A DNA stretch of 52,374 nucleotides from a virus, in the IMG/VR virus record IMGVR_UViG_3300045988_166745. The stretch is one strand, 5' to 3'. The translations under genes were made by a program, and so were the position numbers. Every line of letters starts with the position of its first letter. Positions within the stretch are counted from its first letter, which is position 1. Below the pieces are notes generated by a model. That model did not search any database and had not been told where the DNA came from. It saw only the letters and a program-made list of their open reading frames with translations. This document shows positions 1 through 52,374 of the stretch, in pieces.

Positions 1-99
1 CCTTTTTTGTTGTTTCTCTCTCCCGGAGAGAGTCCATTTTCTGCAGATAATGTGGCATATTTCAGTTGCAAACAGCTGGACATTGAATTGTACACAGAC
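1..99. repeat. Terminal direct repeat, copy 1. Identical to 52276-52374, as expected for the overlap of a circular or circularly permuted assembly
   Basis: The window start ccttttttgttgtttctctctcccggagag...tacacagac recurs base for base at the window end. The repeat lies inside a CDS, so it is not a physical terminus. Confidence 0.95.
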
Positions 100-228
100 A
101 AAAAGCAGCCGGAATTGGAAGAACAGGTGGAGGCAGTGCTTGCCCAGCATGAAATTTATTATACAAAAACAGAAACATTCATTGATTCGGAAGAATTGTA
201 TGAAGTGCTCTATGAGATGGAGGTTTGA
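1..228 (+). CDS. C-terminal part of a small tail-completion/head-tail joining protein. The gene starts at 52186 and wraps the junction
   Basis: The reading frame is continuous from ATG 52186 through the repeat (…PFLLFLSPGESPFSADNVAYF…) to the stop at 226-228. It sits between the gp10-like gene and the major tail gene. Confidence 0.8.
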   Translation, partial: PFLLFLSPGESPFSADNVAYFSCKQLDIELYTDKKQPELEEQVEAVLAQHEIYYTKTETFIDSEELYEVLYEMEV

Positions 229-233
229 TCTAT

Positions 234-851
234 ATGGCAATGGAGAAAAACAAGGTAAAATTCGGTCTGAACAAAGTTCACTATGCAAAAATCACCTCTT
301 ATGATGAAGAAGGTGTGCCGACTTTTGCAAAGCCAGTTCGCATTCCCGGTGCAGTGTCGCTGTCTATCGATGCAGAAGGTGAAGCATCCAATTTTTACGC
401 TGACGATGGTGTGTACTATGTGATCAACAATAACTCTGGTTACACCGGCGATCTTGAAATCGCATTGGTTCCGCTTGAGTTTGCGACAGACATTCTCGGT
501 GAAAAATTGGATGAAAAGGGCGTTCTCACGGAAACCAATACCGCAGAAGTATCGCAGTTTGCCCTGTTGTTTGAATTCAGCGGCGATAAGAATAAAATTC
601 GGCACTGTCTGTTCTGCTGCTCTGCCTCTCGTCCGGCAACAGAATCCAGCACCATTGAGGACGAAAAGGAAGTTAAAACAGAAACGCTGTCTTTGACCGC
701 AACGGCGTTGAACAGTGGTTTGGTAAAAACTAAAACCTGTGAGAAAACGGATGCCGAGGTTTATGAGAACTGGTACAAGGCGGTATATATGCCCAATCTG
801 GCTGCCACTGTACAGAGTGGTAAAGCATCCGCAGCATCTGTGAAAGCGTAA
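234..851 (+). CDS. Major tail protein (phi13-like family)
   Basis: GGAGG lies 11 nt upstream of ATG 234. N-terminus MAMEKNKVKFGLNKVHYAKIT…GAVSLSIDAEGE…FYADD is typical of Firmicutes siphovirus major tail proteins. Located upstream of the chaperone and tape measure genes. Confidence 0.85.
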   Translation: MAMEKNKVKFGLNKVHYAKITSYDEEGVPTFAKPVRIPGAVSLSIDAEGEASNFYADDGVYYVINNNSGYTGDLEIALVPLEFATDILGEKLDEKGVLTETNTAEVSQFALLFEFSGDKNKIRHCLFCCSASRPATESSTIEDEKEVKTETLSLTATALNSGLVKTKTCEKTDAEVYENWYKAVYMPNLAATVQSGKASAASVKA

Positions 852-863
852 GGAGGGTGCAGT

Positions 864-1241
864 ATGGCAATTCAGAAGAACATCACCATTGACGGCATTG
901 ATGTGCCGTTTAAAGCAAGTGCAGCAGTTCCAAGACTGTATCGTCTGAAATTTCGCAGAGATATTTATCAGGACTTTGCAGCACTGCAAAAGTCTGTGGG
1001 GGAAAATACAGAGGAATCCTCTGCACTGGACATTGAAAGCCTTGAAGTATTTGAGAATATCGCCTACATCATGGCGAAACACGCTGATCCAGTCGTTCCG
1101 GCTTCTCCGGATGAATGGCTGGAACAGTTCAACACGTTCAGCATTTACGAAATCCTGCCACAGCTGATTGACCTCTGGGGCTTGAATGTAGAAACGCAGG
1201 TCAAGTCTAAAAAAAACATCGCCCGATTGACCGACCGATGA
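864..1241 (+). CDS. Tail assembly chaperone (gpG analogue)
   Basis: 125-aa ORF between the major tail and tape measure genes, with a slippery run near its 3' end. Confidence 0.8.
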   Translation: MAIQKNITIDGIDVPFKASAAVPRLYRLKFRRDIYQDFAALQKSVGENTEESSALDIESLEVFENIAYIMAKHADPVVPASPDEWLEQFNTFSIYEILPQLIDLWGLNVETQVKSKKNIARLTDR

Positions 1242-1402
1242 CTACACCGCTTTTTTTGCTGCGGTGTGTCCAGCTGGGCTTGTCTATGAGCGATTTGGAT
1301 TTTTTGACCATTGGTCTGGTGAATGATATGTTCACCGAACGGGAGAATGACGAATACAAATATCATATGTTAGCGGATCAGAGTGACTTCGATAAATTTT
1401 GA
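864..1402 (+). CDS. Predicted -1 frameshift fusion product of the tail assembly chaperone (gpGT analogue)
   Basis: The -1 frame is open from 1217 to the TGA at 1400-1402 (…HRPIDRPMTTPLFLLRCVQLGLSMSDLDFLTIGLVNDMFTERENDEYKYHMLADQSDFDKF). It ends 17 nt before the tape measure start. Confidence 0.65.
1211..1217 (+). promoter_or_regulatory. Slippery heptamer A_AAA_AAC for a programmed -1 ribosomal frameshift
   Basis: Zero-frame codons are TCT AAA AAA AAC ATC. An X_XXY_YYZ pattern sits inside an 8-A run (1209-1216). Confidence 0.6.
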
Positions 1403-1419
1403 TAAGGGGGTGAGATTGT

Positions 1420-4400
1420 ATGGCTAATAGAATCAAGGGCATCACTGTAGAAATCGGCGGCGATACCACCAAGCTATCCAAAGCCCTGGAAGTTGTCAAT
1501 CGGGACATCAAGGGGACACAGACACAGCTGAAAGATGTGCAGAAACTGCTGAAACTTGACCCCACCAACACCGAACTCTTGTCCCAGAAGCACAAGCTGC
1601 TGGCAGATGCGGTGTCTGCCACCAAAGAAAAGCTGGAAGTACTGAAAACTGCGGCAGAACAGGCAAACACTGCTCTTGCAAGTGGTGAAATTTCACAGCA
1701 GCAGTATGATGCTTTGCAACGGGAGATCATCGAAACCGAAAACGAACTGAAACGCCTGACCACAGAAGCAAACAATTCTCACACCGCCTTGGAAAAGATG
1801 GGTGTTCTGGGTGAAACGCTGCAGTCCGCCGGAGACAAGATCTCTGGCGTGGGACAAAAGCTGCTGCCGGTCACTGCTGGTGTCACGGCTCTGGGCACCA
1901 TTGCTGTGAAAACTGGTGCGGATTTCGATTCCGCCATGTCAAAGGTGGCAGCGGTGTCCGGTGCGACCGGTTCAGAGATGGACGCTCTCCGGGAAAAAGC
2001 CCGTGAAATGGGCAGCAAGACAAAATTCTCTGCAAGTGAGGCTGCGGATGCTATGAACTACATGGCAATGGCAGGCTGGAAAACCAACGATATGCTCAGC
2101 GGTATCGAAGGCATCATGAATCTTGCTGCTGCTTCTGGGGAAGACTTGGCATCTACTTCGGACATTGTCACAGACGCTCTGACTGCCTTTGGTTTGTCTG
2201 CTTCGGACAGCGGACACTTTGCGGATATTCTGGCAGCCGCAAGTTCCAACGCCAATACCAATGTCAGCATGATGGGCGAAACTTTCAAGTATGCCGCTCC
2301 GGTGCTGGGTTCTCTGGGATACTCAGCTGAGGATTCTGCCATTGCCATCGGTTTGATGGCAAACGCCGGTATCAAATCCTCACAGGCTGGTACGGCACTG
2401 CGTTCCGCCATTACCAATCTGGCAAAGCCAACAGATACGGTAGCATCTGCCATGGAACAGTACGGCATTTCTCTGACGGATAGTTCCGGCAAGATGTATT
2501 CTCTGCGGGAACTCATGGAACAACTCCGACAGAAATTGGGCGGACTTTCCGAGGCAGAACAGGCACAGGCTGCTGCCTCACTGTTTGGCAAAGAGGCCAT
2601 GTCCGGTATGCTGGCGATCATCAACGGTTCCCCGGCGGACTTTGAAAAGCTGTCCAATGCCATTGACACCTGTTCGGATACAGTAGACGGTTACAATGGC
2701 ACGACCGAAAAAATGGCGGCAGTCATGCAGGATAACCTTGCCGGGCAAGTGACTATCTTGAAGTCCCAGCTGGAAGAACTGGCGATTTCCTTTTCTGACA
2801 TCCTGATGCCTACCATTCGCTCCATTGTTTCCCGTATTCAGGAACTGGTGGACAAGCTGAACCAATTAGACCCACAGACCAAAGAAACCATTGCAAAGAT
2901 TGCACTGGTGGCTGCTGCTCTGGGACCGATGCTGATCGCATTGGGAAAGACCATCTCCAGCGTGGGAACGGTCTTTTCCGCAGTGTCCAAACTGCCTGCC
3001 CTTTTCTCGGCTGTGCAAAGTGGCATTGGAGCCATTACCGGAGCGTTGGGCGTGTCACTTGGTTCGCTGCTCGCCATTATCGCAGCTGTTGCCGCTTTGG
3101 TGGCTGCCTTTGTGCATCTCTGGAAAACCAATGATGAATTCAAAAGCAATATCATCGCCATCTGGGAGCAGATCAAAAGCACCTTTACCGGATTGACGCA
3201 GGGCATCACTGATCGACTAAATGCTCTGGGATTCGACTTTGAGAGTTTCACCGATGTGCTGAAAGCGGCGTGGGATGGGCTGTGCAATCTGTTAGCTCCC
3301 ATTTTCGAGGGTGTTTTTCAGAATATCTCCAACATCTTTTCAGAGTTTACTGGCATTCTTTTGGGGCTGCTGGATGTTCTGATCGGTCTGTTCACTGGTG
3401 ACTGGGAGCAGTGCTGGGACGGCATCAAGGGGATTTTTACGTCTATCTGGAATTTCATTGTCAACACGTTCCGCAATATCATGAATACTCTGAAAGGCAT
3501 TGCAGATGTGGTGCTGGGATGGTTCGGAACAAGCTGGAACGAAGTCTGGACTTCCATCAAAACATTTTTCGTGGATACATGGAACAGCATCGCTTCCTTT
3601 TTCACGGGAATTGTTACCGGAATCCGGGACTTTTTCGTCAACACTTGGACGTCTATTTCCAATACCTTCACCACCATTGTCACTGCCATTCAGACGGTAG
3701 CAACAACTGTATTTACGGCGATTCGGGATTTTTTCACCACCATTTTTACAGCGATCTACAACTTTTTCAGCACGATTTTCAATGCCATTTACAATGTGGT
3801 TTCTACGGTTTTTCAGGCAATTTATAACGTCATTACGACCGTTTGGAATGCCATTTACACCACCTTAGAACCGCTGATTACAGCATTTGGTTATCTGTTT
3901 CAGACGATTTTTGAAGCCATCCAAATCATTGTGGGCAGAGTGATGGACTGGATCTCGGAGAAGATCAGTGCCATTTGGAATGCAATCGTGGCATTTTTAA
4001 CGCCGATTTTAGAAGGTATCCGAACGACATTTGAAACCATCTGGAATGCCATTTCTACCACGGTCTCCACGGTTTTGGATACCATTCAAGATACGGTAAC
4101 GACCATCTGGAATGCGGTATCCGGTTTCATTTCGTCTGTTTTGTCTGCGATCTGGAATGTGGTTTCTTCCATCTGGAACAGCATCTCCGGTACGATTTCC
4201 AGTGTGATGAATGCCATTTTTTCTGTGGTATCGTCTATCTGGAATCAGATCAGTTCAGCGGTTTCCAATGTTCTGAACGCCATCCGGTCGGTGGTGTCTA
4301 ACATCTGGAACAGCATCAAGAGTACCATTTCTAACGTGATGCAGAGCATTTCTTCTACAGTGTCCAGCATCTGGGACAACATCCGTTCAGCGGTTTCCGA

Positions 4401-4929
4401 CAAAATCAGCGGCATCAAATCCACCATTCAGAATGGATTTGATGCCGCTGTGGGATATATCAAGGGACTGGCTTCCGATGCTTGGAACTGGGGACGGGAT
4501 ATCATTCAGGGAATCATTGACGGCATTCAGAGTGCCATCGGCTGGCTGGCGGACTGCGTCACCAATGTTGCCGATACCATTCGGGATTTCCTGCACTTCT
4601 CTGTACCGGACAAAGGTCCGCTGACAGACTACGAGAGTTGGATGCCGGACTTTATGAAAGGGCTGGCAGACGGCATTGACAAGAGCAAGAAGTATGTGGA
4701 AAAAGCCGTTGTTGGTGTGGCGAAAGCCATGCAGCTGACCATGGATTCTGATTTGAATTACAGCTTGCATGGGATTTCCGGAGCAATGCTGCCCGGCAGT
4801 TCTGGTGGGACGGTGAACAATTATTACAACACGGACAACCGGAAAACGGTGAATCAGACGAATCAATCGCCGAAGGCACTTTCACGGTTGGAGATTTATC
4901 GGTTGACACGGAATGCGTTGAATGTGTAA
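1420..4929 (+). CDS. Tail tape measure protein
   Basis: 1169 aa. N-terminal coiled coil, a TP901-type core (…GSKTKFSASEAADAMNYMAMAGWKTNDMLSGIEGIMNLAAASGED…), hydrophobic segments and a long periodic C-terminal half. GGGGGTG RBS. Confidence 0.95.
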   Translation: MANRIKGITVEIGGDTTKLSKALEVVNRDIKGTQTQLKDVQKLLKLDPTNTELLSQKHKLLADAVSATKEKLEVLKTAAEQANTALASGEISQQQYDALQREIIETENELKRLTTEANNSHTALEKMGVLGETLQSAGDKISGVGQKLLPVTAGVTALGTIAVKTGADFDSAMSKVAAVSGATGSEMDALREKAREMGSKTKFSASEAADAMNYMAMAGWKTNDMLSGIEGIMNLAAASGEDLASTSDIVTDALTAFGLSASDSGHFADILAAASSNANTNVSMMGETFKYAAPVLGSLGYSAEDSAIAIGLMANAGIKSSQAGTALRSAITNLAKPTDTVASAMEQYGISLTDSSGKMYSLRELMEQLRQKLGGLSEAEQAQAAASLFGKEAMSGMLAIINGSPADFEKLSNAIDTCSDTVDGYNGTTEKMAAVMQDNLAGQVTILKSQLEELAISFSDILMPTIRSIVSRIQELVDKLNQLDPQTKETIAKIALVAAALGPMLIALGKTISSVGTVFSAVSKLPALFSAVQSGIGAITGALGVSLGSLLAIIAAVAALVAAFVHLWKTNDEFKSNIIAIWEQIKSTFTGLTQGITDRLNALGFDFESFTDVLKAAWDGLCNLLAPIFEGVFQNISNIFSEFTGILLGLLDVLIGLFTGDWEQCWDGIKGIFTSIWNFIVNTFRNIMNTLKGIADVVLGWFGTSWNEVWTSIKTFFVDTWNSIASFFTGIVTGIRDFFVNTWTSISNTFTTIVTAIQTVATTVFTAIRDFFTTIFTAIYNFFSTIFNAIYNVVSTVFQAIYNVITTVWNAIYTTLEPLITAFGYLFQTIFEAIQIIVGRVMDWISEKISAIWNAIVAFLTPILEGIRTTFETIWNAISTTVSTVLDTIQDTVTTIWNAVSGFISSVLSAIWNVVSSIWNSISGTISSVMNAIFSVVSSIWNQISSAVSNVLNAIRSVVSNIWNSIKSTISNVMQSISSTVSSIWDNIRSAVSDKISGIKSTIQNGFDAAVGYIKGLASDAWNWGRDIIQGIIDGIQSAIGWLADCVTNVADTIRDFLHFSVPDKGPLTDYESWMPDFMKGLADGIDKSKKYVEKAVVGVAKAMQLTMDSDLNYSLHGISGAMLPGSSGGTVNNYYNTDNRKTVNQTNQSPKALSRLEIYRLTRNALNV
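3340..4450 (+). repeat. In-frame 33-nt (11-residue) periodic repeats inside the tape measure gene
   Basis: The motif [IV]-[WFML]-N recurs every 11 residues, e.g. SIWNSISGTISSVMNAIFSVVSSIWNQISSAVSNVLNAIRSVVSNIWNSIKSTISNVMQ. Boundaries are approximate. Confidence 0.7.
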
Positions 4930-4998
4930 ATATTGCAAAACTGGAATTGTCAGCTTAGTTCATCCAACATTTGAAACATTTCATTTCCATTATCTATA

Positions 4999-5583
4999 TT
5001 AATTTTTATTATACGCCATCGTATACAGTGAAATGCCATTTTTCAATTTTTTCTCGCCACATAGTTCCATTCCACATCTAGTATATTTTTTTACTTTTAA
5101 CGGCGTATCAGTATCCAGAATACAGGGAATATTCTTTGTGTCCGCCTCGGCAAAAGGTTGCTCCAAAATCTTATGCATATATCCTTTCCCCTGATATTCT
5201 CGCAGGACAACAACCATGGATACTGCAATATAGTCATGCTCTTTTTTGAAAATCTTCGCATACTGTTCGTCTCCACTTTGTGCCATAGCTATCAGTGCCT
5301 TAGGCGGTAACTCGCATAAAAGTCGCTTGATCATATGTAAGGTCGAACCCATTGAAGGTTTTGCCCTCTTACTCCAATAAGCAAGATATCCCTCTCCTAT
5401 TTCAGATGTGGTATACAGAGTTCCTGCTCTGTAAAACCATTCCGTCATAATCTCAAAGCTTTTTATTGTTTGCTCTCTTGTGAGCATTGTAACTGTTCCG
5501 GCTTTTTCATCAGCAAATGCCTCACCGATTCTTCTGCCAATGTCTGCAATTTCTTTCCTTGATTTATTTTCCACTTTTATCAT
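4999..5583 (-). CDS. GNAT-family N-acetyltransferase, an opposite-strand moron inside the tail module
   Basis: 194 aa with an acetyl-CoA motif-A-like VVVLREYQGKGYMHKIL. GGAGGAATATCC precedes the ATG. Visibly more AT-rich than its neighbours. Confidence 0.75.
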   Translation of the reverse strand: MIKVENKSRKEIADIGRRIGEAFADEKAGTVTMLTREQTIKSFEIMTEWFYRAGTLYTTSEIGEGYLAYWSKRAKPSMGSTLHMIKRLLCELPPKALIAMAQSGDEQYAKIFKKEHDYIAVSMVVVLREYQGKGYMHKILEQPFAEADTKNIPCILDTDTPLKVKKYTRCGMELCGEKKLKNGISLYTMAYNKN

Positions 5584-5639
5584 GGATATTCCTCCACCAA
5601 TTCCGATTTACAGGGCTAATGCCCCTATCATTTTTATCT

Positions 5640-5668
5640 ATTATACCACACCCCACCAGAAAAAACAA
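5640..5668 (-). promoter_or_regulatory. Sigma-70-type promoter for the GNAT gene
   Basis: The minus strand reads TTGTTT-17 nt-TATAAT with a TGg extended -10. It overlaps the RBS region of the divergent Dit gene. Confidence 0.55.
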
Positions 5669-5679
5669 GGAGGCATCCC

Positions 5680-6552
5680 ATGTATTTCACCCTCATTCTT
5701 GAAAACGAAACCGGCGAACAAGTAAACCTATCCACCACAGCAAATCAATACATGACTTCCAAAATCGAAGGTCTGAATCCGCCTGCCGGAACGATTTCCA
5801 CTTCTTCTTACGCAGGCATGAACGGCAGCTACCTCAACAACGCTTTCATTGAAAAACGAAACGTGGTCATTTCTTTTTTCATGCGTGGCATCGGCATTGA
5901 GAAAAGAAGGCATCGCCTGTATCGTGTGGTCAAGCCTTCCCGGTACATCAAGATCTGGTACAAGACAGCAAGTATCGATGTGTATGCAGAAGGGTATGTA
6001 GAAACCTGCGAGGTGTCAAATTTCGAGCAGCAGATCAGCGGTCAGATCTCTATTCTCTGTCCGGACATTTACTGGTACAGTCGGGATATTTTCTATGCCT
6101 ACTACAGCGGCATCACCGGAGCATTTCACTTTCCTTTTCCAGAGAGCGATGCTCCGTTTCCTTTGAGCGTATACTCCAACAGCAACCTGTTCTCTATCAC
6201 TAATGGCGGAGATGAAACCGGATTCACGCTGCGAATCGAAGCATTGCCCAGCGACATTCCGCAGGAAGTGGTGGCAGTGACACCGACCATCTACAACGAA
6301 AACGGTGAGTATCTGCAAATCAAAGGCGATATTCTGACCGGTGATGTCATTACCGTTACCACGAAAACCGGAAGCAAAACGGTCACGCTGACACGTAACG
6401 GCGTAGACAGCAATATCCTGAACCGGCTGGTTTCCGGTTCGACTTGGCTGACCTTGAAGGAAGGCACAAATACCTTTCGGGTCGAGGCAGTACGTGGTGT
6501 GAAAAAACTGCGTGTGACTTTGATGCACCGCAATTCTTATCTGGGGGTATAG
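5680..6552 (+). CDS. Distal tail protein (Dit, siphovirus tail component)
   Basis: 290 aa. N-terminus MYFTLILENETGEQVNLS…IEGLNPPAGTISTSSYAGMNGS is typical of Dit. It is the first forward-strand gene after the tape measure. Confidence 0.8.
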   Translation: MYFTLILENETGEQVNLSTTANQYMTSKIEGLNPPAGTISTSSYAGMNGSYLNNAFIEKRNVVISFFMRGIGIEKRRHRLYRVVKPSRYIKIWYKTASIDVYAEGYVETCEVSNFEQQISGQISILCPDIYWYSRDIFYAYYSGITGAFHFPFPESDAPFPLSVYSNSNLFSITNGGDETGFTLRIEALPSDIPQEVVAVTPTIYNENGEYLQIKGDILTGDVITVTTKTGSKTVTLTRNGVDSNILNRLVSGSTWLTLKEGTNTFRVEAVRGVKKLRVTLMHRNSYLGV

Positions 6553-6554
6553 CT

Positions 6555-7628
6555 ATGCAGTTGGAAATTTACAGCTTGACGGCTCTAAAAGACCAGATCT
6601 CTGTGTCACTGGAAGCCATCTGCGACAGTTATTCTTCGCTCTTATGGGACATTGAGTTCTACCAGTGCGGCTGTTTTGAGGTATACATCGCTGCCAGTCC
6701 GCAGAATGTATCCATCTTTCAGCGTGGCAGAATTGTGGCAAGGAGCGATGATGCACAGCACTTCGGCATCATTGAATCTCTGCAATTGGAAACCGATGCC
6801 GAAAAGGGCGATTACCTGACTGTCACCGGACGGTTTCTTGCCAGCCTGCTGGAACGAAGAATCATCTATCCCACCATCACCGCAAACGGCAGCTATGAGG
6901 ACATCGTCCGCAAGGTGCTGTCCCGCAATGTCATCTCTGCCGGAATCCGCAATCTGCCCGGTTTTTCCATGGGTACGGTTTCCGGTGACTGCTGGCAGAA
7001 AACCGCACGAATGCAGGTCAGCTATGACAACATTCTGGAATGGCTGTACAGCCTTTGTGAAACCATCGGCGGTTCGGCAAATGTGCGGCTGGATGGAAAT
7101 GCTCTGAAATGCGATCTGTTTTCCGGAACAGACCGCAGTTTGCTGCAGGATGACAATCCTCATATCGTATTCTCTGATGCGTACAACAACCTGCTGTCAT
7201 TCTCCTATGCGGCGGACGATGCGGTGCAGAAAAACTTTGCCTATGTGCTGGGCTGCGGTGAGGGCAGTGCCAGAAAACGCACGACCTTCTGTTCCAGTGC
7301 AGAGCCGACCTATCTTGACCGCTATGAGGTCTATGTAGACGAGCGAAACACGGCACAGGAAGAAGATGTGACCGATGCGGAATATCTGGAAATCTTGAAA
7401 AGCAGCGGTGCGGAACATCTGGTGCAGCCAAAAACGGCATCGGAATCTGCCATCGCTGCTTTTTCGACCCAGTATCAGTACAACAAGGATTACTTTGTGG
7501 GCGACTATGTAACCATGGAACAGAAACGCTTTGGCTTGATTCAGCCTCGAATCCAGCTGATCGGCATGGTGGAGAGTTTCGACCAGAACGGCAGAAGTCT
7601 GACCCCGACATTTAAGGAGATGGAGTGA
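6555..7628 (+). CDS. Siphovirus Gp37-like tail protein (in the Tal position)
   Basis: Start ATG 6555 (MQLEIYSLT…). SLLWDIEFYQCGCFEVY…GDYLTVTGRFLASLLERRIIYP resembles the ReqiPepy6 Gp37-like family. The upstream 37 codons in the ORF track overlap Dit and are discounted. Confidence 0.7.
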   Translation: MQLEIYSLTALKDQISVSLEAICDSYSSLLWDIEFYQCGCFEVYIAASPQNVSIFQRGRIVARSDDAQHFGIIESLQLETDAEKGDYLTVTGRFLASLLERRIIYPTITANGSYEDIVRKVLSRNVISAGIRNLPGFSMGTVSGDCWQKTARMQVSYDNILEWLYSLCETIGGSANVRLDGNALKCDLFSGTDRSLLQDDNPHIVFSDAYNNLLSFSYAADDAVQKNFAYVLGCGEGSARKRTTFCSSAEPTYLDRYEVYVDERNTAQEEDVTDAEYLEILKSSGAEHLVQPKTASESAIAAFSTQYQYNKDYFVGDYVTMEQKRFGLIQPRIQLIGMVESFDQNGRSLTPTFKEME

Positions 7629-7632
7629 GCAT

Positions 7633-9000
7633 ATGGCATTTTCCTATGGATTTTTTAACGCACAAAACCTTGACCGGGTGTATACCGCAGAGGATTTTAC
7701 TGCATATCTGTCCAGTTTGATTTGCAATGGGATTCTGGATACATACCGGCAGTGCTTTGCACCAACAGTCAAAAATTTATCCGTTACATTCGGCACGGGC
7801 AAGGCGTGGATCGATGGACACTATTTTATCAGTGATACCCTGCATACCATCGACCTTTCTTCTTATGTAGATGAATCTCTGAATCGTTATGTAGCGATCG
7901 GAATCTACTGTGATCGTTCCACTCGTACCTGTGGGATTCGTGTTCTGGCAGGTACAGCAGCCACCAGTCCAAACATTCCCGCCTTTACCAACAACAATGT
8001 GACGACTTATCTGACTTTAGCAGTTGTAAGACTGCGTGCCGGAACGACAGCTATTCTGGATTCCGATCTGACAGACTGCCGTGCGGACGAGAGCAAATGC
8101 GGTTACTGTAAGTGCATCCTTGGCAAGTGCAGAGTGACGGAGATGCTTGCCGAAATGGCAAAGACAAATGCCACACTGGACGAACTGCAAAAGCGTTTGG
8201 ATGCAATGAACAGTCAGATCTCCGAACTGCAAACCAAGGTGAATGATCTGACTGGCGGAGAAGTTCTTAAAACTGGACAGTGCGGTGAAAATATCTACTA
8301 TGTTCTCTATGCCAATGGGAAATTGCTGCTGCGTGGCACAGGTGCAACCTACGACTATACTTCTCATGATTCTGTGTTCTATCAAAACGATCAGATCAAG
8401 GAAATCGTGCTTAGCAATGGCATTACCAGCTTGGGCGATCGCCTGTTCTATCATTGTGCCAATGCGAAAACGGTATCTCTTCCAGCTACACTGACCAGCA
8501 TTGGGGATGCCGCTTTTGCACAGGAAGATGCTGCAATCGGCTATACCGCTGGTCTGACTTCCGTTACGATTCCGCAGGCTGTTACTGCAATTCAGTCGTT
8601 TGCATTTCAGCACACTGCCATTGCAGAAGTTACTGTGCCTGCCAGCGTGAAAACGTGGGGAAAGTATGCTTTTAGCGGCTGTGCAAAGCTGAAGACTGCT
8701 CGTGTTGCGTGTGATTCCATTGGTGCTTTTGCGTTTACAAGATGTACAGCATTGTCCAGCCTTACCATTTCTGCGAATTGCGGAACCTTTGGGGAAAATA
8801 TGCTGACATACTGTGAAAGTCTAACAGTCATCACATATGAAGGGACGATTGCTCAGTGGAACGCCATCACCAAACCGGTCAACTGGATGTCCTCCGGAGA
8901 ACATTCCTACAACAATTATCTGAAAAAGATCCAGTGTGTAGATGGCTATCTGGAATATGATACGGAAACCCATACATGGAACGAGGTGAAAAACGGATGA
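7633..9000 (+). CDS. Tail fibre/receptor-binding protein with a C-terminal BspA-type leucine-rich repeat domain
   Basis: Conserved fibre N-terminus (YGFFNAQNLDRVYTAEDFTAYLSSLICNGI), a coiled coil (LDELQKRLDAMNSQISELQTKVNDL), then repeats such as ITSLGDRLFYHCANAKTVSLPATLTSIGDAAFA and VTIPQAVTAIQSFAFQHTAIAEVTVPASVKTWGKYAFSGCAKL. Confidence 0.75.
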   Translation: MAFSYGFFNAQNLDRVYTAEDFTAYLSSLICNGILDTYRQCFAPTVKNLSVTFGTGKAWIDGHYFISDTLHTIDLSSYVDESLNRYVAIGIYCDRSTRTCGIRVLAGTAATSPNIPAFTNNNVTTYLTLAVVRLRAGTTAILDSDLTDCRADESKCGYCKCILGKCRVTEMLAEMAKTNATLDELQKRLDAMNSQISELQTKVNDLTGGEVLKTGQCGENIYYVLYANGKLLLRGTGATYDYTSHDSVFYQNDQIKEIVLSNGITSLGDRLFYHCANAKTVSLPATLTSIGDAAFAQEDAAIGYTAGLTSVTIPQAVTAIQSFAFQHTAIAEVTVPASVKTWGKYAFSGCAKLKTARVACDSIGAFAFTRCTALSSLTISANCGTFGENMLTYCESLTVITYEGTIAQWNAITKPVNWMSSGEHSYNNYLKKIQCVDGYLEYDTETHTWNEVKNG

Positions 9001-10301
9001 TGAAATTCTTAGTGAAACAGCAAAAAATCGAAGCACTGGAGCGAGAGGTTATTGCTTCTGACCAGATCGCATTTGTTTCGGTAAAGTTTGTGTTCGATGG
9101 GGCTTGGAAAACGCTGCACAAAGTGGTGCAGTTCACGCAGTGCGAAGAAACATATAATTTGGTGCTTGGCACAGAGGGAACGACCTGCTTGCTGCCGTCT
9201 GAGCTGCATCCCGGTGCGGTAAAGATGAGTTTGTTTGGCTACGATGCGGAAAGTGATACTACACTGCGTGCGACAACCGTCCCTGTCACACTGCATATTC
9301 GGCCATCCGGTTTTGTGGAGGATGGTGCAGCACCCATTCCGCCTACGCCGGATCTGTATACGCAGCTTTTGAAAAAACTGGATGAAAAGGCTGCTGGACT
9401 TCAAAATGGAAAAGATGGATTTTCCCCAAAAGTGAAAGCAGAGCAAATGGAGTCTGGTGTTGTAATTACCATTGTCAATGCCGATGGTGAAACTTCTGCA
9501 ACGCTTTATAATGGTGCAAACGGAGAAAAAGGGACAGACGGTAAATCTGCCTATGAAGTCGCCTTGCAGAACGGATTTACCGGAACAGAAGCAGACTGGC
9601 TGACATCCTTAAAGGGACAAAAAGGCGATACAGGAGCGAAAGGCGAACGTGGTGAGAAAGGCGAACCCGGAGAAAAAGGAGAACGAGGTGAAAAGGGCGA
9701 CCCTGGCGAAAAAGGAGAAAAAGGCGACACTGGAACACCCGGCAAGGACGGTGTAAACGGAAAAGACGGAACAAATGGGGCTGACGGAAAAAACGGTGCA
9801 GACGGTTACTCCCCAACAGCAACCGTTACAGAAACAGACGTCGGGGCTGTTATCTCTATTACCGATAAAAACGGAACAACGACAGCAACCATCAAAAATG
9901 GAACAAGCGGAGAGTCTGCCTCTTGGGGCGATTATACGCCGGGATGTGAAGAGGGTGAATCAGCGAAATACTGCACCGCAAAGCTGGTTACAGTAACGGG
10001 TAAGCAGACATGGCAGGTATTGCCGTCCATCAGTACCGTATCTCACAACGCTCTGGATATTGTGCCAGACGGGCTGTTTGTGCTGGATTTGTCGCCGGAT
10101 GTGGATGCACTGAAAGATTCTGCACATACACACGACAATAAAGCTTTTTTAGATGGCATTGAGGCTTACTTAAACAGCACGTACTCAAAAGTAACGGCAG
10201 AGCGAGAGGCAGCGGACAACGACCTCGCAACCCGTATCAAAGCCTTAGAGGACAGTGTTGGCGATATATCCACGGTGCTTGCAACGATGGTGGAGGTGTA
10301 A
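8997..10301 (+). CDS. Collagen-like repeat tail fibre protein
   Basis: ATGA start-stop overlap with the preceding gene. A long Gly-X-Y tract GQKGDTGAKGERGEKGEPGEKGERGEKGDPGEKGEKGDTGTPGKDGVNGKDGTNGADGKNGADG and a C-terminal coiled coil. Confidence 0.85.
   Translation: MMKFLVKQQKIEALEREVIASDQIAFVSVKFVFDGAWKTLHKVVQFTQCEETYNLVLGTEGTTCLLPSELHPGAVKMSLFGYDAESDTTLRATTVPVTLHIRPSGFVEDGAAPIPPTPDLYTQLLKKLDEKAAGLQNGKDGFSPKVKAEQMESGVVITIVNADGETSATLYNGANGEKGTDGKSAYEVALQNGFTGTEADWLTSLKGQKGDTGAKGERGEKGEPGEKGERGEKGDPGEKGEKGDTGTPGKDGVNGKDGTNGADGKNGADGYSPTATVTETDVGAVISITDKNGTTTATIKNGTSGESASWGDYTPGCEEGESAKYCTAKLVTVTGKQTWQVLPSISTVSHNALDIVPDGLFVLDLSPDVDALKDSAHTHDNKAFLDGIEAYLNSTYSKVTAEREAADNDLATRIKALEDSVGDISTVLATMVEV
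9615..9806 (+). repeat. Gly-X-Y (collagen-like) tandem triplet repeats, coding
   Basis: About 64 consecutive G-X-Y triplets. The DNA shows reiterated ggngaaaaaggnga units. Confidence 0.9.
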
Positions 10302-10302
10302 C

Positions 10303-10938
10303 ATGGCGGTGACAATTACAGAGCAGCTGACAAAACTAAACCAACTGCGGCAGCAGCTTGCAGCGAATCTGACCACAAAGGGCGTGACGGTAACAGCCAC
10401 AGAAAAATTTAATACACTCGTGCCGAAGGTTCTTGCGATTTCCGGCGGTGAATCTCCCACCACAACCGTGTTATATGATGCAACCCATCGGGACAAGGTA
10501 TCTTTACTTTACAACGGTACGATTTACAGCGTGGCAGACTTTACCGCCCTGCATGCAGATTTTTGCAGTGCGAAGAACAACTACGCTCTGAACTATGGAA
10601 CAACCGTTTTTGGATGGGATTATAGCTGCTATACCTGTTGCACGCTGCCGATCAGCGTGACCGCATCCACGCAAATTGCAATTCGGTTTTTGTCCGGCAG
10701 CACCGAAGTTGGCATTCTGCGACTGGTACAGTCCGACAGCGGCACGGCTGCGGACATCCTTGCCAAGGCACAGGCAGAGGGCAGTTATATTGATTTGCCC
10801 TTGCAGTGGTTGCAAAATACCGAATATGTCACCACATTGACACCGTGCGAGGGCGTAAATGCTGGTACTTACTACTTAGTTTGGGTCGGACGGAGCAACA
10901 ACAGTAAGCCGCTGATTCAATCAATTTCGTTACTTTAA
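10303..10938 (+). CDS. Tail fibre-associated protein (function unknown)
   Basis: Start ATG 10303 after GGAGGTG. N-terminus ITEQLTKLNQLRQQLAANLTTKGVTVTATEKFNTLVPKVLAI is a motif common at the N-termini of gut-phage fibre proteins (recalled). Confidence 0.6.
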   Translation: MAVTITEQLTKLNQLRQQLAANLTTKGVTVTATEKFNTLVPKVLAISGGESPTTTVLYDATHRDKVSLLYNGTIYSVADFTALHADFCSAKNNYALNYGTTVFGWDYSCYTCCTLPISVTASTQIAIRFLSGSTEVGILRLVQSDSGTAADILAKAQAEGSYIDLPLQWLQNTEYVTTLTPCEGVNAGTYYLVWVGRSNNSKPLIQSISLL

Positions 10939-10950
10939 GGAGATGATACA

Positions 10951-11175
10951 ATGAACATTATTGAAGCCGTAGAATCATTAAAACAGGGAAAAGCCATCCA
11001 GCGGAGCGGCTGGGGCAATGCAAAAATTAAAGCCGTACCGCTTGAAAATGGACAGTATCAAATTTTTGCAAGTGGAGATTTGACCCCGGAAATGTTGGTA
11101 CTGCTTTCCGGCGATTATGATGTGAAAGAAGAGAAAGAAACGAATGATGTGAAAGAAACGGAGGAAGCTGTGTGA
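10951..11175 (+). CDS. DUF2829-like small protein (Tad2-like candidate)
   Basis: 74 aa. IIEAVESLKQGKAIQRSGWGN matches the DUF2829 N-terminal signature (eAlealkqGkkvrRkgW). An LLSGDYDV-like second motif and an acidic tail follow. AAGGAG RBS. Confidence 0.6.
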   Translation: MNIIEAVESLKQGKAIQRSGWGNAKIKAVPLENGQYQIFASGDLTPEMLVLLSGDYDVKEEKETNDVKETEEAV

Positions 11176-11495
11176 TTCAAGGAATTATCACGGTTGCAAT
11201 CTCTGTTCTGTCCGCAACTGGCATTCTGGGTATTGGCACACGAGCAATCTTATCTCGAATGAAAAAGCAGGACAGCCGTCAGAAAGCTTTGGAATACGGT
11301 GTACAGGCATTGCTGCGTGACCGGATGTTACACTGCTATAACAAGTACATTGAAGCCGGATTTGCACCCATCTATGCAAAAGAAAACTATGAAAATATGT
11401 ACCGGCAGTATCATGAACTCGGTGGCAACGGTGTGATGACACATCTGCACGAGGAATTCATGGCACTGCCAACCGAGAAAGGAGAAACCGTATGA
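11172..11495 (+). CDS. Membrane-anchored protein of the lysis cassette (function unknown)
   Basis: GTGA overlap with the upstream gene. N-terminal TM segment IITVAISVLSATGILGIG, then a soluble domain …LLRDRMLHCYNKYIEAGF…YHELGGNG. Confidence 0.55.
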   Translation: MIQGIITVAISVLSATGILGIGTRAILSRMKKQDSRQKALEYGVQALLRDRMLHCYNKYIEAGFAPIYAKENYENMYRQYHELGGNGVMTHLHEEFMALPTEKGETV

Positions 11496-11692
11496 AAAGA
11501 GATTGGAAACAGTGGACGAAAGCTGCTGTTATTCGGGCAATCAAAACCATTGCTCAGACAGCAATAGCGACCGTTGGTGTGGCAGCAACCATGCAGGATG
11601 TTAATTGGCTTGTAGTTGGCAGTACCGCACTTCTGGCGGGCATTTTATCTGTTCTGACCAGCGTGGCTGGATTACCTGAAATCAAGGAGTAG
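11492..11692 (+). CDS. Holin (phage r1t holin-like family)
   Basis: 66 aa with two hydrophobic helices (AVIRAIKTIAQTAIATVGVAA and LVVGSTALLAGILSVLTSVAG). ATGA overlap with the previous gene. Confidence 0.75.
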   Translation: MKRDWKQWTKAAVIRAIKTIAQTAIATVGVAATMQDVNWLVVGSTALLAGILSVLTSVAGLPEIKE

Positions 11693-11790
11693 TACTGCTG
11701 TTTGACAATTGAAAACGGTATTGCTATCGTACAAAAAGCAGCACTGAATTTGTGTACTCCGACAAATATCACACTTTCCAGAAAAAATCC

Positions 11791-11819
11791 TTGACTATAG
11801 GTTAAACCTATGGTATAAT
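11791..11819 (+). promoter_or_regulatory. Consensus promoter of cassette A, with a palindromic operator in the spacer
   Basis: TTGACT-17 nt-TATAAT. The spacer contains the perfect dyad ATAGGTT-A-AACCTAT. Confidence 0.75.
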
Positions 11820-11883
11820 GATTACAGTGGATTGGGAAACCACCCACGAATACCGGGCAAGCGGATATGGAAAGGAGGTATAT
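11820..11883 (+). promoter_or_regulatory. Conserved structured 5' leader of cassette A (paralogue at 17813-17876)
   Basis: The hairpin GUGG-AU-UGG-GAAA-CCA-C-CCAC is followed by the conserved GAAUACCGGGCAAG and GAAAGGAGG. The copy-B hairpin has compensatory changes (UAGG…CCUA). Confidence 0.5.
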
Positions 11884-12018
11884 ATGGAGGAAATGGGAAT
11901 GACGGATTTGCAGTTCAAATCCTTTATTATGCTTTTGATTAAGCAGTTAGAGGATGCGAAAACCGAGGCTGAAAAGCAAGCCATTATTGAACAGCTGAAA
12001 CAGATGCTTCAGGGCTAA
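11884..12018 (+). CDS. Small helical protein of cassette A (44 aa, unknown function)
   Basis: AAAGGAGG lies 7 nt upstream of the ATG. Sequence MEEMGMTDLQFKSFIMLLIKQLEDAKTEAEKQAIIEQLKQMLQG. Confidence 0.55.
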   Translation: MEEMGMTDLQFKSFIMLLIKQLEDAKTEAEKQAIIEQLKQMLQG

Positions 12019-12063
12019 AAGAAAAAGCCGACTGAAAAACAGCCGGCAACGGAAACACAGAAA

Positions 12064-12086
12064 GAGCGGACTTGCCACCGCTTTTT
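12064..12086 (+). terminator. Hairpin plus T-run ending cassette A
   Basis: AGCGG-acttgcca-CCGCT followed by TTTTT. The copy-B stem is GGCGG/CCGCC (covariation). Confidence 0.55.
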
Positions 12087-12150
12087 CGTGCTACAACAAT
12101 TATATCACGTTTTGCCCGAATTGGCAAGAAAAAATTTTAGGAGTGGTTTT

Positions 12151-12324
12151 TTGACACCCCAAGAAAAGTATGATAAGCAAAATACACGTTTCATTGGTTT
12201 GAAGCTGAATCGAAAAAGCGATAAGGATATTCTGGATGCCTTAGAGGGAAAAGCATTGCAGACGGAAATCAAACGCTTACTCCGAAAAGCTTTAGAAGCC
12301 GAAGAAAAAGAAGAAAAAGAATGA
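12151..12324 (+). CDS. Small ribbon-helix-helix-like protein (unknown function)
   Basis: TTG start 8 nt after AGGAG. LTPQEKYDKQNTRFIGLKLNRKSDKDILDALEG…IKRLLRKALE resembles small RHH/Arc-like proteins (recalled pattern). Confidence 0.45.
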   Translation: MTPQEKYDKQNTRFIGLKLNRKSDKDILDALEGKALQTEIKRLLRKALEAEEKEEKE

Positions 12325-12362
12325 AAAATGCGGTATGTCTGTTTTTGGCATACCGCATTTTT
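12324..12362. terminator. Bidirectional intrinsic terminator between convergent genes
   Basis: AAAAATGCGGTATG-loop-CATACCGCATTTTT. Confidence 0.8.
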
Positions 12363-12376
12363 CTATAGTAGTTGTT

Positions 12377-12589
12377 TTACTGATTTTCGGAATCTTCTCT
12401 ACACAGTTCATCCAGTGTAACACCGAGGGCAGTTGCAATACGGTTCAAATTCCCGATTGTGATATTTTCAAATTTGATGTAGTCGTTTTCGTAGTCGGTA
12501 ATTTTCTTATAGTGTACGCCGGAAAGAGCGGCTAACTCTTTTCGAGTAATGCCGTTCTGTTCCCGTATTCTCTTGATGTTATTCTGCAT
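12377..12589 (-). CDS. XRE-family helix-turn-helix protein, third gene of the hicAB locus
   Basis: MQNNIKRIREQNGITRKELAALSGVHYKKITDYEN… Overlaps the end of hicB by 11 nt. Confidence 0.8.
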   Translation of the reverse strand: MQNNIKRIREQNGITRKELAALSGVHYKKITDYENDYIKFENITIGNLNRIATALGVTLDELCREDSENQ

Positions 12590-12872
12590 TCGGCTCACAC
12601 TCCACGAGAGGATAATCGGTCGTATCACAAAGAATCAAGGTTGCAAAGCTGTCTGCATTTGTTTGAATTTCTTTGATCGGAGTAGCGACCGGAATTGGTT
12701 TCTTTTCCTTTTCTCTGAAACACAGCATCATTGCCAAGACATCAGATGCCATTTCCATTGCATTCACCAAAGAATTTCCGCACGTATAACAGTTTTCTAC
12801 ATCCGGAAAGTCAACCGAATAAGCGTTGTTTTTCTCTTTTGTGAAGATTGCAGGGTAAACGTATTTTGCCAT
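12579..12872 (-). CDS. hicB: HicB-family antitoxin (N-terminal domain only)
   Basis: MAKYVYPAIFTKEKNNAYSVDFPDVENCYTCGNSLVNAMEMASDVLAMML is a typical HicB fold signature. There is no C-terminal DNA-binding domain. Confidence 0.8.
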   Translation of the reverse strand: MAKYVYPAIFTKEKNNAYSVDFPDVENCYTCGNSLVNAMEMASDVLAMMLCFREKEKKPIPVATPIKEIQTNADSFATLILCDTTDYPLVECEPNAE

Positions 12873-12986
12873 TTTACCAGCTCCTTTTTGTTTTTGAATG
12901 GGGGTACAAATGCGGATTTGAAAAGTTGACAAGGAAAGCGAATGGTTCGCTTTCTTGCCATTTTGAAAACCCCGTAGGGTCGGGGC

Positions 12987-13172
12987 TTATTTCAGCCCCG
13001 CATCCTTCAGGATTTTGTTTGCGGTTCCGGTTGCGATTTCCTGTCCATCATGCCGCCCAACAGAAAATGCTGTTTCTGTTTTGGGGCTGTACCAGATTTC
13101 GTGGTTTCCGCCCTCTCGGATTTTGTAGCATCCGGCTTTGCGAAGTTTCTTTTTTAATTCGCCTGTCCGCAT
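12987..13172 (-). CDS. hicA: HicA-family mRNA interferase toxin
   Basis: 61 aa: MRTGELKKKLRKAGCYKIREGGNHEIWYSPKTETAFSVGRHDGQEIATGTANKILKDAGLK. Confidence 0.85.
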   Translation of the reverse strand: MRTGELKKKLRKAGCYKIREGGNHEIWYSPKTETAFSVGRHDGQEIATGTANKILKDAGLK

Positions 13173-13197
13173 TTGCTTTCCCCCTTTCTTTAGTTAC

Positions 13198-13226
13198 ATT
13201 ATACCACGTTTTCGTGGAAAAGTCAA
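13198..13226 (-). promoter_or_regulatory. Consensus promoter of hicA-hicB-xre, with a dyad operator
   Basis: The minus strand reads TTGACT-TTTCCACGAAAACGTGG-TATAAT (17-nt spacer). The spacer holds CCACG-AAAA-CGTGG. Confidence 0.75.
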
Positions 13227-13278
13227 GCGAATTTTCGATTTTTTCAAAATTATTTTTTGTAGAAGGGAGTCGTTTTAT

Positions 13279-14502
13279 ATGACAGTAAAGAGTTTTTCAG
13301 CAACGGACAACACCCAACTGACTGAGCACTTCAACGCTCGTGAATTTCGTTGTAAATGCGGTAAAAGCCATGACTTTTTGATTTCGGATGAATTGGTGAG
13401 CAAGCTGGAACAGCTGTACGCAGCATTAGACTGCGGCAAGATCATCGTCAACAGCGGCTACCGTTGTCCTGAGCATGATAAAGCGGTAGGCGGTACGAGT
13501 ACTGGGCAGCATACCAAAGGGACGGCGGCGGACGTGGTGTGCTATGACAAGTCCGGCAACATAATTTCAGCAAAGGCGGTGTGCTGTAAGGCTCAGGATT
13601 TGGGTTTCAGCGGCATTGCCAACATCACCAGTGCTTATACGGCGGTGCATCTGGATGTGCGAACAGGGGCAAAATGGTATGGTGATGAAACCAAAGGCAC
13701 AAACACGGTGACAAGCGATTTCTACCGCTATTTCGGCATTGCAAAAGCACAGCCGCAACCATCTGAAATTGTGGCAAAAGGGATTGATGTTTCCAAGCAT
13801 CAGGGCGTAATCAACTGGGAAAAAGTCAAAGCATCCGGGCAGGTGGATTTTGCGATTTTACGGGCAGGTTTCGGGAAAGAATCCAGTCAGATTGATGTGC
13901 AGTTTGAACGGAACTACAGCGAATGTAAACGGCTTGGAATCCCTGTCGGGGCATACTGGTATAGCTACGCCAAAACTGCCACAGAAGCGGAGCAGGAGGC
14001 TGCTGTGTGCCTGTCTGCTCTGGCAGGAAAACAGTTCGAGTATCCTATTGCTTTTGACATCGAAGAACAGGCAAGCCTGCAAAATGCAGATGCACTTTGT
14101 CAGGCGTTTTGCAGTGCGTTGGAATCTGCCGGGTATTATGCGGCAATTTATACGTTCAAGTCGGCTCTGGAAAGCTGTATCGGGGACGATATAAAGAGCC
14201 GGTATGACGTGTTTCTGTCTCATGTGGATGTGAGCAGATCGTCCTATGCCGGGAATTATGGGCTGTGGCAGTACAGCTGGAAAGGCAGCGTTTCCGGTAT
14301 TGTCGGCGAGGTGGATCTGGACTATGCGTATCAGGATTATCCGGCGATTATCAAGACTGCTGGGCTGAATGGATTTGCAAAAAGTGCAACAACCACTACA
14401 GACAAGCCGAATGAGAACACGAAAAAAGATACCAGTGATGATGACACTCTCAAGCAGATCTTGCAGCACGTTGCCAGTATTGACGAGAAATTGAACGGAT
14501 AA
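13279..14502 (+). CDS. Bifunctional endolysin: M15-type zinc peptidase plus GH25 muramidase
   Basis: Start ATG 13279 after GGGAG. N-terminal part: FNAREFRCKCG…VNSGYRCPEHDKAVGGTSTGQHTKGTAADV. Central part: GIDVSKHQGVINWEKVKASGQVDFAILRAGFG…GAYWYSYA. Confidence 0.85.
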   Translation: MTVKSFSATDNTQLTEHFNAREFRCKCGKSHDFLISDELVSKLEQLYAALDCGKIIVNSGYRCPEHDKAVGGTSTGQHTKGTAADVVCYDKSGNIISAKAVCCKAQDLGFSGIANITSAYTAVHLDVRTGAKWYGDETKGTNTVTSDFYRYFGIAKAQPQPSEIVAKGIDVSKHQGVINWEKVKASGQVDFAILRAGFGKESSQIDVQFERNYSECKRLGIPVGAYWYSYAKTATEAEQEAAVCLSALAGKQFEYPIAFDIEEQASLQNADALCQAFCSALESAGYYAAIYTFKSALESCIGDDIKSRYDVFLSHVDVSRSSYAGNYGLWQYSWKGSVSGIVGEVDLDYAYQDYPAIIKTAGLNGFAKSATTTTDKPNENTKKDTSDDDTLKQILQHVASIDEKLNG

Positions 14503-14532
14503 AACAGCGGTTAAATTTCGTTTATAGGTAGC

Positions 14533-14570
14533 AAAAAACGCTCTTGAATGTGGGGTTCAGGAGCGCTTTT
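14533..14570. terminator. Bidirectional terminator between the endolysin and the minus-strand island
   Basis: GCTCTTGAA-tgtgggg-TTCAGGAGC flanked by an A-run and a T-run. Confidence 0.7.
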
Positions 14571-14578
14571 GCTAAAAT

Positions 14579-15277
14579 TTAATTTGAAGATAGGTATAGT
14601 TTATTGTCGAAATATTCTTTCATACCGTCTAAAATTCCTTTAAGAAACAATGTGGTTTGTTCTTTGATATTATTTAAATCTTCAATTGTGTAATCTCTTC
14701 CGCATTCAACAAAAGATTGTGTACCATGTGCAAGATTATTTCTTTTTTCTTTAACATCATCCAATACAATGCCACCTTTGCAATTCGGATCAATATTGAA
14801 GGTGATTCCGTGTTCACGGCATACTTGCCGTATTTTCTTCGCATCTAGATTTCCACTAATATTTGTGGCTTTGCGATCAAGTATGAGTTTCTCTCCATGT
14901 AAAATAGAATTAATTATTCTTTCTGCTTTTTCTCTGTACGTATTATAATGTGCCTGTTTATCATATGCTTCGTTAAATTTAAATCTAAACCAAATTTTTT
15001 GAATTTCCTGTCGGACTTGTTGATATGTGATTCCTTCTTGTTGTAGTTCGTCATATATCTCTATAATACCGCCCATAATCGTTGATTCAACAAGGTTATA
15101 AATCATGAGTAACGCATTGGATTTCAATATTTTTAAAAAATCGCCATTAAAATACTTTTTGTTATATTTGTCATTATCTGATTTTAAAGTTTCATCTTCA
15201 TAAAGTGCGTTAAGTGCAGCGTAATATAAATCAATTTCTTGGATGCGTTCATTAAAAGTATCAATCGTTTCCTGCAT
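14579..15277 (-). CDS. HEPN-domain protein (MAE_28990/MAE_18760-like family)
   Basis: Start MQETIDTF after GGTGGTG. Rx4H motif in VKEKRNNLAHGTQ. ILKSNALLMIYNLVESTI is typical of this HEPN family. Overlaps the DUF262 gene by 17 nt. Confidence 0.7.
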   Translation of the reverse strand: MQETIDTFNERIQEIDLYYAALNALYEDETLKSDNDKYNKKYFNGDFLKILKSNALLMIYNLVESTIMGGIIEIYDELQQEGITYQQVRQEIQKIWFRFKFNEAYDKQAHYNTYREKAERIINSILHGEKLILDRKATNISGNLDAKKIRQVCREHGITFNIDPNCKGGIVLDDVKEKRNNLAHGTQSFVECGRDYTIEDLNNIKEQTTLFLKGILDGMKEYFDNKLYLSSN

Positions 15278-16313
15278 TTGTTTCACCACCCAATAGCATA
15301 TCACGAACATACTCCACACGTCCTGACACACGAGAAGGCGAATTACTTGCGTGGGTTGTAGTGTGCATTTTAAATTCTTCGCTGCCGAGCCACTCCATAG
15401 AACTAGGAATTAAACTTGGATTTTCCCTCAAAGCTAAACCTACTCCAACGGCAATTGCTTCAAACCGTACTCGTGGAGTTGATTTTGATGTTTTTGTCTT
15501 TTTGAAACCGTTTTCAAAATACTTATCTACAAAAGCCAGCATATTTTCGAATTCCATTTTAAACTTTTTTTGGTCAAAGCTATCCTTAACACTTTCTACA
15601 TAAGAGTCTAAAAATTCATCTACTCGATGATTAAAATTTTTGTAGTTATTTAAAAATGCGAAAAACCTTAACACCAATTCAAGGTCATCATATCGTTTTT
15701 TAGAAGTTTCACTTACTGGACACACTCTAATGAAAGTTGAATTTTTAGTACACTCTTTAAGGAAATCCATAAAAGGACCAGCATGACTACCACGACGAAT
15801 TTCACTTGGATTAGCACGAATACCAGTAGTATTAATTCTATTAAATATTTCTTGACGAATTTCAAGTGTAGTTTCATCTGATAATACAACTATTCGCATT
15901 GTAGTTTTATTGAATTTTCGTTTAAAGTATTCTGGTAAATCTGCATAGGTGAACCCATTTAGAGTAGTTAGCTTTTTTAGATCAGAGAGCTTAAGTTCAT
16001 TATTCATGAATTCTTCTAATGTCTGTGTACGTTGAGCACCATCTATTATCTCGCATCTCCCATCGTCAGCATCTGAAAAAAACATAAAAGGAATTGGAAG
16101 ACCTAATAGTATTGATTCAATGAAACGGTTTTTATTTTGGCTTTCCCATATATATTGTCGTTGATATTCATCAGGAATATAAAATTCATTTTCTCTATAT
16201 TGTTGAACCAAAAAGTCAATTGCGTAATCTCGTGTATCATAATCAATTTCTTTTCTTAATGCTTTTATTTGATTTTCAGCATTTTTTCGTTGCTCCGGTG
16301 TGATTGATTGCAT
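15261..16313 (-). CDS. DUF262 (ParB/GmrSD N-terminal-like) protein
   Basis: 350 aa. …YQRQYIWESQNKNRFIESILLGLPIPFMFF…IIDGAQRTQTLEEF (DGQQR-type motif). No DUF1524/HNH region is present. Confidence 0.8.
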   Translation of the reverse strand: MQSITPEQRKNAENQIKALRKEIDYDTRDYAIDFLVQQYRENEFYIPDEYQRQYIWESQNKNRFIESILLGLPIPFMFFSDADDGRCEIIDGAQRTQTLEEFMNNELKLSDLKKLTTLNGFTYADLPEYFKRKFNKTTMRIVVLSDETTLEIRQEIFNRINTTGIRANPSEIRRGSHAGPFMDFLKECTKNSTFIRVCPVSETSKKRYDDLELVLRFFAFLNNYKNFNHRVDEFLDSYVESVKDSFDQKKFKMEFENMLAFVDKYFENGFKKTKTSKSTPRVRFEAIAVGVGLALRENPSLIPSSMEWLGSEEFKMHTTTHASNSPSRVSGRVEYVRDMLLGGETNAGND

Positions 16314-16314
16314 A

Positions 16315-17364
16315 TTAATTTACCCCCATTTCATTAAGATGCTTTTGGATACTTATACCTATTGCTCTGCCTAATTCAACTGGTACAGCATTTCCAATGT
16401 GAACTCCCAATTCTCTTCTATTAAATGCCGATTCATTTTCTACAAATTTATAATTTGCAGGAAAGGATTGTAATAATGCTCCTTCTCTAAAGGATAAAGC
16501 TCTATGTTGTTCGGGATGACCAAACCGTCCATTCCCATAACCATAAAATTGCGTAGTTATTGTTGGAGAAGGTTCATCCCATTTCATTCGACCATATACA
16601 GCTCCATAACTTCTTCCGGTTTTCTTTTTATGACAACTTAATTGCAAATCATCACTCCAGTCCTTCCAAGTTCCACCGGGAATTGAACTACGTATTCTTT
16701 TCAAATTTATTTCAGACATTTTAGCAGTACAATGGATCACATCATTACGGTCACATTCTCCATCCGCTAATGGTGGAAGCTTGCCTATTGCATCTCTTAC
16801 AGTTAAATAATTAGATTCATTATGTGTTGGGGCAATTAAATTAATATCATTCAATTGTGAAGCCAACAATACAAGGCGTTTTCGACGTTGAGGGACTCCA
16901 TAATTGGGACAATAAACAATTTCCCAAGAGCAATGGTAATTAGACGCTTTAAGGTGGTTTATAAAATCGACAAAAACGGATTCCTTAATCAATTCTGGAA
17001 CGTTTTCCATTGATACAATTGTTGGCTGTATTCTGTCAATAAGATTTGAAAATGCGTATAATAGACGCCATTTATCATCCTTATGTCCTTCTTTTCGGTA
17101 GCGTTGAGTGTATTTTGAAAAAGGCTGACATGGAGCACAGCCAACTAGAATTCGTAAGTCATTGCTAGGGTATAGCGAAATCAGACTATCAGAATTAATA
17201 GTGTTAACATCTCCAGCAATGAACTGTGAATGGCTATTGGCTTCGTATGCATATCGACATGATTCATCAAGGTCAATGCCTGCAATTACATTTAATCCTG
17301 CTAATTCCAAACCTTTAGTTAAACCACCAATTCCGCAAAATAAATCTACAACAGAAGCCGGCAT
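16315..17364 (-). CDS. DNA (cytosine-5)-methyltransferase
   Basis: Motifs DLFCGIGG (I), GCAPCQPFS (IV), SMENVPEL (VI), VPQRRKRLVL (VIII), GNAVPV (X). Its stop is 1 nt from the DUF262 start. Confidence 0.9.
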   Translation of the reverse strand: MPASVVDLFCGIGGLTKGLELAGLNVIAGIDLDESCRYAYEANSHSQFIAGDVNTINSDSLISLYPSNDLRILVGCAPCQPFSKYTQRYRKEGHKDDKWRLLYAFSNLIDRIQPTIVSMENVPELIKESVFVDFINHLKASNYHCSWEIVYCPNYGVPQRRKRLVLLASQLNDINLIAPTHNESNYLTVRDAIGKLPPLADGECDRNDVIHCTAKMSEINLKRIRSSIPGGTWKDWSDDLQLSCHKKKTGRSYGAVYGRMKWDEPSPTITTQFYGYGNGRFGHPEQHRALSFREGALLQSFPANYKFVENESAFNRRELGVHIGNAVPVELGRAIGISIQKHLNEMGVN

Positions 17365-17379
17365 TGTTTATCCCCCCCC

Positions 17380-17595
17380 TTATTCTTCATCTTTCATGAA
17401 TAGAAGATACGTTTCGACTCCAAGTGCATCCGCTATTTTTTGAATGTTGTCTAAGGCTATGCTACGTTTACCACATTCAATAGCACTGATATATGTTCTA
17501 TGTAAGCCAGCCATATCAGCAAATTTTTCTTGAGATACTCCAAGTATCTTTCTGTATTTTCTAAGATTATGTGAAAATACCTGAATTGCATCCAT
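17380..17595 (-). CDS. Controller (C) protein-like XRE HTH regulator
   Basis: 71 aa. LGVSQEKFADMAGLHRTYISAIECGKRSIALDNIQKIADAL resembles R-M controller proteins. It is the first gene of the operon. Confidence 0.7.
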   Translation of the reverse strand: MDAIQVFSHNLRKYRKILGVSQEKFADMAGLHRTYISAIECGKRSIALDNIQKIADALGVETYLLFMKDEE

Positions 17596-17613
17596 GTGCA
17601 ACACCTCTTTTTT

Positions 17614-17642
17614 ATTATACCACATTGACTACAATAAGTCAA
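17614..17642 (-). promoter_or_regulatory. Consensus promoter of the C-M-DUF262-HEPN operon, with a C-box-like dyad
   Basis: The minus strand reads TTGACT-TATTGTAGTCAATGTGG-TATAAT. The palindrome TTGACTTATTGTAGTCAA has GACT…AGTC half-sites, and CTTATTGTA is directly repeated just upstream. Confidence 0.7.
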
Positions 17643-17783
17643 CATACAATAAGTAACAGTTGCGAAAATGAACCTCTGATCTATTCTTTTTTATTTTTGC
17701 TTATATCTTTTTGTTACAAACCATAAACTACACAAATTACCAAAAAGTCGTTTGTGTACTGTTACAAACATCTCCAAACTAGC

Positions 17784-17812
17784 TTGACTATAGGTTTAAC
17801 TTATGGTATACT
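17784..17812 (+). promoter_or_regulatory. Promoter of cassette B (paralogue of 11791-11819)
   Basis: TTGACT-17 nt-TATACT. The spacer holds ATAGGTTTAACTTAT, a degenerate copy of the cassette A dyad. Confidence 0.7.
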
Positions 17813-17876
17813 GTGTACAGTGGATTAGGGGAGAACCTAGCCACGAATACCGGGGCAAGACGAGAAAGGAGGAAGC
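17813..17876 (+). promoter_or_regulatory. Conserved structured 5' leader of cassette B
   Basis: GUGG-AU-UAGG-GGAGAA-CCUA-G-CCAC, then GAAUACCGGGGCAAG … GAAAGGAGG. Confidence 0.5.
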
Positions 17877-18005
17877 ATGAAAGAGGACATGACACGGCTT
17901 GAACTTTTGACGCTTTTGCTTTCCATCAAAGCACTTTTGGAGAGTGACAACAAAGAAAAAGCCCTTGAACTGATTGACGAGGTCATTAAAGAGGCAAAGA
18001 AATAA
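17877..18005 (+). CDS. Small helical protein of cassette B (42 aa)
   Basis: AAAGGAGG lies 5 nt upstream of the ATG. Sequence MKEDMTRLELLTLLLSIKALLESDNKEKALELIDEVIKEAKK. Below the ORF-track size cutoff. Confidence 0.5.
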   Translation: MKEDMTRLELLTLLLSIKALLESDNKEKALELIDEVIKEAKK

Positions 18006-18046
18006 GGTCGATTGAAACCAACCGACCTTGAAACGAAACAACAAAG

Positions 18047-18068
18047 GGCGGACTTGCCACCGCCTTTT
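18047..18068 (+). terminator. Hairpin plus T-run ending cassette B
   Basis: GGCGG-acttgcca-CCGCC-TTTT, followed by the conserved GCTACAACTATTATATCACG…TTGGCAAGA as in cassette A. Confidence 0.5.
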
Positions 18069-18113
18069 GCTGCTACAACTATTATATCACGCTTTGTCCT
18101 ATTTGGCAAGAAG

Positions 18114-18157
18114 AAATCCCTGCATTCGGAGAAAAACTCCGGTGCAGGGATTTTTTT
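18114..18157 (+). terminator. Strong intrinsic terminator
   Basis: AAATCCCTGCA…(CGGAG-aaaaa-CTCCG)…TGCAGGGATTTTTTT. Confidence 0.8.
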
Positions 18158-18180
18158 GCGTTCATTTGAATTTTCAAGAG

Positions 18181-18220
18181 GGGGTTCGATTTTTCGACCC
18201 TTTTTTCGACTGTATTTATG
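18181..18220 (+). promoter_or_regulatory. Conserved 40-bp motif, copy 1 (candidate alternative-sigma promoter)
   Basis: GGGGTTCGATTTT-7 nt-TTTTTTCGACTGTATTTATG. The same blocks with identical spacing occur at 29036-29075. Confidence 0.45.
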
Positions 18221-18272
18221 ATGGTGAACCTTTCTGGGTCACTACAAAATTTAGATACGGGAGGAAACCGAA

Positions 18273-18686
18273 ATGACGCATGGTCAAAAGGAGCAAATTG
18301 ACACTTTGCGAGAGCAAGGAAACGGCTACAAAAGAATTGCTGGTATTCTTGGGGTGTCTGTAAATACAATCGCCTCTTATTGCAGGCGAAAAACAGCAGT
18401 GTGTCCTTGTTGTGGTGCTGCTTTAGTGATGACACCCAAGCATCGAAAAAAGAAGTTCTGTTCAGATGCGTGTCGTTTGAAATGGTGGTATGCCAATTCA
18501 GAAAAGCTGAATAAGAAAGCAAATTATGATTGTACCTGTCAATTTTGTGGAAAGGTGTTTGTAAGCTATGGCAACAAAAACAGAAAGTACTGCTCACGCA
18601 GCTGCTACGGCAAATCAAGAAAAAGTCTGGGACAAGATCATGCAGTACAAGGCAGCGGTGCAAATTTTGAAAACGCTTCTTGCTGA
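18273..18686 (+). CDS. Sigma-70 region-4-like HTH plus zinc-ribbon protein (recombinase-associated)
   Basis: GGGAGG RBS. EQIDTLREQGNGYKRIAGILGVSVNTIASYCRR, then CPCCG…FCSDAC and CQFCGK…YCSRSC cysteine pairs. Confidence 0.7.
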   Translation: MTHGQKEQIDTLREQGNGYKRIAGILGVSVNTIASYCRRKTAVCPCCGAALVMTPKHRKKKFCSDACRLKWWYANSEKLNKKANYDCTCQFCGKVFVSYGNKNRKYCSRSCYGKSRKSLGQDHAVQGSGANFENASC

Positions 18687-18795
18687 ACGAAAAATAACAG
18701 AAGAAGATTATCAGCGTGTGCATGGCATCTTAGCCAAGGAATGCGATATAAACTCGTGCAGTATATTCCTTGACTCTCGTCCGATCATACGGTAA
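18568..18795 (+). CDS. Small helical protein upstream of the recombinases (SHOCT-like; start uncertain)
   Basis: …QEKVWDKIMQYKAAVQILKTLLAERKITEEDYQRVHGILAKECDINSCSIF. Overlaps the previous ORF by 119 nt in another frame. An alternative start is at 18640. Confidence 0.5.
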   Translation: MATKTESTAHAAATANQEKVWDKIMQYKAAVQILKTLLAERKITEEDYQRVHGILAKECDINSCSIFLDSRPIIR

Positions 18796-18831
18796 TATGT
18801 CATCGGAAAGGGGGAGGTTATCACGGCACGA

Positions 18832-20124
18832 GTGATACAAAAAGTTGTATTTCCGCAGAAAAAGCAGTTTCCATTGAAACGAACGGCAGCCTATGCCAGA
18901 GTATCCAGCGGAAAGGATGCCATGCTCCATTCGCTATCATCACAGGTCAGTTACTACAATCAGCTGATTCAGAGCAATCCAGAATGGCTGTTCTGCGGTG
19001 TTTATGCAGATGAGGCACTGACCGGAACAAAAGGAAACCGGGCAGAGTTTCAAAAGTTGCTGAACCGATGCAGACAGGGAGAAATTGACTTGATTCTGAC
19101 AAAGTCTATTTCTCGTTTTGCACGAAACACGGTTACCCTGCTGGAAACGGTACGGGAACTGAAATCGCTGGGCGTTGATGTCTATTTTGAGGAACAGCGG
19201 ATTCATTCCATGAGTTCAGACGGCGAACTGATGCTTTCCATTCTGGCATCCTATGCACAGGAGGAGAGTTATTCAGCCAGTGAAAATCGAAAATGGCAAA
19301 TCCGAAAGGATTTCTCAATCGGAAAAATCGGTAGTATTACGATTTTGGGCTATCGCAGAAATGCAGAGGGAGTCTTGGAAATCGAACCGAATGAGGCAGA
19401 ACTTGTTCGCATGATTTTCTCAGATTATATTTCCGGTATGGGACAACAGAGAATCGCAAATAAGATCAACGAGATGGGAATACCAACTCGACAAGGGAAC
19501 CTATGGACAAACCCAAGAATTCGTGAAATTCTGACAAATGAAAAATACATCGGAAATCTCATGCTCCAAAAGTACTATCGCAATAACCATATCGAAAAGA
19601 AAAAAACGAGAAATCAGGGAGAACTTCCGAAATATTATGTAGAGGAAGCCCACGAGCCAATTATTGACCTTGAAACGTTTGCCAAAGCACAGGCTATATT
19701 GGCTCAGCGACATGAGCAATACACCCATGATGGTGCTACAAACCGTTATCCGCTTAGTGGTCTTATTACCTGTGGATTATGCGGAAAGAACTATCAACGA
19801 AAACAACTCCCACAGGGAATCATCTGGATGTGTGCCACTTTCTTGAGGCGAGGAAAAAAGTACTGCCCCGGTTCAAAGCAAATTCCGGAATCAATTCTAT
19901 ATGCTCTAATCTGTGATGTACTTAAATTGGATGAATTTGATGCGGCTGTATTTCGAGATAACATTCATCACATTGTGATTCCGAAACCGTTTGAGGTGCA
20001 GTTTTTCTTTCACGATGGAACATCTGATATACGGCATTGGAAATACCCATCAAGGGCAGAAAGCTGGACAGAGGAAATGAAACAAGCCGCACGAGAAAGG
20101 AATCAGAAATGGGTCGAAAAGTAA
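18832..20124 (+). CDS. Large serine recombinase 1
   Basis: Resolvase catalytic domain (AAYARVSSGKD…DLILTKSISRFARN…ESYSASENRKW), a recombinase domain and a zinc-ribbon region (CGLCGKNY…). The GTG start is uncertain. Confidence 0.85.
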   Translation: MIQKVVFPQKKQFPLKRTAAYARVSSGKDAMLHSLSSQVSYYNQLIQSNPEWLFCGVYADEALTGTKGNRAEFQKLLNRCRQGEIDLILTKSISRFARNTVTLLETVRELKSLGVDVYFEEQRIHSMSSDGELMLSILASYAQEESYSASENRKWQIRKDFSIGKIGSITILGYRRNAEGVLEIEPNEAELVRMIFSDYISGMGQQRIANKINEMGIPTRQGNLWTNPRIREILTNEKYIGNLMLQKYYRNNHIEKKKTRNQGELPKYYVEEAHEPIIDLETFAKAQAILAQRHEQYTHDGATNRYPLSGLITCGLCGKNYQRKQLPQGIIWMCATFLRRGKKYCPGSKQIPESILYALICDVLKLDEFDAAVFRDNIHHIVIPKPFEVQFFFHDGTSDIRHWKYPSRAESWTEEMKQAARERNQKWVEK

Positions 20125-21686
20125 CTGTAATACCGCCAACAATCAGTCTACAAACGCACCAGCCGACAACACAGAAAGTAAGGCGAAAAGTTGCCGGATA
20201 TGCACGTGTTTCTACAGATTTTGAGGAGCAGCTCACTTCCTACGAGGCACAGGTCGATTATTATACCAAGTATATTCAAGAGCGTGAGGACTGGGAGTTT
20301 GTCAAAGTCTATACCGATGAGGGCATCAGTGCAACCAGCACAGTGCATCGTGATGGATTCAATCAGATGGTGGCAGACGCTCTGGACGGCAAAATCGATT
20401 TGATTGTCACCAAGTCAGTCAGCCGGTTTGCACGAAACACCGTAGATTCCTTGACTACGGTGCGAAAGCTGAAAGAAAAAGGCGTGGAGGTGTTTTTTGA
20501 AAAAGAGGACATTTACACGCTGGATTCCAAAGGTGAACTGTTGATCACCATTATGTCCAGTCTGGCACAGGAGGAGAGCCGTTCCATTTCGGAGAACGTC
20601 ACTTGGGGGCAGAGAAAGCGTTTTGCCGATGGGAAAGTAAGTCTACCATACAAGCATTTTCTGGGGTATCGAAAAGGAGCGGATGGCTTGCCGGAAATTG
20701 TGCCGGAGGAGGCAGAAACTGTTCGCAGTATTTATCGCTGGTTTATGGAGGGCATGACACCATATAAAATCGCTTGTATTTTGATTGAAAAAGGCATTCC
20801 GACACCATCTGGGAAGGAACAGTGGCATCTCAGTACGGTGAAAAGCATTCTGACCAATGAAAAATACAAGGGTTCTGCTCTGCTGCAAAAGAAATTTACT
20901 GTGGATTTTCTTACGAAAAAGACCAAAGTGAATGAGGGTGAAGTACCCCAATATTATGTGGAAGAGAGCCACCCTGCTATTATTCCACCTGAGGAATTTG
21001 AATTGGTGCAGGCGGAAATGGCAAGGAGAAAAGAACTGGGAAAACGCTATCACAGCGGCAATATATTCACAGCCAAAATCGTCTGTGGCGAGTGTGGCGG
21101 TTTTTACGGTCCTAAGATTTGGCACTCTAATAGCCGTTACAGACGTGTGATATGGCGATGCAACAAGAAATATACGAATGATTGTTATTGCAAAACGCCG
21201 CATATTGATGAGGATACGATAAAGCAAGGCTTTTTGAAAGCCTATAATCAGCTACTTACTGATAAAGGGAGCATTTTGAGTCTTTGCGAGATGTTGCTGC
21301 GTGCTTTTTCAGACTGTTCAGATTTGGATGCGAAAATGAGTGTTCTGGATGATGAGGAAAAGCAGATCACAAAAAACATAAGAGAAATGGTTGTGATCAA
21401 TAGTCGAACGGTTCAAAAGCAACCAGAATATACGCTGGAGTACCAATCCTATGAGCGGGAGTACGAGGCGTTGAAAGCAAAATATCAGAAATTGCAGGCT
21501 GAAAAATTAGATCGCATAAATAAAACCACTGTGATCCAAGATTTCATGGAGCAGATAAAAAAGAGAAAAGAGCCGATTAAGGTTTTCAGTTCGGACGTAT
21601 GGCTTGCTGCAATTGAAACAGTGACCATCTGTGAAAAGGGAGAATTGCAATTTCGGTTTAAAAACGGTACTGAAATAACAGTTTGA
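20109..21686 (+). CDS. Large serine recombinase 2
   Basis: Start ATG 20109 overlaps gene 1 by 16 nt. AGYARVSTDFEEQ…DLIVTKSVSRFARN…ESRSISENVTWG, CGECGGFY zinc ribbon and a C-terminal coiled coil. Confidence 0.9.
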   Translation: MGRKVTVIPPTISLQTHQPTTQKVRRKVAGYARVSTDFEEQLTSYEAQVDYYTKYIQEREDWEFVKVYTDEGISATSTVHRDGFNQMVADALDGKIDLIVTKSVSRFARNTVDSLTTVRKLKEKGVEVFFEKEDIYTLDSKGELLITIMSSLAQEESRSISENVTWGQRKRFADGKVSLPYKHFLGYRKGADGLPEIVPEEAETVRSIYRWFMEGMTPYKIACILIEKGIPTPSGKEQWHLSTVKSILTNEKYKGSALLQKKFTVDFLTKKTKVNEGEVPQYYVEESHPAIIPPEEFELVQAEMARRKELGKRYHSGNIFTAKIVCGECGGFYGPKIWHSNSRYRRVIWRCNKKYTNDCYCKTPHIDEDTIKQGFLKAYNQLLTDKGSILSLCEMLLRAFSDCSDLDAKMSVLDDEEKQITKNIREMVVINSRTVQKQPEYTLEYQSYEREYEALKAKYQKLQAEKLDRINKTTVIQDFMEQIKKRKEPIKVFSSDVWLAAIETVTICEKGELQFRFKNGTEITV

Positions 21687-21726
21687 TTCTGAATCGCAGC
21701 ATTATTAATTTTTCACATAAAACGAA

Positions 21727-21761
21727 AAGCAGATTTGTAACATTACACAAATCTGCTTTTT
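21727..21761 (+). terminator. Intrinsic terminator after the recombinase genes
   Basis: AGCAGATTTGT-loop-ACAAATCTGCT-TTTTT. Confidence 0.8.
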
Positions 21762-21764
21762 TGT

Positions 21765-21793
21765 CTTGACTTTGCGAGAAAAATAGTGTAATA
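21765..21793 (+). promoter_or_regulatory. Promoter heading the non-coding/early region
   Basis: TTGACT-17 nt-TAATAT. Confidence 0.6.
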
Positions 21794-21907
21794 TAGATTA
21801 CAAGCAAAACGAATGAATCCGGTGTTCCGGGTTTGTCAAAGGCAGTGGTTACCCACTGCACACCTTTTCGGTACTGTTTGCACACCCCTTGCAAAGGGAG
21901 TGCATGA

Positions 21908-21976
21908 TTGTATCAAAGGTTAAGTGTTTTTCCATAACAGCACTTAACCTTTGATACAAAAGGTTAAGTGCTTTTT
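21908..21976 (+). promoter_or_regulatory. Three-segment antiterminator/terminator switch
   Basis: Segment 1 (21908-21925, TGTATCAAAGGTTAAGTG) pairs with segment 2 (21940-21957). Segment 2 (21939-21951) can instead pair with segment 3 (21958-21970), which is followed by TTTTTT. Confidence 0.6.
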
Positions 21977-22020
21977 TCATGCCATAAAGTAAAAAGTGCC
22001 GAAAATACGTTGGTTTTTGA

Positions 22021-22074
22021 CAAATGCCTGTTCACGTAACGATTCAGTTCGTTGCGTGGACAGGCATTTTTTAT
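22021..22074 (+). terminator. Long-stem intrinsic terminator
   Basis: AAATGCCTGTTCACGTAACGA-loop-TCGTTGCGTGGACAGGCATTTTTTATTTT. Confidence 0.75.
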
Positions 22075-22097
22075 TTTCCAGCCATGCTTGCTAAAAA

Positions 22098-22150
22098 GCA
22101 ATCGTTAAAATTTAAGAGCAATCGTTAAATTTTAGGCAGTAATCGTTAAA
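22098..22150 (+). repeat. Three direct repeats GYAATCGTTAAA at 20-21-bp spacing (operator or iteron candidates)
   Basis: gcaatcgttaaa at 22098 and 22118, gtaatcgttaaa at 22139, immediately upstream of the CDS at 22177. Confidence 0.7.
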
Positions 22151-22176
22151 AGATTGCAGTTAGGGAGATTGAAACC

Positions 22177-22398
22177 ATGAAAGAGCATCAGAAAGAAAGT
22201 GCGTTATACTTGTGCGACCCCAGTAAAAATGTGACTTGCCAAAAGAGCATTTGCCAGTCACAGTGCGTACTTACGACAAAAGTGGAATATGCGAAAGCAG
22301 ACGCCGATGGTAGTCCGGTTATCGTTTACAAGAACCGAATGGAAGCTTTGAGCAGTATCCTCTCGAAAGAAAATGGAACTGCATCCCACGGGGTTTAA
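22177..22398 (+). CDS. Small Cys-rich protein (unknown function)
   Basis: GGGAG lies 9 nt upstream of the ATG. ALYLCDPSKNVTCQKSICQSQCVLTTKVEYA resembles small Cys-rich phage proteins (recalled). The C-terminal end may be fortuitous. Confidence 0.5.
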   Translation: MKEHQKESALYLCDPSKNVTCQKSICQSQCVLTTKVEYAKADADGSPVIVYKNRMEALSSILSKENGTASHGV

Positions 22399-22956
22399 CC
22401 CTCCCCGAATGCCATAGGTGATTACCTAACAATGCCCGTCGGGAGCGTATCCCGACCCACTGCCCGTAAGGGAGAAAATACAACACCTGCTGACCTATCG
22501 GCAACACGGGGACGGTGTGGCAGCATCGTAGGCAATTACCTCCTAACTTTGCCTTTATACTACGCTTTGCGGTGAGCGAATCACCGCATAATGGGATGCG
22601 TCTTAGTTGTCCAGCCAAGATATGAAGCCTCTGGACAATGCACGGTGCAACTCCGTGACAGCTGTCTCCGTCAGGGAGCATTGTCTATTTCGTTTCCGCT
22701 GTCTTGCTGTGCGGTGCAATTCCGTAGCATCCACCAACGCCCGTCGGGAGCGTATCCCGACCCAAGCCTGCCAGCAATCCGTAGACCGTGGATGTAAAGC
22801 AACGGTGTCGGCTGACTTTAAAACCGTGCATTGGTGGCTGCACGTTTTCATGACTGGAAAATCATGCTTCCCGTTGCAGATAGCGATTGCAACACGCTTC
22901 TGAGTCGTTGAGCGTATCAGCGACATCCAACTTACTTTTCATCCTGAAAAGTAAAA
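22399..22956 (+). ncRNA. Candidate large structured non-coding RNA (ROOL/GOLLD-like class, identity unverified)
   Basis: No credible ORF. Four hairpins share a GA-GCGWA-TC apex with different but complementary stems (22438-56, 22569-87, 22743-61, 22904-24). Internal motif duplications and two terminal hairpins with U-rich tails are present. Confidence 0.5.
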
Positions 22957-22978
22957 TAAATGTTAGGAGTGAATCACT

Positions 22979-23176
22979 ATGGAGAACAACAAAAGGGTTA
23001 TTGTGCGGGCTACAGAAAAGTATGAATTTTGCTGCTATCTTTCGGACATGGGAGTAGAGCGAATCTATACGGTACTCGCAGAAAATGAAAAGGATGCTCG
23101 TGAACGGTTTCATGAGTTGCTGAATGAGGAACGAGTGGAATTACTCCAAATCAGAAAGGTGGATGAGGAAAGATGA
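22979..23176 (+). CDS. Hypothetical early protein
   Basis: 65 aa. AGGAG RBS lies 10 nt upstream. Confidence 0.6.
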   Translation: MENNKRVIVRATEKYEFCCYLSDMGVERIYTVLAENEKDARERFHELLNEERVELLQIRKVDEER

Positions 23177-23967
23177 AAGACGGAAATTACTATACCGTTT
23201 ACGGCTGGATGATTAACCGGCTAAAGCTGAAAGGGACAACTTTACAGCTGTACGCAGTGATCTATGGCTTTTCCGAGGACGGTGAAAATGAATGCTCCGG
23301 CAGTCTTGCCTACCTTGCTGAAACGACTGGATGTACCAAACAGACGGTTTTGAATGCCCTGAACAAGCTTGAAAAACTGGGGTATATTTTGAAACGTCAG
23401 ACAAGGGATGATGACGGTGGTTTGCGAAATCATTATCGGGTAAATTTAACCGCAATCGAACAGCGTGTTTCTCCACAAAAAGTGGAAAGCGGCTGTGGAA
23501 AGAATGTTGAAACAAAGGCTGAAAGGCCTAAAAAATTTACCCAGTCGGTCAAAAAAAAGGAATGCCCTCAGCCAAAAAAGAGGAATGCCCCTAGTCAAAA
23601 AACCAGACCGTATAATACTACAAGAGAATCAATAGGTTTTGAATTATGTGAGGGGGACGCACGCTCGGAAAAGCAAACATTTGGTGATTTTCAGAATGTT
23701 CAGCTGACAGAGAACGAATATGCTCGACTGTCAGAATTGTATGGGACACAATTGCCGCAGACAATCAGCAGCTTATCCAGCTACATGGCCTCGACTGGAA
23801 AGCACTACCGCAGTCATTATGCAACACTGTTTCGGTGGTGTCAGCAGGATATGCAGAAAGCAAAAAATCAAAGCCAGCAACACCATGGCTATCGAAATGC
23901 AGAGCGAACCAACGAATGGCTATCGGAAAACCGAGAATTCTTAGAGGCCCTTGGCGGACTTTACTGA
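23173..23967 (+). CDS. Replisome organiser-like protein (winged-HTH N-terminus, DnaD/phage C-terminal domain)
   Basis: YTVYGWMINRLKLKGTTLQLYAVIYGFSEDGENECSGSLAYLAETTGCTKQTVLNALNKLEKLGYI, plus the C-terminal FGDFQNVQLTENEYARL…YRSHYATLFRWC. Confidence 0.6.
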   Translation: MKDGNYYTVYGWMINRLKLKGTTLQLYAVIYGFSEDGENECSGSLAYLAETTGCTKQTVLNALNKLEKLGYILKRQTRDDDGGLRNHYRVNLTAIEQRVSPQKVESGCGKNVETKAERPKKFTQSVKKKECPQPKKRNAPSQKTRPYNTTRESIGFELCEGDARSEKQTFGDFQNVQLTENEYARLSELYGTQLPQTISSLSSYMASTGKHYRSHYATLFRWCQQDMQKAKNQSQQHHGYRNAERTNEWLSENREFLEALGGLY

Positions 23968-23996
23968 ACCTTTGATAAAACCGGGAGTTGAGAGAT

Positions 23997-24167
23997 ATGA
24001 AATCAAAGAAACCAACACGCAGGCAAAAAATTATTATGTATCAGAAATTGCATCTTGATCCGAACGAGTGGTTTGTAGCAAGATGGAATTCGGCTTCAGA
24101 TTACATTACGCTTGTCAATCGATTCACTGGCGGAATCGTGCAGAAACTGAATCCGGAGCGTATATAA
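23997..24167 (+). CDS. Small protein, DUF6906-like
   Basis: 56 aa: MKSKKPTRRQKIIMYQKLHLDPNEWFVARWNSASDYITLVNRFTGGIVQKLNPERI. Below the ORF-track cutoff. Confidence 0.5.
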   Translation: MKSKKPTRRQKIIMYQKLHLDPNEWFVARWNSASDYITLVNRFTGGIVQKLNPERI

Positions 24168-24364
24168 TGGCGGATAAACGGTGCGAAATGTGTGGCAAGC
24201 CTCTGATTCATGTGAAAGCTGACCGCAGGTTCTGCGGTGCTTGCATGCGGATTCGGAGAAAGGCTTACGCCAAACAGTATCAAGAATTCAGAAAAGGAAT
24301 GAATAAAAATGACAACAGAACAGATGCACGTGATTGCAAAAATAATGGATGCCAGAACTTTTGA
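24167..24364 (+). CDS. Small zinc-ribbon protein
   Basis: MADKRCEMCGKPL…FCGACMRIRRKAY. TAATG start overlap with the previous stop. Confidence 0.5.
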   Translation: MADKRCEMCGKPLIHVKADRRFCGACMRIRRKAYAKQYQEFRKGMNKNDNRTDARDCKNNGCQNF

Positions 24365-24662
24365 AAGGCAGCTGGAGCAGACGGTTGAGGAGGCAGCAGA
24401 GTTCATTCAAGCAGCTCAGAAAATCAAACGGTATCCCGGAAATTCGTTGCAAATGAATCATCTCGTGGAGGAAACCGGCGATTTGCTGATTACCTTGGAG
24501 CAAATTCGGATTTACCTTGTCCGAGATGGCTACGGTGATGCACTGAACAGTATGATTGACTATAAGTTGAACCGGGAACTTGGCAGAATGGAACAGGAGC
24601 GTAAGGACAATGAAAGCAAGGCTTATCACAATCGGAGAAAGCGAAATCCGTCAAAGGGTTGA
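24309..24662 (+). CDS. MazG-like nucleotide pyrophosphohydrolase
   Basis: LEQTVEEAAEFIQAAQK and LVEETGDLLITLEQI form an EExxE…EExxD-type pair. Confidence 0.55.
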   Translation: MTTEQMHVIAKIMDARTFERQLEQTVEEAAEFIQAAQKIKRYPGNSLQMNHLVEETGDLLITLEQIRIYLVRDGYGDALNSMIDYKLNRELGRMEQERKDNESKAYHNRRKRNPSKG

Positions 24663-24927
24663 GGAAGAATATCAGAAAAAGAAAGATCAGATTTATGAAT
24701 CGGTAATTCAAGATGTTCTTCCCCAGTTTATGTCCGTTTGTATGGTGGAACTCAATAAAGAGTTCGGATTTGGAGAAAAGCGACTGCGGTCTGTTTTGGA
24801 TGGCGTAAAAGACCATTTCAAGCTAATGGACGGGGTCGGGATTTTGAACCATCAGTATTCTACGCTGGACTGTCTTACATACTTGAAAGAAAAGTATGGT
24901 ATTGATTTGGATGAGGAACTGCTGTAA
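24610..24927 (+). CDS. Hypothetical protein
   Basis: Start MKARLITIGES… preceded by AGGAG/AAGGA. The longer ORF-track start overlaps the previous gene. Confidence 0.55.
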   Translation: MKARLITIGESEIRQRVEEEYQKKKDQIYESVIQDVLPQFMSVCMVELNKEFGFGEKRLRSVLDGVKDHFKLMDGVGILNHQYSTLDCLTYLKEKYGIDLDEELL

Positions 24928-24948
24928 TGGCAGAAAGGCGGTTACAAC

Positions 24949-25443
24949 ATGAATAGAATCTGTAGACAATGCGGTGCAGAAAAACCACTCTGGGAGTTTG
25001 TTGACCGCAGCAAACAAACTGGTGAACGGAGAAAAATTCATCGTATTTGTGCAGCTTGCAGATCTGAACGTAGCAAAGAACGATACCAGCAGAGACGGAA
25101 AGAGGTACTTTCCTACCAAAAACAGTATCGTGAGAAACTAAAACGTGAGAGAATTGAAACTCCCGTCAATTGTGACCCAAAGGAAATCTGTGGTTCCGTT
25201 GACAATGGATATGTTCGCTTGGCTGCAGAAATTCTGAGGAGTGAGTTCTCTGCTTATCGGAGAGCATTGGAAAAGTACGATGGTAGTCCGGAATCTATCG
25301 GTAGAATTCGGTCGATTGAGCGTGAAATTCTTACGCCGTACTACGCTGCATTGACGATGAATGCCATCGATTTGAAAAGGTACTGCAATGATCTGCGAAA
25401 AAAGTATGGCATATATGGAGGGATAGAAGATTGGGCTGGATAA
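24949..25443 (+). CDS. Hypothetical protein with an N-terminal CxxC…CxxC zinc ribbon
   Basis: MNRICRQCGAEKPLWEF…RICAACRSE. Confidence 0.6.
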   Translation: MNRICRQCGAEKPLWEFVDRSKQTGERRKIHRICAACRSERSKERYQQRRKEVLSYQKQYREKLKRERIETPVNCDPKEICGSVDNGYVRLAAEILRSEFSAYRRALEKYDGSPESIGRIRSIEREILTPYYAALTMNAIDLKRYCNDLRKKYGIYGGIEDWAG

Positions 25444-25673
25444 GCGTGAGAGATTCCCTTCCGAAGCTGTTTACTGAAGTATTGATAACGGTCCGAAACA
25501 GATGCACGGATTTTAGTAATACATACTATGGGCAGCGTGGCAATAACTACTGGCAGTTTTGGGATTACTCAAAGATTCTTGAAATAACTGATGAAGACGA
25601 AAATTATGAGGTGTTGGCTTGGATGTCACTGCCTCAACCGTTCAATGAAAGGAGCAAAAATAATGAAGATTGA
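25431..25673 (+). CDS. DUF551-domain protein
   Basis: TTG start 8 nt after GGAGGG. WISVRDSLPKLFTEVLI…VLAWMSLPQPF is the DUF551 signature. Confidence 0.65.
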   Translation: MGWISVRDSLPKLFTEVLITVRNRCTDFSNTYYGQRGNNYWQFWDYSKILEITDEDENYEVLAWMSLPQPFNERSKNNED

Positions 25674-26157
25674 AAAAGAAACAAAGGTTGTCATTTTGCA
25701 AAATGGGAACGCAGTGATGGCTACACAGTATGTTAACGGCAAGAAAGTAAACGCAAGCATTGCAAGGTGCTGTCCGGAGGATGCTTTTGATTTTGCCTTT
25801 GGTGCAAAATTGGCTTTGGAGCGGCTGCTTGACTGTATGGGTTCTGCACCGGAAACGGCTTTTGATTGGGACAGGTTTATTTCCGGTGACGTATGGGTAC
25901 AGACGAACAGTTCTAACACTGATGCCTTTTTGCAGGCTTGCGAAGAGCATCATTTGACAGATCGAACCGGAGATCGTCCGACAGAGTTGAATGTATTTCG
26001 TGACTTTAACAATGCAAGTGAGATTGAAAAAGCGTTGTATGGGATTTTCGGAATGATTCCGAAAGAAAATATCTGGTTTGCAACAAGAGATGGAAAATTG
26101 CGGTGGGGCAATGAGAAACCAACTGGAGAAATTTTTGAATGGGGACAGGCAGAATGA
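25663..26157 (+). CDS. Hypothetical protein
   Basis: AAAGGAG RBS. MKIEKETKVVILQNGNAVMATQ…ARCCPEDAFDFAFGAKLALERLL. Confidence 0.6.
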   Translation: MKIEKETKVVILQNGNAVMATQYVNGKKVNASIARCCPEDAFDFAFGAKLALERLLDCMGSAPETAFDWDRFISGDVWVQTNSSNTDAFLQACEEHHLTDRTGDRPTELNVFRDFNNASEIEKALYGIFGMIPKENIWFATRDGKLRWGNEKPTGEIFEWGQAE

Positions 26158-26348
26158 ACGATTGTGTAAACTGCAAATATGCAAACCAGTCCAAAAACAC
26201 AAGAGTCATCCGGACACCTGCTGCGGTTATTACGCAGAAACAGGGTGGCATTGTTTGCGAGAATACAGGGCAGAAAACAATACAGATAACAGATGAGGGA
26301 ATATGCTGTTCTGGTTTCTGTCAGAAAGAACTGAAAGGCGATGATTGA
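26154..26348 (+). CDS. Small Cys-rich protein
   Basis: ATGA overlap. MNDCVNCKYANQ…CENTGQ…GICCSGFCQ. Confidence 0.5.
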   Translation: MNDCVNCKYANQSKNTRVIRTPAAVITQKQGGIVCENTGQKTIQITDEGICCSGFCQKELKGDD

Positions 26349-26351
26349 AAA

Positions 26352-26606
26352 ATGTGTAAGGAAAGTATCGGGCTTCATCCGAGTCCGGATAATGTGAATC
26401 ATCCATTTCACTATCAAGGAAAGTATGAGTGTATTGATGAGATGATCGCATTGTTTGGCGTAGATGCTGTTCGCCATTTCTGTATGTGCAACGTATATAA
26501 ATACCGTTTTCGTGCAAGTCGGAAAAATGGAACGGAAGATATAGAAAAGGCGGAGTGGTACATGGGAAAACTGATGGAGTTAAATCAGGAGGTAAAAGAA
26601 AGATGA
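26352..26606 (+). CDS. DUF3310-family protein
   Basis: NHPFHYQGKYECIDEMIALFGVDAVRHFCMCNVYKYRFRASRKNGTEDIEKAEWYMGKL. Confidence 0.65.
   Translation: MCKESIGLHPSPDNVNHPFHYQGKYECIDEMIALFGVDAVRHFCMCNVYKYRFRASRKNGTEDIEKAEWYMGKLMELNQEVKER
26553..26592 (+). repeat. Direct repeat, copy 1 (3' end of the DUF3310 gene plus RBS)
   Basis: agtggtacatgggaaaactgatggagttaaatcaggagg, compared with 26962-27000. Confidence 0.8.
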
Positions 26607-26923
26607 TTCTTCATGAAATGTTGGATAATACCTCATTCTGCGGACAAGTCCTCATTTACGCAAGGAATGCTTATGACCAGTGTGTAAAACTTTTTCAGGG
26701 AAGTGTTGAAAATGCCAGAAAAGACGAAAATGTGTGGGATTATCTGACATATGAAGTTGACCAGTGGATATGTGGAAATCACTGGACGTTGATTTATGTC
26801 AAGCACTATGCTTATGAAGATAAACTGGAAACTTGTTACTGTAATTCAGACAGGTGGACAAGAGAAAATCGCCCTTACAAAAGTTCGTATCAGGTCGAAA
26901 AAGAATTGAAGTGCTTGAGCTAA
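26603..26923 (+). CDS. Hypothetical protein bracketed by direct repeats
   Basis: ATGA overlap start. 106 aa. Confidence 0.6.
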   Translation: MILHEMLDNTSFCGQVLIYARNAYDQCVKLFQGSVENARKDENVWDYLTYEVDQWICGNHWTLIYVKHYAYEDKLETCYCNSDRWTRENRPYKSSYQVEKELKCLS

Positions 26924-26961
26924 AGAGCTGATTTTATAAAACCCTGCAAAAATCTGAAGAA

Positions 26962-27000
26962 AGTGGTACATGGAAAAACTAATGGAACTAAATCAGGAGG
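26962..27000 (+). repeat. Direct repeat, copy 2
   Basis: agtggtacatggaaaaactaatggaactaaatcaggagg is about 88 percent identical to copy 1 by eye. It is non-coding here and supplies the RBS of the next gene. Confidence 0.8.
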
Positions 27001-27006
27001 AAAATC

Positions 27007-27390
27007 ATGAAAAAGCTGATTGTTGAGATTGCTGACAAGTATGCAGATGCGGTATCAATGTCATTTATCGGAACCAAATGCACCGAATTGGAAGAAATCC
27101 ATATGACTGTTGCTGCAGTTGCTGTTAAGCATGATGTAACAGCGGTTGCAATTTGCGAAGATGGAAGTTCAGTTGGCTACGAAGGTGACTTTGAAACCCA
27201 AGACCAGCAGTCAATTGAAAACTTGATAAGTGCAATCGAACAGTTGGAAGACTTACGTTGCGACCGTGAGGGCTTTGCAGCTGATTTTGAAAACGAAGAA
27301 GATAACGCTTTTTGCCTTGATGTTGCGGCAATTGACACAGCTTTAGCAGCGATAAAGCGTCTGATTAAATTAGAATACGAAAAGGAGTAA
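27007..27390 (+). CDS. Strongly acidic hypothetical protein
   Basis: 127 aa. By hand count, 29 Asp/Glu versus about 11 Lys/Arg. Confidence 0.65.
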   Translation: MKKLIVEIADKYADAVSMSFIGTKCTELEEIHMTVAAVAVKHDVTAVAICEDGSSVGYEGDFETQDQQSIENLISAIEQLEDLRCDREGFAADFENEEDNAFCLDVAAIDTALAAIKRLIKLEYEKE

Positions 27391-27396
27391 TTGAAA

Positions 27397-27600
27397 ATGA
27401 GCGATGAAACATTAGAACTGCTATGGTCAATGCTTACGAACGAGCAACTTTTGGAACTGCGGGAAAAAGGTGCAATGGACGATCGCACGATGGCATCTTT
27501 CAAGACTGAATTGTTTAAGCGGTGTTTGATTCAATTTGATGAAACAGCGGATGCAGTGGCAAAGGCGGTCATGGCGGCATTTATGGAGGGATTGGCATGA
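27397..27600 (+). CDS. Hypothetical protein
   Basis: AAAGGAG lies 9 nt upstream of ATG 27397. Confidence 0.55.
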   Translation: MSDETLELLWSMLTNEQLLELREKGAMDDRTMASFKTELFKRCLIQFDETADAVAKAVMAAFMEGLA

Positions 27601-28298
27601 TAAAAGTCGAAAACACAGAGGTGTATGGATGGGAAGCGGCCATACGGGGAATGCGAAATCCGATGAATAGTTGGGAAAAGTCGGATAGTTGCTATTGCAA
27701 GGAACCCATAACAACCAAATGCAACAATTTGGGTTGCTCTCATTGTGGCTGGGCATGGAGCGATTTGGGAAAAAATCCGTTTTGTATTGGGGATAACGAT
27801 ATGGCTTTAATGCAAAAATTAGTCAAGGCAGGTACCGATCATCGGAAGTTTATGCGAATGATTACAGTGAGTTGTGATATAATTGCCCCTCTTTATTGGT
27901 GGAAACAGTTTGATACGTACAAAGTCGGAACGGTTACTGATTCTTGCTCTACAATGCATAAAATTGCAGAAAAGGAATTTACATTGGATGACTTTTCGTG
28001 CGAGCATCTGTTTAATGGTGCTGAAGAAGGAACAGAATTTCTCAAAGATTTTATGTACACGATTAAAGCCCTCAACAAGGCACGAGAAACATATCTGGAA
28101 ACTAAAAAGAATATTTACTGGTGGCAAATGATTCAGCTGCTCCCGTCCAGTTATAATCAACGTAGAACCGTAGTACTAAACTACGAAGTATTGCGAAACG
28201 CTTGTCAAGCAAGAAAACATCATAAGCTGGATGAGTGGTTTGGATTTTACAAGTGGGCAGAATCACTGCCATACAGTGAACTGATATTGGAGGTGTGA
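27597..28298 (+). CDS. ThyX-like (thymidylate synthase complementing protein family) protein, divergent
   Basis: YGWEAAIRGMRNPMNSWEKSDS and APLYWWKQFDTYKVGTVTDSCSTMH resemble phage ThyX-like proteins. No canonical RHR…S…S.R motif was seen. Confidence 0.4.
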   Translation: MIKVENTEVYGWEAAIRGMRNPMNSWEKSDSCYCKEPITTKCNNLGCSHCGWAWSDLGKNPFCIGDNDMALMQKLVKAGTDHRKFMRMITVSCDIIAPLYWWKQFDTYKVGTVTDSCSTMHKIAEKEFTLDDFSCEHLFNGAEEGTEFLKDFMYTIKALNKARETYLETKKNIYWWQMIQLLPSSYNQRRTVVLNYEVLRNACQARKHHKLDEWFGFYKWAESLPYSELILEV

Positions 28299-28311
28299 GC
28301 AGGTGTATAAG

Positions 28312-28458
28312 ATGAAGTGTCCGAGATGTGGGAAACGTGCCTTTGATATTTCTGTGCTACCTAAAATTCCAGTGATTATTGAACTGAAATGCCCAAACTG
28401 CCGGAACATCGTGAAAGTTTCCTGCAGATCCGAGATGTGCATGGCTGATAAGAGATAG
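28312..28458 (+). CDS. Com-like zinc-ribbon protein (48 aa)
   Basis: MKCPRCGKRAFDISVLPKIPVIIELKCPNCRNIVKVSC… has a CxxC-N19-CxxC layout like Mu Com. AGGTG RBS. Below the ORF-track cutoff. Confidence 0.5.
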   Translation: MKCPRCGKRAFDISVLPKIPVIIELKCPNCRNIVKVSCRSEMCMADKR

Positions 28459-28617
28459 ATAATATACCGAGCAACGGAGTGATTTGACTACCAAATAGCC
28501 GGATAGTATATGAGACGACTGTTTTATATGCTGTTCGGCTATTTTTGTTTCATATACTTGACTTCACTTGAGTTTTTTTGCAAGCTGACTTCTATCAATC
28601 AGAAAGGAGTCATGTAT

Positions 28618-29022
28618 ATGTATATGAAATTTCGTAAAACAAAAACAGCAGCCAGATCCGTTTATATCTATCGCTTTGCAGATGGAACAGTCGCTGTACT
28701 GCATCCGGGAGAACAGGGTGTAAGCACTGAGATCATCGACTTTTTGCACAAGTTGGATGACCGTGAGGTGTATCGTAATCTGAAGCAACGAAAGGTGAAA
28801 CAACATTGTGCAAAGCCTGTCGATATTGAAGTGGAATCCTTGGAAATCCAGCGTCTGCATGAGGTGGTGTCCAGTCTTACGCCGAAGCAGCAGGATACCT
28901 ATCGCAGAGTGGTCGTGGAAGGAAATCCTATGACACAGGTAGCAAGAGAAGAAGGCGTATCGGAAACGGCAATTCGGCATCGCATGGCGAAAATCAAAGC
29001 CCAAATCAAGAAAAAATTTTGA
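28618..29022 (+). CDS. Small sigma-70-family-like factor (region-4 HTH)
   Basis: AAAGGAG lies 8 nt upstream. C-terminus LTPKQQDTYRRVVVEGNPMTQVAREEGVSETAIRHRMAKIKAQIKK. Confidence 0.65.
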   Translation: MYMKFRKTKTAARSVYIYRFADGTVAVLHPGEQGVSTEIIDFLHKLDDREVYRNLKQRKVKQHCAKPVDIEVESLEIQRLHEVVSSLTPKQQDTYRRVVVEGNPMTQVAREEGVSETAIRHRMAKIKAQIKKKF

Positions 29023-29035
29023 TTTTTCTAATGAT

Positions 29036-29075
29036 GGGGTTCGATTTTATGCTGGTTTTTTCGACTGCATTTATG
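29036..29075 (+). promoter_or_regulatory. Conserved 40-bp motif, copy 2 (candidate alternative-sigma promoter)
   Basis: GGGGTTCGATTTT-7 nt-TTTTTTCGACTGCATTTATG, 14 nt after the sigma-like gene. Followed by GGAGGTG and a 5-codon mini-ORF (MMACF). Confidence 0.45.
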
Positions 29076-29144
29076 GAAGGAGGTGGTGCATGATGGCGTG
29101 TTTCTAATTCCCATCAAAAATGCTAAGAAAGAAGGTCAAAGAAA

Positions 29145-29495
29145 ATGAGTAAAGAACCTACAACATTACTGGATGTGATTCATGTAATCCGTCAATTGGC
29201 AGACAAATTGGAAACCATGGCGGAAACCATGACAGAACGGGAAATACAGACGTTTGAGCAGGTATATCCGCCGGAAGAAGGCAATACGGAGGCTGTACAG
29301 AAGCCGGTGTCTGTGAAAGATACGCCGGCAGTTTCCATTTCTGAGATTCGAGCGGTACTGGCAGAAAAGTCACGTTCTGGCTTTACAGATTCAGTAAAGG
29401 CACTGCTCCAGAAACACGGGGCATCAAAGCTGTCTGGTGTTTCTCCCGAAGAATATGCAGTCTTGTTAGAGGAGGCGAAGCAGATTGGCACTTAA
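29145..29495 (+). CDS. Hypothetical protein, first gene of the replication/recombination module
   Basis: 116 aa. Its C-terminal half IRAVLAEKSRSGFTDSVKALLQKHGASKLSGVSPEEYAVLLEEAKQIG is common upstream of DUF2800 genes (recalled). Confidence 0.65.
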   Translation: MSKEPTTLLDVIHVIRQLADKLETMAETMTEREIQTFEQVYPPEEGNTEAVQKPVSVKDTPAVSISEIRAVLAEKSRSGFTDSVKALLQKHGASKLSGVSPEEYAVLLEEAKQIGT

Positions 29496-30633
29496 CGATC
29501 ATGCAAACCGTTTACACGCAGTGCTTTCTGCTTCATCCAGTGCTCGTTGGCTGGCGTGTCCGCCGTCCGCACAGCTTTGTGCTGCCCTGCCGGATACCGT
29601 GACAGACTACGCCCTGGAAGGCACGTGTGCCCACGAGTTGGCAGAGTACAAAGTGCAAAAGCTGCTTGGCAATCCGGCATTTAATCCCACGGAGAACTTA
29701 GACTTCTACGATGCAGAAATGGAAGACTGCACGGACAGCTATGCTCAGTACATTGCCGAACAGCTGGCAAATCTGCAAGAACCGATTGTTTTAGTGGAAC
29801 AGCGTTTGGATTTCAGCCGATATGTTCCCAGCGGTTTTGGTACGGGCGACTGTGTGATTGTTGCAGATGATGTCCTGACTGTCATTGACTTTAAGTATGG
29901 TAAAGGCGTAGCAGTATCTGCTGATCACAACTCGCAGATGATGCTGTATGCTCTGGGTGCATTGCAGCTATTTGATGCCCTTTATGACATTGCAGAAATC
30001 CGGATGGTGATTTTTCAGCCGAGAATCCAGAGCGTTAGTGAATGCGTTATGCCTATTTCTGAACTGTTGCATTGGGCAGAAACAGAATTGAGAACGAAAG
30101 CAGAACTTGCAGCCAAAGGCGAGGGAGATTTCTGTGCCGGTGAACACTGTCGGTTTTGTAAAGTGAAGGCAACTTGCCGAAAACGTGCAGAATACAATCT
30201 TCAGCTGGCACAGTATGACTTTGCTCCCCCGGAAATGCTGGTGGATACTGAAATCGAGGCAGTATTGGAAAAAGCCGATCAATTGGTTTCATGGGCATCC
30301 GATATCAAGGAATATGCTTTGCAGCGAGCAATTTCCGGTAAACAGTGGAATGGGTACAAAGTTGTGGAAGGTCGGTCGAATCGAAAGTATACCGATGAGG
30401 CAAAAGTCATTGAAAAGGTCAAGTCCTATGGGAAAAATCCATACAATGAACCGGAACTGCTGGGAATTACCGCAATGACAAAGCTGCTTGGCGGAAAGAA
30501 AAAGTTTGATGAAATTCTTGGGGATTTCACATACAAACCGCCGGGTAAGCCTGCACTTGTACCAATTTCGGACAAGCGACCGACTTGGAATTCCGCAGAA
30601 AAAGATTTTGAAACAATACAGGAGGAAAAATAA
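29485..30633 (+). CDS. DUF2800-family PD-(D/E)XK nuclease
   Basis: HAVLSASSSARWLACPPSAQL…GDCVIVADDVLTVIDFKYGKG…, plus a C-terminal Cys cluster CAGEHCRFCKVKATC. TTG start. Confidence 0.8.
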   Translation: MALNDHANRLHAVLSASSSARWLACPPSAQLCAALPDTVTDYALEGTCAHELAEYKVQKLLGNPAFNPTENLDFYDAEMEDCTDSYAQYIAEQLANLQEPIVLVEQRLDFSRYVPSGFGTGDCVIVADDVLTVIDFKYGKGVAVSADHNSQMMLYALGALQLFDALYDIAEIRMVIFQPRIQSVSECVMPISELLHWAETELRTKAELAAKGEGDFCAGEHCRFCKVKATCRKRAEYNLQLAQYDFAPPEMLVDTEIEAVLEKADQLVSWASDIKEYALQRAISGKQWNGYKVVEGRSNRKYTDEAKVIEKVKSYGKNPYNEPELLGITAMTKLLGGKKKFDEILGDFTYKPPGKPALVPISDKRPTWNSAEKDFETIQEEK

Positions 30634-31179
30634 ATGGCAAACGGAAAAACAAAAGTGATTACAGGAACTGTGCGTTTGAGTTACGCAAACATCTGGGAAC
30701 CGAAATCCATCAAAGGCAGTGCTGCAAAGTATAGTGTTTCCTTGCTGATTCCGAAGTCTGATAAGGCAACTCTTGCAAAAATTCAGACTGCAATTGATGC
30801 TGCCATTGAAGATGGCATTGGAAAGTTCGGAGGAAAGAAGCCGAGTAAGGCTGCTCTGAAGTTGCCGCTGAGAGATGGCGATGCAGAACGTCCGGAGGAT
30901 GAAGTGTACAAAGACTGCTATTTTGTCAATGCAAATAGCACTACTCCTCCGCAGATCGTTGACCAGCAGGTACAGCCGATTCTCGATCAGAATGAGGTCT
31001 ACAGTGGCTGCTATGCAAGAGTTGCAGTAACATTCTATGCGTTTAACAGCAACGGAAATAAGGGCATTGCCTGCGGTTTGGGCAATATTCAGAAGGTACG
31101 GGATGGTGAACCGCTTAGTGGACATACCAATGCTGCTGATGATTTCGATGCTCTTGAAAGTGACGATTTCCTTGATTAA
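30634..31179 (+). CDS. DUF2815-family single-stranded DNA-binding protein
   Basis: KVITGTVRLSYANIWEPKS…YSVSLLIPKSD…, with an acidic tail DDFDALESDDFLD. Confidence 0.8.
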   Translation: MANGKTKVITGTVRLSYANIWEPKSIKGSAAKYSVSLLIPKSDKATLAKIQTAIDAAIEDGIGKFGGKKPSKAALKLPLRDGDAERPEDEVYKDCYFVNANSTTPPQIVDQQVQPILDQNEVYSGCYARVAVTFYAFNSNGNKGIACGLGNIQKVRDGEPLSGHTNAADDFDALESDDFLD

Positions 31180-31216
31180 CTAAAATGGCAATTTAGTAAT
31201 AAGGACGGTGAGAAAA

Positions 31217-31327
31217 ATGGAGGCAATTCTTTCCGTTGTTATTGCGGTTCTTTGGTGCATTTCAATGTTCTGTTGGGCAGCAATTTCCGTTGCTGCACTG
31301 ATTGATCATTTCAAGAATCACAAGTAA
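31217..31327 (+). CDS. Possible 36-aa membrane peptide
   Basis: MEAILSVVIAVLWCISMFCWAAISVAALIDHFKNHK. Weak RBS. Below the ORF-track cutoff. Confidence 0.3.
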   Translation: MEAILSVVIAVLWCISMFCWAAISVAALIDHFKNHK

Positions 31328-31387
31328 GCAAAAATGTCGGGTGGGCGACTGACGGAGTATCTGTTCGGGTGGGTAATAGGTGTAACA

Positions 31388-33358
31388 ATGCAAAAATTGA
31401 TGATTGACTTAGAAACAAAAAGTGATGTGGATATTACAAAAGCCGGGGTTTACCGCTATGCGGATTCCCCGTATTTTGATATTCTGCTTTTTGCATATTC
31501 CGTGGACGATGCCCCAGTGAAGGTAGTTGACCTTGCCTGCGGCGAACAGCTGTCGGAAGAAATCCTCAACGCTCTGACGGATGACCGCATCCAGAAACAT
31601 GCCTTCAACGCCAGCTTTGAACGGGTCTGCCTGTCGGTCTGGTTGCGGCGAAACTATCCGGAATGCTTCATTTCCTATGGATTGCAGGAGGATGCCTGCG
31701 GCAACTACCTCAGCCCGAAAGCATGGCGGTGTACGATGGTGGCAGCTGCCTATCTGGGCTTGCCGCTGAGCCTTGCCGGCGTGGGGGCAGTGCTACAGTT
31801 ACAGCAACAAAAAATGTCCGAGGGGAAAGCCCTGATTCGCTATTTCTGCGTACCATATGACCATGTAAACGGCATTCCGCAGTTTCATGCTCCGACCGAT
31901 GCTCCAGAGAAGTGGGATGTCTTTCGGGCATACAACAAACGGGATGTGGAAACCGAACAAGCGATTGAACAAAAAATTGTTCGGTTCCCTGTGCCGGAAT
32001 TTGTTTGGCGAGAGTACGATCTTGACCAGACCGTCAACGATCGAGGAATACAACTGGATTTGCAGTTGGTGCAGCAAGCAATTCGTATGGACACATTGAC
32101 AAAGGACAAGCTATTGCATCTACTGAAAAATCTGACCGATTTGGACAATCCGAATTCTGTTCAGCAAATGAAACAATGGCTGGCGGAACATGGACTGGAG
32201 TTAGAATCATTGGGAAAAAAAGAAGTACAGGAACAATTGAAAACTGCTCCGCCGGACTTGCGAGATGTGTTGTTACTGCGACAACAAGTATCAAAATCCT
32301 CGGTCAAAAAGTATCAAGCCATGCAAAATGCCGTCTGCTCGGATGGTCGTGCAAGAGGCATGTTTCAGTTCTATGGTGCAAATCGAACAGGTCGAGAGGC
32401 TGGTCGTATCATTCAGCTGCAAAACCTACCACAGAACCATCTCCCCGACCTGGAAGCGGCTCGGGAACTCGTGAAGTCCGGCAACCTGGAAGCCGTGGAA
32501 CTGCTGTATGAAGACGTTCCGGACACGCTCTCGCAACTGATTCGGACGGCGTTCGTGCCAAAGCCCGGTTATCAGTTCCTCGTGGCAGATTTCTCGGCGA
32601 TTGAAGCAAGAGTGATTGCATGGCTTGCCGGTGAAACGTGGCGAATGCAGGCGTTCGCAGACGGCAAGGACATCTACTGTGCCTCGGCTTCTAAGATTTT
32701 CGGCGTGCCAGTAGTCAAGCACGGCATCAACGGACACTTGCGGCAGAAAGGCAAGGTCGCAGAATTGGCGTGTGGCTACGGCGGATCGGTCGGAGCAATG
32801 AAAGCCATGGGTGGAGCGGAAATGTCTGATGCAGAACTGAAGCAAATTGTGACGGACTGGCGAACTGCTTCTCCACACATTGTACAGTTGTGGTGGGATG
32901 TAGAAAATGCGGCCATCAAAGCTGTGCGGGATAAAACCGAAACAGAGACCCACGGCATTCACTTCTCTTATGAATCTGGTTTTCTGTTTATCAAACTGCT
33001 GTCCGGCAGACGGTTGGCATATGTCAAGCCACGCATCGGTGAAAATCGCTTCGGCGGTGATTCTATCACCTATGAGGGCATTGGCACGGGCAAAAAATGG
33101 GAACGCTTGGAAACTTACTCCGGCAAGCTGGTCGAAAACATTGTTCAGGCAACCGCACGAGATCTGCTCTTCTATTCCATGCAAACGCTATCACAATACT
33201 TCATTGTCGGTCATATTCACGATGAAATGATTATCGAATGCCCGAAAGATACAAAGCTGGATGAGATCTGTCAGCAGATGGCGATAACGCCAGACTGGGC
33301 AAAGGGACTGTTGCTTCGGGCAGACGGATATGAATGCAGCTTTTACAAGAAAGATTAG
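31388..33358 (+). CDS. Family A DNA polymerase (with 3'-5' exonuclease domain)
   Basis: Start MQKLMIDLETKSD (ExoI DxE). …FVADFSAIEARVIAWLAGE…KGKVAELACGYGGS…HDEMIIE polymerase motifs. Confidence 0.9.
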   Translation: MQKLMIDLETKSDVDITKAGVYRYADSPYFDILLFAYSVDDAPVKVVDLACGEQLSEEILNALTDDRIQKHAFNASFERVCLSVWLRRNYPECFISYGLQEDACGNYLSPKAWRCTMVAAAYLGLPLSLAGVGAVLQLQQQKMSEGKALIRYFCVPYDHVNGIPQFHAPTDAPEKWDVFRAYNKRDVETEQAIEQKIVRFPVPEFVWREYDLDQTVNDRGIQLDLQLVQQAIRMDTLTKDKLLHLLKNLTDLDNPNSVQQMKQWLAEHGLELESLGKKEVQEQLKTAPPDLRDVLLLRQQVSKSSVKKYQAMQNAVCSDGRARGMFQFYGANRTGREAGRIIQLQNLPQNHLPDLEAARELVKSGNLEAVELLYEDVPDTLSQLIRTAFVPKPGYQFLVADFSAIEARVIAWLAGETWRMQAFADGKDIYCASASKIFGVPVVKHGINGHLRQKGKVAELACGYGGSVGAMKAMGGAEMSDAELKQIVTDWRTASPHIVQLWWDVENAAIKAVRDKTETETHGIHFSYESGFLFIKLLSGRRLAYVKPRIGENRFGGDSITYEGIGTGKKWERLETYSGKLVENIVQATARDLLFYSMQTLSQYFIVGHIHDEMIIECPKDTKLDEICQQMAITPDWAKGLLLRADGYECSFYKKD

Positions 33359-33369
33359 GAGGATTCCAT

Positions 33370-33588
33370 ATGTTTTACATCAAAGAAAACTTGAATGACA
33401 CCACCAGTATCTCCGTGGAGATCAACAACGAAAACGTATACTGCCATTGCCCGCAGTGCGGTGCAGAAGTGCCGGTTGATCTGAGTATCTTCTGGACAGC
33501 AGAAAACTTTGACATTTTCAGCAGTGCCGTTTACTGCGATGCCTGCACACTGAAGCGGCTGAAAGGAGTATTGCATGAATCGGTATAA
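33370..33588 (+). CDS. Small zinc-ribbon protein
   Basis: AGGAGG lies 8 nt upstream. CHCPQCG…YCDAC. Confidence 0.6.
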   Translation: MFYIKENLNDTTSISVEINNENVYCHCPQCGAEVPVDLSIFWTAENFDIFSSAVYCDACTLKRLKGVLHESV

Positions 33589-34003
33589 CGTTGAGGGGTA
33601 CATCGATCTCACTGCTTATGAGGCACTGAGCCGTATTGAACGAGAGGAACGCAGGGCGAAAAAGGCTGCCGCTTATCGACCGCTGGTATACATCTGTTCT
33701 CCCTATTCCCACGGCTGCATCAACGACAATATCGAAAACGCCAGACGATACAGCCGCTTTGCGGTAGATACGCACTATGTCCCTATCGCTCCCCACTTAC
33801 TGTTTCCGCAGTTCATGGATGACAGCCTGGGTGAAGATCGTCAGACAGCGATGTTCATGAATTTGGTACTGCTGTCAAAGTGTGCCCAGCTGTGGGTGTT
33901 TGGTTCTATGCGGTCGGAGGGGATGCAGCAGGAAATCAAATGGGCAAAGCGGCGACATATGACCATTCGGTATTTTACAGAAGAACTGGAGGAAACAGAG
34001 TGA
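33575..34003 (+). CDS. DUF4406/nucleoside 2-deoxyribosyltransferase-like protein
   Basis: VYICSPYSHG…PIAPHLLFPQFMDD…LLSKCAQLWVFGSMRSEGMQQEI. Confidence 0.45.
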   Translation: MNRYNVEGYIDLTAYEALSRIEREERRAKKAAAYRPLVYICSPYSHGCINDNIENARRYSRFAVDTHYVPIAPHLLFPQFMDDSLGEDRQTAMFMNLVLLSKCAQLWVFGSMRSEGMQQEIKWAKRRHMTIRYFTEELEETE

Positions 34004-34335
34004 TGTATCAATTCCCACAAATGCTGCAAAAATTGATGGAGTGCCATCCAACGTACCGCAGAAGAATTACACAAAAAGAACTGGCTGAACACGTTGGAGT
34101 TCGACCGCAAACAGTCTCTCTGTACCTAAAAGGTGAAACGGCTCCCTCACCGAGGCTTTTATTAAAAATGGCGGATTACTTGTGCGTGTCGACAGATTAT
34201 TTATTAACGGGGCAAGATGGTGAACAGTCTGGAGATGTAATTACTATGGACTCTTTGCGTGATATACAAAAGCAAGTGTGCGGAATTATGAGTCAGACAA
34301 ATACGCTGATTGCAGAACTGGAGGCAAAGAAATGA
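34003..34335 (+). CDS. XRE-family HTH protein
   Basis: ITQKELAEHVGVRPQTVSLYLKGETAPSPRLLLKMADYLCVSTDYLL. Confidence 0.75.
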   Translation: MYQFPQMLQKLMECHPTYRRRITQKELAEHVGVRPQTVSLYLKGETAPSPRLLLKMADYLCVSTDYLLTGQDGEQSGDVITMDSLRDIQKQVCGIMSQTNTLIAELEAKK

Positions 34336-36578
34336 AATTTACGCTTTATACAGCTACCTGCCGTGAAAATGCCAAAAATATCAAATATCCGAAGGATGTA
34401 GAGGTAATTGACGAGGAAAGTTTGAAGTCTGCGGTGCAATTTGACCATGTTTCTGCAAAATTTACGGATGATAAAAGGAGCAATGCCAGCTTTATAGAGA
34501 GCGATTGTCTGATGTTTGATTGCGATAATAGCCACTCTGAAAATCCAGAAGATTGGGTTACACCTTTGGAACTGGCATTGACATTTCCAGACGTAGCATT
34601 CGCAGTTGCCTATAGCAGAAATCACATGAAAAACAAGGGAAACAGAATCGCACGTCCTAAGTTTCATGTCTATTTTGAAGCAGAAAAAGGGATGTCCGTA
34701 ACAGAACGACAGAATTTGAAAAAACAGGTTCTGGAACAGTTTCCCTATTTCGATGAAAAGGCACTGGACGAGGCACATTTCTTTTTTGGTGTGGAGAATC
34801 CAAAAGTGGAATGGTATCAAGGCAATCTGACGCTTGCTGAATTTTTTGAAAAAGATGCTTTTGCAGAATGGGATGCTCAGACGGAATTAATTCAAGAGGG
34901 TTCCAGAAATAGCACAATGAGTCATATTGCCGGAAAATTGATCAAGCGTTATGGCAATACAGAGGCAGCGTATCAATTGTTTCAAAAGGCAGCAGAAAAG
35001 TGCAACCCGCCACTGGCAGAATCAGAACTGCACATGATCTGGCAGAGTGCAAAAAGCTTCGGAAAAAGAGTATCAAAACAGGACGGATATATTGCTCCAG
35101 AGTTGTACGGGCAAATGTACAGTTTGCGTCCGGAGGATTATTCCGATATTGGACAAGCAAAAGTTTTTGCTGAACAGGTACAAGGAGAACTTGCCTATAC
35201 AGATGCAACGGAATACCTATGCTATCTGCAAACACACTGGGTAGAGTCAAAGCAGACAGCAGTCGGCAGATGCGAAGCATTTCTGGACAAGCAGCTGGAA
35301 GAAGCGGAACGAACACTGGAAATGACACACAAGATGCTGTTGGACAGCGGAGTAGATGCCGAAACAATCTCCAAGGGCGGAAAGGTGCTGGAAAAAGCGG
35401 TGGATGATGCCAGCAGAAAAGCGTACATCGAATATCGCTCTGCCCTGACTTACCGAACTTTCGTCATGAAACGCAGAGATATGAAGTACATCTCTTCGGC
35501 TTTACAGGCTGCCAAGCCAATGCTGCTGAAAGATATTGCAGATTTTGACAGTCAGGAGTTCTTGCTAAACACACCGACAGCAACCTATGACTTGCAGAAA
35601 GGTGTGAATGGTGGAAGACCGCACAATCCGAAGGATTACCTCACAAAAATGACCGCTGTTTCGCCGGACAACGTGGGGGAAGAAATTTGGAAAGATGCCT
35701 TGCATTGCTTTTTCTGCGGCGACCAAAGTTTAACGGATTATGTGCAGCAAATCTGCGGGCTTTGTGCGATTGGAAAGGTGTATCAAGAGGCATTGATTAT
35801 TGCCTATGGCGAAGGCAGTAACGGCAAGTCGACCTTCTGGAATGCAGTGTCACGGGTGCTGGGTAGTTATAGCGGAACAATGTCTGCGGATGCATTGACG
35901 GTAGGCTGCAAGCGAAATGTAAAGCCGGAGATGGCAGAACTGAAAGGCAAACGACTGGTCATTGCAGCAGAACTGGAAGAAGGAATGAGGTTGAATACTG
36001 CGGTCATCAAGCAGCTTTGTTCCACGGATGAAATCCAAGCAGAGAAGAAATACAAAGACCCGTTCCGATATACGCCTGCTCATACGCTGGTGTTATATAC
36101 GAACCATCTGCCGAGAGTCGGTGCGAATGATGCCGGAACATGGCGGAGATTGATTGTAATCCCGTTTCTGGCAAAGCTGGAGGGCAAGTCAGACATCAAG
36201 AACTTTGCAGATTATCTGGTGAAAGAAGCGGGCGGTGCGATTCTGTCTTGGGTGATGGAGGGAGCAAAACAGGTCATAGACAGGCATTTTAAGTTGGATG
36301 TGCCACAATGCGTCAAAAATGCGATTCACGCTTACCGGGAAAGCAATGACTGGATGTCAGCATTTCTGGAAGACTGCTGCGAGGTAGATAAGACCTATCA
36401 GCAAAAGTCAGGCGAACTGTATCAGGAATATCGTGCTTACTGTGCCAGAAATGGAGAGTACACAAGGAGTACAACGGACTTTTACACGGGGCTGGAAAAT
36501 GCAGGCTTTGAACGAAAGAGAACCAAGAAAGGCATCATCGTTTACGGCTTAAAAATCAAGTCAGAATTTTTAGAATGA
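34332..36578 (+). CDS. Primase/helicase (phage/plasmid primase P4-type NTPase with an N-terminal primase-like region)
   Basis: 748 aa. Walker A YGEGSNGKSTFW and Walker B-like LVIAAELEEG. ATGA overlap start. Confidence 0.8.
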   Translation: MKFTLYTATCRENAKNIKYPKDVEVIDEESLKSAVQFDHVSAKFTDDKRSNASFIESDCLMFDCDNSHSENPEDWVTPLELALTFPDVAFAVAYSRNHMKNKGNRIARPKFHVYFEAEKGMSVTERQNLKKQVLEQFPYFDEKALDEAHFFFGVENPKVEWYQGNLTLAEFFEKDAFAEWDAQTELIQEGSRNSTMSHIAGKLIKRYGNTEAAYQLFQKAAEKCNPPLAESELHMIWQSAKSFGKRVSKQDGYIAPELYGQMYSLRPEDYSDIGQAKVFAEQVQGELAYTDATEYLCYLQTHWVESKQTAVGRCEAFLDKQLEEAERTLEMTHKMLLDSGVDAETISKGGKVLEKAVDDASRKAYIEYRSALTYRTFVMKRRDMKYISSALQAAKPMLLKDIADFDSQEFLLNTPTATYDLQKGVNGGRPHNPKDYLTKMTAVSPDNVGEEIWKDALHCFFCGDQSLTDYVQQICGLCAIGKVYQEALIIAYGEGSNGKSTFWNAVSRVLGSYSGTMSADALTVGCKRNVKPEMAELKGKRLVIAAELEEGMRLNTAVIKQLCSTDEIQAEKKYKDPFRYTPAHTLVLYTNHLPRVGANDAGTWRRLIVIPFLAKLEGKSDIKNFADYLVKEAGGAILSWVMEGAKQVIDRHFKLDVPQCVKNAIHAYRESNDWMSAFLEDCCEVDKTYQQKSGELYQEYRAYCARNGEYTRSTTDFYTGLENAGFERKRTKKGIIVYGLKIKSEFLE

Positions 36579-36725
36579 TGGGCAGGGGTGCAGGTCGGAG
36601 GAGGTCATTTCGTAAACTCTTCTTATAGGTAATTTTTACCAAATTTTCAGCCTAAAAGGGGTTTTATATATTGACCTTAATCGACCAGCACCCCAAAAAA
36701 GAAAAAACTTGAAAAGGTGGCTAAA

Positions 36726-37013
36726 ATGCGTGAAAAAATGATTGAAAGCCGGTTGGTACAAGAGGTGCAGTCCAGAGGAGGTCTTTGTTGGAAGTTTACA
36801 AGTCCGGGAACGGATGGAGTGCCGGATCGAATCGTATTGATGCCGGGTGGAAAAATTGCTTTTGTAGAAGTAAAGGCTCCGGGTGGCAAGATGCGGGCAT
36901 TGCAAATCAGGAGAAAACAACAGCTTGAGAGAGTGGGTTTTTCCGTGTATTGTCTGGATAGTCTGGAACAAATCCGCCCCATTTTGGATGAAGTCGGAGG
37001 TGAAACACCGTGA
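36726..37013 (+). CDS. VRR-NUC domain nuclease
   Basis: GTDGVPDRIVLMPGGKIAFVEVKAPGGK (PD…E.K motif). AAGGTGG RBS. Confidence 0.8.
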   Translation: MREKMIESRLVQEVQSRGGLCWKFTSPGTDGVPDRIVLMPGGKIAFVEVKAPGGKMRALQIRRKQQLERVGFSVYCLDSLEQIRPILDEVGGETP

Positions 37014-38380
37014 AGTTTATTCCGCACGACTATCAGCAATATGCGATTCAGTTTTTGACGGAGCATCCTGTGGCAGCACTTCTTCTGGATATGGGTTTAG
37101 GGAAGACTGTCACAACATTGACAGCAATCAACGAGTTGTTGTTTGACCGCTTTGAAATCCGCCGTGTTTTAGTGATTGCACCCCTTCGTGTGGCACGGGA
37201 TACTTGGTCAGCAGAAATTGAAAAGTGGGAACATTTGAAGCATCTGAAATACAGTGTAGCAGTTGGGACATCCGCAGAACGCAGACAAGCCCTGCATGCA
37301 AGGACGGATATTTGCATTTTGAATCGTGAGAATATCCGTTGGCTGGTAGAGGAAAGCGGTATTCCGTTTGATTTCGATATGTTGGTGATTGATGAGTTAT
37401 CCGGTTTTAAGAACCATCAGACAAAACGATTCAAGGCACTGATGAAAGTTCGACCAAAGGTGAAACGCATTGTTGGCTTAACAGGGACACCGTCCAGTAA
37501 TGGTTTGATGGATTTATGGGCAGAGTTTCGTTTGCTGGATATGGGACAGCGGCTTGGAAGATTTATTGGACAATATCGAACAGCCTATTTTCAGCCGGAT
37601 AAACGAAATGGGATGGTAGTTTATTCTTACAAGCCATTGCCGCAGGCAGAGAAACAAATCTATGATAAAATTTCAGACATCACCATTTCCATGAAAGCGA
37701 TTGATTATTTGCAGATGCCGGAACTATTGATGACAGAATCACGTGTGCAGCTATCCAAGCAAGAAGCTGAACGGTACAAGCAATTAAAGCAAGACTTGGT
37801 GCTGGATTTGCCAGAAGGTGAGATAACGGCAACAAATGCCGCAGCTTTAAGCAACAAGCTGTGTCAGATGTCTAACGGTGCGATTTACGATGACGAAAAC
37901 AACATGATTCCGATACACAGCAGAAAACTTGATGCGTTGGAGGATATGATTGAATCTGCAAACGGCAAACCAGTTCTGGTGGCTTACTGGTTCAAGCACG
38001 ACAGAACAAGAATCACTGAAAGGCTGAGAAAACTCGGAGTTGTCTATCAGGAAATCAAATCGGCAGAAAGCATCAAGAACTGGAACAGCGGAAAGTTGCA
38101 GGTAGCATTGATACACCCTGCATCTGCCGGACACGGTTTGAACTTACAGGCAGGAGGGAACTTCTTAGTGTGGTTTGGTTTGACTTGGAGTCTGGAACTT
38201 TACCAGCAGACCAATGCCAGACTGTGGCGACAGGGGCAACAGTCCGAAACTGTGGTGATACAGCATATCATCACCAAAGGGACAATCGACGAACATATCT
38301 TGAAAGCTCTACAAGCAAAAGACGAGACGCAGACCGCTTTGATGCAAGCTGTCAAAGCAGAAATCGGAGGTAGCAAATGA
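37010..38380 (+). CDS. SNF2-family helicase
   Basis: LLLDMGLGKTVTTL (motif I), LVIDELSGFKN (DEXX), plus C-terminal helicase motifs …QQTNARLWRQGQ. Confidence 0.9.
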   Translation: MKFIPHDYQQYAIQFLTEHPVAALLLDMGLGKTVTTLTAINELLFDRFEIRRVLVIAPLRVARDTWSAEIEKWEHLKHLKYSVAVGTSAERRQALHARTDICILNRENIRWLVEESGIPFDFDMLVIDELSGFKNHQTKRFKALMKVRPKVKRIVGLTGTPSSNGLMDLWAEFRLLDMGQRLGRFIGQYRTAYFQPDKRNGMVVYSYKPLPQAEKQIYDKISDITISMKAIDYLQMPELLMTESRVQLSKQEAERYKQLKQDLVLDLPEGEITATNAAALSNKLCQMSNGAIYDDENNMIPIHSRKLDALEDMIESANGKPVLVAYWFKHDRTRITERLRKLGVVYQEIKSAESIKNWNSGKLQVALIHPASAGHGLNLQAGGNFLVWFGLTWSLELYQQTNARLWRQGQQSETVVIQHIITKGTIDEHILKALQAKDETQTALMQAVKAEIGGSK

Positions 38381-38829
38381 ACATCATTTGGCAGTACTTA
38401 GACAAACGGAGTGCCGCTGTAAACGCACTAAAGGATTACAGCAGCATGGCATACATCATTGCACATACAGACGAAGAAATCGCACAGGTGCATGAAGACA
38501 CCACAACCCTTGGCAGTCCGGCATTTACAGATATGCCGGGCGGCAGTCCGAACCCACAGTCCGGCGAAATGAGAATCATCACTGCCATTGACGAAATTGA
38601 TGTGCTGCGGGAACGGTATCGTCAGGCAAAGGAATACATGGGATGGTTTCAGCCTGCATGGGACAGCCTGTCGGAGGATGAACGGTACGTGCTGGAACAG
38701 TTCTATTGGCGGGAAGATCAAAACATTTATACCATTTGCGAGCACTTCGGTATTGAGCGTTCTTCTGCATACAACAAAAAGAATCGTGCCGTACAACACT
38801 TGACGTTACTTCTCTATGGTAAGGCATGA
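38377..38829 (+). CDS. Late-gene transcriptional regulator (ArpU/RinA/sigma region-4-like)
   Basis: LSEDERYVLEQFYWREDQNIYTICEHFGIERSSAYNKKNRAVQHL. It lies immediately upstream of the HNH/terminase genes. Confidence 0.65.
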   Translation: MNIIWQYLDKRSAAVNALKDYSSMAYIIAHTDEEIAQVHEDTTTLGSPAFTDMPGGSPNPQSGEMRIITAIDEIDVLRERYRQAKEYMGWFQPAWDSLSEDERYVLEQFYWREDQNIYTICEHFGIERSSAYNKKNRAVQHLTLLLYGKA

Positions 38830-38841
38830 GTAAAATCGAGG

Positions 38842-38870
38842 ATGACTTTTGCAAAAAGGTGTGATATAAT
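38842..38870 (+). promoter_or_regulatory. Candidate late promoter with an extended -10
   Basis: ATGACT-17 nt-TATAAT preceded by TGa. Followed by the leader hairpin CGAAAGCCC…GGGCTTTCG (38890-38922). Confidence 0.5.
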
Positions 38871-38943
38871 AATATCATAGAAAACTGACCGAAAGCCCTG
38901 TGGTATTCCGCATGGGCTTTCGTTGTATCCGGAGGTGAACCTT

Positions 38944-39294
38944 ATGCCAAGGAAGGCACTGAAACCATGCAAGCATCCCGGCTGTCCCAATCTGACAGAC
39001 GGCTTGTACTGTGCAGAGCATCAGCCCCTGCACCCAGACCGACCGTCTGCCGCCAAGCGTGGCTACGGCAGCAGGTGGCAAAGGCTCAGCAAGGCGTACC
39101 TCCACCGGCATCCTTTGTGTGTGCGTTGCAAAGCACAGGGACGGTTCACGGCAGCGACCGTGGTCGACCATATCATTCCTCACCGTGGTGATCCGCATCT
39201 GATGTGGGATGAAAGCAACTGGCAGGCGTTATGCAAGTCCTGCCACGACCGCAAGACATGGACGGAAGACCGAAATCCCGTCTATCGGTATTGA
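38944..39294 (+). CDS. HNH endonuclease (packaging-associated)
   Basis: GGAGGTG RBS. CKHPGCPNL…CAEH, VDHIIPHRGD…NWQALCKSCHDRKT. Confidence 0.9.
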   Translation: MPRKALKPCKHPGCPNLTDGLYCAEHQPLHPDRPSAAKRGYGSRWQRLSKAYLHRHPLCVRCKAQGRFTAATVVDHIIPHRGDPHLMWDESNWQALCKSCHDRKTWTEDRNPVYRY

Positions 39295-39477
39295 TTGTGT
39301 CTGAAATGCTTCCGGTGGGGGGATAAAAATCGCTAATTGTGAATTTTTTACAGACCGGCGTCCCCTCTCACACACAAAAATCAAGGTTCAAACGGTGGAT
39401 TAACCCAGGAAATATGCAAACAAGCCGAAACCTACGAAGTTTCGGCTATTTTTCTCTCAAAAGGCAGGTGAAATCAG

Positions 39478-40038
39478 ATGGCAAAGGACGGTACAAGAAG
39501 AGGCGGCAGACGAGTTCGTGCAGGCGATAAGCCGAAAGCCCTCTCCGACAAAATCGCAGAGGGCAAGGATGCAGATATTATGGAGTTTCATGCTCCGGAA
39601 TTGGACGCAGCTGATCTGGACGATGCCGCTGATTTGACCGGTGCGGATATGCCAAGCCCCAGTGCATACTTGTCTGCCCAGCAGAAGAACGGAAAACCGC
39701 TGGGAGCAGACATTGTATACAAAGAAACGTGGCTCTGGCTGAAACAGCGTGGCTGTGAAAAGCACGTCAACAAACGGCTGCTGGAAAGCTACTCGCAGGC
39801 ATTTGCTCGATTTGTACAGTGTGAAGAAGCCCTTAGTACCTATGGACTGCTGGGAAAACACCCGACTACCGGCGGCGTTATTGCCTCTCCGTTTGTGCAG
39901 ATGAGCCAGACATTTCAGAAACAGGCAAATTTGCTCTGGTATGAGATTTTCGATATTGTGAAACAGAACTGCACGACCAAATTTGACGGTACACCACAGG
40001 ATGATTTGATGGAACAGCTTCTGAGCAGCAGAAAGTGA
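39478..40038 (+). CDS. terS: Terminase small subunit (P27 family)
   Basis: …VYKETWLWLKQRGCEKHVNKRLLESYSQAFARFVQCEEALSTYGLLGKHPTTGGVIASPFVQM. Confidence 0.8.
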   Translation: MAKDGTRRGGRRVRAGDKPKALSDKIAEGKDADIMEFHAPELDAADLDDAADLTGADMPSPSAYLSAQQKNGKPLGADIVYKETWLWLKQRGCEKHVNKRLLESYSQAFARFVQCEEALSTYGLLGKHPTTGGVIASPFVQMSQTFQKQANLLWYEIFDIVKQNCTTKFDGTPQDDLMEQLLSSRK

Positions 40039-40044
40039 GGCAGC

Positions 40045-40203
40045 ATGAAAACAGATACCCAGTTCTGGCGAGATTTGAAAGCCAATCGCCAGAAGATGAC
40101 CAAACAGCAATACCGCACAATCAAAGGACAGGCGGTCAGCGGAAAAGTGCTAGATGCCAGAAAAGGCTTACAGAAAGTTTTGAAGCGGAGGAATGGAGCA
40201 TGA
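40045..40203 (+). CDS. Small basic protein (52 aa)
   Basis: GAGG RBS. MKTDTQFWRDLKANRQKMTKQQYRTIKGQAVSGKVLDARKGLQKVLKRRNGA. ATGA overlap with the next gene. Below the ORF-track cutoff. Confidence 0.45.
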   Translation: MKTDTQFWRDLKANRQKMTKQQYRTIKGQAVSGKVLDARKGLQKVLKRRNGA

Positions 40204-41459
40204 CCACAACTACAGAATTTCAGCTTGTTGATATCAACAAGTTAGTACCCTATGCCAATAACGCCAGAACCCACAACAAGGAACAGATCCTGAAGCTTCG
40301 TTCTTCTCTGCGTGAGTTTGGTTTTGTGAATCCGGTGATTATCGACCGGGAATACAATGTGCTGGCTGGACATGGACGCATTATGGCGGCAAAGGAAGAA
40401 GGTATTGCAGAAGTACCCTGTGTGTATGCCGACCATCTGACGGAAGCACAGAAGAAAGCGTACATTCTTGCTGACAACCGGATGGCATTGGATGCCGGCT
40501 GGGACGAAGAACTGCTGTCCGTTGAAATGCAGGAGTTGCAGGAGCTCGGATTCGACCTTTCCATGACCGGATTTGATGAAAAGGAACTGACAGATCTGCT
40601 GGGTGCGGATGCAGATGGCGAGGCAAAAGAGGATGACTTCGACCTGTCCACCGCCTTAGAAAAGGCTGCATTTGTACAGCGTGGCGATGTATGGACAGTT
40701 GGCAGACACAAGCTGATGTGTGGCGATGCCACATCTGCGGAGGATGTATCTGCTCTCATGGGCGACACCAAGGCAAACCTCATTCTGACCGATCCCCCAT
40801 ATGGCGTTTCGTTCAAGAGTGCCAGCGGTCTGACCATACAGAATGACAGCATGAAGAACGAAGAATTTTATACATTCCTGCTGTCCTCCTTTCAGCGAAT
40901 GGCAGAACATCTGGAAAAAGGCGGTTCTGCCTATGTGTTCCATGCAGATACGGAAGGGCTGAATTTCAGAAAAGCTTTCATTGATGCCGGATTTCATCTT
41001 GCAGGCTGCTGCATCTGGGTAAAGGATAGTCTTGTTTTGGGTCGCTCTGATTATCAGTGGCAGCACGAACCTGTGTTGTACGGCTTTATGCAAAATGGTA
41101 AGCATCACTGGTATTCCGACCGCAAGCAGACAACCATCTGGCATTTTGACAAGCCGAAACGCAATGCCAACCACCCCACCTCCAAGCCGCTGGACTTGCT
41201 TGGCTATCCCATCGGCAATTCTACACAGGAAAATGGCGTGGTAATGGATACCTTTGGCGGCAGCGGCTCTACCCTTATGGCGTGTGAGCAGATGAACCGC
41301 ATTTGCTACACCATGGAACTGGATGAAAAATATGCCTCGGTGATTCTTCGCCGGTATGTGGAAGATACGGGAAATGCCGATGGTGTGTATGTTATTCGTG
41401 ACGGGGAGCAGATCGCATATTCTGAACTGGTGAAAGAGGTGGAAAAGCCTGATGAATAA
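40200..41459 (+). CDS. ParB-like nuclease domain fused to an N6-adenine/N4-cytosine DNA methyltransferase
   Basis: Start MTTTTEFQLVDINKLVPYANNARTH (ParB N-terminal-like). LILTDPPYG (motif IV) and DTFGGSGSTLMA (motif I) give a beta-class order. Confidence 0.85.
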   Translation: MTTTTEFQLVDINKLVPYANNARTHNKEQILKLRSSLREFGFVNPVIIDREYNVLAGHGRIMAAKEEGIAEVPCVYADHLTEAQKKAYILADNRMALDAGWDEELLSVEMQELQELGFDLSMTGFDEKELTDLLGADADGEAKEDDFDLSTALEKAAFVQRGDVWTVGRHKLMCGDATSAEDVSALMGDTKANLILTDPPYGVSFKSASGLTIQNDSMKNEEFYTFLLSSFQRMAEHLEKGGSAYVFHADTEGLNFRKAFIDAGFHLAGCCIWVKDSLVLGRSDYQWQHEPVLYGFMQNGKHHWYSDRKQTTIWHFDKPKRNANHPTSKPLDLLGYPIGNSTQENGVVMDTFGGSGSTLMACEQMNRICYTMELDEKYASVILRRYVEDTGNADGVYVIRDGEQIAYSELVKEVEKPDE

Positions 41460-43194
41460 ACCTCTCACCCTTGGCAGTCTTTTCGATGGTTCAGGAACAT
41501 TTCCAATGATGGCTATGCTTGCAGGTATTATGCCTGTCTGGAAATCAGAAATTGAACCTTTTCCTATCGCTGTAACCGAAAAGCGACTGCCGTTTGTAAA
41601 GCACCTTGGTGACATCAACAGCATCAACGGTGCAAAAATAGAGCCTGTAGATATTATCACTTTTGGCTCACCCTGTACCGACCTTTCGGTTGCAGGAAAA
41701 CGTCAGGGCTTGAATGCAGAGCGTTCAGGACTTTTCTTTCAGGCAATCAGAATCATCAAAGAAATGAGAGGTGCAACCAATGGAAAATACCCAAGATTCG
41801 CAGTGTGGGAAAACGTCACAGGTGCTTTCTCCTCAAATGGCGGAGAAGACTTCCGATGCGTCCTCGAAGAACTCTGCAAAATCAAAAACACCAACGTTTC
41901 TGTCCCTAAACCTGAAAAGTGGACAAAAGCAGGAAATATCATGGGAGATGATTTCTCTCTCGCTTGGCGTACATTCGATGCTCAGTACTGGGGTGTACCC
42001 CAGAGAAGAATGCGTATCTACCTTGTCGCAGATTTTGCAGGCGGATGTGCCTCAAAAATATTATTTGAGTCAGAAGGCGTGTCTGGGTATTCTGCGGAGA
42101 GCTTCTGTTCGTGGAAAGAAACTGCCGGAGGTTTTGGAACTTGCTCTGAAGAAACAAGCACAGGGTTAGTTTTTTCAAATCACGGGCAAGATACACGATT
42201 TAAGGGTCCTGTTGAAGTAGCGGAAACAGTTTCTGCTACATATGGAACGGGCGGAAATAATCAGCCGTTTGTGGTGGAATCATCAGTTGTTCCTGCAACG
42301 CTGAAAATACGATGTGGTCACGGAAATGGTGGACGTGGTGCTTTGATTCAGGAAAATAAATCCGCTACTCTTTCCTGCAATAACGACCAGACACTTTTCG
42401 TTCCCAAGGCATATGGTATTTGCGGAAAATACAGCAATTCCATGCTGAGTAATAATCCGAACAGCGGATTTTATGAAGCTGAAACTTCCAGAACCATTGA
42501 TACCAGCAATCAGTCACCGTGTAAAAATCAAGGAGGCATGGTTGTTGTAGAAGGAAACGGCTCACGTCCTTCACATCATGGTGACGGGTACAAGAAATCG
42601 GAAACCATGTACACGCTGAATTGCACGGAAAACCATGCAGTTTCTTACAGCATTGGCAGACCTGCCATGAATCAGAGTTACAATGCACGATTCAGTTTTC
42701 AGGTGGGAGAAGAAAAATCTCCGACACTTGTTGCGTCGGGGGCTGGCGGAATCGCTCATCCGAAATACTCTACAAGTAAAAATTCTCGCCATACTGTTGC
42801 TGAAAAGGAAAAAGCAAATACACTTGTGGCATCGGACTACAAAGACCCTCCGGTTGTCAACGACAGCACTCCTGAAATTGAATACATCGTAAGACGACTG
42901 ACACCGCAAGAGTGTGCGTTACTGCAAGGTATGCCGACTTGGTGGTGTGATGATATCGGTATTAAAAATCCGACCGAAGAACAGATTACTTGGTGGCAGA
43001 ATGTTTTTGAAACATACAACAAAGCTGTCGGTAAGATCTGCAAGCCGAAATCTCACAAGCAGATTGAAAAATGGCTGAAAAACCCATATTCCGACAGTGC
43101 AGCTTATAAAATGTGGGGAAATGGTATCGCAGCTTGCAATGCTTGGTTTGTGTTTGCCGGAATTGCTTACTATGCACAAAATGAAAGGGAATAA
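41452..43194 (+). CDS. DNA (cytosine-5)-methyltransferase with a large variable insert
   Basis: LFDGSGTF (I), GSPCTDLS (IV), WENVTG (VI), VPQRRMRIYLV (VIII), MWGNGIA (X). About 250 aa lie between motifs VIII and IX. Confidence 0.85.
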   Translation: MNKPLTLGSLFDGSGTFPMMAMLAGIMPVWKSEIEPFPIAVTEKRLPFVKHLGDINSINGAKIEPVDIITFGSPCTDLSVAGKRQGLNAERSGLFFQAIRIIKEMRGATNGKYPRFAVWENVTGAFSSNGGEDFRCVLEELCKIKNTNVSVPKPEKWTKAGNIMGDDFSLAWRTFDAQYWGVPQRRMRIYLVADFAGGCASKILFESEGVSGYSAESFCSWKETAGGFGTCSEETSTGLVFSNHGQDTRFKGPVEVAETVSATYGTGGNNQPFVVESSVVPATLKIRCGHGNGGRGALIQENKSATLSCNNDQTLFVPKAYGICGKYSNSMLSNNPNSGFYEAETSRTIDTSNQSPCKNQGGMVVVEGNGSRPSHHGDGYKKSETMYTLNCTENHAVSYSIGRPAMNQSYNARFSFQVGEEKSPTLVASGAGGIAHPKYSTSKNSRHTVAEKEKANTLVASDYKDPPVVNDSTPEIEYIVRRLTPQECALLQGMPTWWCDDIGIKNPTEEQITWWQNVFETYNKAVGKICKPKSHKQIEKWLKNPYSDSAAYKMWGNGIAACNAWFVFAGIAYYAQNERE

Positions 43195-43285
43195 TTCTAC
43201 ACATCTCACAGTTGCTATCTGTGGGGAAAAGAGTTAACATATGTACTGCCGAAAGGTAAATCACCGAAAATCGGGAGGAAAACAT

Positions 43286-43954
43286 ATGATAATTGAATTT
43301 CATCTTGCAGGAGAAAATCGAAAGAAACTGGCATGGGCGATAGCCACGATCATTGGAACAACGGCAGAATATCAGTATATGCCCACCTGTGCCTATAAAA
43401 TCGGGGAATGCTATACCGTTACCAAGTCCGGTGATCTGGAAATCAGTGACCAAGCCGACCATAAGGAAACAGAACGGCTTCTTGCCGAACTGGCAAGTCG
43501 GGGCTATGCTGTTCCGGACACCACAGAACCAGAATCCAAGGGCTTGACGGTGCAGATGCCAGCCGATTTCTTCACGGAGCATACGCTCGGTAATCTCCGG
43601 CAAATCTGCGAAAACAAGGTTGCCCTTTTTCAGGCAGCTTTTCAAACCGACTGTTTGGACATCATTCCGTCTGATGAAAAGGTGGAATTTCCATGGTTCA
43701 CGGTCGAACAGGACGGCGATGCAGATGCCTACTGCACCTTCATTTCCATGCTCTGCGAATTTGCCAAGAACCAGAGCCGCATCAACCGCAAGCCGGACAC
43801 CTCCGACAATCCCAAGTATACCATGCGGTGTTTCCTGATTCGTCTGGGAATGGTGGGTGCAGAATTCAAGGCGGCAAGAAAGGTCATTCTTCGGCATCTG
43901 TCCGGCAATTCCGCATTCAGAAAGGTTGGTGATACTGATGCAGTTTCCGAGTGA
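43286..43954 (+). CDS. ICE/phage 'virulence protein'-type protein. Shares a C-terminal motif with the amidoligase
   Basis: GGGAGG RBS lies 7 nt upstream. C-terminus DNPKYTMRCFLIRLGMVGAEFKAARKVILRHLSGNSAFRK. Confidence 0.65.
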   Translation: MIIEFHLAGENRKKLAWAIATIIGTTAEYQYMPTCAYKIGECYTVTKSGDLEISDQADHKETERLLAELASRGYAVPDTTEPESKGLTVQMPADFFTEHTLGNLRQICENKVALFQAAFQTDCLDIIPSDEKVEFPWFTVEQDGDADAYCTFISMLCEFAKNQSRINRKPDTSDNPKYTMRCFLIRLGMVGAEFKAARKVILRHLSGNSAFRKVGDTDAVSE

Positions 43955-44174
43955 ATCATATCTGGAACAGCTGCGAAAAAAGTACCCTGTCGGAACGAAA
44001 TTACAGCTGATTTCTATGCGAAATGAAACATATCCGGTTCTTCCCGGAACAGTCGGCGAGGTCACGCATATTGACGATGCGGGCAGCATTCATATGCGGT
44101 GGGAAAACGGTTCTTCCCTTGCTCTGATTCCTGAAATCGACAGTTTCCAGACCGTATCCGAGGCGAAAAAATAA
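43938..44174 (+). CDS. DUF4314-domain protein
   Basis: YPVGTKLQLISMRNETYPVLPGTVGEVTHIDDAGSIHMRWENGSSLALIPEIDSF. Confidence 0.65.
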   Translation: MQFPSESYLEQLRKKYPVGTKLQLISMRNETYPVLPGTVGEVTHIDDAGSIHMRWENGSSLALIPEIDSFQTVSEAKK

Positions 44175-44413
44175 GGCGAAACCTCCTCCATTGTACGATA
44201 TGTTACCATACAATCGCAAGAATTGCAAGAGTGTATTCTACACAATCTTTTGACCTCATTTTCTGTAGATTTAGCCACTTGCTATCTCCTCCGTTTAGAG
44301 TTAATATGGTTACAACAAAAGGGGTGCGGGTTGCCAGTGGCAACCTCTGCGAAGCAGAAGCACCGACCGAGGCGACAGCCGAGACAAAGCCCGAAACTAC
44401 GGAGGAAAACATT

Positions 44414-45352
44414 ATGAACGCTAAAACAGAAAGACAGATTGAAAACCTGAAAAATCAGACCATCGGGGTTGAAATTGAGATGAACCACATCACAAGAGAG
44501 CGAGCTGCAAAGCTTGCCGCAGACTTTTTCGGAACAGGCAGATACGAATTCACAGCAAGCCGAAACGGCTACAGCACTTGGTCGGCATGGGATGCACAGG
44601 GCAGAGAATGGAAATTCCAGAAAGACGTCAGCATTGCAGGATGCGATGCCGAAAAGTGCGAACTGGTCACGCCGATTCTGAAATACGAGGACATTGAAAC
44701 CTTGCAGGAACTGGTCAGAAAGCGCAAAGCCGGAGCAATCAGCCATGCAGGCATCGGAGCCGGAGTACACATTCACATCGGTGCCAACGGACACACACCG
44801 CAAACCCTGCGAAACCTCGCCAACCTTATGGCGAGCCACGAACGGCTGATTGCAGATGCCCTGAAAATCGACCAAGGCAGAATGAACCGATATTGCAGAA
44901 CGGTCAATCCCCAATTCATCGAACAGCTGAACCGAAAAAAGCCCACCAACATGGCACAGTTCGCAGACATCTGGTATACGGCGAACGGTGCAAATTACGG
45001 CAGAAATCAGCACTACAACGACAGCCGATACCATATGCTGAACTTCCATGCCACCTTTACAAAGGGAACAATCGAATTCAGACTTTTCCAGTTTGACAAG
45101 CCTACAGCTGAAAAGAAAAATGGACTCCATGCAGGACAATTGAAAAGTTACATTCAGCTTTGCCTTGCCCTTTCCGAAATGGCAAAGGGACTGCGAACCG
45201 CCAGCCCGAAACCACAGCAAACGGAAAACCCGAAATTCGCAATGCGAACATGGCTGATTCGGCTGGGGCTAGTTGGCGAGGAGTTCGCCACCGCCAGAAC
45301 GTTCCTTACCAGAAACTTGGACGGCGATGCAGCTTTCCGGTTCGGCAGATAA
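44414..45352 (+). CDS. Amidoligase (Amidoligase_2, glutamine synthetase-like fold) family protein
   Basis: GGAGG lies 8 nt upstream. QTIGVEIEMNHITRERAAKLAADFFG…WKFQKDVSI…CELVTPILKYEDIETLQELV…GVHIHIG…HYNDSRYHMLNFHATFTKGTIEFRLF. The C-terminal ENPKFAMRTWLIRLGLVGEEFATAR motif is also present. Confidence 0.75.
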   Translation: MNAKTERQIENLKNQTIGVEIEMNHITRERAAKLAADFFGTGRYEFTASRNGYSTWSAWDAQGREWKFQKDVSIAGCDAEKCELVTPILKYEDIETLQELVRKRKAGAISHAGIGAGVHIHIGANGHTPQTLRNLANLMASHERLIADALKIDQGRMNRYCRTVNPQFIEQLNRKKPTNMAQFADIWYTANGANYGRNQHYNDSRYHMLNFHATFTKGTIEFRLFQFDKPTAEKKNGLHAGQLKSYIQLCLALSEMAKGLRTASPKPQQTENPKFAMRTWLIRLGLVGEEFATARTFLTRNLDGDAAFRFGR

Positions 45353-45442
45353 AGGGACAGCCTTTTGCTACCAGCTACACCAGACCGCTTCGGCGGTCTT
45401 ATGGTGGTGAAAGGGTATCCCTTTCAGAAAGGATTTGATTGC

Positions 45443-45907
45443 ATGAAAAAGTTTTACCTTGCCTATGGCAGCAATCTGAACGTGAAACAGATGCAGTTCC
45501 GCTGCCCGGATGCCAAAATTGTGGGAACTGCGGAGATTCCAAATTACCAGCTGCTGTTCAAAGGCAGCAAGACCGGCTCCTATCTGACCATCGAACCCAA
45601 GCAGGGCTGTACCGTTCCGGCGGCAGTGTGGTCGGTGTCGGAACGAGATGAACTCGCTCTTGACCGCTATGAGGGGTATCCTCATTTCTACTACAAAACG
45701 GAACTGGAACTTCCCCTTGCCGAAACCGGAAAAAAGCTGACCGCCTTTGTGTACATCATGCACGAGGAACGGAAACTGGGCATCCCCACTTCTGCCTACA
45801 TCCGCACCTGTGTGGACGGATACCGCCAGTTCGGCTTTGACCTGAAACACCTGCAGAAAGCCATGGACATCAGCGAACGGGAGGTGTACCACCATGAAAA
45901 CGGATAA
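45443..45907 (+). CDS. Gamma-glutamylcyclotransferase (AIG2/GGCT-like)
   Basis: YLAYGSNLNVKQMQFRCPDAKIVGTAEIPNYQLLF…ALDRYEGYPHFYYK. Confidence 0.8.
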   Translation: MKKFYLAYGSNLNVKQMQFRCPDAKIVGTAEIPNYQLLFKGSKTGSYLTIEPKQGCTVPAAVWSVSERDELALDRYEGYPHFYYKTELELPLAETGKKLTAFVYIMHEERKLGIPTSAYIRTCVDGYRQFGFDLKHLQKAMDISEREVYHHENG

Positions 45908-46094
45908 GCCAGTTTCGGCAATCTGCCCACTTTGCGGAAAATCCTACTCCGGTGTGCCGGCACTTTCCAGAACGGACAACCAAACGACCATTTGCCCGGA
46001 CTGCGGCATTCGGCAGGCACTGGAAAGCATCGGTGTTTCCACGGAGGAACGGGAGAAAATCCTGTCTGTAATGCACCGAAAGTTCCCCATGTAA
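45894..46094 (+). CDS. Small zinc-ribbon protein
   Basis: ICPLCGKSYSGVPALSRTDNQTTICPDCGIRQAL. Confidence 0.6.
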   Translation: MKTDKPVSAICPLCGKSYSGVPALSRTDNQTTICPDCGIRQALESIGVSTEEREKILSVMHRKFPM

Positions 46095-46150
46095 CCGCCC
46101 TGTTTGCCCTGTGTGGGCTTTCAGAGCACTTGCCGAGAAACTGCCCAAAG

Positions 46151-46195
46151 TCAAGACCAGCCCCACACAGGCGAACTGTGCGGGGCTGGTCTTGA
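46151..46195 (+). other. 20-bp stem hairpin (one mismatch) with a GCGAA loop and no U-tract
   Basis: TCAAGACCAGCCCCACACAG-GCGAA-CTGTGCGGGGCTGGTCTTGA. Pairing was checked base by base and 19 of 20 pairs form. Confidence 0.7.
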
Positions 46196-46291
46196 AGTTA
46201 TAAATTCCACAAGCCGGAGCCGAAAGGCTCTGGCGGTCGTACCAAACATGGCAAACAGGTCACATCTGCACGCCATGACCATGATTTTCAA

Positions 46292-46316
46292 AGACTTGCT
46301 TCGGCAGGTCTTTTTT
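46292..46316 (+). terminator. Intrinsic terminator 17 nt upstream of the terL start
   Basis: AGACTTGC-TTCG-GCAGGTCT followed by TTTTTT. Confidence 0.7.
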
Positions 46317-46332
46317 GTTGTGAGGTGAGAGA

Positions 46333-47937
46333 ATGCGAAAACTGAAAGGCTATAAACCCACAAAATTTATGGCGGAAGATTCGCATTATAATAAAAAAGC
46401 GGCAGATTATGCCGTGAATTTTATCGAATGCCTGTGTCATACAAAAGGTACATGGGCAGGAAAAAAGTTTGAACTGATTGATTGGCAAGAACGGATCATA
46501 CGAGATATATTTGGTGTGCTGAAACCGAATGGCTATCGTCAGTTTAACACAGCTTACGTAGAAATTCCGAAAAAGCAAGGCAAATCAGAACTCGCTGCTG
46601 CGGTTGCTCTGCTGCTTACTTGCGGTGATGGCGAAGAACGTGCCGAAGTTTACGGCTGTGCTGCCGACCGCCAACAGGCCGCCATTGTATTTGACGTAGC
46701 AGCGGATATGGTGCGAATGTGTCCTGCCCTTTCCAAACGAGTGAAAATCCTGACCTCACAAAAGCGTATCGTGTATATTCCGACCAACAGCTTCTATCAG
46801 GTGCTTTCGGCAGAGGCATATTCCAAGCATGGTTTCAACATCCATGGAGTGGTGTTCGATGAACTGCATACGCAGCCAAACCGAAAGCTCTTTGATGTTA
46901 TGACCAAAGGTTCTGGTGATGCCAGAATGCAGCCTTTGTATTTTCTCATCACCACGGCTGGGACGGACACGCATTCTATTTGTTATGAAACGCATCAAAA
47001 GGCAAAAGATATTTTGGAAGGCAGAAAAATCGATCCAACATTCTATCCTGTGATTTACGGTGCAGATGAATCTGAAGACTGGACTTCTCCAGAAGTTTGG
47101 AAAAAAGCAAATCCCTCTCTTGGCATTACTGTCGGAATGGATAAAGTTGAAGCTGCTTGCAATTCTGCCAGACAAAATCCGGGTGAAGAGAACGCATTCC
47201 GACAACTGCGTTTGAATCAGTGGGTAAAACAGTCTGTTCGATGGATGCCAATGGAAAAATGGGATGCTTGTAATGCTCCTGTAATTCCAGAATTCCTTCG
47301 TGGAAGAATCTGCTACGGTGGACTTGACCTTTCCAGTACTACGGATATTACAGCTTTTGTTTTGGTGTTCCCTCCAACAGACGATGATGAGATATATTCT
47401 GTTTTGCCTTACTTCTGGCTGCCGGAGGAAACACTGCCCCTCAGAGTAAGACGTGACCATGTTCCATATGATGTATGGGAACGGCAAGGCTACCTGAAAA
47501 CGACTGAGGGAAATGTGGTTCACTATGGTTTTATCGAAAACTTCATTGAAGAACTGGGACAGAAGTTTCACATCAAAGAAATTGCTTTTGACCGTTGGGG
47601 TGCAGTGCAGATGTCGCAAAACTTAGAAGATTTGGGATTTACCTTAGTACAGTTTGGGCAGGGATATAAGGATATGAGTCCGCCCACCAAAGAACTGATG
47701 AAGCTGACATTGGAGAAAAAAATAGCACATGGTGGTCAGCCGGTTCTTCGTTGGATGATGGACAACATCTTCATCAAGCGAGATCCTGCCGGAAATATCA
47801 AGCCGGACAAAGAAAAATCCACAGAGAAGATTGACGGTGCGGTTGCCATGATTATGGCTCTTGACCGTGCAATTCGCTGTGGATGTACTGGGGATGGAAC
47901 AAGTGTTTATGACGAAAGAGATATGTTGATTTTGTAA
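46333..47937 (+). CDS. terL: Terminase large subunit
   Basis: 534 aa. GAGGTGAG RBS. …VEIPKKQGKSELAAAVALLL… and VVFDELH (Walker-type). C-terminal nuclease half with DGAVAMIMAL. Confidence 0.9.
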   Translation: MRKLKGYKPTKFMAEDSHYNKKAADYAVNFIECLCHTKGTWAGKKFELIDWQERIIRDIFGVLKPNGYRQFNTAYVEIPKKQGKSELAAAVALLLTCGDGEERAEVYGCAADRQQAAIVFDVAADMVRMCPALSKRVKILTSQKRIVYIPTNSFYQVLSAEAYSKHGFNIHGVVFDELHTQPNRKLFDVMTKGSGDARMQPLYFLITTAGTDTHSICYETHQKAKDILEGRKIDPTFYPVIYGADESEDWTSPEVWKKANPSLGITVGMDKVEAACNSARQNPGEENAFRQLRLNQWVKQSVRWMPMEKWDACNAPVIPEFLRGRICYGGLDLSSTTDITAFVLVFPPTDDDEIYSVLPYFWLPEETLPLRVRRDHVPYDVWERQGYLKTTEGNVVHYGFIENFIEELGQKFHIKEIAFDRWGAVQMSQNLEDLGFTLVQFGQGYKDMSPPTKELMKLTLEKKIAHGGQPVLRWMMDNIFIKRDPAGNIKPDKEKSTEKIDGAVAMIMALDRAIRCGCTGDGTSVYDERDMLIL

Positions 47938-47950
47938 GGAGTGAGGAATT

Positions 47951-49210
47951 ATGCGTATTTTGAGAGGATTTTTTCGGGGACGAGATCACCCGAAAAACAG
48001 CTACGACAGTCCCAGCTACAGTTACTTCTTCGGACGTTCCAACAGTGGTAAGCGAGTCAATGATCGTACCGCCATGCAGCACACAGTGGTGTATGCCTGT
48101 GTACGGGTTCTGTCAGAAGCGATTGCCCAGCTGCCATTACACGTTTACCAATATACCGATAACGGAAAAGAGCGAGTGCCACAGCATCCGCTCTATTTTT
48201 TGCTCCACGATCAGCCAAATCCGGAAATGACATCTTTCGTATTCCGAGAAACCTTAATGTCCCATCTGCTGATCTACGGCAATGCCTATGCACAGATCAT
48301 CCGAAACGGCAGGGGTGATGTCATTGGTCTGTATCCGCTGATGCCGGATAAAATGAAGGTTGACCGTGATGAGAAAAACCGCTTGATATATATTTACAGC
48401 CGTTATGATGAAGCCAACCCAAACTTGAAACAGCAGGGCGATATTGTTCTGCAGGCAGAAGATGTGCTGCATATTCTCGGACTTGGCTTTGACGGCTTGG
48501 TGGGATATTCGCCGATTGCACTTGCGAAAAATGCGATCGGCATTTCCCTTGCTTGTGAAGACTATGGTTCCACCTTTTTCGCAAATGGAGCCAGCCCGTC
48601 TGGTGTGTTGGAGCATCCGGGTGTCATTAAAAATCCGGAACGGGTACGAGATGCATGGCAGCGTGCCTATGGCGGTTCTAACTCGCATCATACGGCAATT
48701 TTGGAAGAGGGCATGAAGTATACACCGATCTCTATCCCCAACAATGAAGCACAGTTTCTGGAAACCAGAAAGTTTCAGGTAGAGGAAATTGCACGACTGT
48801 ATCGAGTACCACTCCACATGATCGGCGACTTAGACCATGCCACATTTTCTAATGTGGAACATCTGTCATTGGATTTCGTGAAATACAGTCTTGACCCTTG
48901 GATCGTTCGCTGGGAACAGGGACTACAAAAGGCATTGCTTTCCGATTCAGAGAAAGGCAAGTATTTCATCAAGTTTAATGTTGAGGGGCTTTTGCGTGGT
49001 GATTACGCATCGAGAATGCAGGGCTATGCGACTGCCCGACAGAATGGCTGGATGTCTGCCAATGACATTCGGGAACTGGAGGATATGAATATGATTCCTG
49101 ACGAAGAAGGCGGAAATCTCTATCTTGTAAATGGTTCATTTACAAAACTCGCAGATGCAGGTGCATTTGCAAAGAAAAATGAAAAGGAGGAAACGACCCA
49201 TGAAGAATAA
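47951..49210 (+). CDS. Portal protein (HK97 family)
   Basis: …GYSPIALAKNAIGISLACEDYGSTFFANGASPSGVLEHPG…EAQFLETRKFQVEEIARLYRVPLHMIG. Confidence 0.9.
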   Translation: MRILRGFFRGRDHPKNSYDSPSYSYFFGRSNSGKRVNDRTAMQHTVVYACVRVLSEAIAQLPLHVYQYTDNGKERVPQHPLYFLLHDQPNPEMTSFVFRETLMSHLLIYGNAYAQIIRNGRGDVIGLYPLMPDKMKVDRDEKNRLIYIYSRYDEANPNLKQQGDIVLQAEDVLHILGLGFDGLVGYSPIALAKNAIGISLACEDYGSTFFANGASPSGVLEHPGVIKNPERVRDAWQRAYGGSNSHHTAILEEGMKYTPISIPNNEAQFLETRKFQVEEIARLYRVPLHMIGDLDHATFSNVEHLSLDFVKYSLDPWIVRWEQGLQKALLSDSEKGKYFIKFNVEGLLRGDYASRMQGYATARQNGWMSANDIRELEDMNMIPDEEGGNLYLVNGSFTKLADAGAFAKKNEKEETTHEE

Positions 49211-49976
49211 TCGTTTCTGGAACTGGGTACGCAACGAAGAAACCGGTGCATCGGAGATGTATTTGTACGGTGCGATTGCGGAGAGTACATGGTTTGAAGA
49301 TGATGTTACCCCTGCCATGTTCCGCTCGGAACTGCAAAAACACAGCGGTGATGTGACCGTCTTTATCAACTCGCCGGGCGGCGATGTGTTTGCTGCCAGT
49401 CAGATCTATACCATGCTCCGAAACCATCCGGGCAAGGTCACGGTCAAAATTGACGGCATTGCTGCATCAGCGGCTTCTGTGGTGGCGATGGCTGGAGAGG
49501 AAACCTTGATTTCACCGACCGGAATGCTGATGTGCCACAATCCGATGACCTGTGCCATGGGCAACAAGGCAGATATGGAGAAAGCAATCGCACTTCTGGA
49601 CGAAGTCAAGGAATCCATTATCAATGCTTATGCAGAAAAATCGCATCTCAGCCGCAATAAGATTGCAAGGCTGATGGATGAAGAAACGTGGATGAATGCA
49701 GAAAAAGCATTGCAGCTGGGATTTGTGGACGGCATTCTCTTTTCTAAAAAGAATCCGTTTGTGCCAGAAGAAGAACCCGAAAAAACAGATCCAGATGAAG
49801 AAACAGAGGAATCTTCGGAAGAAGATCCGGATGAAAAAAAGAAGGAAAGCACAGCGTCCATGCTGTACACACCATCTAAAACGCTGGATTCTTTTCTGCA
49901 GAAGATTTCTGCAACTGCATCCAAAGGCACGCCGATCAACCAATTGGACAAGCGGCTGGAGCTTTTGAAATATTAA
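49200..49976 (+). CDS. ClpP-like head maturation protease
   Basis: VTVFINSPGGDVFAASQIYTMLRNHPGKVTVKIDGIAASAASVVAMAG, with an acidic C-terminal tail. Confidence 0.9.
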   Translation: MKNNRFWNWVRNEETGASEMYLYGAIAESTWFEDDVTPAMFRSELQKHSGDVTVFINSPGGDVFAASQIYTMLRNHPGKVTVKIDGIAASAASVVAMAGEETLISPTGMLMCHNPMTCAMGNKADMEKAIALLDEVKESIINAYAEKSHLSRNKIARLMDEETWMNAEKALQLGFVDGILFSKKNPFVPEEEPEKTDPDEETEESSEEDPDEKKKESTASMLYTPSKTLDSFLQKISATASKGTPINQLDKRLELLKY

Positions 49977-49998
49977 AACCTATAGGAGGACTGATACT

Positions 49999-51192
49999 AT
50001 GACAATTCAGGAACTGAGAGAAAAGAGAAGCAAGGCATGGGATACTGCCCGTGACTTTTTGGATTCCAAGCGAAATGAAAGCGGTCTGCTTTCGGAAGAA
50101 GACAGCAAGACCTACGATGCCATGGAGCAGCAGATCGTGGCATACGGCAAGGAGATCCAGCGGTTAGAACGACAGGCTCAGATTGAGGCAGAAATGAACA
50201 AGCCGACTTCTACGCCGATTCAGAACAAGCCGAACGCATCCACTCACAGTGATACCAAAACAGGAATTGCATCTGACGAATACCGTACTGCTTTCTGGAA
50301 CAGCATTCGCAGCCGCAATTTTTACGATATTCGGAATGACCTGCAGGTTGGCACGGATACGGAAGGCGGCTATCTTGTGCCGTCTGAATTTGAACGGAAG
50401 CTGGTAGAAGCCCTGACCGAAGAAAACATTTTCCGACAGCTGGCGACTGTCATCAAAACTTCCTCCGGTGATCGAAAGATTCCCATCGTTACTTCTAAGG
50501 GCGAAGCTGCCTGGATGGACGAGGAGGACGCATATAAGCTGTCGGATGATACCTTTGGACAGGCTTCTCTTGGTGCGTACAAGGTGGGAACAGCGATCAA
50601 GATCTCTGAAGAATTGCTGAATGATGCCGCTTTTGATCTGCCGTCTTACATCGCAAAGGAATTTGCAAGAAGAATCGGTGCAAAGGAAGAAGAGGCATTT
50701 TTCGTTGGTGACGGCAAGGGCAAGCCGACCGGTATCTTTGCGGCAATGGGCGGTGCAGAGAGCGGAGCAACAACCAGCACTGCCAATATCACTTTTGATG
50801 ACGTTCTGGAACTGTTCTATTCCCTGAGAAGTCCGTATCGCAAAAAGGCAGTCTGGGTGCTGAACGATTCCACAGTAAAGGCACTTCGTAAGCTGAAGGA
50901 CAGCACTGGCAATTACATCTGGAATCCGTCTGTGCAGGCAGGCGTACCGGATACCATTCTGAATCGTCCGTACTACACTTCCAGTTATGTGCCGGAGATC
51001 AAGGCAGGTGCAAAGTGCCTTGCTTTTGGTGATTTCAGCTATTATTGGATCGGCGACCGTCAGGGACGCTCCTTTAAGCGGCTGAATGAGGTCTTTGCCA
51101 TGAACGGACAGGTTGGATTCCTCGCATCTCAGCGTGTCGATGGCAGATTGATTCTGACCGAAGCGGTAAAGACACTAGGCATGAAAGCGTAA
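49999..51192 (+). CDS. Major capsid protein (HK97 fold) with an N-terminal delta/scaffold region
   Basis: N-terminal coiled coil, then GGYLVPSEFERKLVEAL…FRQLATVIKTSSGDRKIPIV…. Confidence 0.9.
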   Translation: MTIQELREKRSKAWDTARDFLDSKRNESGLLSEEDSKTYDAMEQQIVAYGKEIQRLERQAQIEAEMNKPTSTPIQNKPNASTHSDTKTGIASDEYRTAFWNSIRSRNFYDIRNDLQVGTDTEGGYLVPSEFERKLVEALTEENIFRQLATVIKTSSGDRKIPIVTSKGEAAWMDEEDAYKLSDDTFGQASLGAYKVGTAIKISEELLNDAAFDLPSYIAKEFARRIGAKEEEAFFVGDGKGKPTGIFAAMGGAESGATTSTANITFDDVLELFYSLRSPYRKKAVWVLNDSTVKALRKLKDSTGNYIWNPSVQAGVPDTILNRPYYTSSYVPEIKAGAKCLAFGDFSYYWIGDRQGRSFKRLNEVFAMNGQVGFLASQRVDGRLILTEAVKTLGMKA

Positions 51193-51205
51193 TCAGAGAA
51201 AGGGG

Positions 51206-51487
51206 TTGGAGTGGGTGGTAACATTACAGGAAGTCAAACAGTATCTGCGTGTGGATTTTGAGGACGATGATCCATTGCTGCTTTCCTTGATTTCAACTGC
51301 AAAACAGCTGGTCATGGATGTGGGCAGAATGTGTGAAACACAGCTGGCAGAAAACGAAGATGTGGTGCGGACAGCAATGCTCTACACGGTTTCTTACCTC
51401 TATGAAAACCGCAATACCGCAGACTTTTCCAAGCTGACATTGACGCTTCGTGCCATGCTGTTTGCACAGCGAGAGGATGTGATTTGA
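51206..51487 (+). CDS. Head-tail connector protein (gp6-like)
   Basis: LQEVKQYLRVDFEDDDPLLLSLISTAKQLV… The start codon is uncertain (TTG 51206 or GTG 51215). Confidence 0.75.
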   Translation: MEWVVTLQEVKQYLRVDFEDDDPLLLSLISTAKQLVMDVGRMCETQLAENEDVVRTAMLYTVSYLYENRNTADFSKLTLTLRAMLFAQREDVI

Positions 51488-51834
51488 TGGAAATTGGAAC
51501 ACTCAATCAGCGAATTACCTTTCTGGAGAATCGTGTGGTTACCGATGCAATCGGCAATCACACCGCCGTATGGGACGAAGCTTTTTCCTGCTGGGCAAAA
51601 GTGACTTTGAAAGCTTCTTCGGAGCATACGGACGCTGGTGTGACCAAAGAAACACAAACACTGGAATTCCTCATTCGGCAAAGTCAGCACTGGATGCCGT
51701 CTGTAACAGGCAACCGAATCTTGTTTCGGGATGTCACATACAACATCATCAGTGTTACACCGGATTATCTGCACAAGGATTATCTGAAAATTACTGCAGA
51801 AGCCAGAAAGGCAGGGCAAAATGACCAGTATTGA
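51484..51834 (+). CDS. Head closure/head-tail adaptor protein
   Basis: LNQRITFLENRVVTDAIGNHTAVWDEAFSCWAKV…. Confidence 0.75.
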   Translation: MMEIGTLNQRITFLENRVVTDAIGNHTAVWDEAFSCWAKVTLKASSEHTDAGVTKETQTLEFLIRQSQHWMPSVTGNRILFRDVTYNIISVTPDYLHKDYLKITAEARKAGQNDQY

Positions 51835-52189
51835 CGATCTTGCGGAGGAAATCATGCAGGGCTTGCAGGAATATGCAGACCTTGCGGATACTGCCATGAA
51901 AAAGGCTGTCCGGAAAACCGCCACGCAAGTGAAAAACGAGATTTCCGCCAACGCTCCGGCAGACACGGGAAAGTATGCGAAAAGCTGGGCAACGAAAAAG
52001 ACCAAGGAAAACAGCCATTCTCTTGAAATGACTGTGCATTCTAAAAACAGGTATCAGCTGGCACATCTTTTGGAAAAGGGGCATGCCAAGCGTGGCGGTG
52101 GTCGGGTATCCGGCAAACCGCATATTGCTCCTGCGGAAGAAAACGGTGTGCAGTTGCTGGAGCATTTGATTGAGGGGGCTTTGTCATGA
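51821..52189 (+). CDS. HK97 gp10-family tail-component protein
   Basis: …APADTGKYAKSWATKK…RYQLAHLLEKGHAKRGGG. Confidence 0.75.
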   Translation: MTSIDDLAEEIMQGLQEYADLADTAMKKAVRKTATQVKNEISANAPADTGKYAKSWATKKTKENSHSLEMTVHSKNRYQLAHLLEKGHAKRGGGRVSGKPHIAPAEENGVQLLEHLIEGALS

Positions 52190-52374
52190 CCTACGAACAG
52201 ATCGCAGAAATGATGGAGGAAATGGGACTGCCTTTCGCCTATCATCATTATGCCGAGGGCGAAAGTCCTGAACCGCCTTTTTTGTTGTTTCTCTCTCCCG
52301 GAGAGAGTCCATTTTCTGCAGATAATGTGGCATATTTCAGTTGCAAACAGCTGGACATTGAATTGTACACAGAC
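52186..52374 (+). CDS. N-terminal part of the junction-spanning tail-completion protein (continues at 100-228 in the circular map)
   Basis: ATGA overlap with the gp10-like gene. MTYEQIAEMMEEMGLPFAYHHYAEGESPEPPFLLFLSPGES… runs off the window end in frame. Confidence 0.8.
   Translation, partial: MTYEQIAEMMEEMGLPFAYHHYAEGESPEPPFLLFLSPGESPFSADNVAYFSCKQLDIELYTD
52276..52374. repeat. Terminal direct repeat, copy 2 (identical to 1-99)
   Basis: Same 99 bases as the window start. Unit length 52374-99 = 52275 bp. Confidence 0.95.

Follow-up and report, generated by a model that had tools for sequence, protein, structure and literature searches.

The 52,374-nt stretch of viral DNA analysed here (the window) carries, on its minus strand at positions 14579–17595, a cassette of four genes. 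The first encodes a C-type controller and the second an m5C methyltransferase; a DUF262 protein and a HEPN protein of the MAE_28990 family follow. Universal linkage and co-divergence in related loci strongly support the view that the methylase is functionally linked to the DUF262–HEPN pair, and a role of the cassette in defence is likely. This kind of cassette is not new: the gene set was noted in 2013, and its two-gene core has been validated as anti-phage.

Organization of the cassette

The features of the cassette are listed below.

14539–14565, not strand-specific: bidirectional intrinsic terminator, common to the operon and the convergent endolysin gene (hairpin and fold energy)
14579–15277, minus strand: HEPN protein, MAE_28990 family, 232 aa, with R179-x4-H184 (PF18737, 1.1e-20)
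15261–16313, minus strand: protein with a DUF262 (ParB-like NTPase) domain and an all-helical C-terminal domain, NsnA-C/ParBDB-like (GmrSD_N, 7.5e-26)
16315–17364, minus strand: DNA cytosine-5 methyltransferase of 349 aa, catalytic motifs complete (PF00145, DNA_methylase, 2e-59)
17380–17595, minus strand: C (controller) protein, 71 aa, XRE-type HTH (HTH_3, 5e-16; PADLOC Control_protein, 2e-22)
17614–17642, minus strand: sigma-70-type promoter, TTGACT-17 nt-TATAAT, extended TG (11/12 consensus matches)
17630–17655, minus strand: putative C-box operator, a direct repeat of 11 bp in two copies, TACTTATTGTA and GACTTATTGTA, period 15 bp (repeat search and locus comparison)

The list of open reading frames bears out the layout described in an earlier note on this DNA, namely four co-directional minus-strand genes at these coordinates, with a 1-nt gap between the methylase and DUF262 genes and a 17-nt overlap between the HEPN start codon and the DUF262 stop; the C and methylase genes are 15 nt apart. 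The motifs quoted in that note (DLFCGIGG, PCQPFS, ENV, QRRKR, GNAVP, DGAQRTQTL and RNNLAHG) were all found in the translations, and its four domain assignments held in HMM and PADLOC searches. Translational coupling and C-protein control unite all genes of the cassette, and the data support a single operon-like unit of a temperate-phage genome in a lysis/integrase moron position, flanked by an M15+GH25 endolysin, an HTH protein and two serine recombinases (Pfam). The carrier is a gut phage, which encodes a second m5C methylase elsewhere (41452–43194).

No other 3-kb segment of the 52-kb window has a G+C content as low as that of the cassette (34.0%, against a mean of 45.4% with sd 3.4%), and the endolysin gene reaches 48.9%; the AT-richness noticed earlier from a hand count (37 versus 52% G+C) was thus roughly right, the recomputed values being 34 versus 45%. 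The terminator that was proposed to serve both the endolysin gene and the operon was also recovered. The hairpin at 14539–14565 is bordered by A6 and, at its other end, by T-rich sequence. In the minus-strand RNA it folds with a dG of -19.7 kcal/mol (z -6.9), with U6 behind it, indicating that it can terminate both transcripts.

No Pfam nuclease domain besides HEPN was detected within or adjoining the operon, in agreement with the earlier statement that no PD-(D/E)XK, HNH or DUF1524 gene lies there. Likewise, searches with Pfam, NCBIfam and PADLOC returned none of the restriction-endonuclease folds PD-(D/E)XK, HNH, GIY-YIG or PLD, apart from a weak DUF262-type "REase_II" match, and there is no ATPase gene in the operon or adjoining it.

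Promoter, operator and controller

The TTGACT-17-TATAAT promoter is the sole 11/12 match in the region and the best one there, as the earlier note had proposed, and homologous loci keep its hexamers at the same position upstream of their C genes. The C-gene ATG is preceded by a Shine-Dalgarno sequence, AGAGGTG. The two 11-mers, TACTTATTGTA and GACTTATTGTA, have only these two matches across the 52-kb window, and the promoter-proximal copy overlaps the -35 hexamer. A GACT…AGTC dyad noted earlier at this promoter is present in the window (TTGACT TATTGT AGTCAA), but it is not kept across homologous loci; the conserved element is instead a tandem direct repeat, GAC(T/G)TATTGTA x2 (loci L001–L006, L015, L020 and L032). 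That this tandem operator lies across the -35 hexamer of a promoter close to consensus suggests repression only, and the C protein probably autorepresses the operon. Orthologues of the C protein (70–90% identity) were found in roughly a third to half of the related loci.

This arrangement resembles that of C-protein-controlled type II R-M systems, such as Esp1396I, PvuII and AhdI, in which an XRE-type C protein with repeated operator boxes at its own promoter likewise precedes an m5C methylase. The cassette differs from them in lacking a recognizable restriction endonuclease fold, in the tandem direct repeat form of its operator, and in co-transcribing the methylase with the putative toxic genes.

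The three core proteins

The methylase also matched TIGR00675 (6e-40) and the PADLOC DrmMII/MTase_II models (1e-88 to 1e-94). Among 51 non-redundant trios, its conservation peaks in the C-terminal part of the target-recognition region and in motif IX, which points to one conserved methylase specificity. In five loci, Vsr mismatch-repair genes lie directly upstream of the methylase, implying that the resident genome is methylated long-term.

In the DUF262 protein, the GmrSD_N/DUF262 match (PF03235) covers residues 35–176, and no Pfam match, including the DUF1524 His-Me (HNH-like) nuclease, was found beyond residue 176. The best PADLOC match was NsnA (3e-67, residues 15–339); PD-T4-2_A also matched (1e-40), and the SspE and HEC-05/06 models matched just ~30–65 N-terminal residues. 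The motifs EYQRQYIW, DGAQR, PRVRFEA and HTTTHASNS are invariant among homologues. The C-terminal half was predicted to be all-helical with pLDDT 80–97, the confident model containing no beta-beta-alpha HNH fold. The protein is predicted to be a sensor of DNA or of its modification.

The HEPN protein matched HEPN_MAE_28990 over its full length, with 75 bits against a gathering cut-off of 26.8; its RiboL-PSP-HEPN match (1.9e-5) fell under the gathering score. RNNLAHG (Rx4H) is invariant in 20 homologues and kept across the 51 trios, and among the three proteins HEPN evolves fastest. The protein is the predicted effector nuclease, probably an RNase. Nothing in the PDB matched the structure models significantly, so that the HEPN and ParB folds are assigned only from sequence profiles.

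Linkage of methylase, DUF262 and HEPN

The trio was found in all related loci with enough flanking DNA, spanning at least six phyla, with methylase orthologues of 45–100% identity. GTDB species genomes were scored where the HEPN was full length and the DNA upstream extended for 1.1 kb or more; in every one of these 26 loci (Firmicutes, Zoogloeaceae, Planctomycetota, Deltaproteobacteria and Bacteroidota), an orthologous methylase was followed by DUF262 and then HEPN. Two further cassettes, of Synergistales and Blastocatellia, fell outside this count, since their contigs end just before DUF262, where the methylase would be scored. A DUF262-anchored metagenome search revealed both partners in all testable contigs (79/79). 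The linkage persists in different gene arrangements, the M-DUF262-HEPN order being one of three: the genes are arranged DUF262-HEPN-M in two loci (L101 and L102), and DUF262-HEPN is convergent with M in E. coli P2-like prophages and Moraxella phage Mcat31. The three proteins co-diverge, with pairwise identities correlated at r 0.82–0.86 across the 51 non-redundant trios.

On a distant branch, Akkermansia phage Chambord combines an m5C methylase of a different family with DUF262 and a RiboL-PSP HEPN, indicating that the three-part logic recurs with non-orthologous methylases. The methylase also swaps "restriction" partners, as R-M methylases do: in phage PhiR44_1 an orthologue (51% identity) occupies the same P2 hotspot paired with a paraMORC3 protein that matches PADLOC REase_II models (2e-91). 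The paraMORC3 family are GHKL ATPases, and some members carry a C-terminal REase-fold nuclease domain.

In E. coli P2-like prophages, the trio occupies the known portal/replication-endonuclease defence hotspot, and other related loci adjoin DUF4928/m5C or LlaJI-type R-M genes. Together with the PD-T4-2-like core pair (see below), these locations make a defence role likely, in line with the earlier proposal of a prophage-borne defence module. In one E. coli P2-like prophage lineage (three complete genomes and phage P2_4B2), a frameshift at a G8 tract interrupts the methylase, beside intact DUF262 (DGSQR) and HEPN (RNDLAHG) genes, which argues against a strict logic in which unmethylated self is lethal. 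The lineage could persist through a cross-protecting methylase or through slippage that restores some methylase, or the frameshift could be a recurrent homopolymer sequencing error.

Relation to known systems

The earlier note had left room for the architecture to be an already named and characterized system, and in part it is. Table 1 of Anantharaman, Makarova, Burroughs, Koonin and Aravind (2013, Biol Direct 8:15) lists an operon of MAE_28990 HEPN, ParB (DUF262) and DNA methylase, the same three core genes, and all three components (HEPN with Rx4-6H, adjacent DUF262, methylase in the operon) were found here. That entry is a single line of a comparative-genomics table, without experiment, and the line makes no mention of a C protein, of methylase orthology and co-divergence, or of phage carriage.

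Contrary to the earlier impression that no experimental characterization existed, the two-gene DUF262+HEPN system PD-T4-2 (Vassallo 2022, from E. coli ECOR65) was selected on T4, and the cloned pair protects E. coli against T4, whereas deletion from the native strain renders it T4-sensitive (PMC9519451). The clones contained no methylase; the strains grew and were protected, and toxicity was not reported (PMC9519451). Together with the frameshifted prophage lineage, these clones weaken the addiction-like, strictly lethal R-M behaviour suggested earlier. The stronger match to NsnA than to PD-T4-2_A marks the window DUF262 protein as a homologue of PD-T4-2_A and not clearly an orthologue. The PD-T4-2_B model (168 positions, versus 232 aa for the window HEPN) gave no PADLOC match to the window HEPN at E <= 0.1, and the best HHsearch matches of PD-T4-2B were HEPN_RiboL-PSP and HEPN_MAE_28990, so the two HEPN proteins are related solely at the Pfam-clan level. 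PD-T4-2 also differs in being active without a methylase or C protein.

The DUF262 protein shares the architecture of NsnA of Menshen (NsnABC), with ParB-DUF262 followed by a helical ParBDB domain. The NsnB ABC ATPase (AAA_15 + DUF3696) is absent downstream, where the 232-aa HEPN gene lies instead, and the NsnC inPIN + nuclease effector is absent from the cassette; the methylase and HEPN take the places of NsnB and NsnC.

The combination of a methylase with DUF262, which had been regarded as paradoxical, has precedents, since DndB (in Dnd) and SspE are DUF262/ParB modules partnered with self-modification systems, and the SspE NTPase is stimulated by host phosphorothioate, its DUF262 domain sensing the mark (PMC12065111, PMC10952713). 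As in SspABCD-SspE and Dnd, a DUF262/ParB-type protein is coupled genetically to an enzyme that chemically marks self DNA; in those systems the mark is phosphorothioate rather than m5C, DndB is a regulator, and SspE has its own DUF1524 nicking nuclease, which the cassette lacks. GmrSD and BrxU likewise have an N-terminal DUF262 NTPase with QR and DGxQR motifs (DGAQR here). In contrast to these type IV enzymes, which attack modified DNA, the cassette is linked to a methylase, lacks DUF1524 and has a separate HEPN as effector. PrrC-EcoPrrI also embeds a HEPN nuclease, with an NTPase partner, among DNA-modification genes, but PrrC fuses an ABC NTPase to HEPN and needs a complete type I R-M system.

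Proposed mechanism and alternatives

The model tentatively preferred is one of R-M logic with an unconventional "restriction" arm. The methyltransferase would mark one conserved target sequence in resident DNA, that of host and prophage alike, methylation protecting rather than licensing. The DUF262 protein, with its ParB-like NTPase and helical ParBDB-type DNA-binding domain, would read the modification state of DNA, presumably m5C, and control the translationally coupled HEPN. On encountering unmarked DNA, such as an incoming phage or plasmid, HEPN would act as a nuclease, by family precedent most likely on RNA, leading to arrested growth or abortive infection and not to cleavage of DNA. The C protein, acting as a repressor on the tandem repeats over the -35 hexamer, would shut off the strong promoter after an initial burst in a new cell. 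In favour of the model count the domain identities with invariant DGAQR and Rx4H motifs, the linkage in genomes and metagenomes through three gene orders, the co-divergence, and the single specificity to which the conserved part of the methylase points. R-M-style accessories (the C protein with its operator, and Vsr), the partner swap in PhiR44_1, the Chambord branch, the signs of a defence role and the SspE and DndB precedents add to these. Several points count against it. No DNase fold was detected and HEPN domains are typically RNases, so that coupling to DNA methylation would require a signal-transduction step; C, M, DUF262 and HEPN share one operon with no visible delay for the toxic arm; the HEPN and ParB folds have no support from PDB matches; PD-T4-2 works without a methylase, with toxicity not reported; and the E. 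coli lineage with a frameshifted methylase keeps DUF262 and HEPN intact.

An unlikely alternative, modelled on SspE, is that the sensor needs m5C on resident DNA before it arms HEPN against invaders, so that the pair without a methylase is inert rather than toxic. This would explain both the universal methylase linkage and the tolerated frameshift lineage, and SspE and DndB provide precedents of DUF262 proteins coupled to self-modification. It offers no obvious means of telling invader from self DNA, and PD-T4-2 protects without a methylase, where the modified cytosines of T4 could supply the ligand. C-protein control and Vsr are compatible with this reading and with the preferred model alike. 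It is appreciably less probable that DUF262–HEPN senses foreign hypermodified DNA (hmC, glucosyl-hmC) in the manner of type IV enzymes, the methylase being a separate passenger on the mobile element, with an anti-restriction or epigenetic role. The sensor role of DUF262 in modification-dependent enzymes (GmrSD/BrxU), the selection of PD-T4-2 on T4, the tolerance of a frameshifted methylase, and the methylase at 41452–43194, which indicates that phage methylases can be stand-alone, all fit such a reading. A passenger, however, would not keep its linkage in 100+ loci, in three gene orders and with r 0.82–0.86, nor does this reading account for the different m5C methylase recruited into the same position on the distant branch, or for the translational coupling and C-protein control that bind all genes into one unit.

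Very little probability is given to a second-line abortive-infection device, in which the methylase, DUF262 or both would keep a HEPN RNase latent by complexing it, until a phage factor frees it by attacking or titrating the assembly. Such a role was proposed for HEPN genes in R-M loci by analogy with PrrC-EcoPrrI (Anantharaman 2013). The NTPase partner parallels the ABC NTPase domain of PrrC, and the rapid evolution of HEPN is in keeping with it, but the cassette has no first-line restriction enzyme to guard, and the PD-T4-2 pair works without a methylase. Phages are also not known to inhibit type II m5C methylases, which counts against this device. A conventional type II system with a cryptic DNase, in which DUF262, HEPN or both would cut unmethylated DNA at the methylase target or close to it, is equally improbable. 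The C-M-R-like gene layout fits, the DUF262 protein matches the PADLOC "REase_II" model PDLC03418 (weakly, 1.5e-13), and the partner was labelled "ParB nuclease" in Anantharaman 2013. On the other hand, GmrSD, BrxU and SspE use DUF262 as NTPase/sensor and DUF1524, absent here, as nuclease; HEPN Rx4-6H enzymes are metal-independent RNases; and an intact DNase would kill a cell whose methylase is frameshifted.

To the gene set noted in 2013, the present analysis adds the universal linkage of the trio, its three gene orders, the co-divergence of its proteins, its place in the P2 defence hotspot of E. coli prophages, and the lineage of these with a frameshifted methylase. As part of the same tentative model, the cassette would be a self-contained, horizontally mobile defence module.

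Organization and control of the cassette

The cassette comprises four minus-strand genes, whose coordinates were reproduced exactly as the earlier note had described them, and whose four domain assignments were all upheld by profile searches:

14579-15277, minus strand: HEPN protein (HEPN_MAE_28990, 1.1e-20, full length, above the gathering score)
15261-16313, minus strand: DUF262 protein (GmrSD_N/DUF262, 7.5e-26)
16315-17364, minus strand: m5C methylase, M (C-5 DNA_methylase, 2e-59)
17380-17595, minus strand: XRE-type controller, C (HTH_3, 5e-16; PADLOC Control_protein, 2e-22)
17642-17614, minus strand: TTGACT-17-TATAAT promoter with TG, near-consensus and single for the operon

C and M are separated by 15 nt and M and DUF262 by 1 nt, and the DUF262 and HEPN genes overlap by 17 nt. 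A hairpin located between the 3′ end of the operon and the convergent endolysin gene (minus-strand dG of -19.7 kcal/mol, z -6.9), followed by U6, is predicted to be a terminator functional on both strands, in line with the common terminator proposed earlier. The AT-richness that had been claimed was also confirmed by recomputation: with a G+C content of 34.0%, the cassette is the lowest 3-kb stretch of the window (mean 45.4%, sd 3.4%), which fits a recent horizontal acquisition.

A tandem direct repeat, GAC(T/G)TATTGTA, present twice with a 15-bp period, is conserved at the promoter of C-bearing loci. The 11-mer occurs only twice in the whole window, both times at the C promoter, and the proximal copy covers the -35 hexamer. 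Such operator boxes over the -35 element of a strong promoter suggest autorepression that would follow an initial burst of expression. The GACT...AGTC dyad to which the earlier note had drawn attention was rejected as the conserved operator, because TATTC replaces TAGTC in most homologous loci. The C protein is an optional component: between about a third and a half of the loci have it.

The DUF262 and HEPN proteins

The motifs EYQRQYIW and DGAQR are invariant among the DUF262 homologues and, in the ParB/DUF262 fold, are predicted to make up the NTP pocket. Among defence models (PADLOC), the best match of the DUF262 protein was Menshen NsnA (3e-67, near full length), followed by PD-T4-2_A (1e-40). 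The NsnA match points to an architecture in which the ParB-DUF262 module is joined to a helical "ParBDB" domain, which Li et al. 2025 describe as DNA-binding. The C-terminal half of the protein is extremely conserved, with the motifs PRVRFEA and HTTTHASNS. KSTPRVRFEA and HTTTHASNS (aa 277-325) are near-invariant, carry no Pfam annotation and lie inside the confidently modelled helical domain; they are candidates for a DNA- or m5C-reading surface.

AlphaFold2 gave a pLDDT of 75 for HEPN and of 61 for DUF262, confident for the C-terminal domain only. In the model this domain is all-helical and not HNH-like, which argues that it holds no hidden HNH/DUF1524 fold. Foldseek searches of the PDB with both models returned zero matches at E < 0.5, and searching PDB sequences with profiles was likewise negative for both proteins, so that the two fold assignments rest on sequence profiles. 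The R179-x4-H184 motif of HEPN is invariant in all homologues.

Linkage of the methylase to DUF262 and HEPN

The earlier note had asked how often the order M-DUF262-HEPN is conserved. A HEPN-anchored survey of one genome per GTDB species yielded 37 loci, and in all 26 loci with a full-length HEPN gene and enough upstream DNA, an orthologous M gene was followed by DUF262 and HEPN genes, in one order on one strand. These loci span Firmicutes, Zoogloeaceae, Planctomycetota, Deltaproteobacteria and Bacteroidota, with identities of 53-81% (M), 44-87% (DUF262) and 29-75% (HEPN). The rest consist of five cassettes cut by contig ends and six truncated HEPN remnants without DUF262 or M. In Synergistales and Blastocatellia the DUF262-HEPN pair is present and the contigs end just upstream of DUF262, where M is not scorable. 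The HEPN fragments (L025, L027, L029, L030, L033 and L037), which lack an adjoining DUF262 gene or orthologous methylase, appear to be what is left of decayed cassettes.

In metagenomes, a DUF262-anchored survey gave 80 loci, and both partners were present in 79/79 that were testable. The linkage persists in three gene orders. Two loci (L101, 107-2857; L102, 3956-6805) read DUF262-HEPN-M, with a very divergent HEPN (24% identity, versus 65% for DUF262); L102 had been the sole candidate for a locus with no methylase, until M was found downstream of HEPN. A third order, with DUF262-HEPN convergent with M, is that of Moraxella phage Mcat31 and the E. coli P2-like prophages. In 51 non-redundant trios, the three proteins show strongly correlated pairwise identities (r 0.82-0.86). 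Universal linkage in three orders, together with correlated divergence, indicates that M, DUF262 and HEPN form one co-inherited functional unit. Linkage that is universal, independent of order and co-diverging argues strongly that M is functionally required, and makes it unlikely that M is an independent passenger of the mobile element.

Within M, the best-conserved part across the 51 non-redundant trios is the C-terminal section of the target-recognition region with motif IX, a pattern that suggests one conserved specificity. Its relatives in the PDB (the DNMT1 C-terminal region, M.HaeIII and M.HhaI) are too distant for target assignment, and its best PADLOC match, the DrmMII model, is uninformative about the motif. 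CCWGG, a target at which host Dcm would cross-protect the E. coli lineage with a frameshifted M (see below), was not supported, because the NCBIfam Dcm model matches only aa 5-124.

Neighbouring genes and probable exchange of partners

The related loci that bear on the context of the cassette are as follows (coordinates within each locus):

L010, 2415-4869: second m5C methylase, DUF4928 protein and Vsr
L014, 49-4855, and L016, 108-4871: LlaJI-type sets
L124, 1876-4924: M and paraMORC3 pair, Escherichia phage PhiR44_1 (PV340563)
L125, 2337-2404: frameshifted M, Peduovirus P24B2 (LR595873)
L126, 5395-6440: frameshifted M, E. coli 2015C-4136CT1
L129, 1875-4685: m5C methylase, DUF262 and HEPN, Akkermansia phage Chambord (ON453894)

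A Vsr mismatch endonuclease gene abuts M upstream in five C-less loci (L010, L011, L017, L019 and L031), which argues for stable methylation of the resident genome. Upstream of Vsr in these five loci lie the genes of a second m5C methylase and of a DUF4928 protein (2.6e-53), which may form a composite restriction-modification (R-M) island with the trio. In two Firmicutes loci, also without C, a LlaJI-type set (m5C methylase, McrB-like AAA_5 protein and RE_LlaJI) is placed directly upstream of the trio. These upstream neighbours argue for an R-M or defence-island context.

Phage Chambord, a bridging case towards PD-T4-2, has the gene arrangement of the window with a methylase of another m5C family, 24% identical to the window M. 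It is followed by a DUF262 protein (PD-T4-2_A, 3e-47) and a 178-aa RiboL-PSP HEPN protein (PD-T4-2_B, 4e-4, a weak match). The methylase-DUF262-HEPN design thus recurs with non-orthologous methylases, and the association reaches the PD-T4-2-like branch.

In E. coli P2-like prophages, the trio lies between the portal and replication-endonuclease genes, a P2 hotspot where tin and old are found along with many validated systems. Compared with the copies in phage P2_4B2, the window DUF262 protein is 40% and the window HEPN protein 29% identical; the window M shares 51% identity with the orthologue of phage PhiR44_1, which is intact. In one prophage lineage, represented by three complete genomes (strains 181.1, 2015C-4136CT1 and 2023CK-01509) and phage P2_4B2, M has a frameshift at a G8 tract (AAACCGGGGGGGGACATGG), with DUF262 and HEPN intact, including their catalytic motifs. 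Intact alleles, such as that of L127, lack the G8 run and read AAACCAGGAGGGACATGG at the site; strains 1002W03 and JNE120442 also have an intact M. PGAP labels the gene of the lineage "frameshifted". Phase variation, decay and a sequencing artefact are all candidate explanations of the frameshift.

At the same hotspot, PhiR44_1 pairs an orthologous M not with DUF262 and HEPN but with a paraMORC3 protein, which matches PADLOC REase_II models (2e-91). The paraMORC3 proteins are a GHKL-ATPase family, some members of which have a C-terminal REase-fold nuclease domain. This pairing suggests that the M family swaps its "restriction" partners, as R-M methylases do.

The cassette in the window genome

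The window looks like the genome of a temperate phage, encoding a tape-measure protein, an M15+GH25 endolysin, two serine recombinases, a D5-type primase and a second m5C methylase, and the cassette occupies a lysis/integrase "moron" site. Other features of the window are:

12377-12628: small XRE HTH gene, after the HicA/HicB pair
12579-12932, minus strand: HicB-like antitoxin (1.2e-10)
12987-13172, minus strand: HicA toxin (PF07927, 1.5e-15)
18832-21686, plus strand: two tandem overlapping large serine recombinases, 430 and 549 aa (Resolvase + Recombinase + Zn_ribbon_recom)
41452-43194, plus strand: second C-5 cytosine methyltransferase, 580 aa (PF00145, 5.5e-35, N-terminal half only)

The HicA/HicB-like pair, located a short distance upstream of the endolysin, adds a second accessory module, of toxin-antitoxin type, to the moron region; the serine recombinases lie just beyond the cassette. 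The methylase at 41452-43194 is larger than M and positionally unrelated to it, and is possibly a stand-alone anti-restriction enzyme. Only six IMG/VR contigs carry the cassette, four of them identical to the window, and a nucleotide search of an isolated-phage database returned no close relative. The exact DUF262 protein is on record in 463 contigs, under a name derived from a Ruminococcus MAG. The cassette is mainly chromosomal or borne by other mobile elements, and phage carriage is not typical.

Comparison with known systems

The three-gene architecture was already published in comparative genomics (Anantharaman et al. 2013), and the cassette proteins already carry names from NCBI's pipeline. 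The two-gene core corresponds to PD-T4-2, which is listed as "DUF262, HEPN" and was native to strain ECOR65 (contig QOYX01000002, around 338-340 kb). PD-T4-2 was selected on T4, and its deletion from ECOR65 sensitised that strain; the best HHsearch matches of its B subunit are RiboL-PSP and MAE_28990 HEPN (Vassallo et al. 2022, PMC9519451). The window pair is a relative of PD-T4-2 and probably not its orthologue, because the HEPN protein has no match to the PD-T4-2_B model and the DUF262 protein scores better on NsnA. Menshen was excluded as well, since the cassette has an NsnA-like protein but neither NsnB nor NsnC. A GmrSD-type type IV identity (GmrSD, BrxU, SspE) was excluded by the lack of DUF1524, and type II R-M is not demonstrable as an identity, no DNase fold having been found.

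The earlier note had allowed that the architecture might prove to be an already named, characterised system. The architecture and its core pair are indeed known, although a literature search found no mechanistic study of methylase-DUF262-HEPN cassettes or of PD-T4-2. The interpretation given in the earlier note was partly right; the kind was already known and the core is a named, validated system. What is new here is how firmly the methylase is linked to the pair, the C-box, the context of Vsr genes and partner swapping, and the E. coli alleles, among them one whose methylase is naturally off.

Proposed mechanism

The reading favoured here, at somewhat less than even confidence, is one of R-M logic: M would mark self DNA, the DUF262-ParBDB protein would read the mark, and the translationally coupled HEPN protein, probably an RNase, would be the effector. 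It is favoured because the C protein, Vsr and partner swapping fit it, because DUF262 domains are established modification sensors, and because they are known partners of self-modification systems (SspE, DndB; PMC12065111, PMC10952713). That partnership also dissolves the paradox seen earlier in the linkage of a methylase to a family known for attacking modified DNA. A strictly lethal restriction arm is opposed by the frameshifted M beside intact DUF262 and HEPN genes, and by PD-T4-2, which is active without a methylase and with no toxicity reported (PMC9519451). Both observations leave some room for an SspE-like "licensing", under which methylation would enable activity rather than protect, an explanation that we consider unlikely overall; cross-protection, slippage or a homopolymer sequencing artefact could make the observations compatible with R-M logic. 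A type IV-like, a PrrC-like guard and a cryptic-DNase reading are each less likely than either of these, and quite improbable.

In a more specific form of the R-M reading, put forward tentatively and with the balance against it, the cassette would represent a distinct R-M class with a DNA-endonuclease-free arm. DUF262 would read m5C at the M target and gate the HEPN RNase, and an unmethylated invader would elicit RNA cleavage and abortive infection (methylation-gated Abi). PD-T4-2 would then have branched off without a methylase and would respond to cytosine modifications carried by phages.

Biological significance

Hundreds of loci in at least six phyla, some of them in P2-like prophages of E. 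coli and in phages of human-gut Firmicutes, carry an orthologous m5C methylase together with a predicted sensor (DUF262) and a predicted nuclease (HEPN). Together, the survey findings make the question of mechanism directly testable, and the E. coli prophage alleles, with intact or naturally G8-frameshifted M, are ready-made genetic controls. If M were dispensable, the cassette would be another PD-T4-2-like system with a passenger methylase. If methylation gates the HEPN RNase through a ParB-like NTPase, the cassette would join R-M self-marking to the RNases of abortive infection, coupling self/non-self discrimination on DNA to an RNA-level effector, and this gating would also explain the recurrent gene neighbourhood.

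Follow-up and report, generated by a model that had tools for sequence, protein, structure and literature searches.

We asked what occupies a gap of 580 nt between two small genes of a virus (IMG/VR record IMGVR_UViG_3300045988_166745; the 52,374-nt stretch analyzed is hereafter the window). The spacer runs from the stop codon of a 73-aa open reading frame (ORF) at 22398 to the start of a 65-aa ORF at 22979, and an earlier note on this DNA had proposed that it is one large ornate non-coding RNA of the plus strand, possibly of the ROOL or GOLLD class. The features which that note had described in 22399-22956 were all found in place, among them helices at 22607-14/22631-38, 22825-44 (followed by TTTT) and 22932-54 and repeats of TAGGYRATTACCT (22415 and 22529) and CGGTGCAAYTCCGT (22643 and 22712). 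With a GC content of 0.52-0.555, the region is richer in GC than its flanks (about 0.37-0.46), and it has a minimum free energy (MFE) z-score of -4.1 on the plus and -3.9 on the minus strand. A scan for tRNA and tmRNA found none. As the note had held, no gene is recognizable in 22399-22978: the ORFs inside it overlap each other on both strands, their products are rich in Arg and Cys, and none of them matches Pfam or PHROG. It is extremely improbable that the region is a decayed or unrecognised protein-coding sequence. ORFs of 98-120 aa do overlap it, and an antisense ORF (22319-22681) is open in most alleles, but besides the composition of the products and their lack of database matches, the length and N-terminus of the antisense ORF vary by allele, it is broken in L194, and the indels of the region (305, 169, 76 and 1 nt) are not multiples of three. 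From 5' to 3', the region is made up of the following parts, P1, P2, P3, H, C, E and D being the module names that we use for the mosaic:

22399-22429, plus strand: Bp, a truncated, degenerate P3-type copy with a small hairpin, UAGGU-GAUU-ACCUA (22415-22428)
22430-22459, plus strand: repeat A, copy 1, which holds H1 (22438-22456), GUCGGGA-GCGUA-UCCCGAC, with a GNRA-like pentaloop
22460-22473, plus strand: D hairpin, GCCC-GUAA-GGG, with a GNRA tetraloop; its pairs appear in the Alifold structure
22474-22488, plus strand: linker AGAAAAUACAACACC(U), a string also found immediately 5' of P1 in L009-type phages
22489-22511, plus strand: P1, a 23-nt H-type pseudoknot, GCUG-A-CCU-AU-CGGC-AACACG-GGG
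22512-22529, plus strand: P2 hairpin, ACGGUG-UGGCAG-CAUCGU, with an invariant loop
22530-22562, plus strand: P3 hairpin, GGCAA...UUGCC, whose loop contains ACCUCC, followed by UUUAUACUA
22563-22734, plus strand: C module, 172 nt, with H2 (22568-22588, loop GCGAA), a long-range helix and two small hairpins
22634-41/22678-85, plus strand: the long-range helix of C, GACAAUGC/GCAUUGUC, with an A-U to G-C compensation in L178
22642-56 and 22711-25, plus strand: the 4-bp hairpins of C, with UGCAAYU loops
22735-22764, plus strand: repeat A, copy 2, with a hairpin at 22743-22761
22765-22928, plus strand: E module, 164 nt, a chain of the hairpins e1b, e2, e3, e4 and H3
22777-93, 22825-44 (then UUUU) and 22849-66, plus strand: hairpins e1b, e2 and e3 of E
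22873-93 and 22904-24, plus strand: hairpins e4 and H3 of E, H3 with loop GCGUA and a conserved U-G pair
22929-22978, plus strand: terminal hairpin (22932-22954), A-rich tract and ribosome-binding site (RBS) GUUAGGAG, then the ATG of the 65-aa ORF at 22979

The hairpins to which the note had drawn attention (22438-56, 22569-87, 22743-61 and 22904-24) all lie on the plus strand, have stems of 7-8 bp with a GCG(N)A loop, and share the apex GA-GCG(N)A-UC. No other hairpin with a stem of at least 7 bp and a 5-nt GCGNA loop occurs in the 52-kb window on either strand; among 20000 shuffles of the region, 33 contained one such hairpin and 0 contained two or more. Between phages, the H stems keep a fixed GA/UC closing step and change in a compensatory manner (for example GUCUGGA/UCCAGAC), stem families with such changes comprising 128 sense-strand hairpins versus 39 antisense ones, and the covarying stems carry the loops GCGUA, GCGAA, GCGGA, GCGUGA and GCGUUA. 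The fold of H3 is worth -10.1 kcal/mol on the plus versus -4.9 on the minus strand. A pseudoknot between the H loop (GCGU) and an upstream ACGC was rejected, since its third loop would be 1 nt and every position is invariant; the two strings may instead form an alternative hairpin. H also resembles type I-C CRISPR repeats, with 8 nt in common, which we treat as a chance resemblance.

P1 has two interleaved helices, S1 (positions 1-4 with 11-14) and S2 (6-8 with 21-23), each with covariation, as an H-type pseudoknot should. Of the cells in 42 distinct copies, 99.3% are paired; pair 1-14 is GC in 38, AU in 2, CG in 1 and GU in 1, pair 6-23 is CG in 33, GC in 5, GU in 1 and UG in 1, and 0 of 500 shuffles reached the covariation score. 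Alternatively, P1 may represent two alternating hairpins, 1-4/11-14 and 6-12/19-23. Its likeness to 16S helix 45 or the S15 G-U/G-C motif is treated as chance. P2 occurs in four covarying stem versions (one pair is AU in 11 and GC in 5, another AU in 12, GU in 2 and GC in 2) and folds with -6.9 kcal/mol on the plus versus -0.7 on the minus strand. In P3, the variant GGUAA/UUGUC still pairs through wobble (L050 and L065), and in E, Alifold finds four pairs with compensatory change, in e1b, e3, H3 and columns 39/68. Compensatory changes thus preserve helices in P1, P2, H, E and C, and several helices depend on G-U pairs that are possible on the plus strand only. This bears out the proposal of a structured RNA in the sense orientation and shows the modules to be genuine RNA structures on the plus strand.

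These structures appear to be undescribed in Rfam. With cmscan and Rfam 15, the whole window gave 0 matches at the gathering score, so that the suggested membership of ROOL, GOLLD, HEARO or OLE found no support. At E<=10, windows covering 21700-23100 gave no match inside 22399-22978 and a 101-nt stretch around canonical P1 gave none; neither did eight related loci at E<=1. When compared by distant-mode blastn with 50,697 phage records and 72,556 plasmids, collections in which the presence of Tn916 or pLS20 is unconfirmed, the region likewise had no match. Our literature search for the motif string, or for an intercistronic pseudoknot in mobile elements, retrieved no description, although a catalogue of candidate structured RNAs from IMG/VR (PMC10690425) may list the motif unnamed.

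Whether the region folds as a single RNA can be judged from its alleles. Between the same flanking ORFs, the spacer measures 275-277 nt at 20 loci (about 276 nt being the commonest allele), 411 nt at 6, 504 nt at 1 and 580-581 nt at 7, and phages with 96-99% identical flanks lack 305, 169 or 76 nt of it. In twelve syntenic viral contigs, position 22459 is joined straight to 22735; the 76-nt deletion in L198 is internal to E, and C is missing from the 411-nt allele, while other phages have a short form of C (about 90 nt) as well as a long one. Bp stands before hairpin A in every syntenic allele (MFE -3.1 kcal/mol), and its TAGGTGATTACCT repeats TAGGCAATTACCT at 22529. In about 70 viral contigs the modules appear in many combinations between unrelated early genes (B-A-D, B-C-A-D, B-A-E-D, Bp-A-E, B-Cshort-RBS and others), always on the sense strand, and each of them also occurs alone or otherwise combined elsewhere; the hairpin at the end of E, for instance, stands on its own in L050, L052, L061 and L065. 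What fills the gap is therefore a stack of small, portable RNA modules whose make-up varies, and not one giant ornate RNA as the earlier note had suggested. A new class comparable to ROOL and GOLLD, folding as a whole, is very unlikely. The region shares with ROOL, GOLLD, HEARO and OLE its size range, its prophage or Firmicutes context and its many GNRA-type loops, a loop type that typically makes tertiary contacts; as a whole it outfolds its shuffles on the plus strand, the domains C and E are complex and contain long-range helices, and Alifold proposes a 10-bp pairing of hairpin A (UCGGGAGCGU) with ACGCUUCUGA in E. Against this stand the four allele lengths within the same phage species, the independent occurrence of the modules and the lack of a covariance-model match, of a single conserved architecture and of a promoter or terminator of its own. 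Moreover, the long-range pairs between modules are invariant or uncompensated. An 11-bp pairing between C and E (22636-46/22823-33) was rejected because in L040 it contains two mismatches that are not compensated. Whichever of the readings below holds, the finding should not be classed with ROOL or GOLLD.

The repeats raise the further possibility that the element acts as DNA. The 30-nt repeat A (22430 and 22735), of which the earlier note had seen the last 26 nt, is 97% identical between its copies and perfect over 26 nt, and the 26-mer has exact matches in 48 viral contigs. Its two copies bracket the 305-nt unit missing from the short allele, and direct repeats of P1 (23-27 nt) bracket ORF cassettes. 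A gene for a DnaD/O-like replication initiator lies just downstream of the region, and two serine recombinase genes lie nearby. These observations would fit a recombination hot spot, an attachment site or a replication origin, in which the hairpins matter as DNA. We nevertheless rate such a role as highly improbable: the conserved G-U pairs are T-G mismatches in DNA and A-C mismatches on the other strand, the orientation is always that of the genes, the stems covary while the loops stay fixed, and the GC-rich region has no AT-rich unwinding element or iterons (iterons at 22097-22151 lie outside it). We see recombination at the repeats as following from their conservation and not as the function under selection.

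What the modules have in common is that they follow a stop codon and precede the next RBS. Unrelated ORFs are headed by the minimal cassette P1-P2-P3-H-D (125-138 nt), which brings a conserved RBS of its own, and in other phages D runs directly into an A-rich tract with an RBS and a start codon behind it. P1 itself is found at more than 120 genome loci across phyla, including Bacillota and Bacteroidota isolates, and also in conjugative elements of several phyla. The spacer from the preceding stop codon to P1 measures 6-13 nt in 84 of 136 cases and less than 6 nt in only 2, and P1 lies about 15 nt ahead of the next start codon; AGAAAGGA follows it, with the ATG at a distance of 14-16 nt. At 12 or more loci, P1, an RBS and an ORF are followed by P1 again, P1 alone forming the leader. 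The genes downstream are heterogeneous early or leading-region genes (ArdC, SSB, RecT, GGACT, antirepressor, SpoVG and DUF2958), with HTH proteins and many unannotated ORFs also among them, and not the genes of one pathway that a riboswitch would precede. All copies seen in the viral contigs and genome loci surveyed were in phage-like or conjugative contexts.

Our leading interpretation, which we hold tentatively and which takes its mechanism from position and anatomy, is that the region consists of portable cis-acting leader or intercistronic RNA cassettes. The spacer would be part of the sense transcript of the early and replication operon of a prophage, and the module family would circulate among temperate phages of gut Clostridia. 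The modules would act in cis and post-transcriptionally, on translation start or mRNA stability. When a ribosome terminates on the upstream gene, P1 would be located where its mRNA channel opens and could there gate, or couple, initiation from the neighbouring Shine-Dalgarno sequence, and the stable hairpins with GNRA-type loops may insulate the RBS and protect processed mRNA. Because they are nearly identical between phages, the modules would double as homologous-recombination joints. In the 580-nt allele, two cassettes and the optional domains, C and E, would have piled up without any gene remaining in between. A masking of the RBS by the anti-Shine-Dalgarno-like P3 loop was considered and rejected: in the window the two match over 8 bp (CUCCUAAC/GUUAGGAG), but over 34 instances cognate pairs, at -10.4 versus -9.9 kcal/mol for non-cognate ones, were not significantly better (permutation p=0.08), in a test whose start-codon calls are noisy.

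Several known systems resemble such cassettes in part. The preQ1-I riboswitch and the T4 gene 32 leader are compact H-type pseudoknots beside a Shine-Dalgarno sequence, and P1 is likewise a minimal pseudoknot (with stems of 4 and 3 bp and a third loop that contains A) whose 3' strand abuts the Shine-Dalgarno sequence. Unlike them, it has only 23 nt and a fixed distance from the upstream stop codon, and since it precedes unrelated genes, it has no metabolite logic. The PeSL elements reportedly described by Arbiol et al. in 2010 are said to be mobile cassettes of T4-type phages, made of an early promoter and a stem-loop. They share with our element the conserved short intergenic cassettes, the direct repeats around small early ORFs and the modular gene shuffling, but no sigma-70-type promoter is detectable in the element, and its conserved part is an RNA pseudoknot or hairpins whose position is set by stop and start codons. 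Pneumococcal BOX (boxA-B-C) and enterobacterial REP/BIME sequences are modular interspersed repeats. Like the element, they combine few modules in variable number and order, lie between genes and are transcribed into stable RNA hairpins; they are, however, scattered over chromosomes, whereas copies of the element were seen only in prophages and conjugative elements, with strict spacing to stop and start codons and no sign of transposase-mediated mobility.

The transcriptional setting brings in the main rival to the cassette reading. The earlier note had the region transcribed from a promoter near 21765. A promoter-like site is indeed present at 21766-94, but transcription of the region from there is doubtful because two strong terminator-like hairpins (21939-72 and 22022-69) intervene. 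A promoter scan inside 22399-22978 detected no promoter-like site, and a TATACT after P3 was rejected as a promoter, as it has no acceptable -35 and the scan found nothing. With no promoter match inside it and no U-tract terminator at its 3' end, the element should read through into the 65-aa ORF. The long operon downstream contains terminator-like sites of its own (28495-28542 and 39423-39447). The rival reading, possible but rather unlikely in our estimate, is a cis-acting processive antiterminator RNA like canT, conAn2, HK022 put or lambda nut: the nascent RNA, perhaps with a phage protein attached to its boxB-like GCG(N)A hairpins, would modify RNA polymerase and thereby allow readthrough of terminators in the long early operon. 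Large cis-acting antiterminator RNAs do exist in conjugative elements of Firmicutes, canT of Tn916 with 341-452 nt and conAn2 of pLS20 with 260-600 nt (PMC11658703, PMC8191782), and conAn2 regions are only 30-40% identical to one another (PMC8191782). Both resemble the element in being GC-rich non-coding sense-strand spacers of 260-600 nt with stem-loops, near the head of a long mobile-element operon with internal terminators, and conAn also follows a small ORF. The element fits with its small first ORF, its structured spacer of 276-580 nt, its one to three copies per phage and, in L009-type phages, its place as the first element after a divergent regulatory region.

Lambda and P22 nut and HK022 put sites are similar too, being short early-leader hairpins in several copies after the first small early gene. 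The lambda and P22 boxB loop is a GNR(N)A pentaloop with the fold of a GNRA tetraloop, and the H loops fit this form. The H hairpins differ from those of nut and put in their stems of 7-8 bp, the fixed closing step and the arrangement of up to four in tandem; by eye, no boxA-like string was noticed, the partial contigs yielded no arginine-rich N-like protein, and we know of no N-type systems in Clostridia, the hosts of the element's phages. The antiterminator reading is further weakened by the modules being tied to start codons and bringing their own RBS, by the loss of more than half of the element in conspecific phages, and by elements that lie mid-operon between arbitrary genes. Such modularity and variability, and the coupling to RBS and start codons, also set the element apart from canT and conAn2, and blastn showed no similarity to the plasmid or phage collections. 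In conAn, a ConAn1-family protein is encoded immediately upstream. The 73-aa ORF in that position had no Pfam hit and, in tblastn against 72,556 plasmids and the phage collection, no match at E<=1, a difference from conAn that holds at BLAST level only. Its family lies near the element in several lineages and is absent from many element-bearing loci, and all-against-all ORF clustering of 113 genome and 70 viral loci, on partial contigs, revealed no protein family common to all.

Some observations count against the cassette reading as well, among them the place of P1 in the window and the non-significant test of the P3 loop. The near-invariant loops (P2 UGGCAG, H GCG(N)A, and CUA and ACG in P1) are more than a simple role as insulator or stabiliser accounts for and point to a specific partner, though none was found, and C and E, about 165-170 nt each and internally structured, are more than an insulator needs. 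A joint reading, which we place on the unlikely side, would treat P1 as an undescribed RNA device of mobile elements across phyla and H, C and E as a new class of cis-acting RNA. P1 would then mechanically control translation of the next cistron, as a portable coupling or insulating switch, and H, C and E would modify the polymerase (antitermination) or scaffold proteins, the boxB-like hairpins binding a candidate phage or host factor.

The 65-aa ORF beside this spacer has exact matches in 7086 indexed blocks of a public assembly collection, so that the phage must be very common, and its early leader carries RNA structures that Rfam does not match. If the cassette reading is true, the temperate phages and conjugative elements of gut anaerobes have portable RNA cassettes in common that set the translation of early and anti-defence genes and at the same time serve as joints for swapping them. 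This would provide a concrete mechanism for the shuffling of morons and cassettes, a compact, host-independent part for synthetic operon design and a simple metagenome marker for the early regions of mobile elements. If the antiterminator reading is true instead, the element would represent a new antiterminator RNA family of Clostridia phages.

In L009-type phages, the AGAAAAUACAACACC(U)-P1 unit adjoins a divergent gene. P1 in the window stands beside neither a stop codon nor an RBS and may for that reason be a relic. The D hairpin, which in L050 takes the form CCC-GAAA-GGG, is replaced before the RBS of this lineage by the terminal hairpin, whose loop reads either CAUCC or, inverted, CAGGA, depending on the allele.

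Between the stop codon of a 73-aa ORF at 22398 and the start codon of a 65-aa ORF at 22979, we found only mutually overlapping ORFs, none with a Pfam or PHROG match, in agreement with the gene-poor gap described in the earlier note. The GC content of this spacer is 0.52-0.555, compared with about 0.37-0.46 in the flanks. The four hairpins that the note had singled out are all present on the plus strand (22438-56, 22569-87, 22743-61, and 22904-24) and have the apex GA-GCG(W)A-UC in common; the internal repeats it listed were likewise all found. No further hairpin with a 5-nt GCGNA loop and a stem of at least 7 bp occurs elsewhere in the 52-kb window, and when the spacer was shuffled 20000 times, one such hairpin appeared in 33 shuffles and two or more in 0. 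On either strand, the predicted fold of the spacer is also more stable than that of dinucleotide shuffles (z = -4.1 and -3.9). An Rfam 15 search at the gathering score gave 0 matches over the whole window, and none for the spacer at E<=10, so that ROOL, GOLLD, HEARO, and OLE, the known families that had been considered, do not account for it. No tRNA or tmRNA was found, and blastn of the spacer against phage and plasmid collections returned no match.

Relatives were collected by an exact 26-mer of the repeated hairpin (48 viral contigs) and by a second pattern, for a total of 70. In 12 contigs with flanks 94-99% identical to those of the window, position 22459 is joined directly to 22735, and 305 nt are thus missing. 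Among the 34 loci with the same flanking ORFs, the spacer measures 275-277 nt (n=20), 411 nt (n=6), 504 nt (n=1), or 580-581 nt (n=7). The window carries the 580-nt allele; the 411-nt allele is without module C (22563-22734), and the 504-nt allele has a 76-nt deletion inside module E (22765-22928). The earlier note had considered that relatives might keep a conserved coding frame here. Indel lengths between alleles are not divisible by three, and the alleles share no conserved frame, so the spacer is not coding, and decayed coding sequence is an unlikely explanation of it. One ORF on the opposite strand runs into the spacer:

22319-22681, minus strand: antisense ORF of 100-135 aa, beginning in the spacer and overlapping the 73-aa ORF at its 3' end

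It is open in all alleles but one, and is probably spurious, since its N-terminus differs from allele to allele and it matches no family.

The modules are RNA structures of the sense strand, as the compensatory changes in their stems and several plus-strand helices that depend on G-U pairs indicate. The stem of P2 (22512-22529) occurs as ACGGUG/CAUCGU, ACGAUG/CAUCGU, GCGAUG/CAUCGC, and GCGGUG/CACCGC. The stems of the H hairpins fall into three families that agree in the GA/UC step and the GCG(N1-2)A loop alone, and compensation is seen in every one of these families (GUCGGGA to GUCUGGA; GUCGUUGA, GCCGUUGA, and ACCGUUGA, with the 3' arm matching in each). Compensatory pairs occur in three hairpins of E, and in the long-range helix of C (22634-41/22678-85) a Ruminococcus genome has G-C in place of an A-U pair. 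Folding of P2 yields -6.9 kcal/mol on the plus strand versus -0.7 on the minus strand, and that of the hairpin at 22904-24 yields -10.1 versus -4.9. In 1.2 Mb of related loci, H-type hairpins number 128 in the sense and 39 in the antisense orientation; a site acting at the DNA level is an unlikely reading of these modules. Module C further contains two small hairpins:

22642-22656: 4-bp hairpin, loop UGCAAYU
22711-22725: 4-bp hairpin, loop UGCAAYU

Their stems, ACGG/CCGU and GCGG/CCGY, covary. The T-loop-like form of the loops (U-N-N-R-A) suggests a contact within C of tertiary or tRNA-elbow type. When the terminal hairpin (22932-22954) is compared among alleles, including those of loci L024, L054, and L067, an unchanged stem carries either the loop CAUCC or its reverse complement, CAGGA, which is a hairpin-loop inversion.

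Unrelated phages most often carry a compact, 125-138-nt cassette, P1-P2-P3-H-D, after which come an A-rich tract, an RBS, and ATG. The genes behind it are unrelated; an XRE-type regulator and an antirepressor are examples. In variants, C is inserted before H, E is inserted after H, the hairpin at the end of E replaces that of the 30-nt repeat A, or a short C leads directly to the RBS. The order in the window is (Bp-A-D)-linker-(P1-P2-P3-C-A-E-terminal hairpin), Bp being a truncated P3-type copy. Together, these observations show that the modules form a family of structured elements of leader or intercistronic type, portable and on the sense strand, which are placed relative to stop and start codons and recombine at conserved parts, and that the window allele, with two cassettes and the optional domains C and E, is unusually long. 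The single large ornate RNA proposed earlier is unlikely, given alleles of 275-581 nt and modules recombined in unrelated phages. The modules belong to known kinds, cis-acting structured RNA or modular intergenic repeat. No Rfam family matches any of them and we found no description in the literature, where a large catalogue of unnamed candidate phage RNAs could include them (PMC10690425).

P1 (22489-22511) is the most informative module and the part of the finding most worth following. A genome scan with the pattern GCTGACCTAYCGGCA-N2-8-ACGGGG located it in at least 120 loci, including, among the matches listed, isolates of Bacillota (Ruminococcus, Oscillibacter, Lachnospiraceae) and Bacteroidota (Segatella, Hoylesella, Phocaeicola), as well as MAGs of Selenomonas, Smithella, and others; a few matches with high GC and long gaps resemble chance matches in coding sequence. 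Across 42 distinct copies, GC, AU, CG, and GU occur at pair 1-14, and CG, GC, GU, and UG at pair 6-23; 99.3% of alignment cells are paired, and the covariation score was reached by 0 of 500 shuffles. The covarying pairs fit an H-type pseudoknot of GCUG/CGGC with an invariant U-G and CCU/GGG; alternatively, P1 may switch between two hairpins. Downstream of it stands AGAAAGGA, with a start codon 14-16 nt on. P1 begins 6-13 nt after the upstream stop codon in 84 of 136 cases and closer than 6 nt in only 2, and the sequence of this linker is not conserved. The genes that follow are typical of early or leading regions (ArdC, SSB, RecT, GGACT, antirepressor, SpoVG, DUF2958), and no protein family is common to the P1 loci. 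At many loci, P1, an RBS, and an ORF are followed by a second P1, making gene cassettes flanked by 23-27-nt direct repeats. A number of Lachnospiraceae loci (L074, L075, L078, L116, L152, L156, L163, L177, and L187) have a second conserved string, (A)TGACYTGCAGRGCWGCTTAA, at the end of the upstream ORF just 5' of P1; it may represent either a C-terminus under conservation or a further RNA element. In another locus with P1 copies, L165, the stretch 1968-2014 matches the ssNA-helicase RNA motif (RF03070) below threshold, at 34.8 bits where the gathering score is 41.5.

We tentatively propose, as a reading that is quite possible, that P1 acts on translation and is accompanied by insulating or protective hairpins. 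With a stop codon in the A site, a spacer of 6-13 nt would put the structure at the mRNA channel entrance, a geometry established for frameshift and readthrough pseudoknots, so that a ribosome finishing the upstream gene would run into P1 or melt it; the 3' strand of P1 abuts the Shine-Dalgarno sequence. Insulation of the RBS and protection of the processed mRNA would fall to the hairpins with GNRA-type loops, which in this would resemble the 5' stabilisers reportedly described in early RNA of Bacillus phage SP82. The main rival, an antiterminator RNA acting in cis, seems rather unlikely. The small ORF, the GC-rich structured spacer of 276-580 nt, and the long operon with internal terminator-like sites resemble the arrangement of conAn1/conAn2 of pLS20 (PMC8191782) and canT of Tn916 (PMC11658703), and the H loops have the form of a boxB pentaloop; however, the cassettes bring their own RBS, vary freely inside one phage species, and are found between arbitrary genes, while some loci have no member of the 73-aa ORF family, and no plasmid homologue of that ORF was found.

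The window is a prophage, with the following features around the spacer:

18832-20124 and 20037-21686: two large serine recombinase genes in tandem, overlapping by about 90 nt
21766-94: promoter-like site TTGACT-17-TAATAT, upstream of the 73-aa ORF
21939-72 and 22022-69: two strong terminator-like hairpins, upstream of the 73-aa ORF
22097-22151: three 14-nt direct repeats AGYAATCGTTAAAW, spaced 20-21 nt, immediately 5' of the RBS of the 73-aa ORF
23173-23967, plus strand: DnaD/O-like replication initiator, downstream of the spacer

Both recombinase genes encode Resolvase, Recombinase, and zinc-ribbon domains, and downstream of the spacer the initiator shares the plus strand with genes for a family-A DNA polymerase, a primase-helicase, and methyltransferases. 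The 73-aa ORF (22177-22398) belongs to a small Cys-rich family with the motif LYLCDPxKNxxCxK and no Pfam or PHROG match; members lie upstream of RNA cassettes in several unrelated phages (loci L009, L031, L045, and L047), and many others are without one. The repeats at 22097-22151 resemble sites, operators or iterons, at which a DNA-binding regulator would act. Between the promoter-like site and the two terminator-like hairpins lies a leader of about 140 nt; candidate roles for the segment 21766-22075 are a small RNA gene (about 180-280 nt), an attenuated leader, and insulators before the early operon. A candidate for the attachment-site junction of the prophage is the interval 21900-21975. 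AAAGGTTAAGTG is present twice within it, around a 14-bp hairpin; the similarity of many related contigs to the window starts only at about 21932 and extends rightwards, and in other genomes the same phage adjoins smpB, or its own lysis genes, in place of the recombinase genes.

What the first reader, a model, noticed from the sequence alone, without database searches (positions are those of the whole stretch)
43286..46094. Amidoligase, gamma-glutamylcyclotransferase, DUF4314 and a partner protein sharing a C-terminal tag, inside the packaging operon
Seen:
- Five co-directional genes are present.
- 43286-43954 encodes an ICE-type 'virulence protein'.
- 43938-44174 encodes a DUF4314 protein.
- 44414-45352 encodes an amidoligase (GVEIEMN…, GVHIHIG, TIEFRLF).
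- 45443-45907 encodes a GGCT/AIG2-like protein (YGSNL…).
- 45894-46094 encodes a CxxC…CxxC zinc ribbon.
- The first protein and the amidoligase end in the same roughly 40-aa motif: DNPKYTMRCFLIRLGMVGAEFKAARKVILRHLSGNSAFRK versus ENPKFAMRTWLIRLGLVGEEFATARTFLTRNLDGDAAFRF.

Established: the Amidoligase_2 family (glutamine-synthetase-like fold) and its linkage to GGCT-like and amidotransferase genes in phages and conjugative elements was predicted computationally (Iyer, Abhiman, Burroughs and Aravind 2009, recalled). To my knowledge no substrate or phenotype is known.

Inference: the ligase and cyclotransferase look like a writer/eraser pair for a gamma-glutamyl-type or peptide tag on a protein, or for a small-molecule conjugate. 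It may act during establishment or virion assembly, or as a counter-defence. The shared C-terminal module could dock both proteins on a common target or partner.
Basis: partly seen in the sequence, partly recalled or inferred. Interest (0 to 1): 0.8.

Follow-up and report, generated by a model that had tools for sequence, protein, structure and literature searches.

The report
Phage amidoligase cassette with dead paralogue
A gut-bacterial prophage carries, between its two DNA-packaging genes, a glutamine-synthetase-like ligase paired with a gamma-glutamyl cyclotransferase, plus a catalytically dead copy of the same ligase, so the "shared C-terminal tag" is really the best-preserved part of a gene duplicate; the target is still unknown.

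Summary
All five genes are real, at the stated coordinates. They lie between the small and large terminase genes of a Heliusvirales-type Ruminococcus prophage. Amidoligase_2, GGACT/AIG2 and DUF4314 are profile-supported, and the catalytic residues of the ligase and the cyclotransferase are intact.

The shared C-terminal similarity is real (43% over 69 aa, E 1e-16), but it is not a portable tag. The "virulence protein" is homologous to the amidoligase along its whole length. It has lost every catalytic residue and about 60 residues of the active-site region, so it is a pseudo-amidoligase.

Across 60 species-level loci the layout is nested:
- The pseudo-ligase and DUF4314 form a near-constant pair with overlapping reading frames (52/60 adjacent).
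- Amidoligase and cyclotransferase (plus a zinc ribbon) form an optional cassette. The cyclotransferase is present in 33/33 loci with the ligase and 0/27 without.

The same genes also sit next to relaxase and coupling-protein genes in integrative mobile elements.

A gamma-glutamyl ligation and removal pair is chemically coherent but untested, and I could not identify a target. The ligase–cyclotransferase link was already predicted in 2009. The dead paralogue and the nested architecture appear to be new. Interest is moderate.

The parts
39423..39447 (+). Terminator-like hairpin just upstream of the small terminase gene; left border of the TerS-to-zinc-ribbon block
   Evidence: Consensus scan: 9-bp stem with a T run. 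Pattern match only.
39478..40038 (+). Terminase small subunit
   Evidence: Pfam Terminase_4, E 5.1e-6. Conserved at this position in 80 related loci.
40035..41459 (+). ParB-N domain fused to an N6/N4 DNA methyltransferase
   Evidence: Pfam N6_N4_Mtase E 5.8e-25 and ParB_N E 1.1e-6. A methylase lies upstream of protein A in 53 of 65 loci with at least 4 kb of upstream sequence.
41452..43194 (+). C5 cytosine DNA methyltransferase
   Evidence: Pfam DNA_methylase, E 5.5e-35.
43286..43954 (+). Protein A: catalytically dead, shortened paralogue of the amidoligase (pseudo-amidoligase; annotated 'virulence-related protein' in relatives)
   Evidence: Homology: PHROG 2443 'amidoligase' E 1.1e-52. hhalign against amidoligases gives probability 99.95, E 2.6e-38, aligning A 1-222 with ligase 12-312. 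The N-terminal parts alone give E 1.3e-9. Family member P0235 passes the Pfam Amidoligase_2 cutoff.
Catalysis: the equivalents of the catalytic residues are not conserved.
Structure: AF2 pLDDT 93, with secondary-structure elements in the same order as the ligase.
43715..43921 (+). C-terminal three-helix module of protein A (residues 144-212), shared with the amidoligase
   Evidence: BLASTP E 1e-16. Helices 145-162, 176-187 and 192-202 in the model. This is the most conserved part of the A family.
43938..44174 (+). DUF4314 protein; its start overlaps the end of gene A by 17 nt
   Evidence: Pfam DUF4314, E 2.9e-28. Adjacent to A in 52/60 loci. The frames overlap in 60/65 pairs, 40 of them by exactly 17 nt. 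In-frame A-DUF4314 fusion in L110.
44414..45352 (+). Amidoligase_2 enzyme with a glutamine-synthetase/gamma-glutamylcysteine-ligase-like fold
   Evidence: Pfam E 6.4e-52. E20, E22, H119, H121, R205, Y206, N210 and R223 are invariant, and E221 is present in 37 of 38 sequences. AF2 pLDDT 86.8, pTM 0.88. Foldseek hits: GshF 3ln7_B E 8.5e-5, Dop, and many glutamine synthetases.
45134..45340 (+). C-terminal three-helix module of the amidoligase (residues 241-309)
   Evidence: BLASTP alignment. Helices 240-259, 273-283 and 289-300. Present in 79/79 divergent amidoligases of this subfamily.
45443..45907 (+). Gamma-glutamyl cyclotransferase-fold enzyme (GGACT/AIG2-like)
   Evidence: Pfam GGACT E 2.3e-14. 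Human GGCT 2pn7 E 1.5e-7, with YGSNL and the catalytic Glu aligned. AYGSNL and YEG are at least 95% conserved in 38 sequences. Follows the ligase in 33/33 loci.
45894..46094 (+). Small CPxCG...CPDCG zinc-ribbon protein; its start overlaps the end of the cyclotransferase gene by 14 nt
   Evidence: PHROG 2945, E 8e-21. Conserved motif CP.CG..Y.G.PA.SR.DN.T.ICPDCGTREALESIGV. Present in 25/33 cassette loci and never without the ligase. Frames overlap in 28/28 pairs.
46290..46313 (+). Terminator-like hairpin between the zinc-ribbon gene and TerL
   Evidence: Consensus scan: 10-bp stem with TTTTGTTG tail. Pattern match only.
46333..47937 (+). Terminase large subunit
   Evidence: Pfam TerL_nuclease E 1.1e-46 and TerL_ATPase E 1.2e-21.

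Best explanation
The block is a two-layer accessory module of the DNA-transfer operons of Bacillota phages (Heliusvirales type) and small integrative mobile elements.

Layer 1 (near-constant). This is a non-catalytic pair: protein A and a DUF4314 protein. Their reading frames overlap, so they are probably translationally coupled. A is a full-length paralogue of the amidoligase. It has lost the metal-, ATP- and substrate-binding residues and about 60 residues of the active-site region. It keeps the scaffold, an invariant Arg-Lys at the start of the first helix, and the basic C-terminal three-helix module.

Layer 2 (optional cassette). This comprises an active glutamine-synthetase-fold ligase, a gamma-glutamyl-cyclotransferase-fold enzyme and a small zinc-ribbon protein.

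Shown: the homology of A to the ligase, the loss of catalytic residues in A, the intact catalytic residues in the ligase and the cyclotransferase, the predicted folds, the gene overlaps and the co-occurrence.

Inferred:
- The ligase uses ATP to join a glutamate-type carboxylate to an amine on a still unknown acceptor, which could be a protein amino group or a small amine such as a polyamine.
- The cyclotransferase removes that group again as 5-oxoproline.
- The dead paralogue, with DUF4314, binds rather than modifies the same partner through the surfaces it has retained.
- The 'shared tag' is therefore the slowest-decaying part of a duplicated enzyme, possibly because it is the partner-binding or assembly surface.
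For: Homology of A to the ligase:
- hhalign E 2.6e-38 over the full length.
- E 1.3e-9 for the N-terminal 140 versus 238 residues, with the module removed.
- An A-family member reaches 33.6 bits on Pfam Amidoligase_2, above the cutoff of 22.
- The A N-terminal HMM hits a phage amidoligase at E 2.6e-9.
- Both proteins fall in PHROG 2443.
- Secondary-structure elements match one to one, except that ligase residues 154-216 are missing in A.
- The top BFVD structural matches of the A model are phage amidoligases, though weak (best E 0.04).

Dead versus live:
- Eight catalytic-type positions are invariant in 38 ligases and E221 is present in 37 of 38.
- At the six equivalents that still exist in A, the 81 A proteins have K/N/E/R, N, T/C/I/V/S, S/E/Q/A, S/E/R.. 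and P. The other three positions (R205, Y206, N210) lie in the segment deleted from A.

Folds:
- The ligase model matches the GshF gamma-GCL domain (E 8.5e-5), Dop and glutamine synthetases.
- The cyclotransferase matches human GGCT with its catalytic Glu aligned.

Architecture:
- Synteny TerS-MTase(s)-A-DUF4314-[ligase-GGCT-ZnR]-TerL in 80 species loci.
- DUF4314 is adjacent to A in 52/60 loci. GGCT is present in 33/33 loci with the ligase and 0/27 without. The zinc ribbon is present in 25/33 and never alone.
- Gene overlaps: 60/65 for A/DUF4314 and 28/28 for GGCT/zinc ribbon.
- In-frame A-DUF4314 fusion in L110.
- A distant ligase branch still has GGCT downstream in 37/44 loci and the module in 79/79 ligases.

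The module is not promiscuous:
- Of the 150 best representatives, 67 are A-type, 25 are ligase-type, 41 are shorter than 150 aa and matched neither N-terminal profile (probably partial ORFs from short contigs) and 17 are other proteins of 150 aa or more. I read five such odd-N-terminus hits and took them for chimeric or fused calls; two of them were later counted as ligase-type and one is short.
- The module is terminal in 137/155 hits.
- Mean pairwise identity is 64% for the module against 41% for the rest of A. In the ligase it is 67% against 63%.

Mobile-element context: coupling protein, Replic_Relax relaxase and serine recombinases flank the genes in L123 and L105.
Against: - No substrate, product or phenotype is known. 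I found no experimental paper on this family.
- A writer and an eraser co-expressed from one operon would form a futile cycle unless they are separated in time, space or specificity.
- A occurs without the ligase in 27/60 loci and in Streptococcus phages. The ligase occurs without A, in only 14/44 loci of a distant branch and in NatCom_2329 and NatCom_34063. A is therefore not an obligate subunit of the ligase.
- DUF4314 is broader still. It is in 159 phage records, many with no A or ligase at all, so it is not a dedicated partner.
- The Foldseek search of the A model against PDB found nothing significant.
- The gamma-glutamyl chemistry rests on fold analogy and on my recollection of characterised enzymes with these folds.
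Confidence: 0.6

Rival explanations
1. Portable docking tag. An otherwise unrelated 'virulence protein' and the ligase each acquired the same roughly 40-70-aa C-terminal module, which docks both on a common target.
For: The module is the only similarity BLASTP detects. It is the most conserved region of the A family. It is rich in invariant basic residues shared by both families.
Against: Homology extends over the whole length, and also holds when the module is removed. Among the 150 best of 2558 representative clusters, the identifiable full-length proteins carrying the module are A-type or ligase-type, and the other hits I inspected look chimeric or partial. It is present in 79/79 ligases of a distant branch, so it is an integral part of this ligase subfamily.
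Confidence: 0.08
2. DNA hypermodification. The ligase and cyclotransferase build or trim an amino-acid-derived adduct on phage or element DNA before transfer, alongside the adjacent methyltransferases, to evade restriction.
For: The block lies directly downstream of two DNA methyltransferases and upstream of TerL in 53/65 loci. It also lies next to relaxase genes in mobile elements. Amidoligase and amidotransferase genes were reported to co-occur with thymidine-hypermodification genes in viral contigs, function unknown (PMC8989533).
Against: The 19 window ORFs I scanned with Pfam show no dUMP hydroxymethylase, 5-HMUDK kinase, aGPT-Pplase or TET/JBP gene. About 40 ORFs of the window, including several of the replication region, were not scanned. 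Normal bases offer no good amine acceptor. The strict pairing with a cyclotransferase that would remove a gamma-glutamyl group does not fit a stable DNA mark.
Confidence: 0.08
3. Control of the polyamine or small-amine pool at packaging or transfer. The ligase gamma-glutamylates putrescine, spermidine or a similar amine (as PuuA/GlnA3-type enzymes do). The GGACT-like enzyme releases it. Together they tune the free polycations that accompany DNA condensation.
For: The best Pfam match of the cyclotransferase is the GGACT (gamma-glutamylamine) family. The ligase has a glutamine-synthetase-type fold. The block sits in the packaging operon. From memory, glutamine-synthetase-like enzymes that gamma-glutamylate polyamines are well characterised.
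Against: There is no direct evidence. The closest solved sequence relative of the cyclotransferase is human GGCT, not GGACT. This reading does not explain the pseudo-ligase, DUF4314 or the zinc ribbon. The cassette is dispensable in 45% of related phages.
Confidence: 0.1
4. Auxiliary metabolic genes or a futile-cycle toxin. The pair simply alters host glutamate, 5-oxoproline or nitrogen metabolism (as annotation pipelines label them), or burns ATP and glutamate as an abortive-infection or exclusion device of the prophage.
For: PHROG files the cyclotransferase under 'moron, auxiliary metabolic gene and host takeover'. A prophage survey lists both genes as 'host metabolism, phage defence' (PMC11318856). 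A ligase plus a cyclotransferase together amount formally to Glu + ATP -> 5-oxoproline.
Against: The block is embedded in the late packaging unit, bracketed by terminator-like hairpins, with no better-than-chance internal promoter. It has no PADLOC match. The same cassette sits beside relaxase genes in mobile elements. It is linked to a conserved dead paralogue, which a metabolic role does not explain.
Confidence: 0.08

Closest known systems
Amidoligase_2 (PF12224), the glutamine-synthetase-like COOH-NH2 ligases of phages and conjugative elements predicted by Iyer, Abhiman, Burroughs and Aravind 2009 (paper not readable here; cited via PMC11318856)
   Same: Gene 44414-45352 is a clear member (Pfam E 6.4e-52). 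It has a glutamine-synthetase/GCL-like predicted fold, is linked to a GGCT-like gene, and resides in both phages and integrative mobile elements.
   Different: This subfamily carries a constant C-terminal three-helix extension outside the Pfam model. It is accompanied in many loci by a catalytically dead paralogue plus DUF4314. I found no description of either feature.
PafA / Dop of the pupylation system (glutamine-synthetase-fold ligase and its paralogue acting on the small protein Pup)
   Same: The enzyme fold is the same; Dop is the second-best structural match of the ligase model (9cku_G, E 6e-3). Two paralogues with the same fold are encoded together with a small protein.
   Different: Dop is an active deamidase/depupylase, whereas protein A lacks all catalytic residues. 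DUF4314 has no conserved C-terminal Glu/Gln and has variable tails, so it does not look like a Pup-type tag. Here removal would be done by a GGCT-fold enzyme, not by a paralogue.
BtrJ / BtrG of butirosin biosynthesis (gamma-glutamylation as a transient protecting group, removed by a GGCT-like cyclotransferase; recalled from memory)
   Same: An ATP-dependent ligase adds a gamma-glutamyl group to an amine, and an AIG2/GGCT-fold enzyme later removes it as 5-oxoproline. This is the same logic proposed here for the strictly linked pair.
   Different: BtrJ is an ATP-grasp enzyme, not glutamine-synthetase-fold. The butirosin pair sits in a large biosynthetic cluster with carrier protein and transferase. 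No such genes are present here.
Gamma-glutamylamine pathways: PuuA/GlnA3-type gamma-glutamyl-polyamine synthetases and GGACT (recalled from memory)
   Same: A glutamine-synthetase-fold ligase acting on an amine, and a GGACT-family cyclotransferase that frees the amine.
   Different: The cellular enzymes are catabolic, are not encoded as a pair, and are large glutamine-synthetase-type oligomers. The phage ligase is a 312-aa minimal version, related only at fold level (TM about 0.3-0.4).

Membership tests
Amidoligase_2 (PF12224): gene 44414-45352 | Scores above the curated Pfam threshold | tested here: met
   177.3 bits against a cutoff of 22, E 6.4e-52, profile positions 1-244 of 245.
Amidoligase_2 (PF12224): gene 44414-45352 | Conserved ExE, HxH and ExR catalytic-type motifs of the glutamine-synthetase-like cradle | tested here: met
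   E20, E22, H119, H121, R205, Y206, N210 and R223 are invariant in 38 sequences; E221 is present in 37 of 38.
Amidoligase_2 (PF12224): gene 44414-45352 | Glutamine-synthetase/gamma-glutamylcysteine-ligase-like fold | tested here: met
   AF2 pLDDT 86.8, pTM 0.88. Foldseek: GshF 3ln7_B E 8.5e-5 (probability 1.00), Dop E 6e-3, about 20 glutamine synthetase chains. TM-scores are low (0.3-0.4), so this is fold-level only.
Amidoligase_2 (PF12224): gene 44414-45352 | ATP-dependent carboxylate-amine ligase activity | not testable with these tools
   No biochemical data for any member were found in the library.
Amidoligase_2: protein A, 43286-43954 | Scores above the curated Pfam threshold | tested here: not met
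   The window protein matches no Pfam family. 4 of 39 family members match at E <= 1, and only P0235 passes the cutoff (33.6 bits).
Amidoligase_2: protein A, 43286-43954 | Homology to the family over the catalytic domain | tested here: met
   hhalign E 2.6e-38 over the full length and E 1.3e-9 for the N-terminal parts only. Secondary-structure order is matched.
Amidoligase_2: protein A, 43286-43954 | Catalytic residues present | tested here: not met
   The equivalents of E20, E22, H119, H121, E221 and R223 are variable or non-catalytic in 81 sequences. The segment carrying R205, Y206 and N210 is deleted. A is therefore a homologue, but not an enzyme of the family.
GGCT / GGACT (AIG2-like): gene 45443-45907 | Pfam threshold, YGSNL motif and catalytic glutamate | tested here: met
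   PF06094 scores 54.4 bits against a cutoff of 22.8. Aligned with human GGCT, the glutamate of 'YEG' matches the position that is Gln in the variant chain 3cry. AYGSNL and YEG are at least 95% conserved.
DUF4314 (PF14192): gene 43938-44174 | Pfam threshold | tested here: met
   98 bits against a cutoff of 27.
Pup-like or ubiquitin-like protein tagging system | A small tag protein with a conserved C-terminal residue that is ligated | tested here: not met
   The C-termini of DUF4314 proteins are variable in length and sequence. The zinc-ribbon tails are also variable.
Thymidine hypermodification gene cluster (5-HMUDK / aGPT-Pplase type) | Presence of dUMP hydroxymethylase, 5-hmdU kinase or aGPT-Pplase near the amidoligase | tested here: not met
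   None of the 19 window ORFs scanned with Pfam is such a gene. Small ORFs and several larger ones were not scanned.
Ca. Heliusvirales prophage (context) | The marker genes named in PMC9226167 (DUF2800, DUF2815, PolA, VRR-NUC, SNF2, TerL, portal, ClpP, MCP) | tested here: inconclusive
   DUF2800, the SNF2 helicase and TerL were found by Pfam. The portal is assigned by position and by phmmer matches to ORFs at the portal position in related loci. The best DNA relatives are deposited Heliusvirales genomes. The other markers were not scanned.

The most novel reading that the evidence does not exclude
The module is a reversible gamma-glutamyl-type protein-modification system of phages and integrative elements of gut Bacillota. 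The cyclotransferase resets the mark. This would be a glutamine-synthetase-fold writer, pseudo-enzyme reader and GGCT eraser triad not described so far.
Probability: 0.15. Interest if true: 0.8.

Novelty: new variant of a known kind. Interest (0 to 1): 0.5.

Why it matters
These genes are extremely common in human-gut metagenomes. The 90%-identity clusters hold about 4,700 (protein A), 10,700 (ligase) and 4,800 (cyclotransferase) sequences. They sit in a phage order reported as widespread across human populations (PMC11283538; PMC9226167).

From my own recollection, the link between amidoligase and cyclotransferase has been an unexplained prediction since 2009; I could not read that paper here.

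Recognising the 'virulence protein' as a dead copy of the ligase removes a misleading annotation. It also explains the 'shared tag'. And it splits the block into experimentally separable units:
- the A + DUF4314 pair alone, as in Streptococcus phages;
- the ligase + cyclotransferase + zinc ribbon alone, as in NatCom_2329.

If the pair does write and erase a gamma-glutamyl mark on a protein or a polyamine during DNA packaging or transfer, that would be a new kind of phage-encoded modification chemistry.

Tried and rejected
- Foldseek of the protein A model against PDB found no significant match. Against BFVD, amidoligases rank top but only weakly, so this is supporting evidence, not proof.
- Sequence searches of PDB with A, the ligase, a 38-sequence ligase profile, DUF4314 and the zinc ribbon gave nothing meaningful. 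The C2H2 'CPECGKSFS' hits to the zinc ribbon are motif-level only.
- NCBIfam and PADLOC gave no usable match for any of the five proteins.
- DUF4314 as a Pup-like tag: rejected, because it has no conserved C-terminus.
- DUF4314 as a dedicated partner of amidoligase-fold proteins: weakened. 159 phage records carry it against 67 with the module, and Streptococcus suis-type phages have it with no A or ligase even at E <= 10.
- Many IMG/VR contigs ending just after the ligase suggested a genome terminus. The ends are in fact scattered over 45263-45880, so this is assembly breakage in a mosaic region.
- Concerted evolution or co-adaptation of the two modules within a locus: within-locus identity is 40.5% against 39.0% between loci. 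This is significant by permutation (p 0.0003), but amounts to about one residue, too small to interpret.
- Plasmids: only 5 of 72,556 records have a relative.
- Rfam and tRNA scans of the window were empty.
- Literature searches for amidoligase, Amidoligase_2, DUF4314 and GGCT in phages found no experimental work. The 2009 paper itself is not held.

Full report
**What is there**

The window holds a prophage. Its integration end is near a serine recombinase at 20037-21686. Its replication module (DUF2800 nuclease, primase, SNF2 helicase) is typical of Ca. Heliusvirales. The nearest deposited genomes are Ruminococcus phages of that order, and the proteins are common in Ruminococcus assemblies.

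Between the small terminase (39478-40038) and the large terminase (46333-47937) lie seven co-directional genes:
- a ParB-N6/N4 methylase;
- a C5 methylase;
- the five genes of the finding.

All five ORFs are at the stated coordinates and have plausible ribosome-binding sites. Two pairs overlap: A/DUF4314 by 17 nt and cyclotransferase/zinc ribbon by 14 nt. Terminator-like hairpins lie just before TerS (39423) and just before TerL (46290). These are pattern matches only.

**Family assignments**

- Pfam supports DUF4314 (E 2.9e-28), Amidoligase_2 (E 6.4e-52) and GGACT/AIG2 (E 2.3e-14).
- An AlphaFold2 model of the ligase (pLDDT 86.8, pTM 0.88) matches the gamma-glutamylcysteine-ligase domain of GshF (E 8.5e-5), the depupylase Dop and many glutamine synthetases. 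This confirms the glutamine-synthetase-like fold at fold level.
- In 38 ligases from different species, E20, E22, H119, H121, R205, Y206, N210 and R223 are invariant, and E221 is present in 37.
- The cyclotransferase aligns with human GGCT, including YGSNL and the catalytic glutamate. Both are at least 95% conserved in 38 relatives.
- The zinc-ribbon protein is a well-conserved small family (PHROG 2945; motif CP.CG..Y.G.PA.SR.DN.T.ICPDCGTREALESIGV).

**The 'shared C-terminal tag'**

The similarity is real: 30/69 identical, E 1e-16. But it is the visible tip of full-length homology.
- PHROGs places both proteins in one family.
- I searched 1.84 billion representative proteins with the module alone and found 2558 clusters.
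- Among the best 150 hits, 67 are A-type, 25 are ligase-type, 41 are shorter than 150 aa and matched neither N-terminal profile (probably partial ORFs from short contigs) and 17 are other proteins of 150 aa or more. I read five hits with odd N-termini and took them for chimeric or fused calls; two of these were later counted as ligase-type and one is short.
- The module is terminal in 137/155 hits.
- A 39-sequence alignment of the A family aligns to amidoligases with hhalign probability 99.95, E 2.6e-38, matching A 1-222 to ligase 12-312.
- With the module cut away, the N-terminal parts still align at E 1.3e-9.
- One A-family member passes the Pfam Amidoligase_2 threshold.
- An HMM of the A N-terminus hits a phage amidoligase at E 2.6e-9.

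The two AlphaFold2 models have the same order of strands and helices, except that ligase residues about 154-216 are absent from A.

At the positions equivalent to the catalytic residues, the 81 A proteins have K/N/E/R, N, T/C/I/V/S, S/E/Q/A, S/E/R... and P. An earlier one-column slip in my mapping of the HxH motif was corrected.

Protein A is therefore a dead, shortened paralogue: a pseudo-amidoligase. In the ligase family, the module and the rest are about equally conserved (67% and 63%). In the A family, the module stays at 64% while the rest has drifted to 41%. That is why only the C-terminus looks alike by eye.

**Architecture across genomes**

I seeded a search of one genome per species with the A family. 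It returned 80 loci at 35-88% identity. The recurrent order is TerS - ParB-methylase - (C5 methylase) - A - DUF4314 - [ligase - cyclotransferase - zinc ribbon] - TerL - portal.

Of the 60 loci with at least 4 kb downstream of A:

| Feature | Count |
|---|---|
| DUF4314 adjacent to A | 52 |
| Ligase present | 33 |
| Cyclotransferase, in loci with the ligase | 33/33 |
| Cyclotransferase, in loci without the ligase | 0/27 |
| Zinc ribbon, in loci with the ligase | 25/33 |
| Zinc ribbon without the ligase | 0 |

Further points:
- The A stop and the DUF4314 start overlap in 60/65 pairs. The cyclotransferase stop and the zinc-ribbon start overlap in 28/28.
- One genome (L110) has an in-frame A-DUF4314 fusion.
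- A second search was seeded with a distant ligase (35-55% identity). All 79 ligases found carry the module. The cyclotransferase follows in 37/44 loci with adequate flanks. A is present in only 14/44.
- Some phages have the ligase cassette with DUF4314 but no A.
- Streptococcus Javan phages, phi1605 and a Gardnerella phage have A without the cassette.
- Many Streptococcus phages have DUF4314 with neither A nor the ligase.

So there are three nested layers. DUF4314 is the broadest. A and/or the ligase form the next layer. The ligase is tied to the cyclotransferase.

The genes also occur outside phages. In L123 and L105 they lie between a type IV coupling protein, a Replic_Relax relaxase and two serine recombinases, which is an integrative mobilisable or conjugative element. 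They are rare on plasmids.

**How it most likely works**

Shown:
- an intact glutamine-synthetase-fold ligase;
- an intact GGCT-fold enzyme almost always encoded immediately after it;
- a dead paralogue, with DUF4314 encoded in an overlapping frame.

Inferred:
- From my recollection, the characterised enzymes of the ligase's fold activate a glutamate gamma-carboxylate: glutamine synthetase, gamma-glutamylcysteine ligase, PuuA and PafA.
- GGCT-fold enzymes cleave gamma-glutamyl amides by cyclisation to 5-oxoproline.
- The simplest chemistry is therefore ATP-dependent gamma-glutamylation of an amine, followed by its removal.

The acceptor is unknown. The position beside methylases and DNA-translocation genes, in both phages and mobile elements, suggests a role tied to DNA transfer or establishment. 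That is context, not evidence.

The dead paralogue keeps an invariant Arg-Lys at the first helix and the basic C-terminal helices. It probably binds something, possibly the same partner as the ligase, rather than catalysing anything. It is not an obligate ligase subunit, because each occurs without the other.

**Rivals**

I considered four alternatives: a portable docking tag, DNA hypermodification, polyamine control, and a metabolic or toxic futile cycle. Each is listed with its evidence.
- None of the 19 window ORFs I scanned with Pfam is a thymidine-hypermodification gene. Amidoligases have been reported next to such genes elsewhere (PMC8989533).
- No defence-system profile matches.

**Comparison with what is known, and novelty**

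The linkage of Amidoligase_2 with GGCT in phages and conjugative elements is an existing computational prediction (Iyer et al. 2009). I could not read that paper here; it is cited in PMC11318856. I found no experimental study.

As far as the searchable literature shows, the following are new:
- recognition of the 'virulence-related protein' as a pseudo-amidoligase;
- its conserved, frame-overlapping pairing with DUF4314;
- the nested, modular distribution.

The finding is a new variant of a known, uncharacterised kind. Interest is moderate: the genes are very widespread in gut phages and the chemistry may be new, but no mechanism is demonstrated.

Noticed in passing
window 43274-43285 and 44401-44412: The same 12-nt ribosome-binding context, GGAGGAAAACAT, precedes the start codons of protein A and of the amidoligase. 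It could be a relic of the duplication or just a strong shared Shine-Dalgarno sequence.
   Followed up: no
window 44175-44413: The 240-nt non-coding gap between DUF4314 and the amidoligase contains a perfect hairpin, GGTTGCC-AGT-GGCAACC. There is no Rfam match. In cassette-less relatives, this is where the optional cassette is missing.
   Followed up: no
window ~38900-39031, ~43200, 46061, 46187, 47886: Close IMG/VR relatives (85-99% identical ligase) repeatedly lose homology to the window at these points. Many contigs also break between 45263 and 45880. These look like mosaic module borders rather than a genome terminus.
   Followed up: partly
L110:9995-10915; P0094: L110 encodes an in-frame fusion of the pseudo-amidoligase with DUF4314. 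The NCBI protein P0094 looks like a frameshift read-through from A into the DUF4314 frame.
   Followed up: partly
L107, L117, L122, L149, L153, L157, L160, L166 (the DUF4314 genes): A long form of DUF4314 carries a conserved C-terminal extension (VTCYG..W.SR.EA..F....M..SEGSE) of unknown nature.
   Followed up: no
P0179, P0170 (A-family representatives): Some pseudo-amidoligases duplicate the N-terminal beta-alpha-beta unit. P0179 also ends in its own CxxC...CxxC ribbon.
   Followed up: no
L100, L118, L119, L161 (between DUF4314 and TerL): Loci without the cassette carry one or both of two other small conserved ORFs there. One is about 60 aa with '..ILAIR.TG.TNMFD..'. The other is about 74 aa starting 'MW.EGS.KV...IIHYWVK'.
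   Followed up: no
L165 (phage NatCom_18656) 6253-9466: The gene order is rearranged here: a divergent 323-aa pseudo-amidoligase that keeps the central insert, then ligase, cyclotransferase and zinc ribbon, and only then DUF4314. TerS lies directly before TerL.
   Followed up: partly
window 14001-18000: GC content drops to 0.36, against about 0.46 elsewhere, over minus-strand genes just left of the prophage's serine recombinase. This may be a separate island or cargo region.
   Followed up: no
window 41452-43194: The C5 methyltransferase is unusually long (580 aa). Its Pfam match is split in two stretches, which implies a large insertion between the catalytic halves.
   Followed up: no
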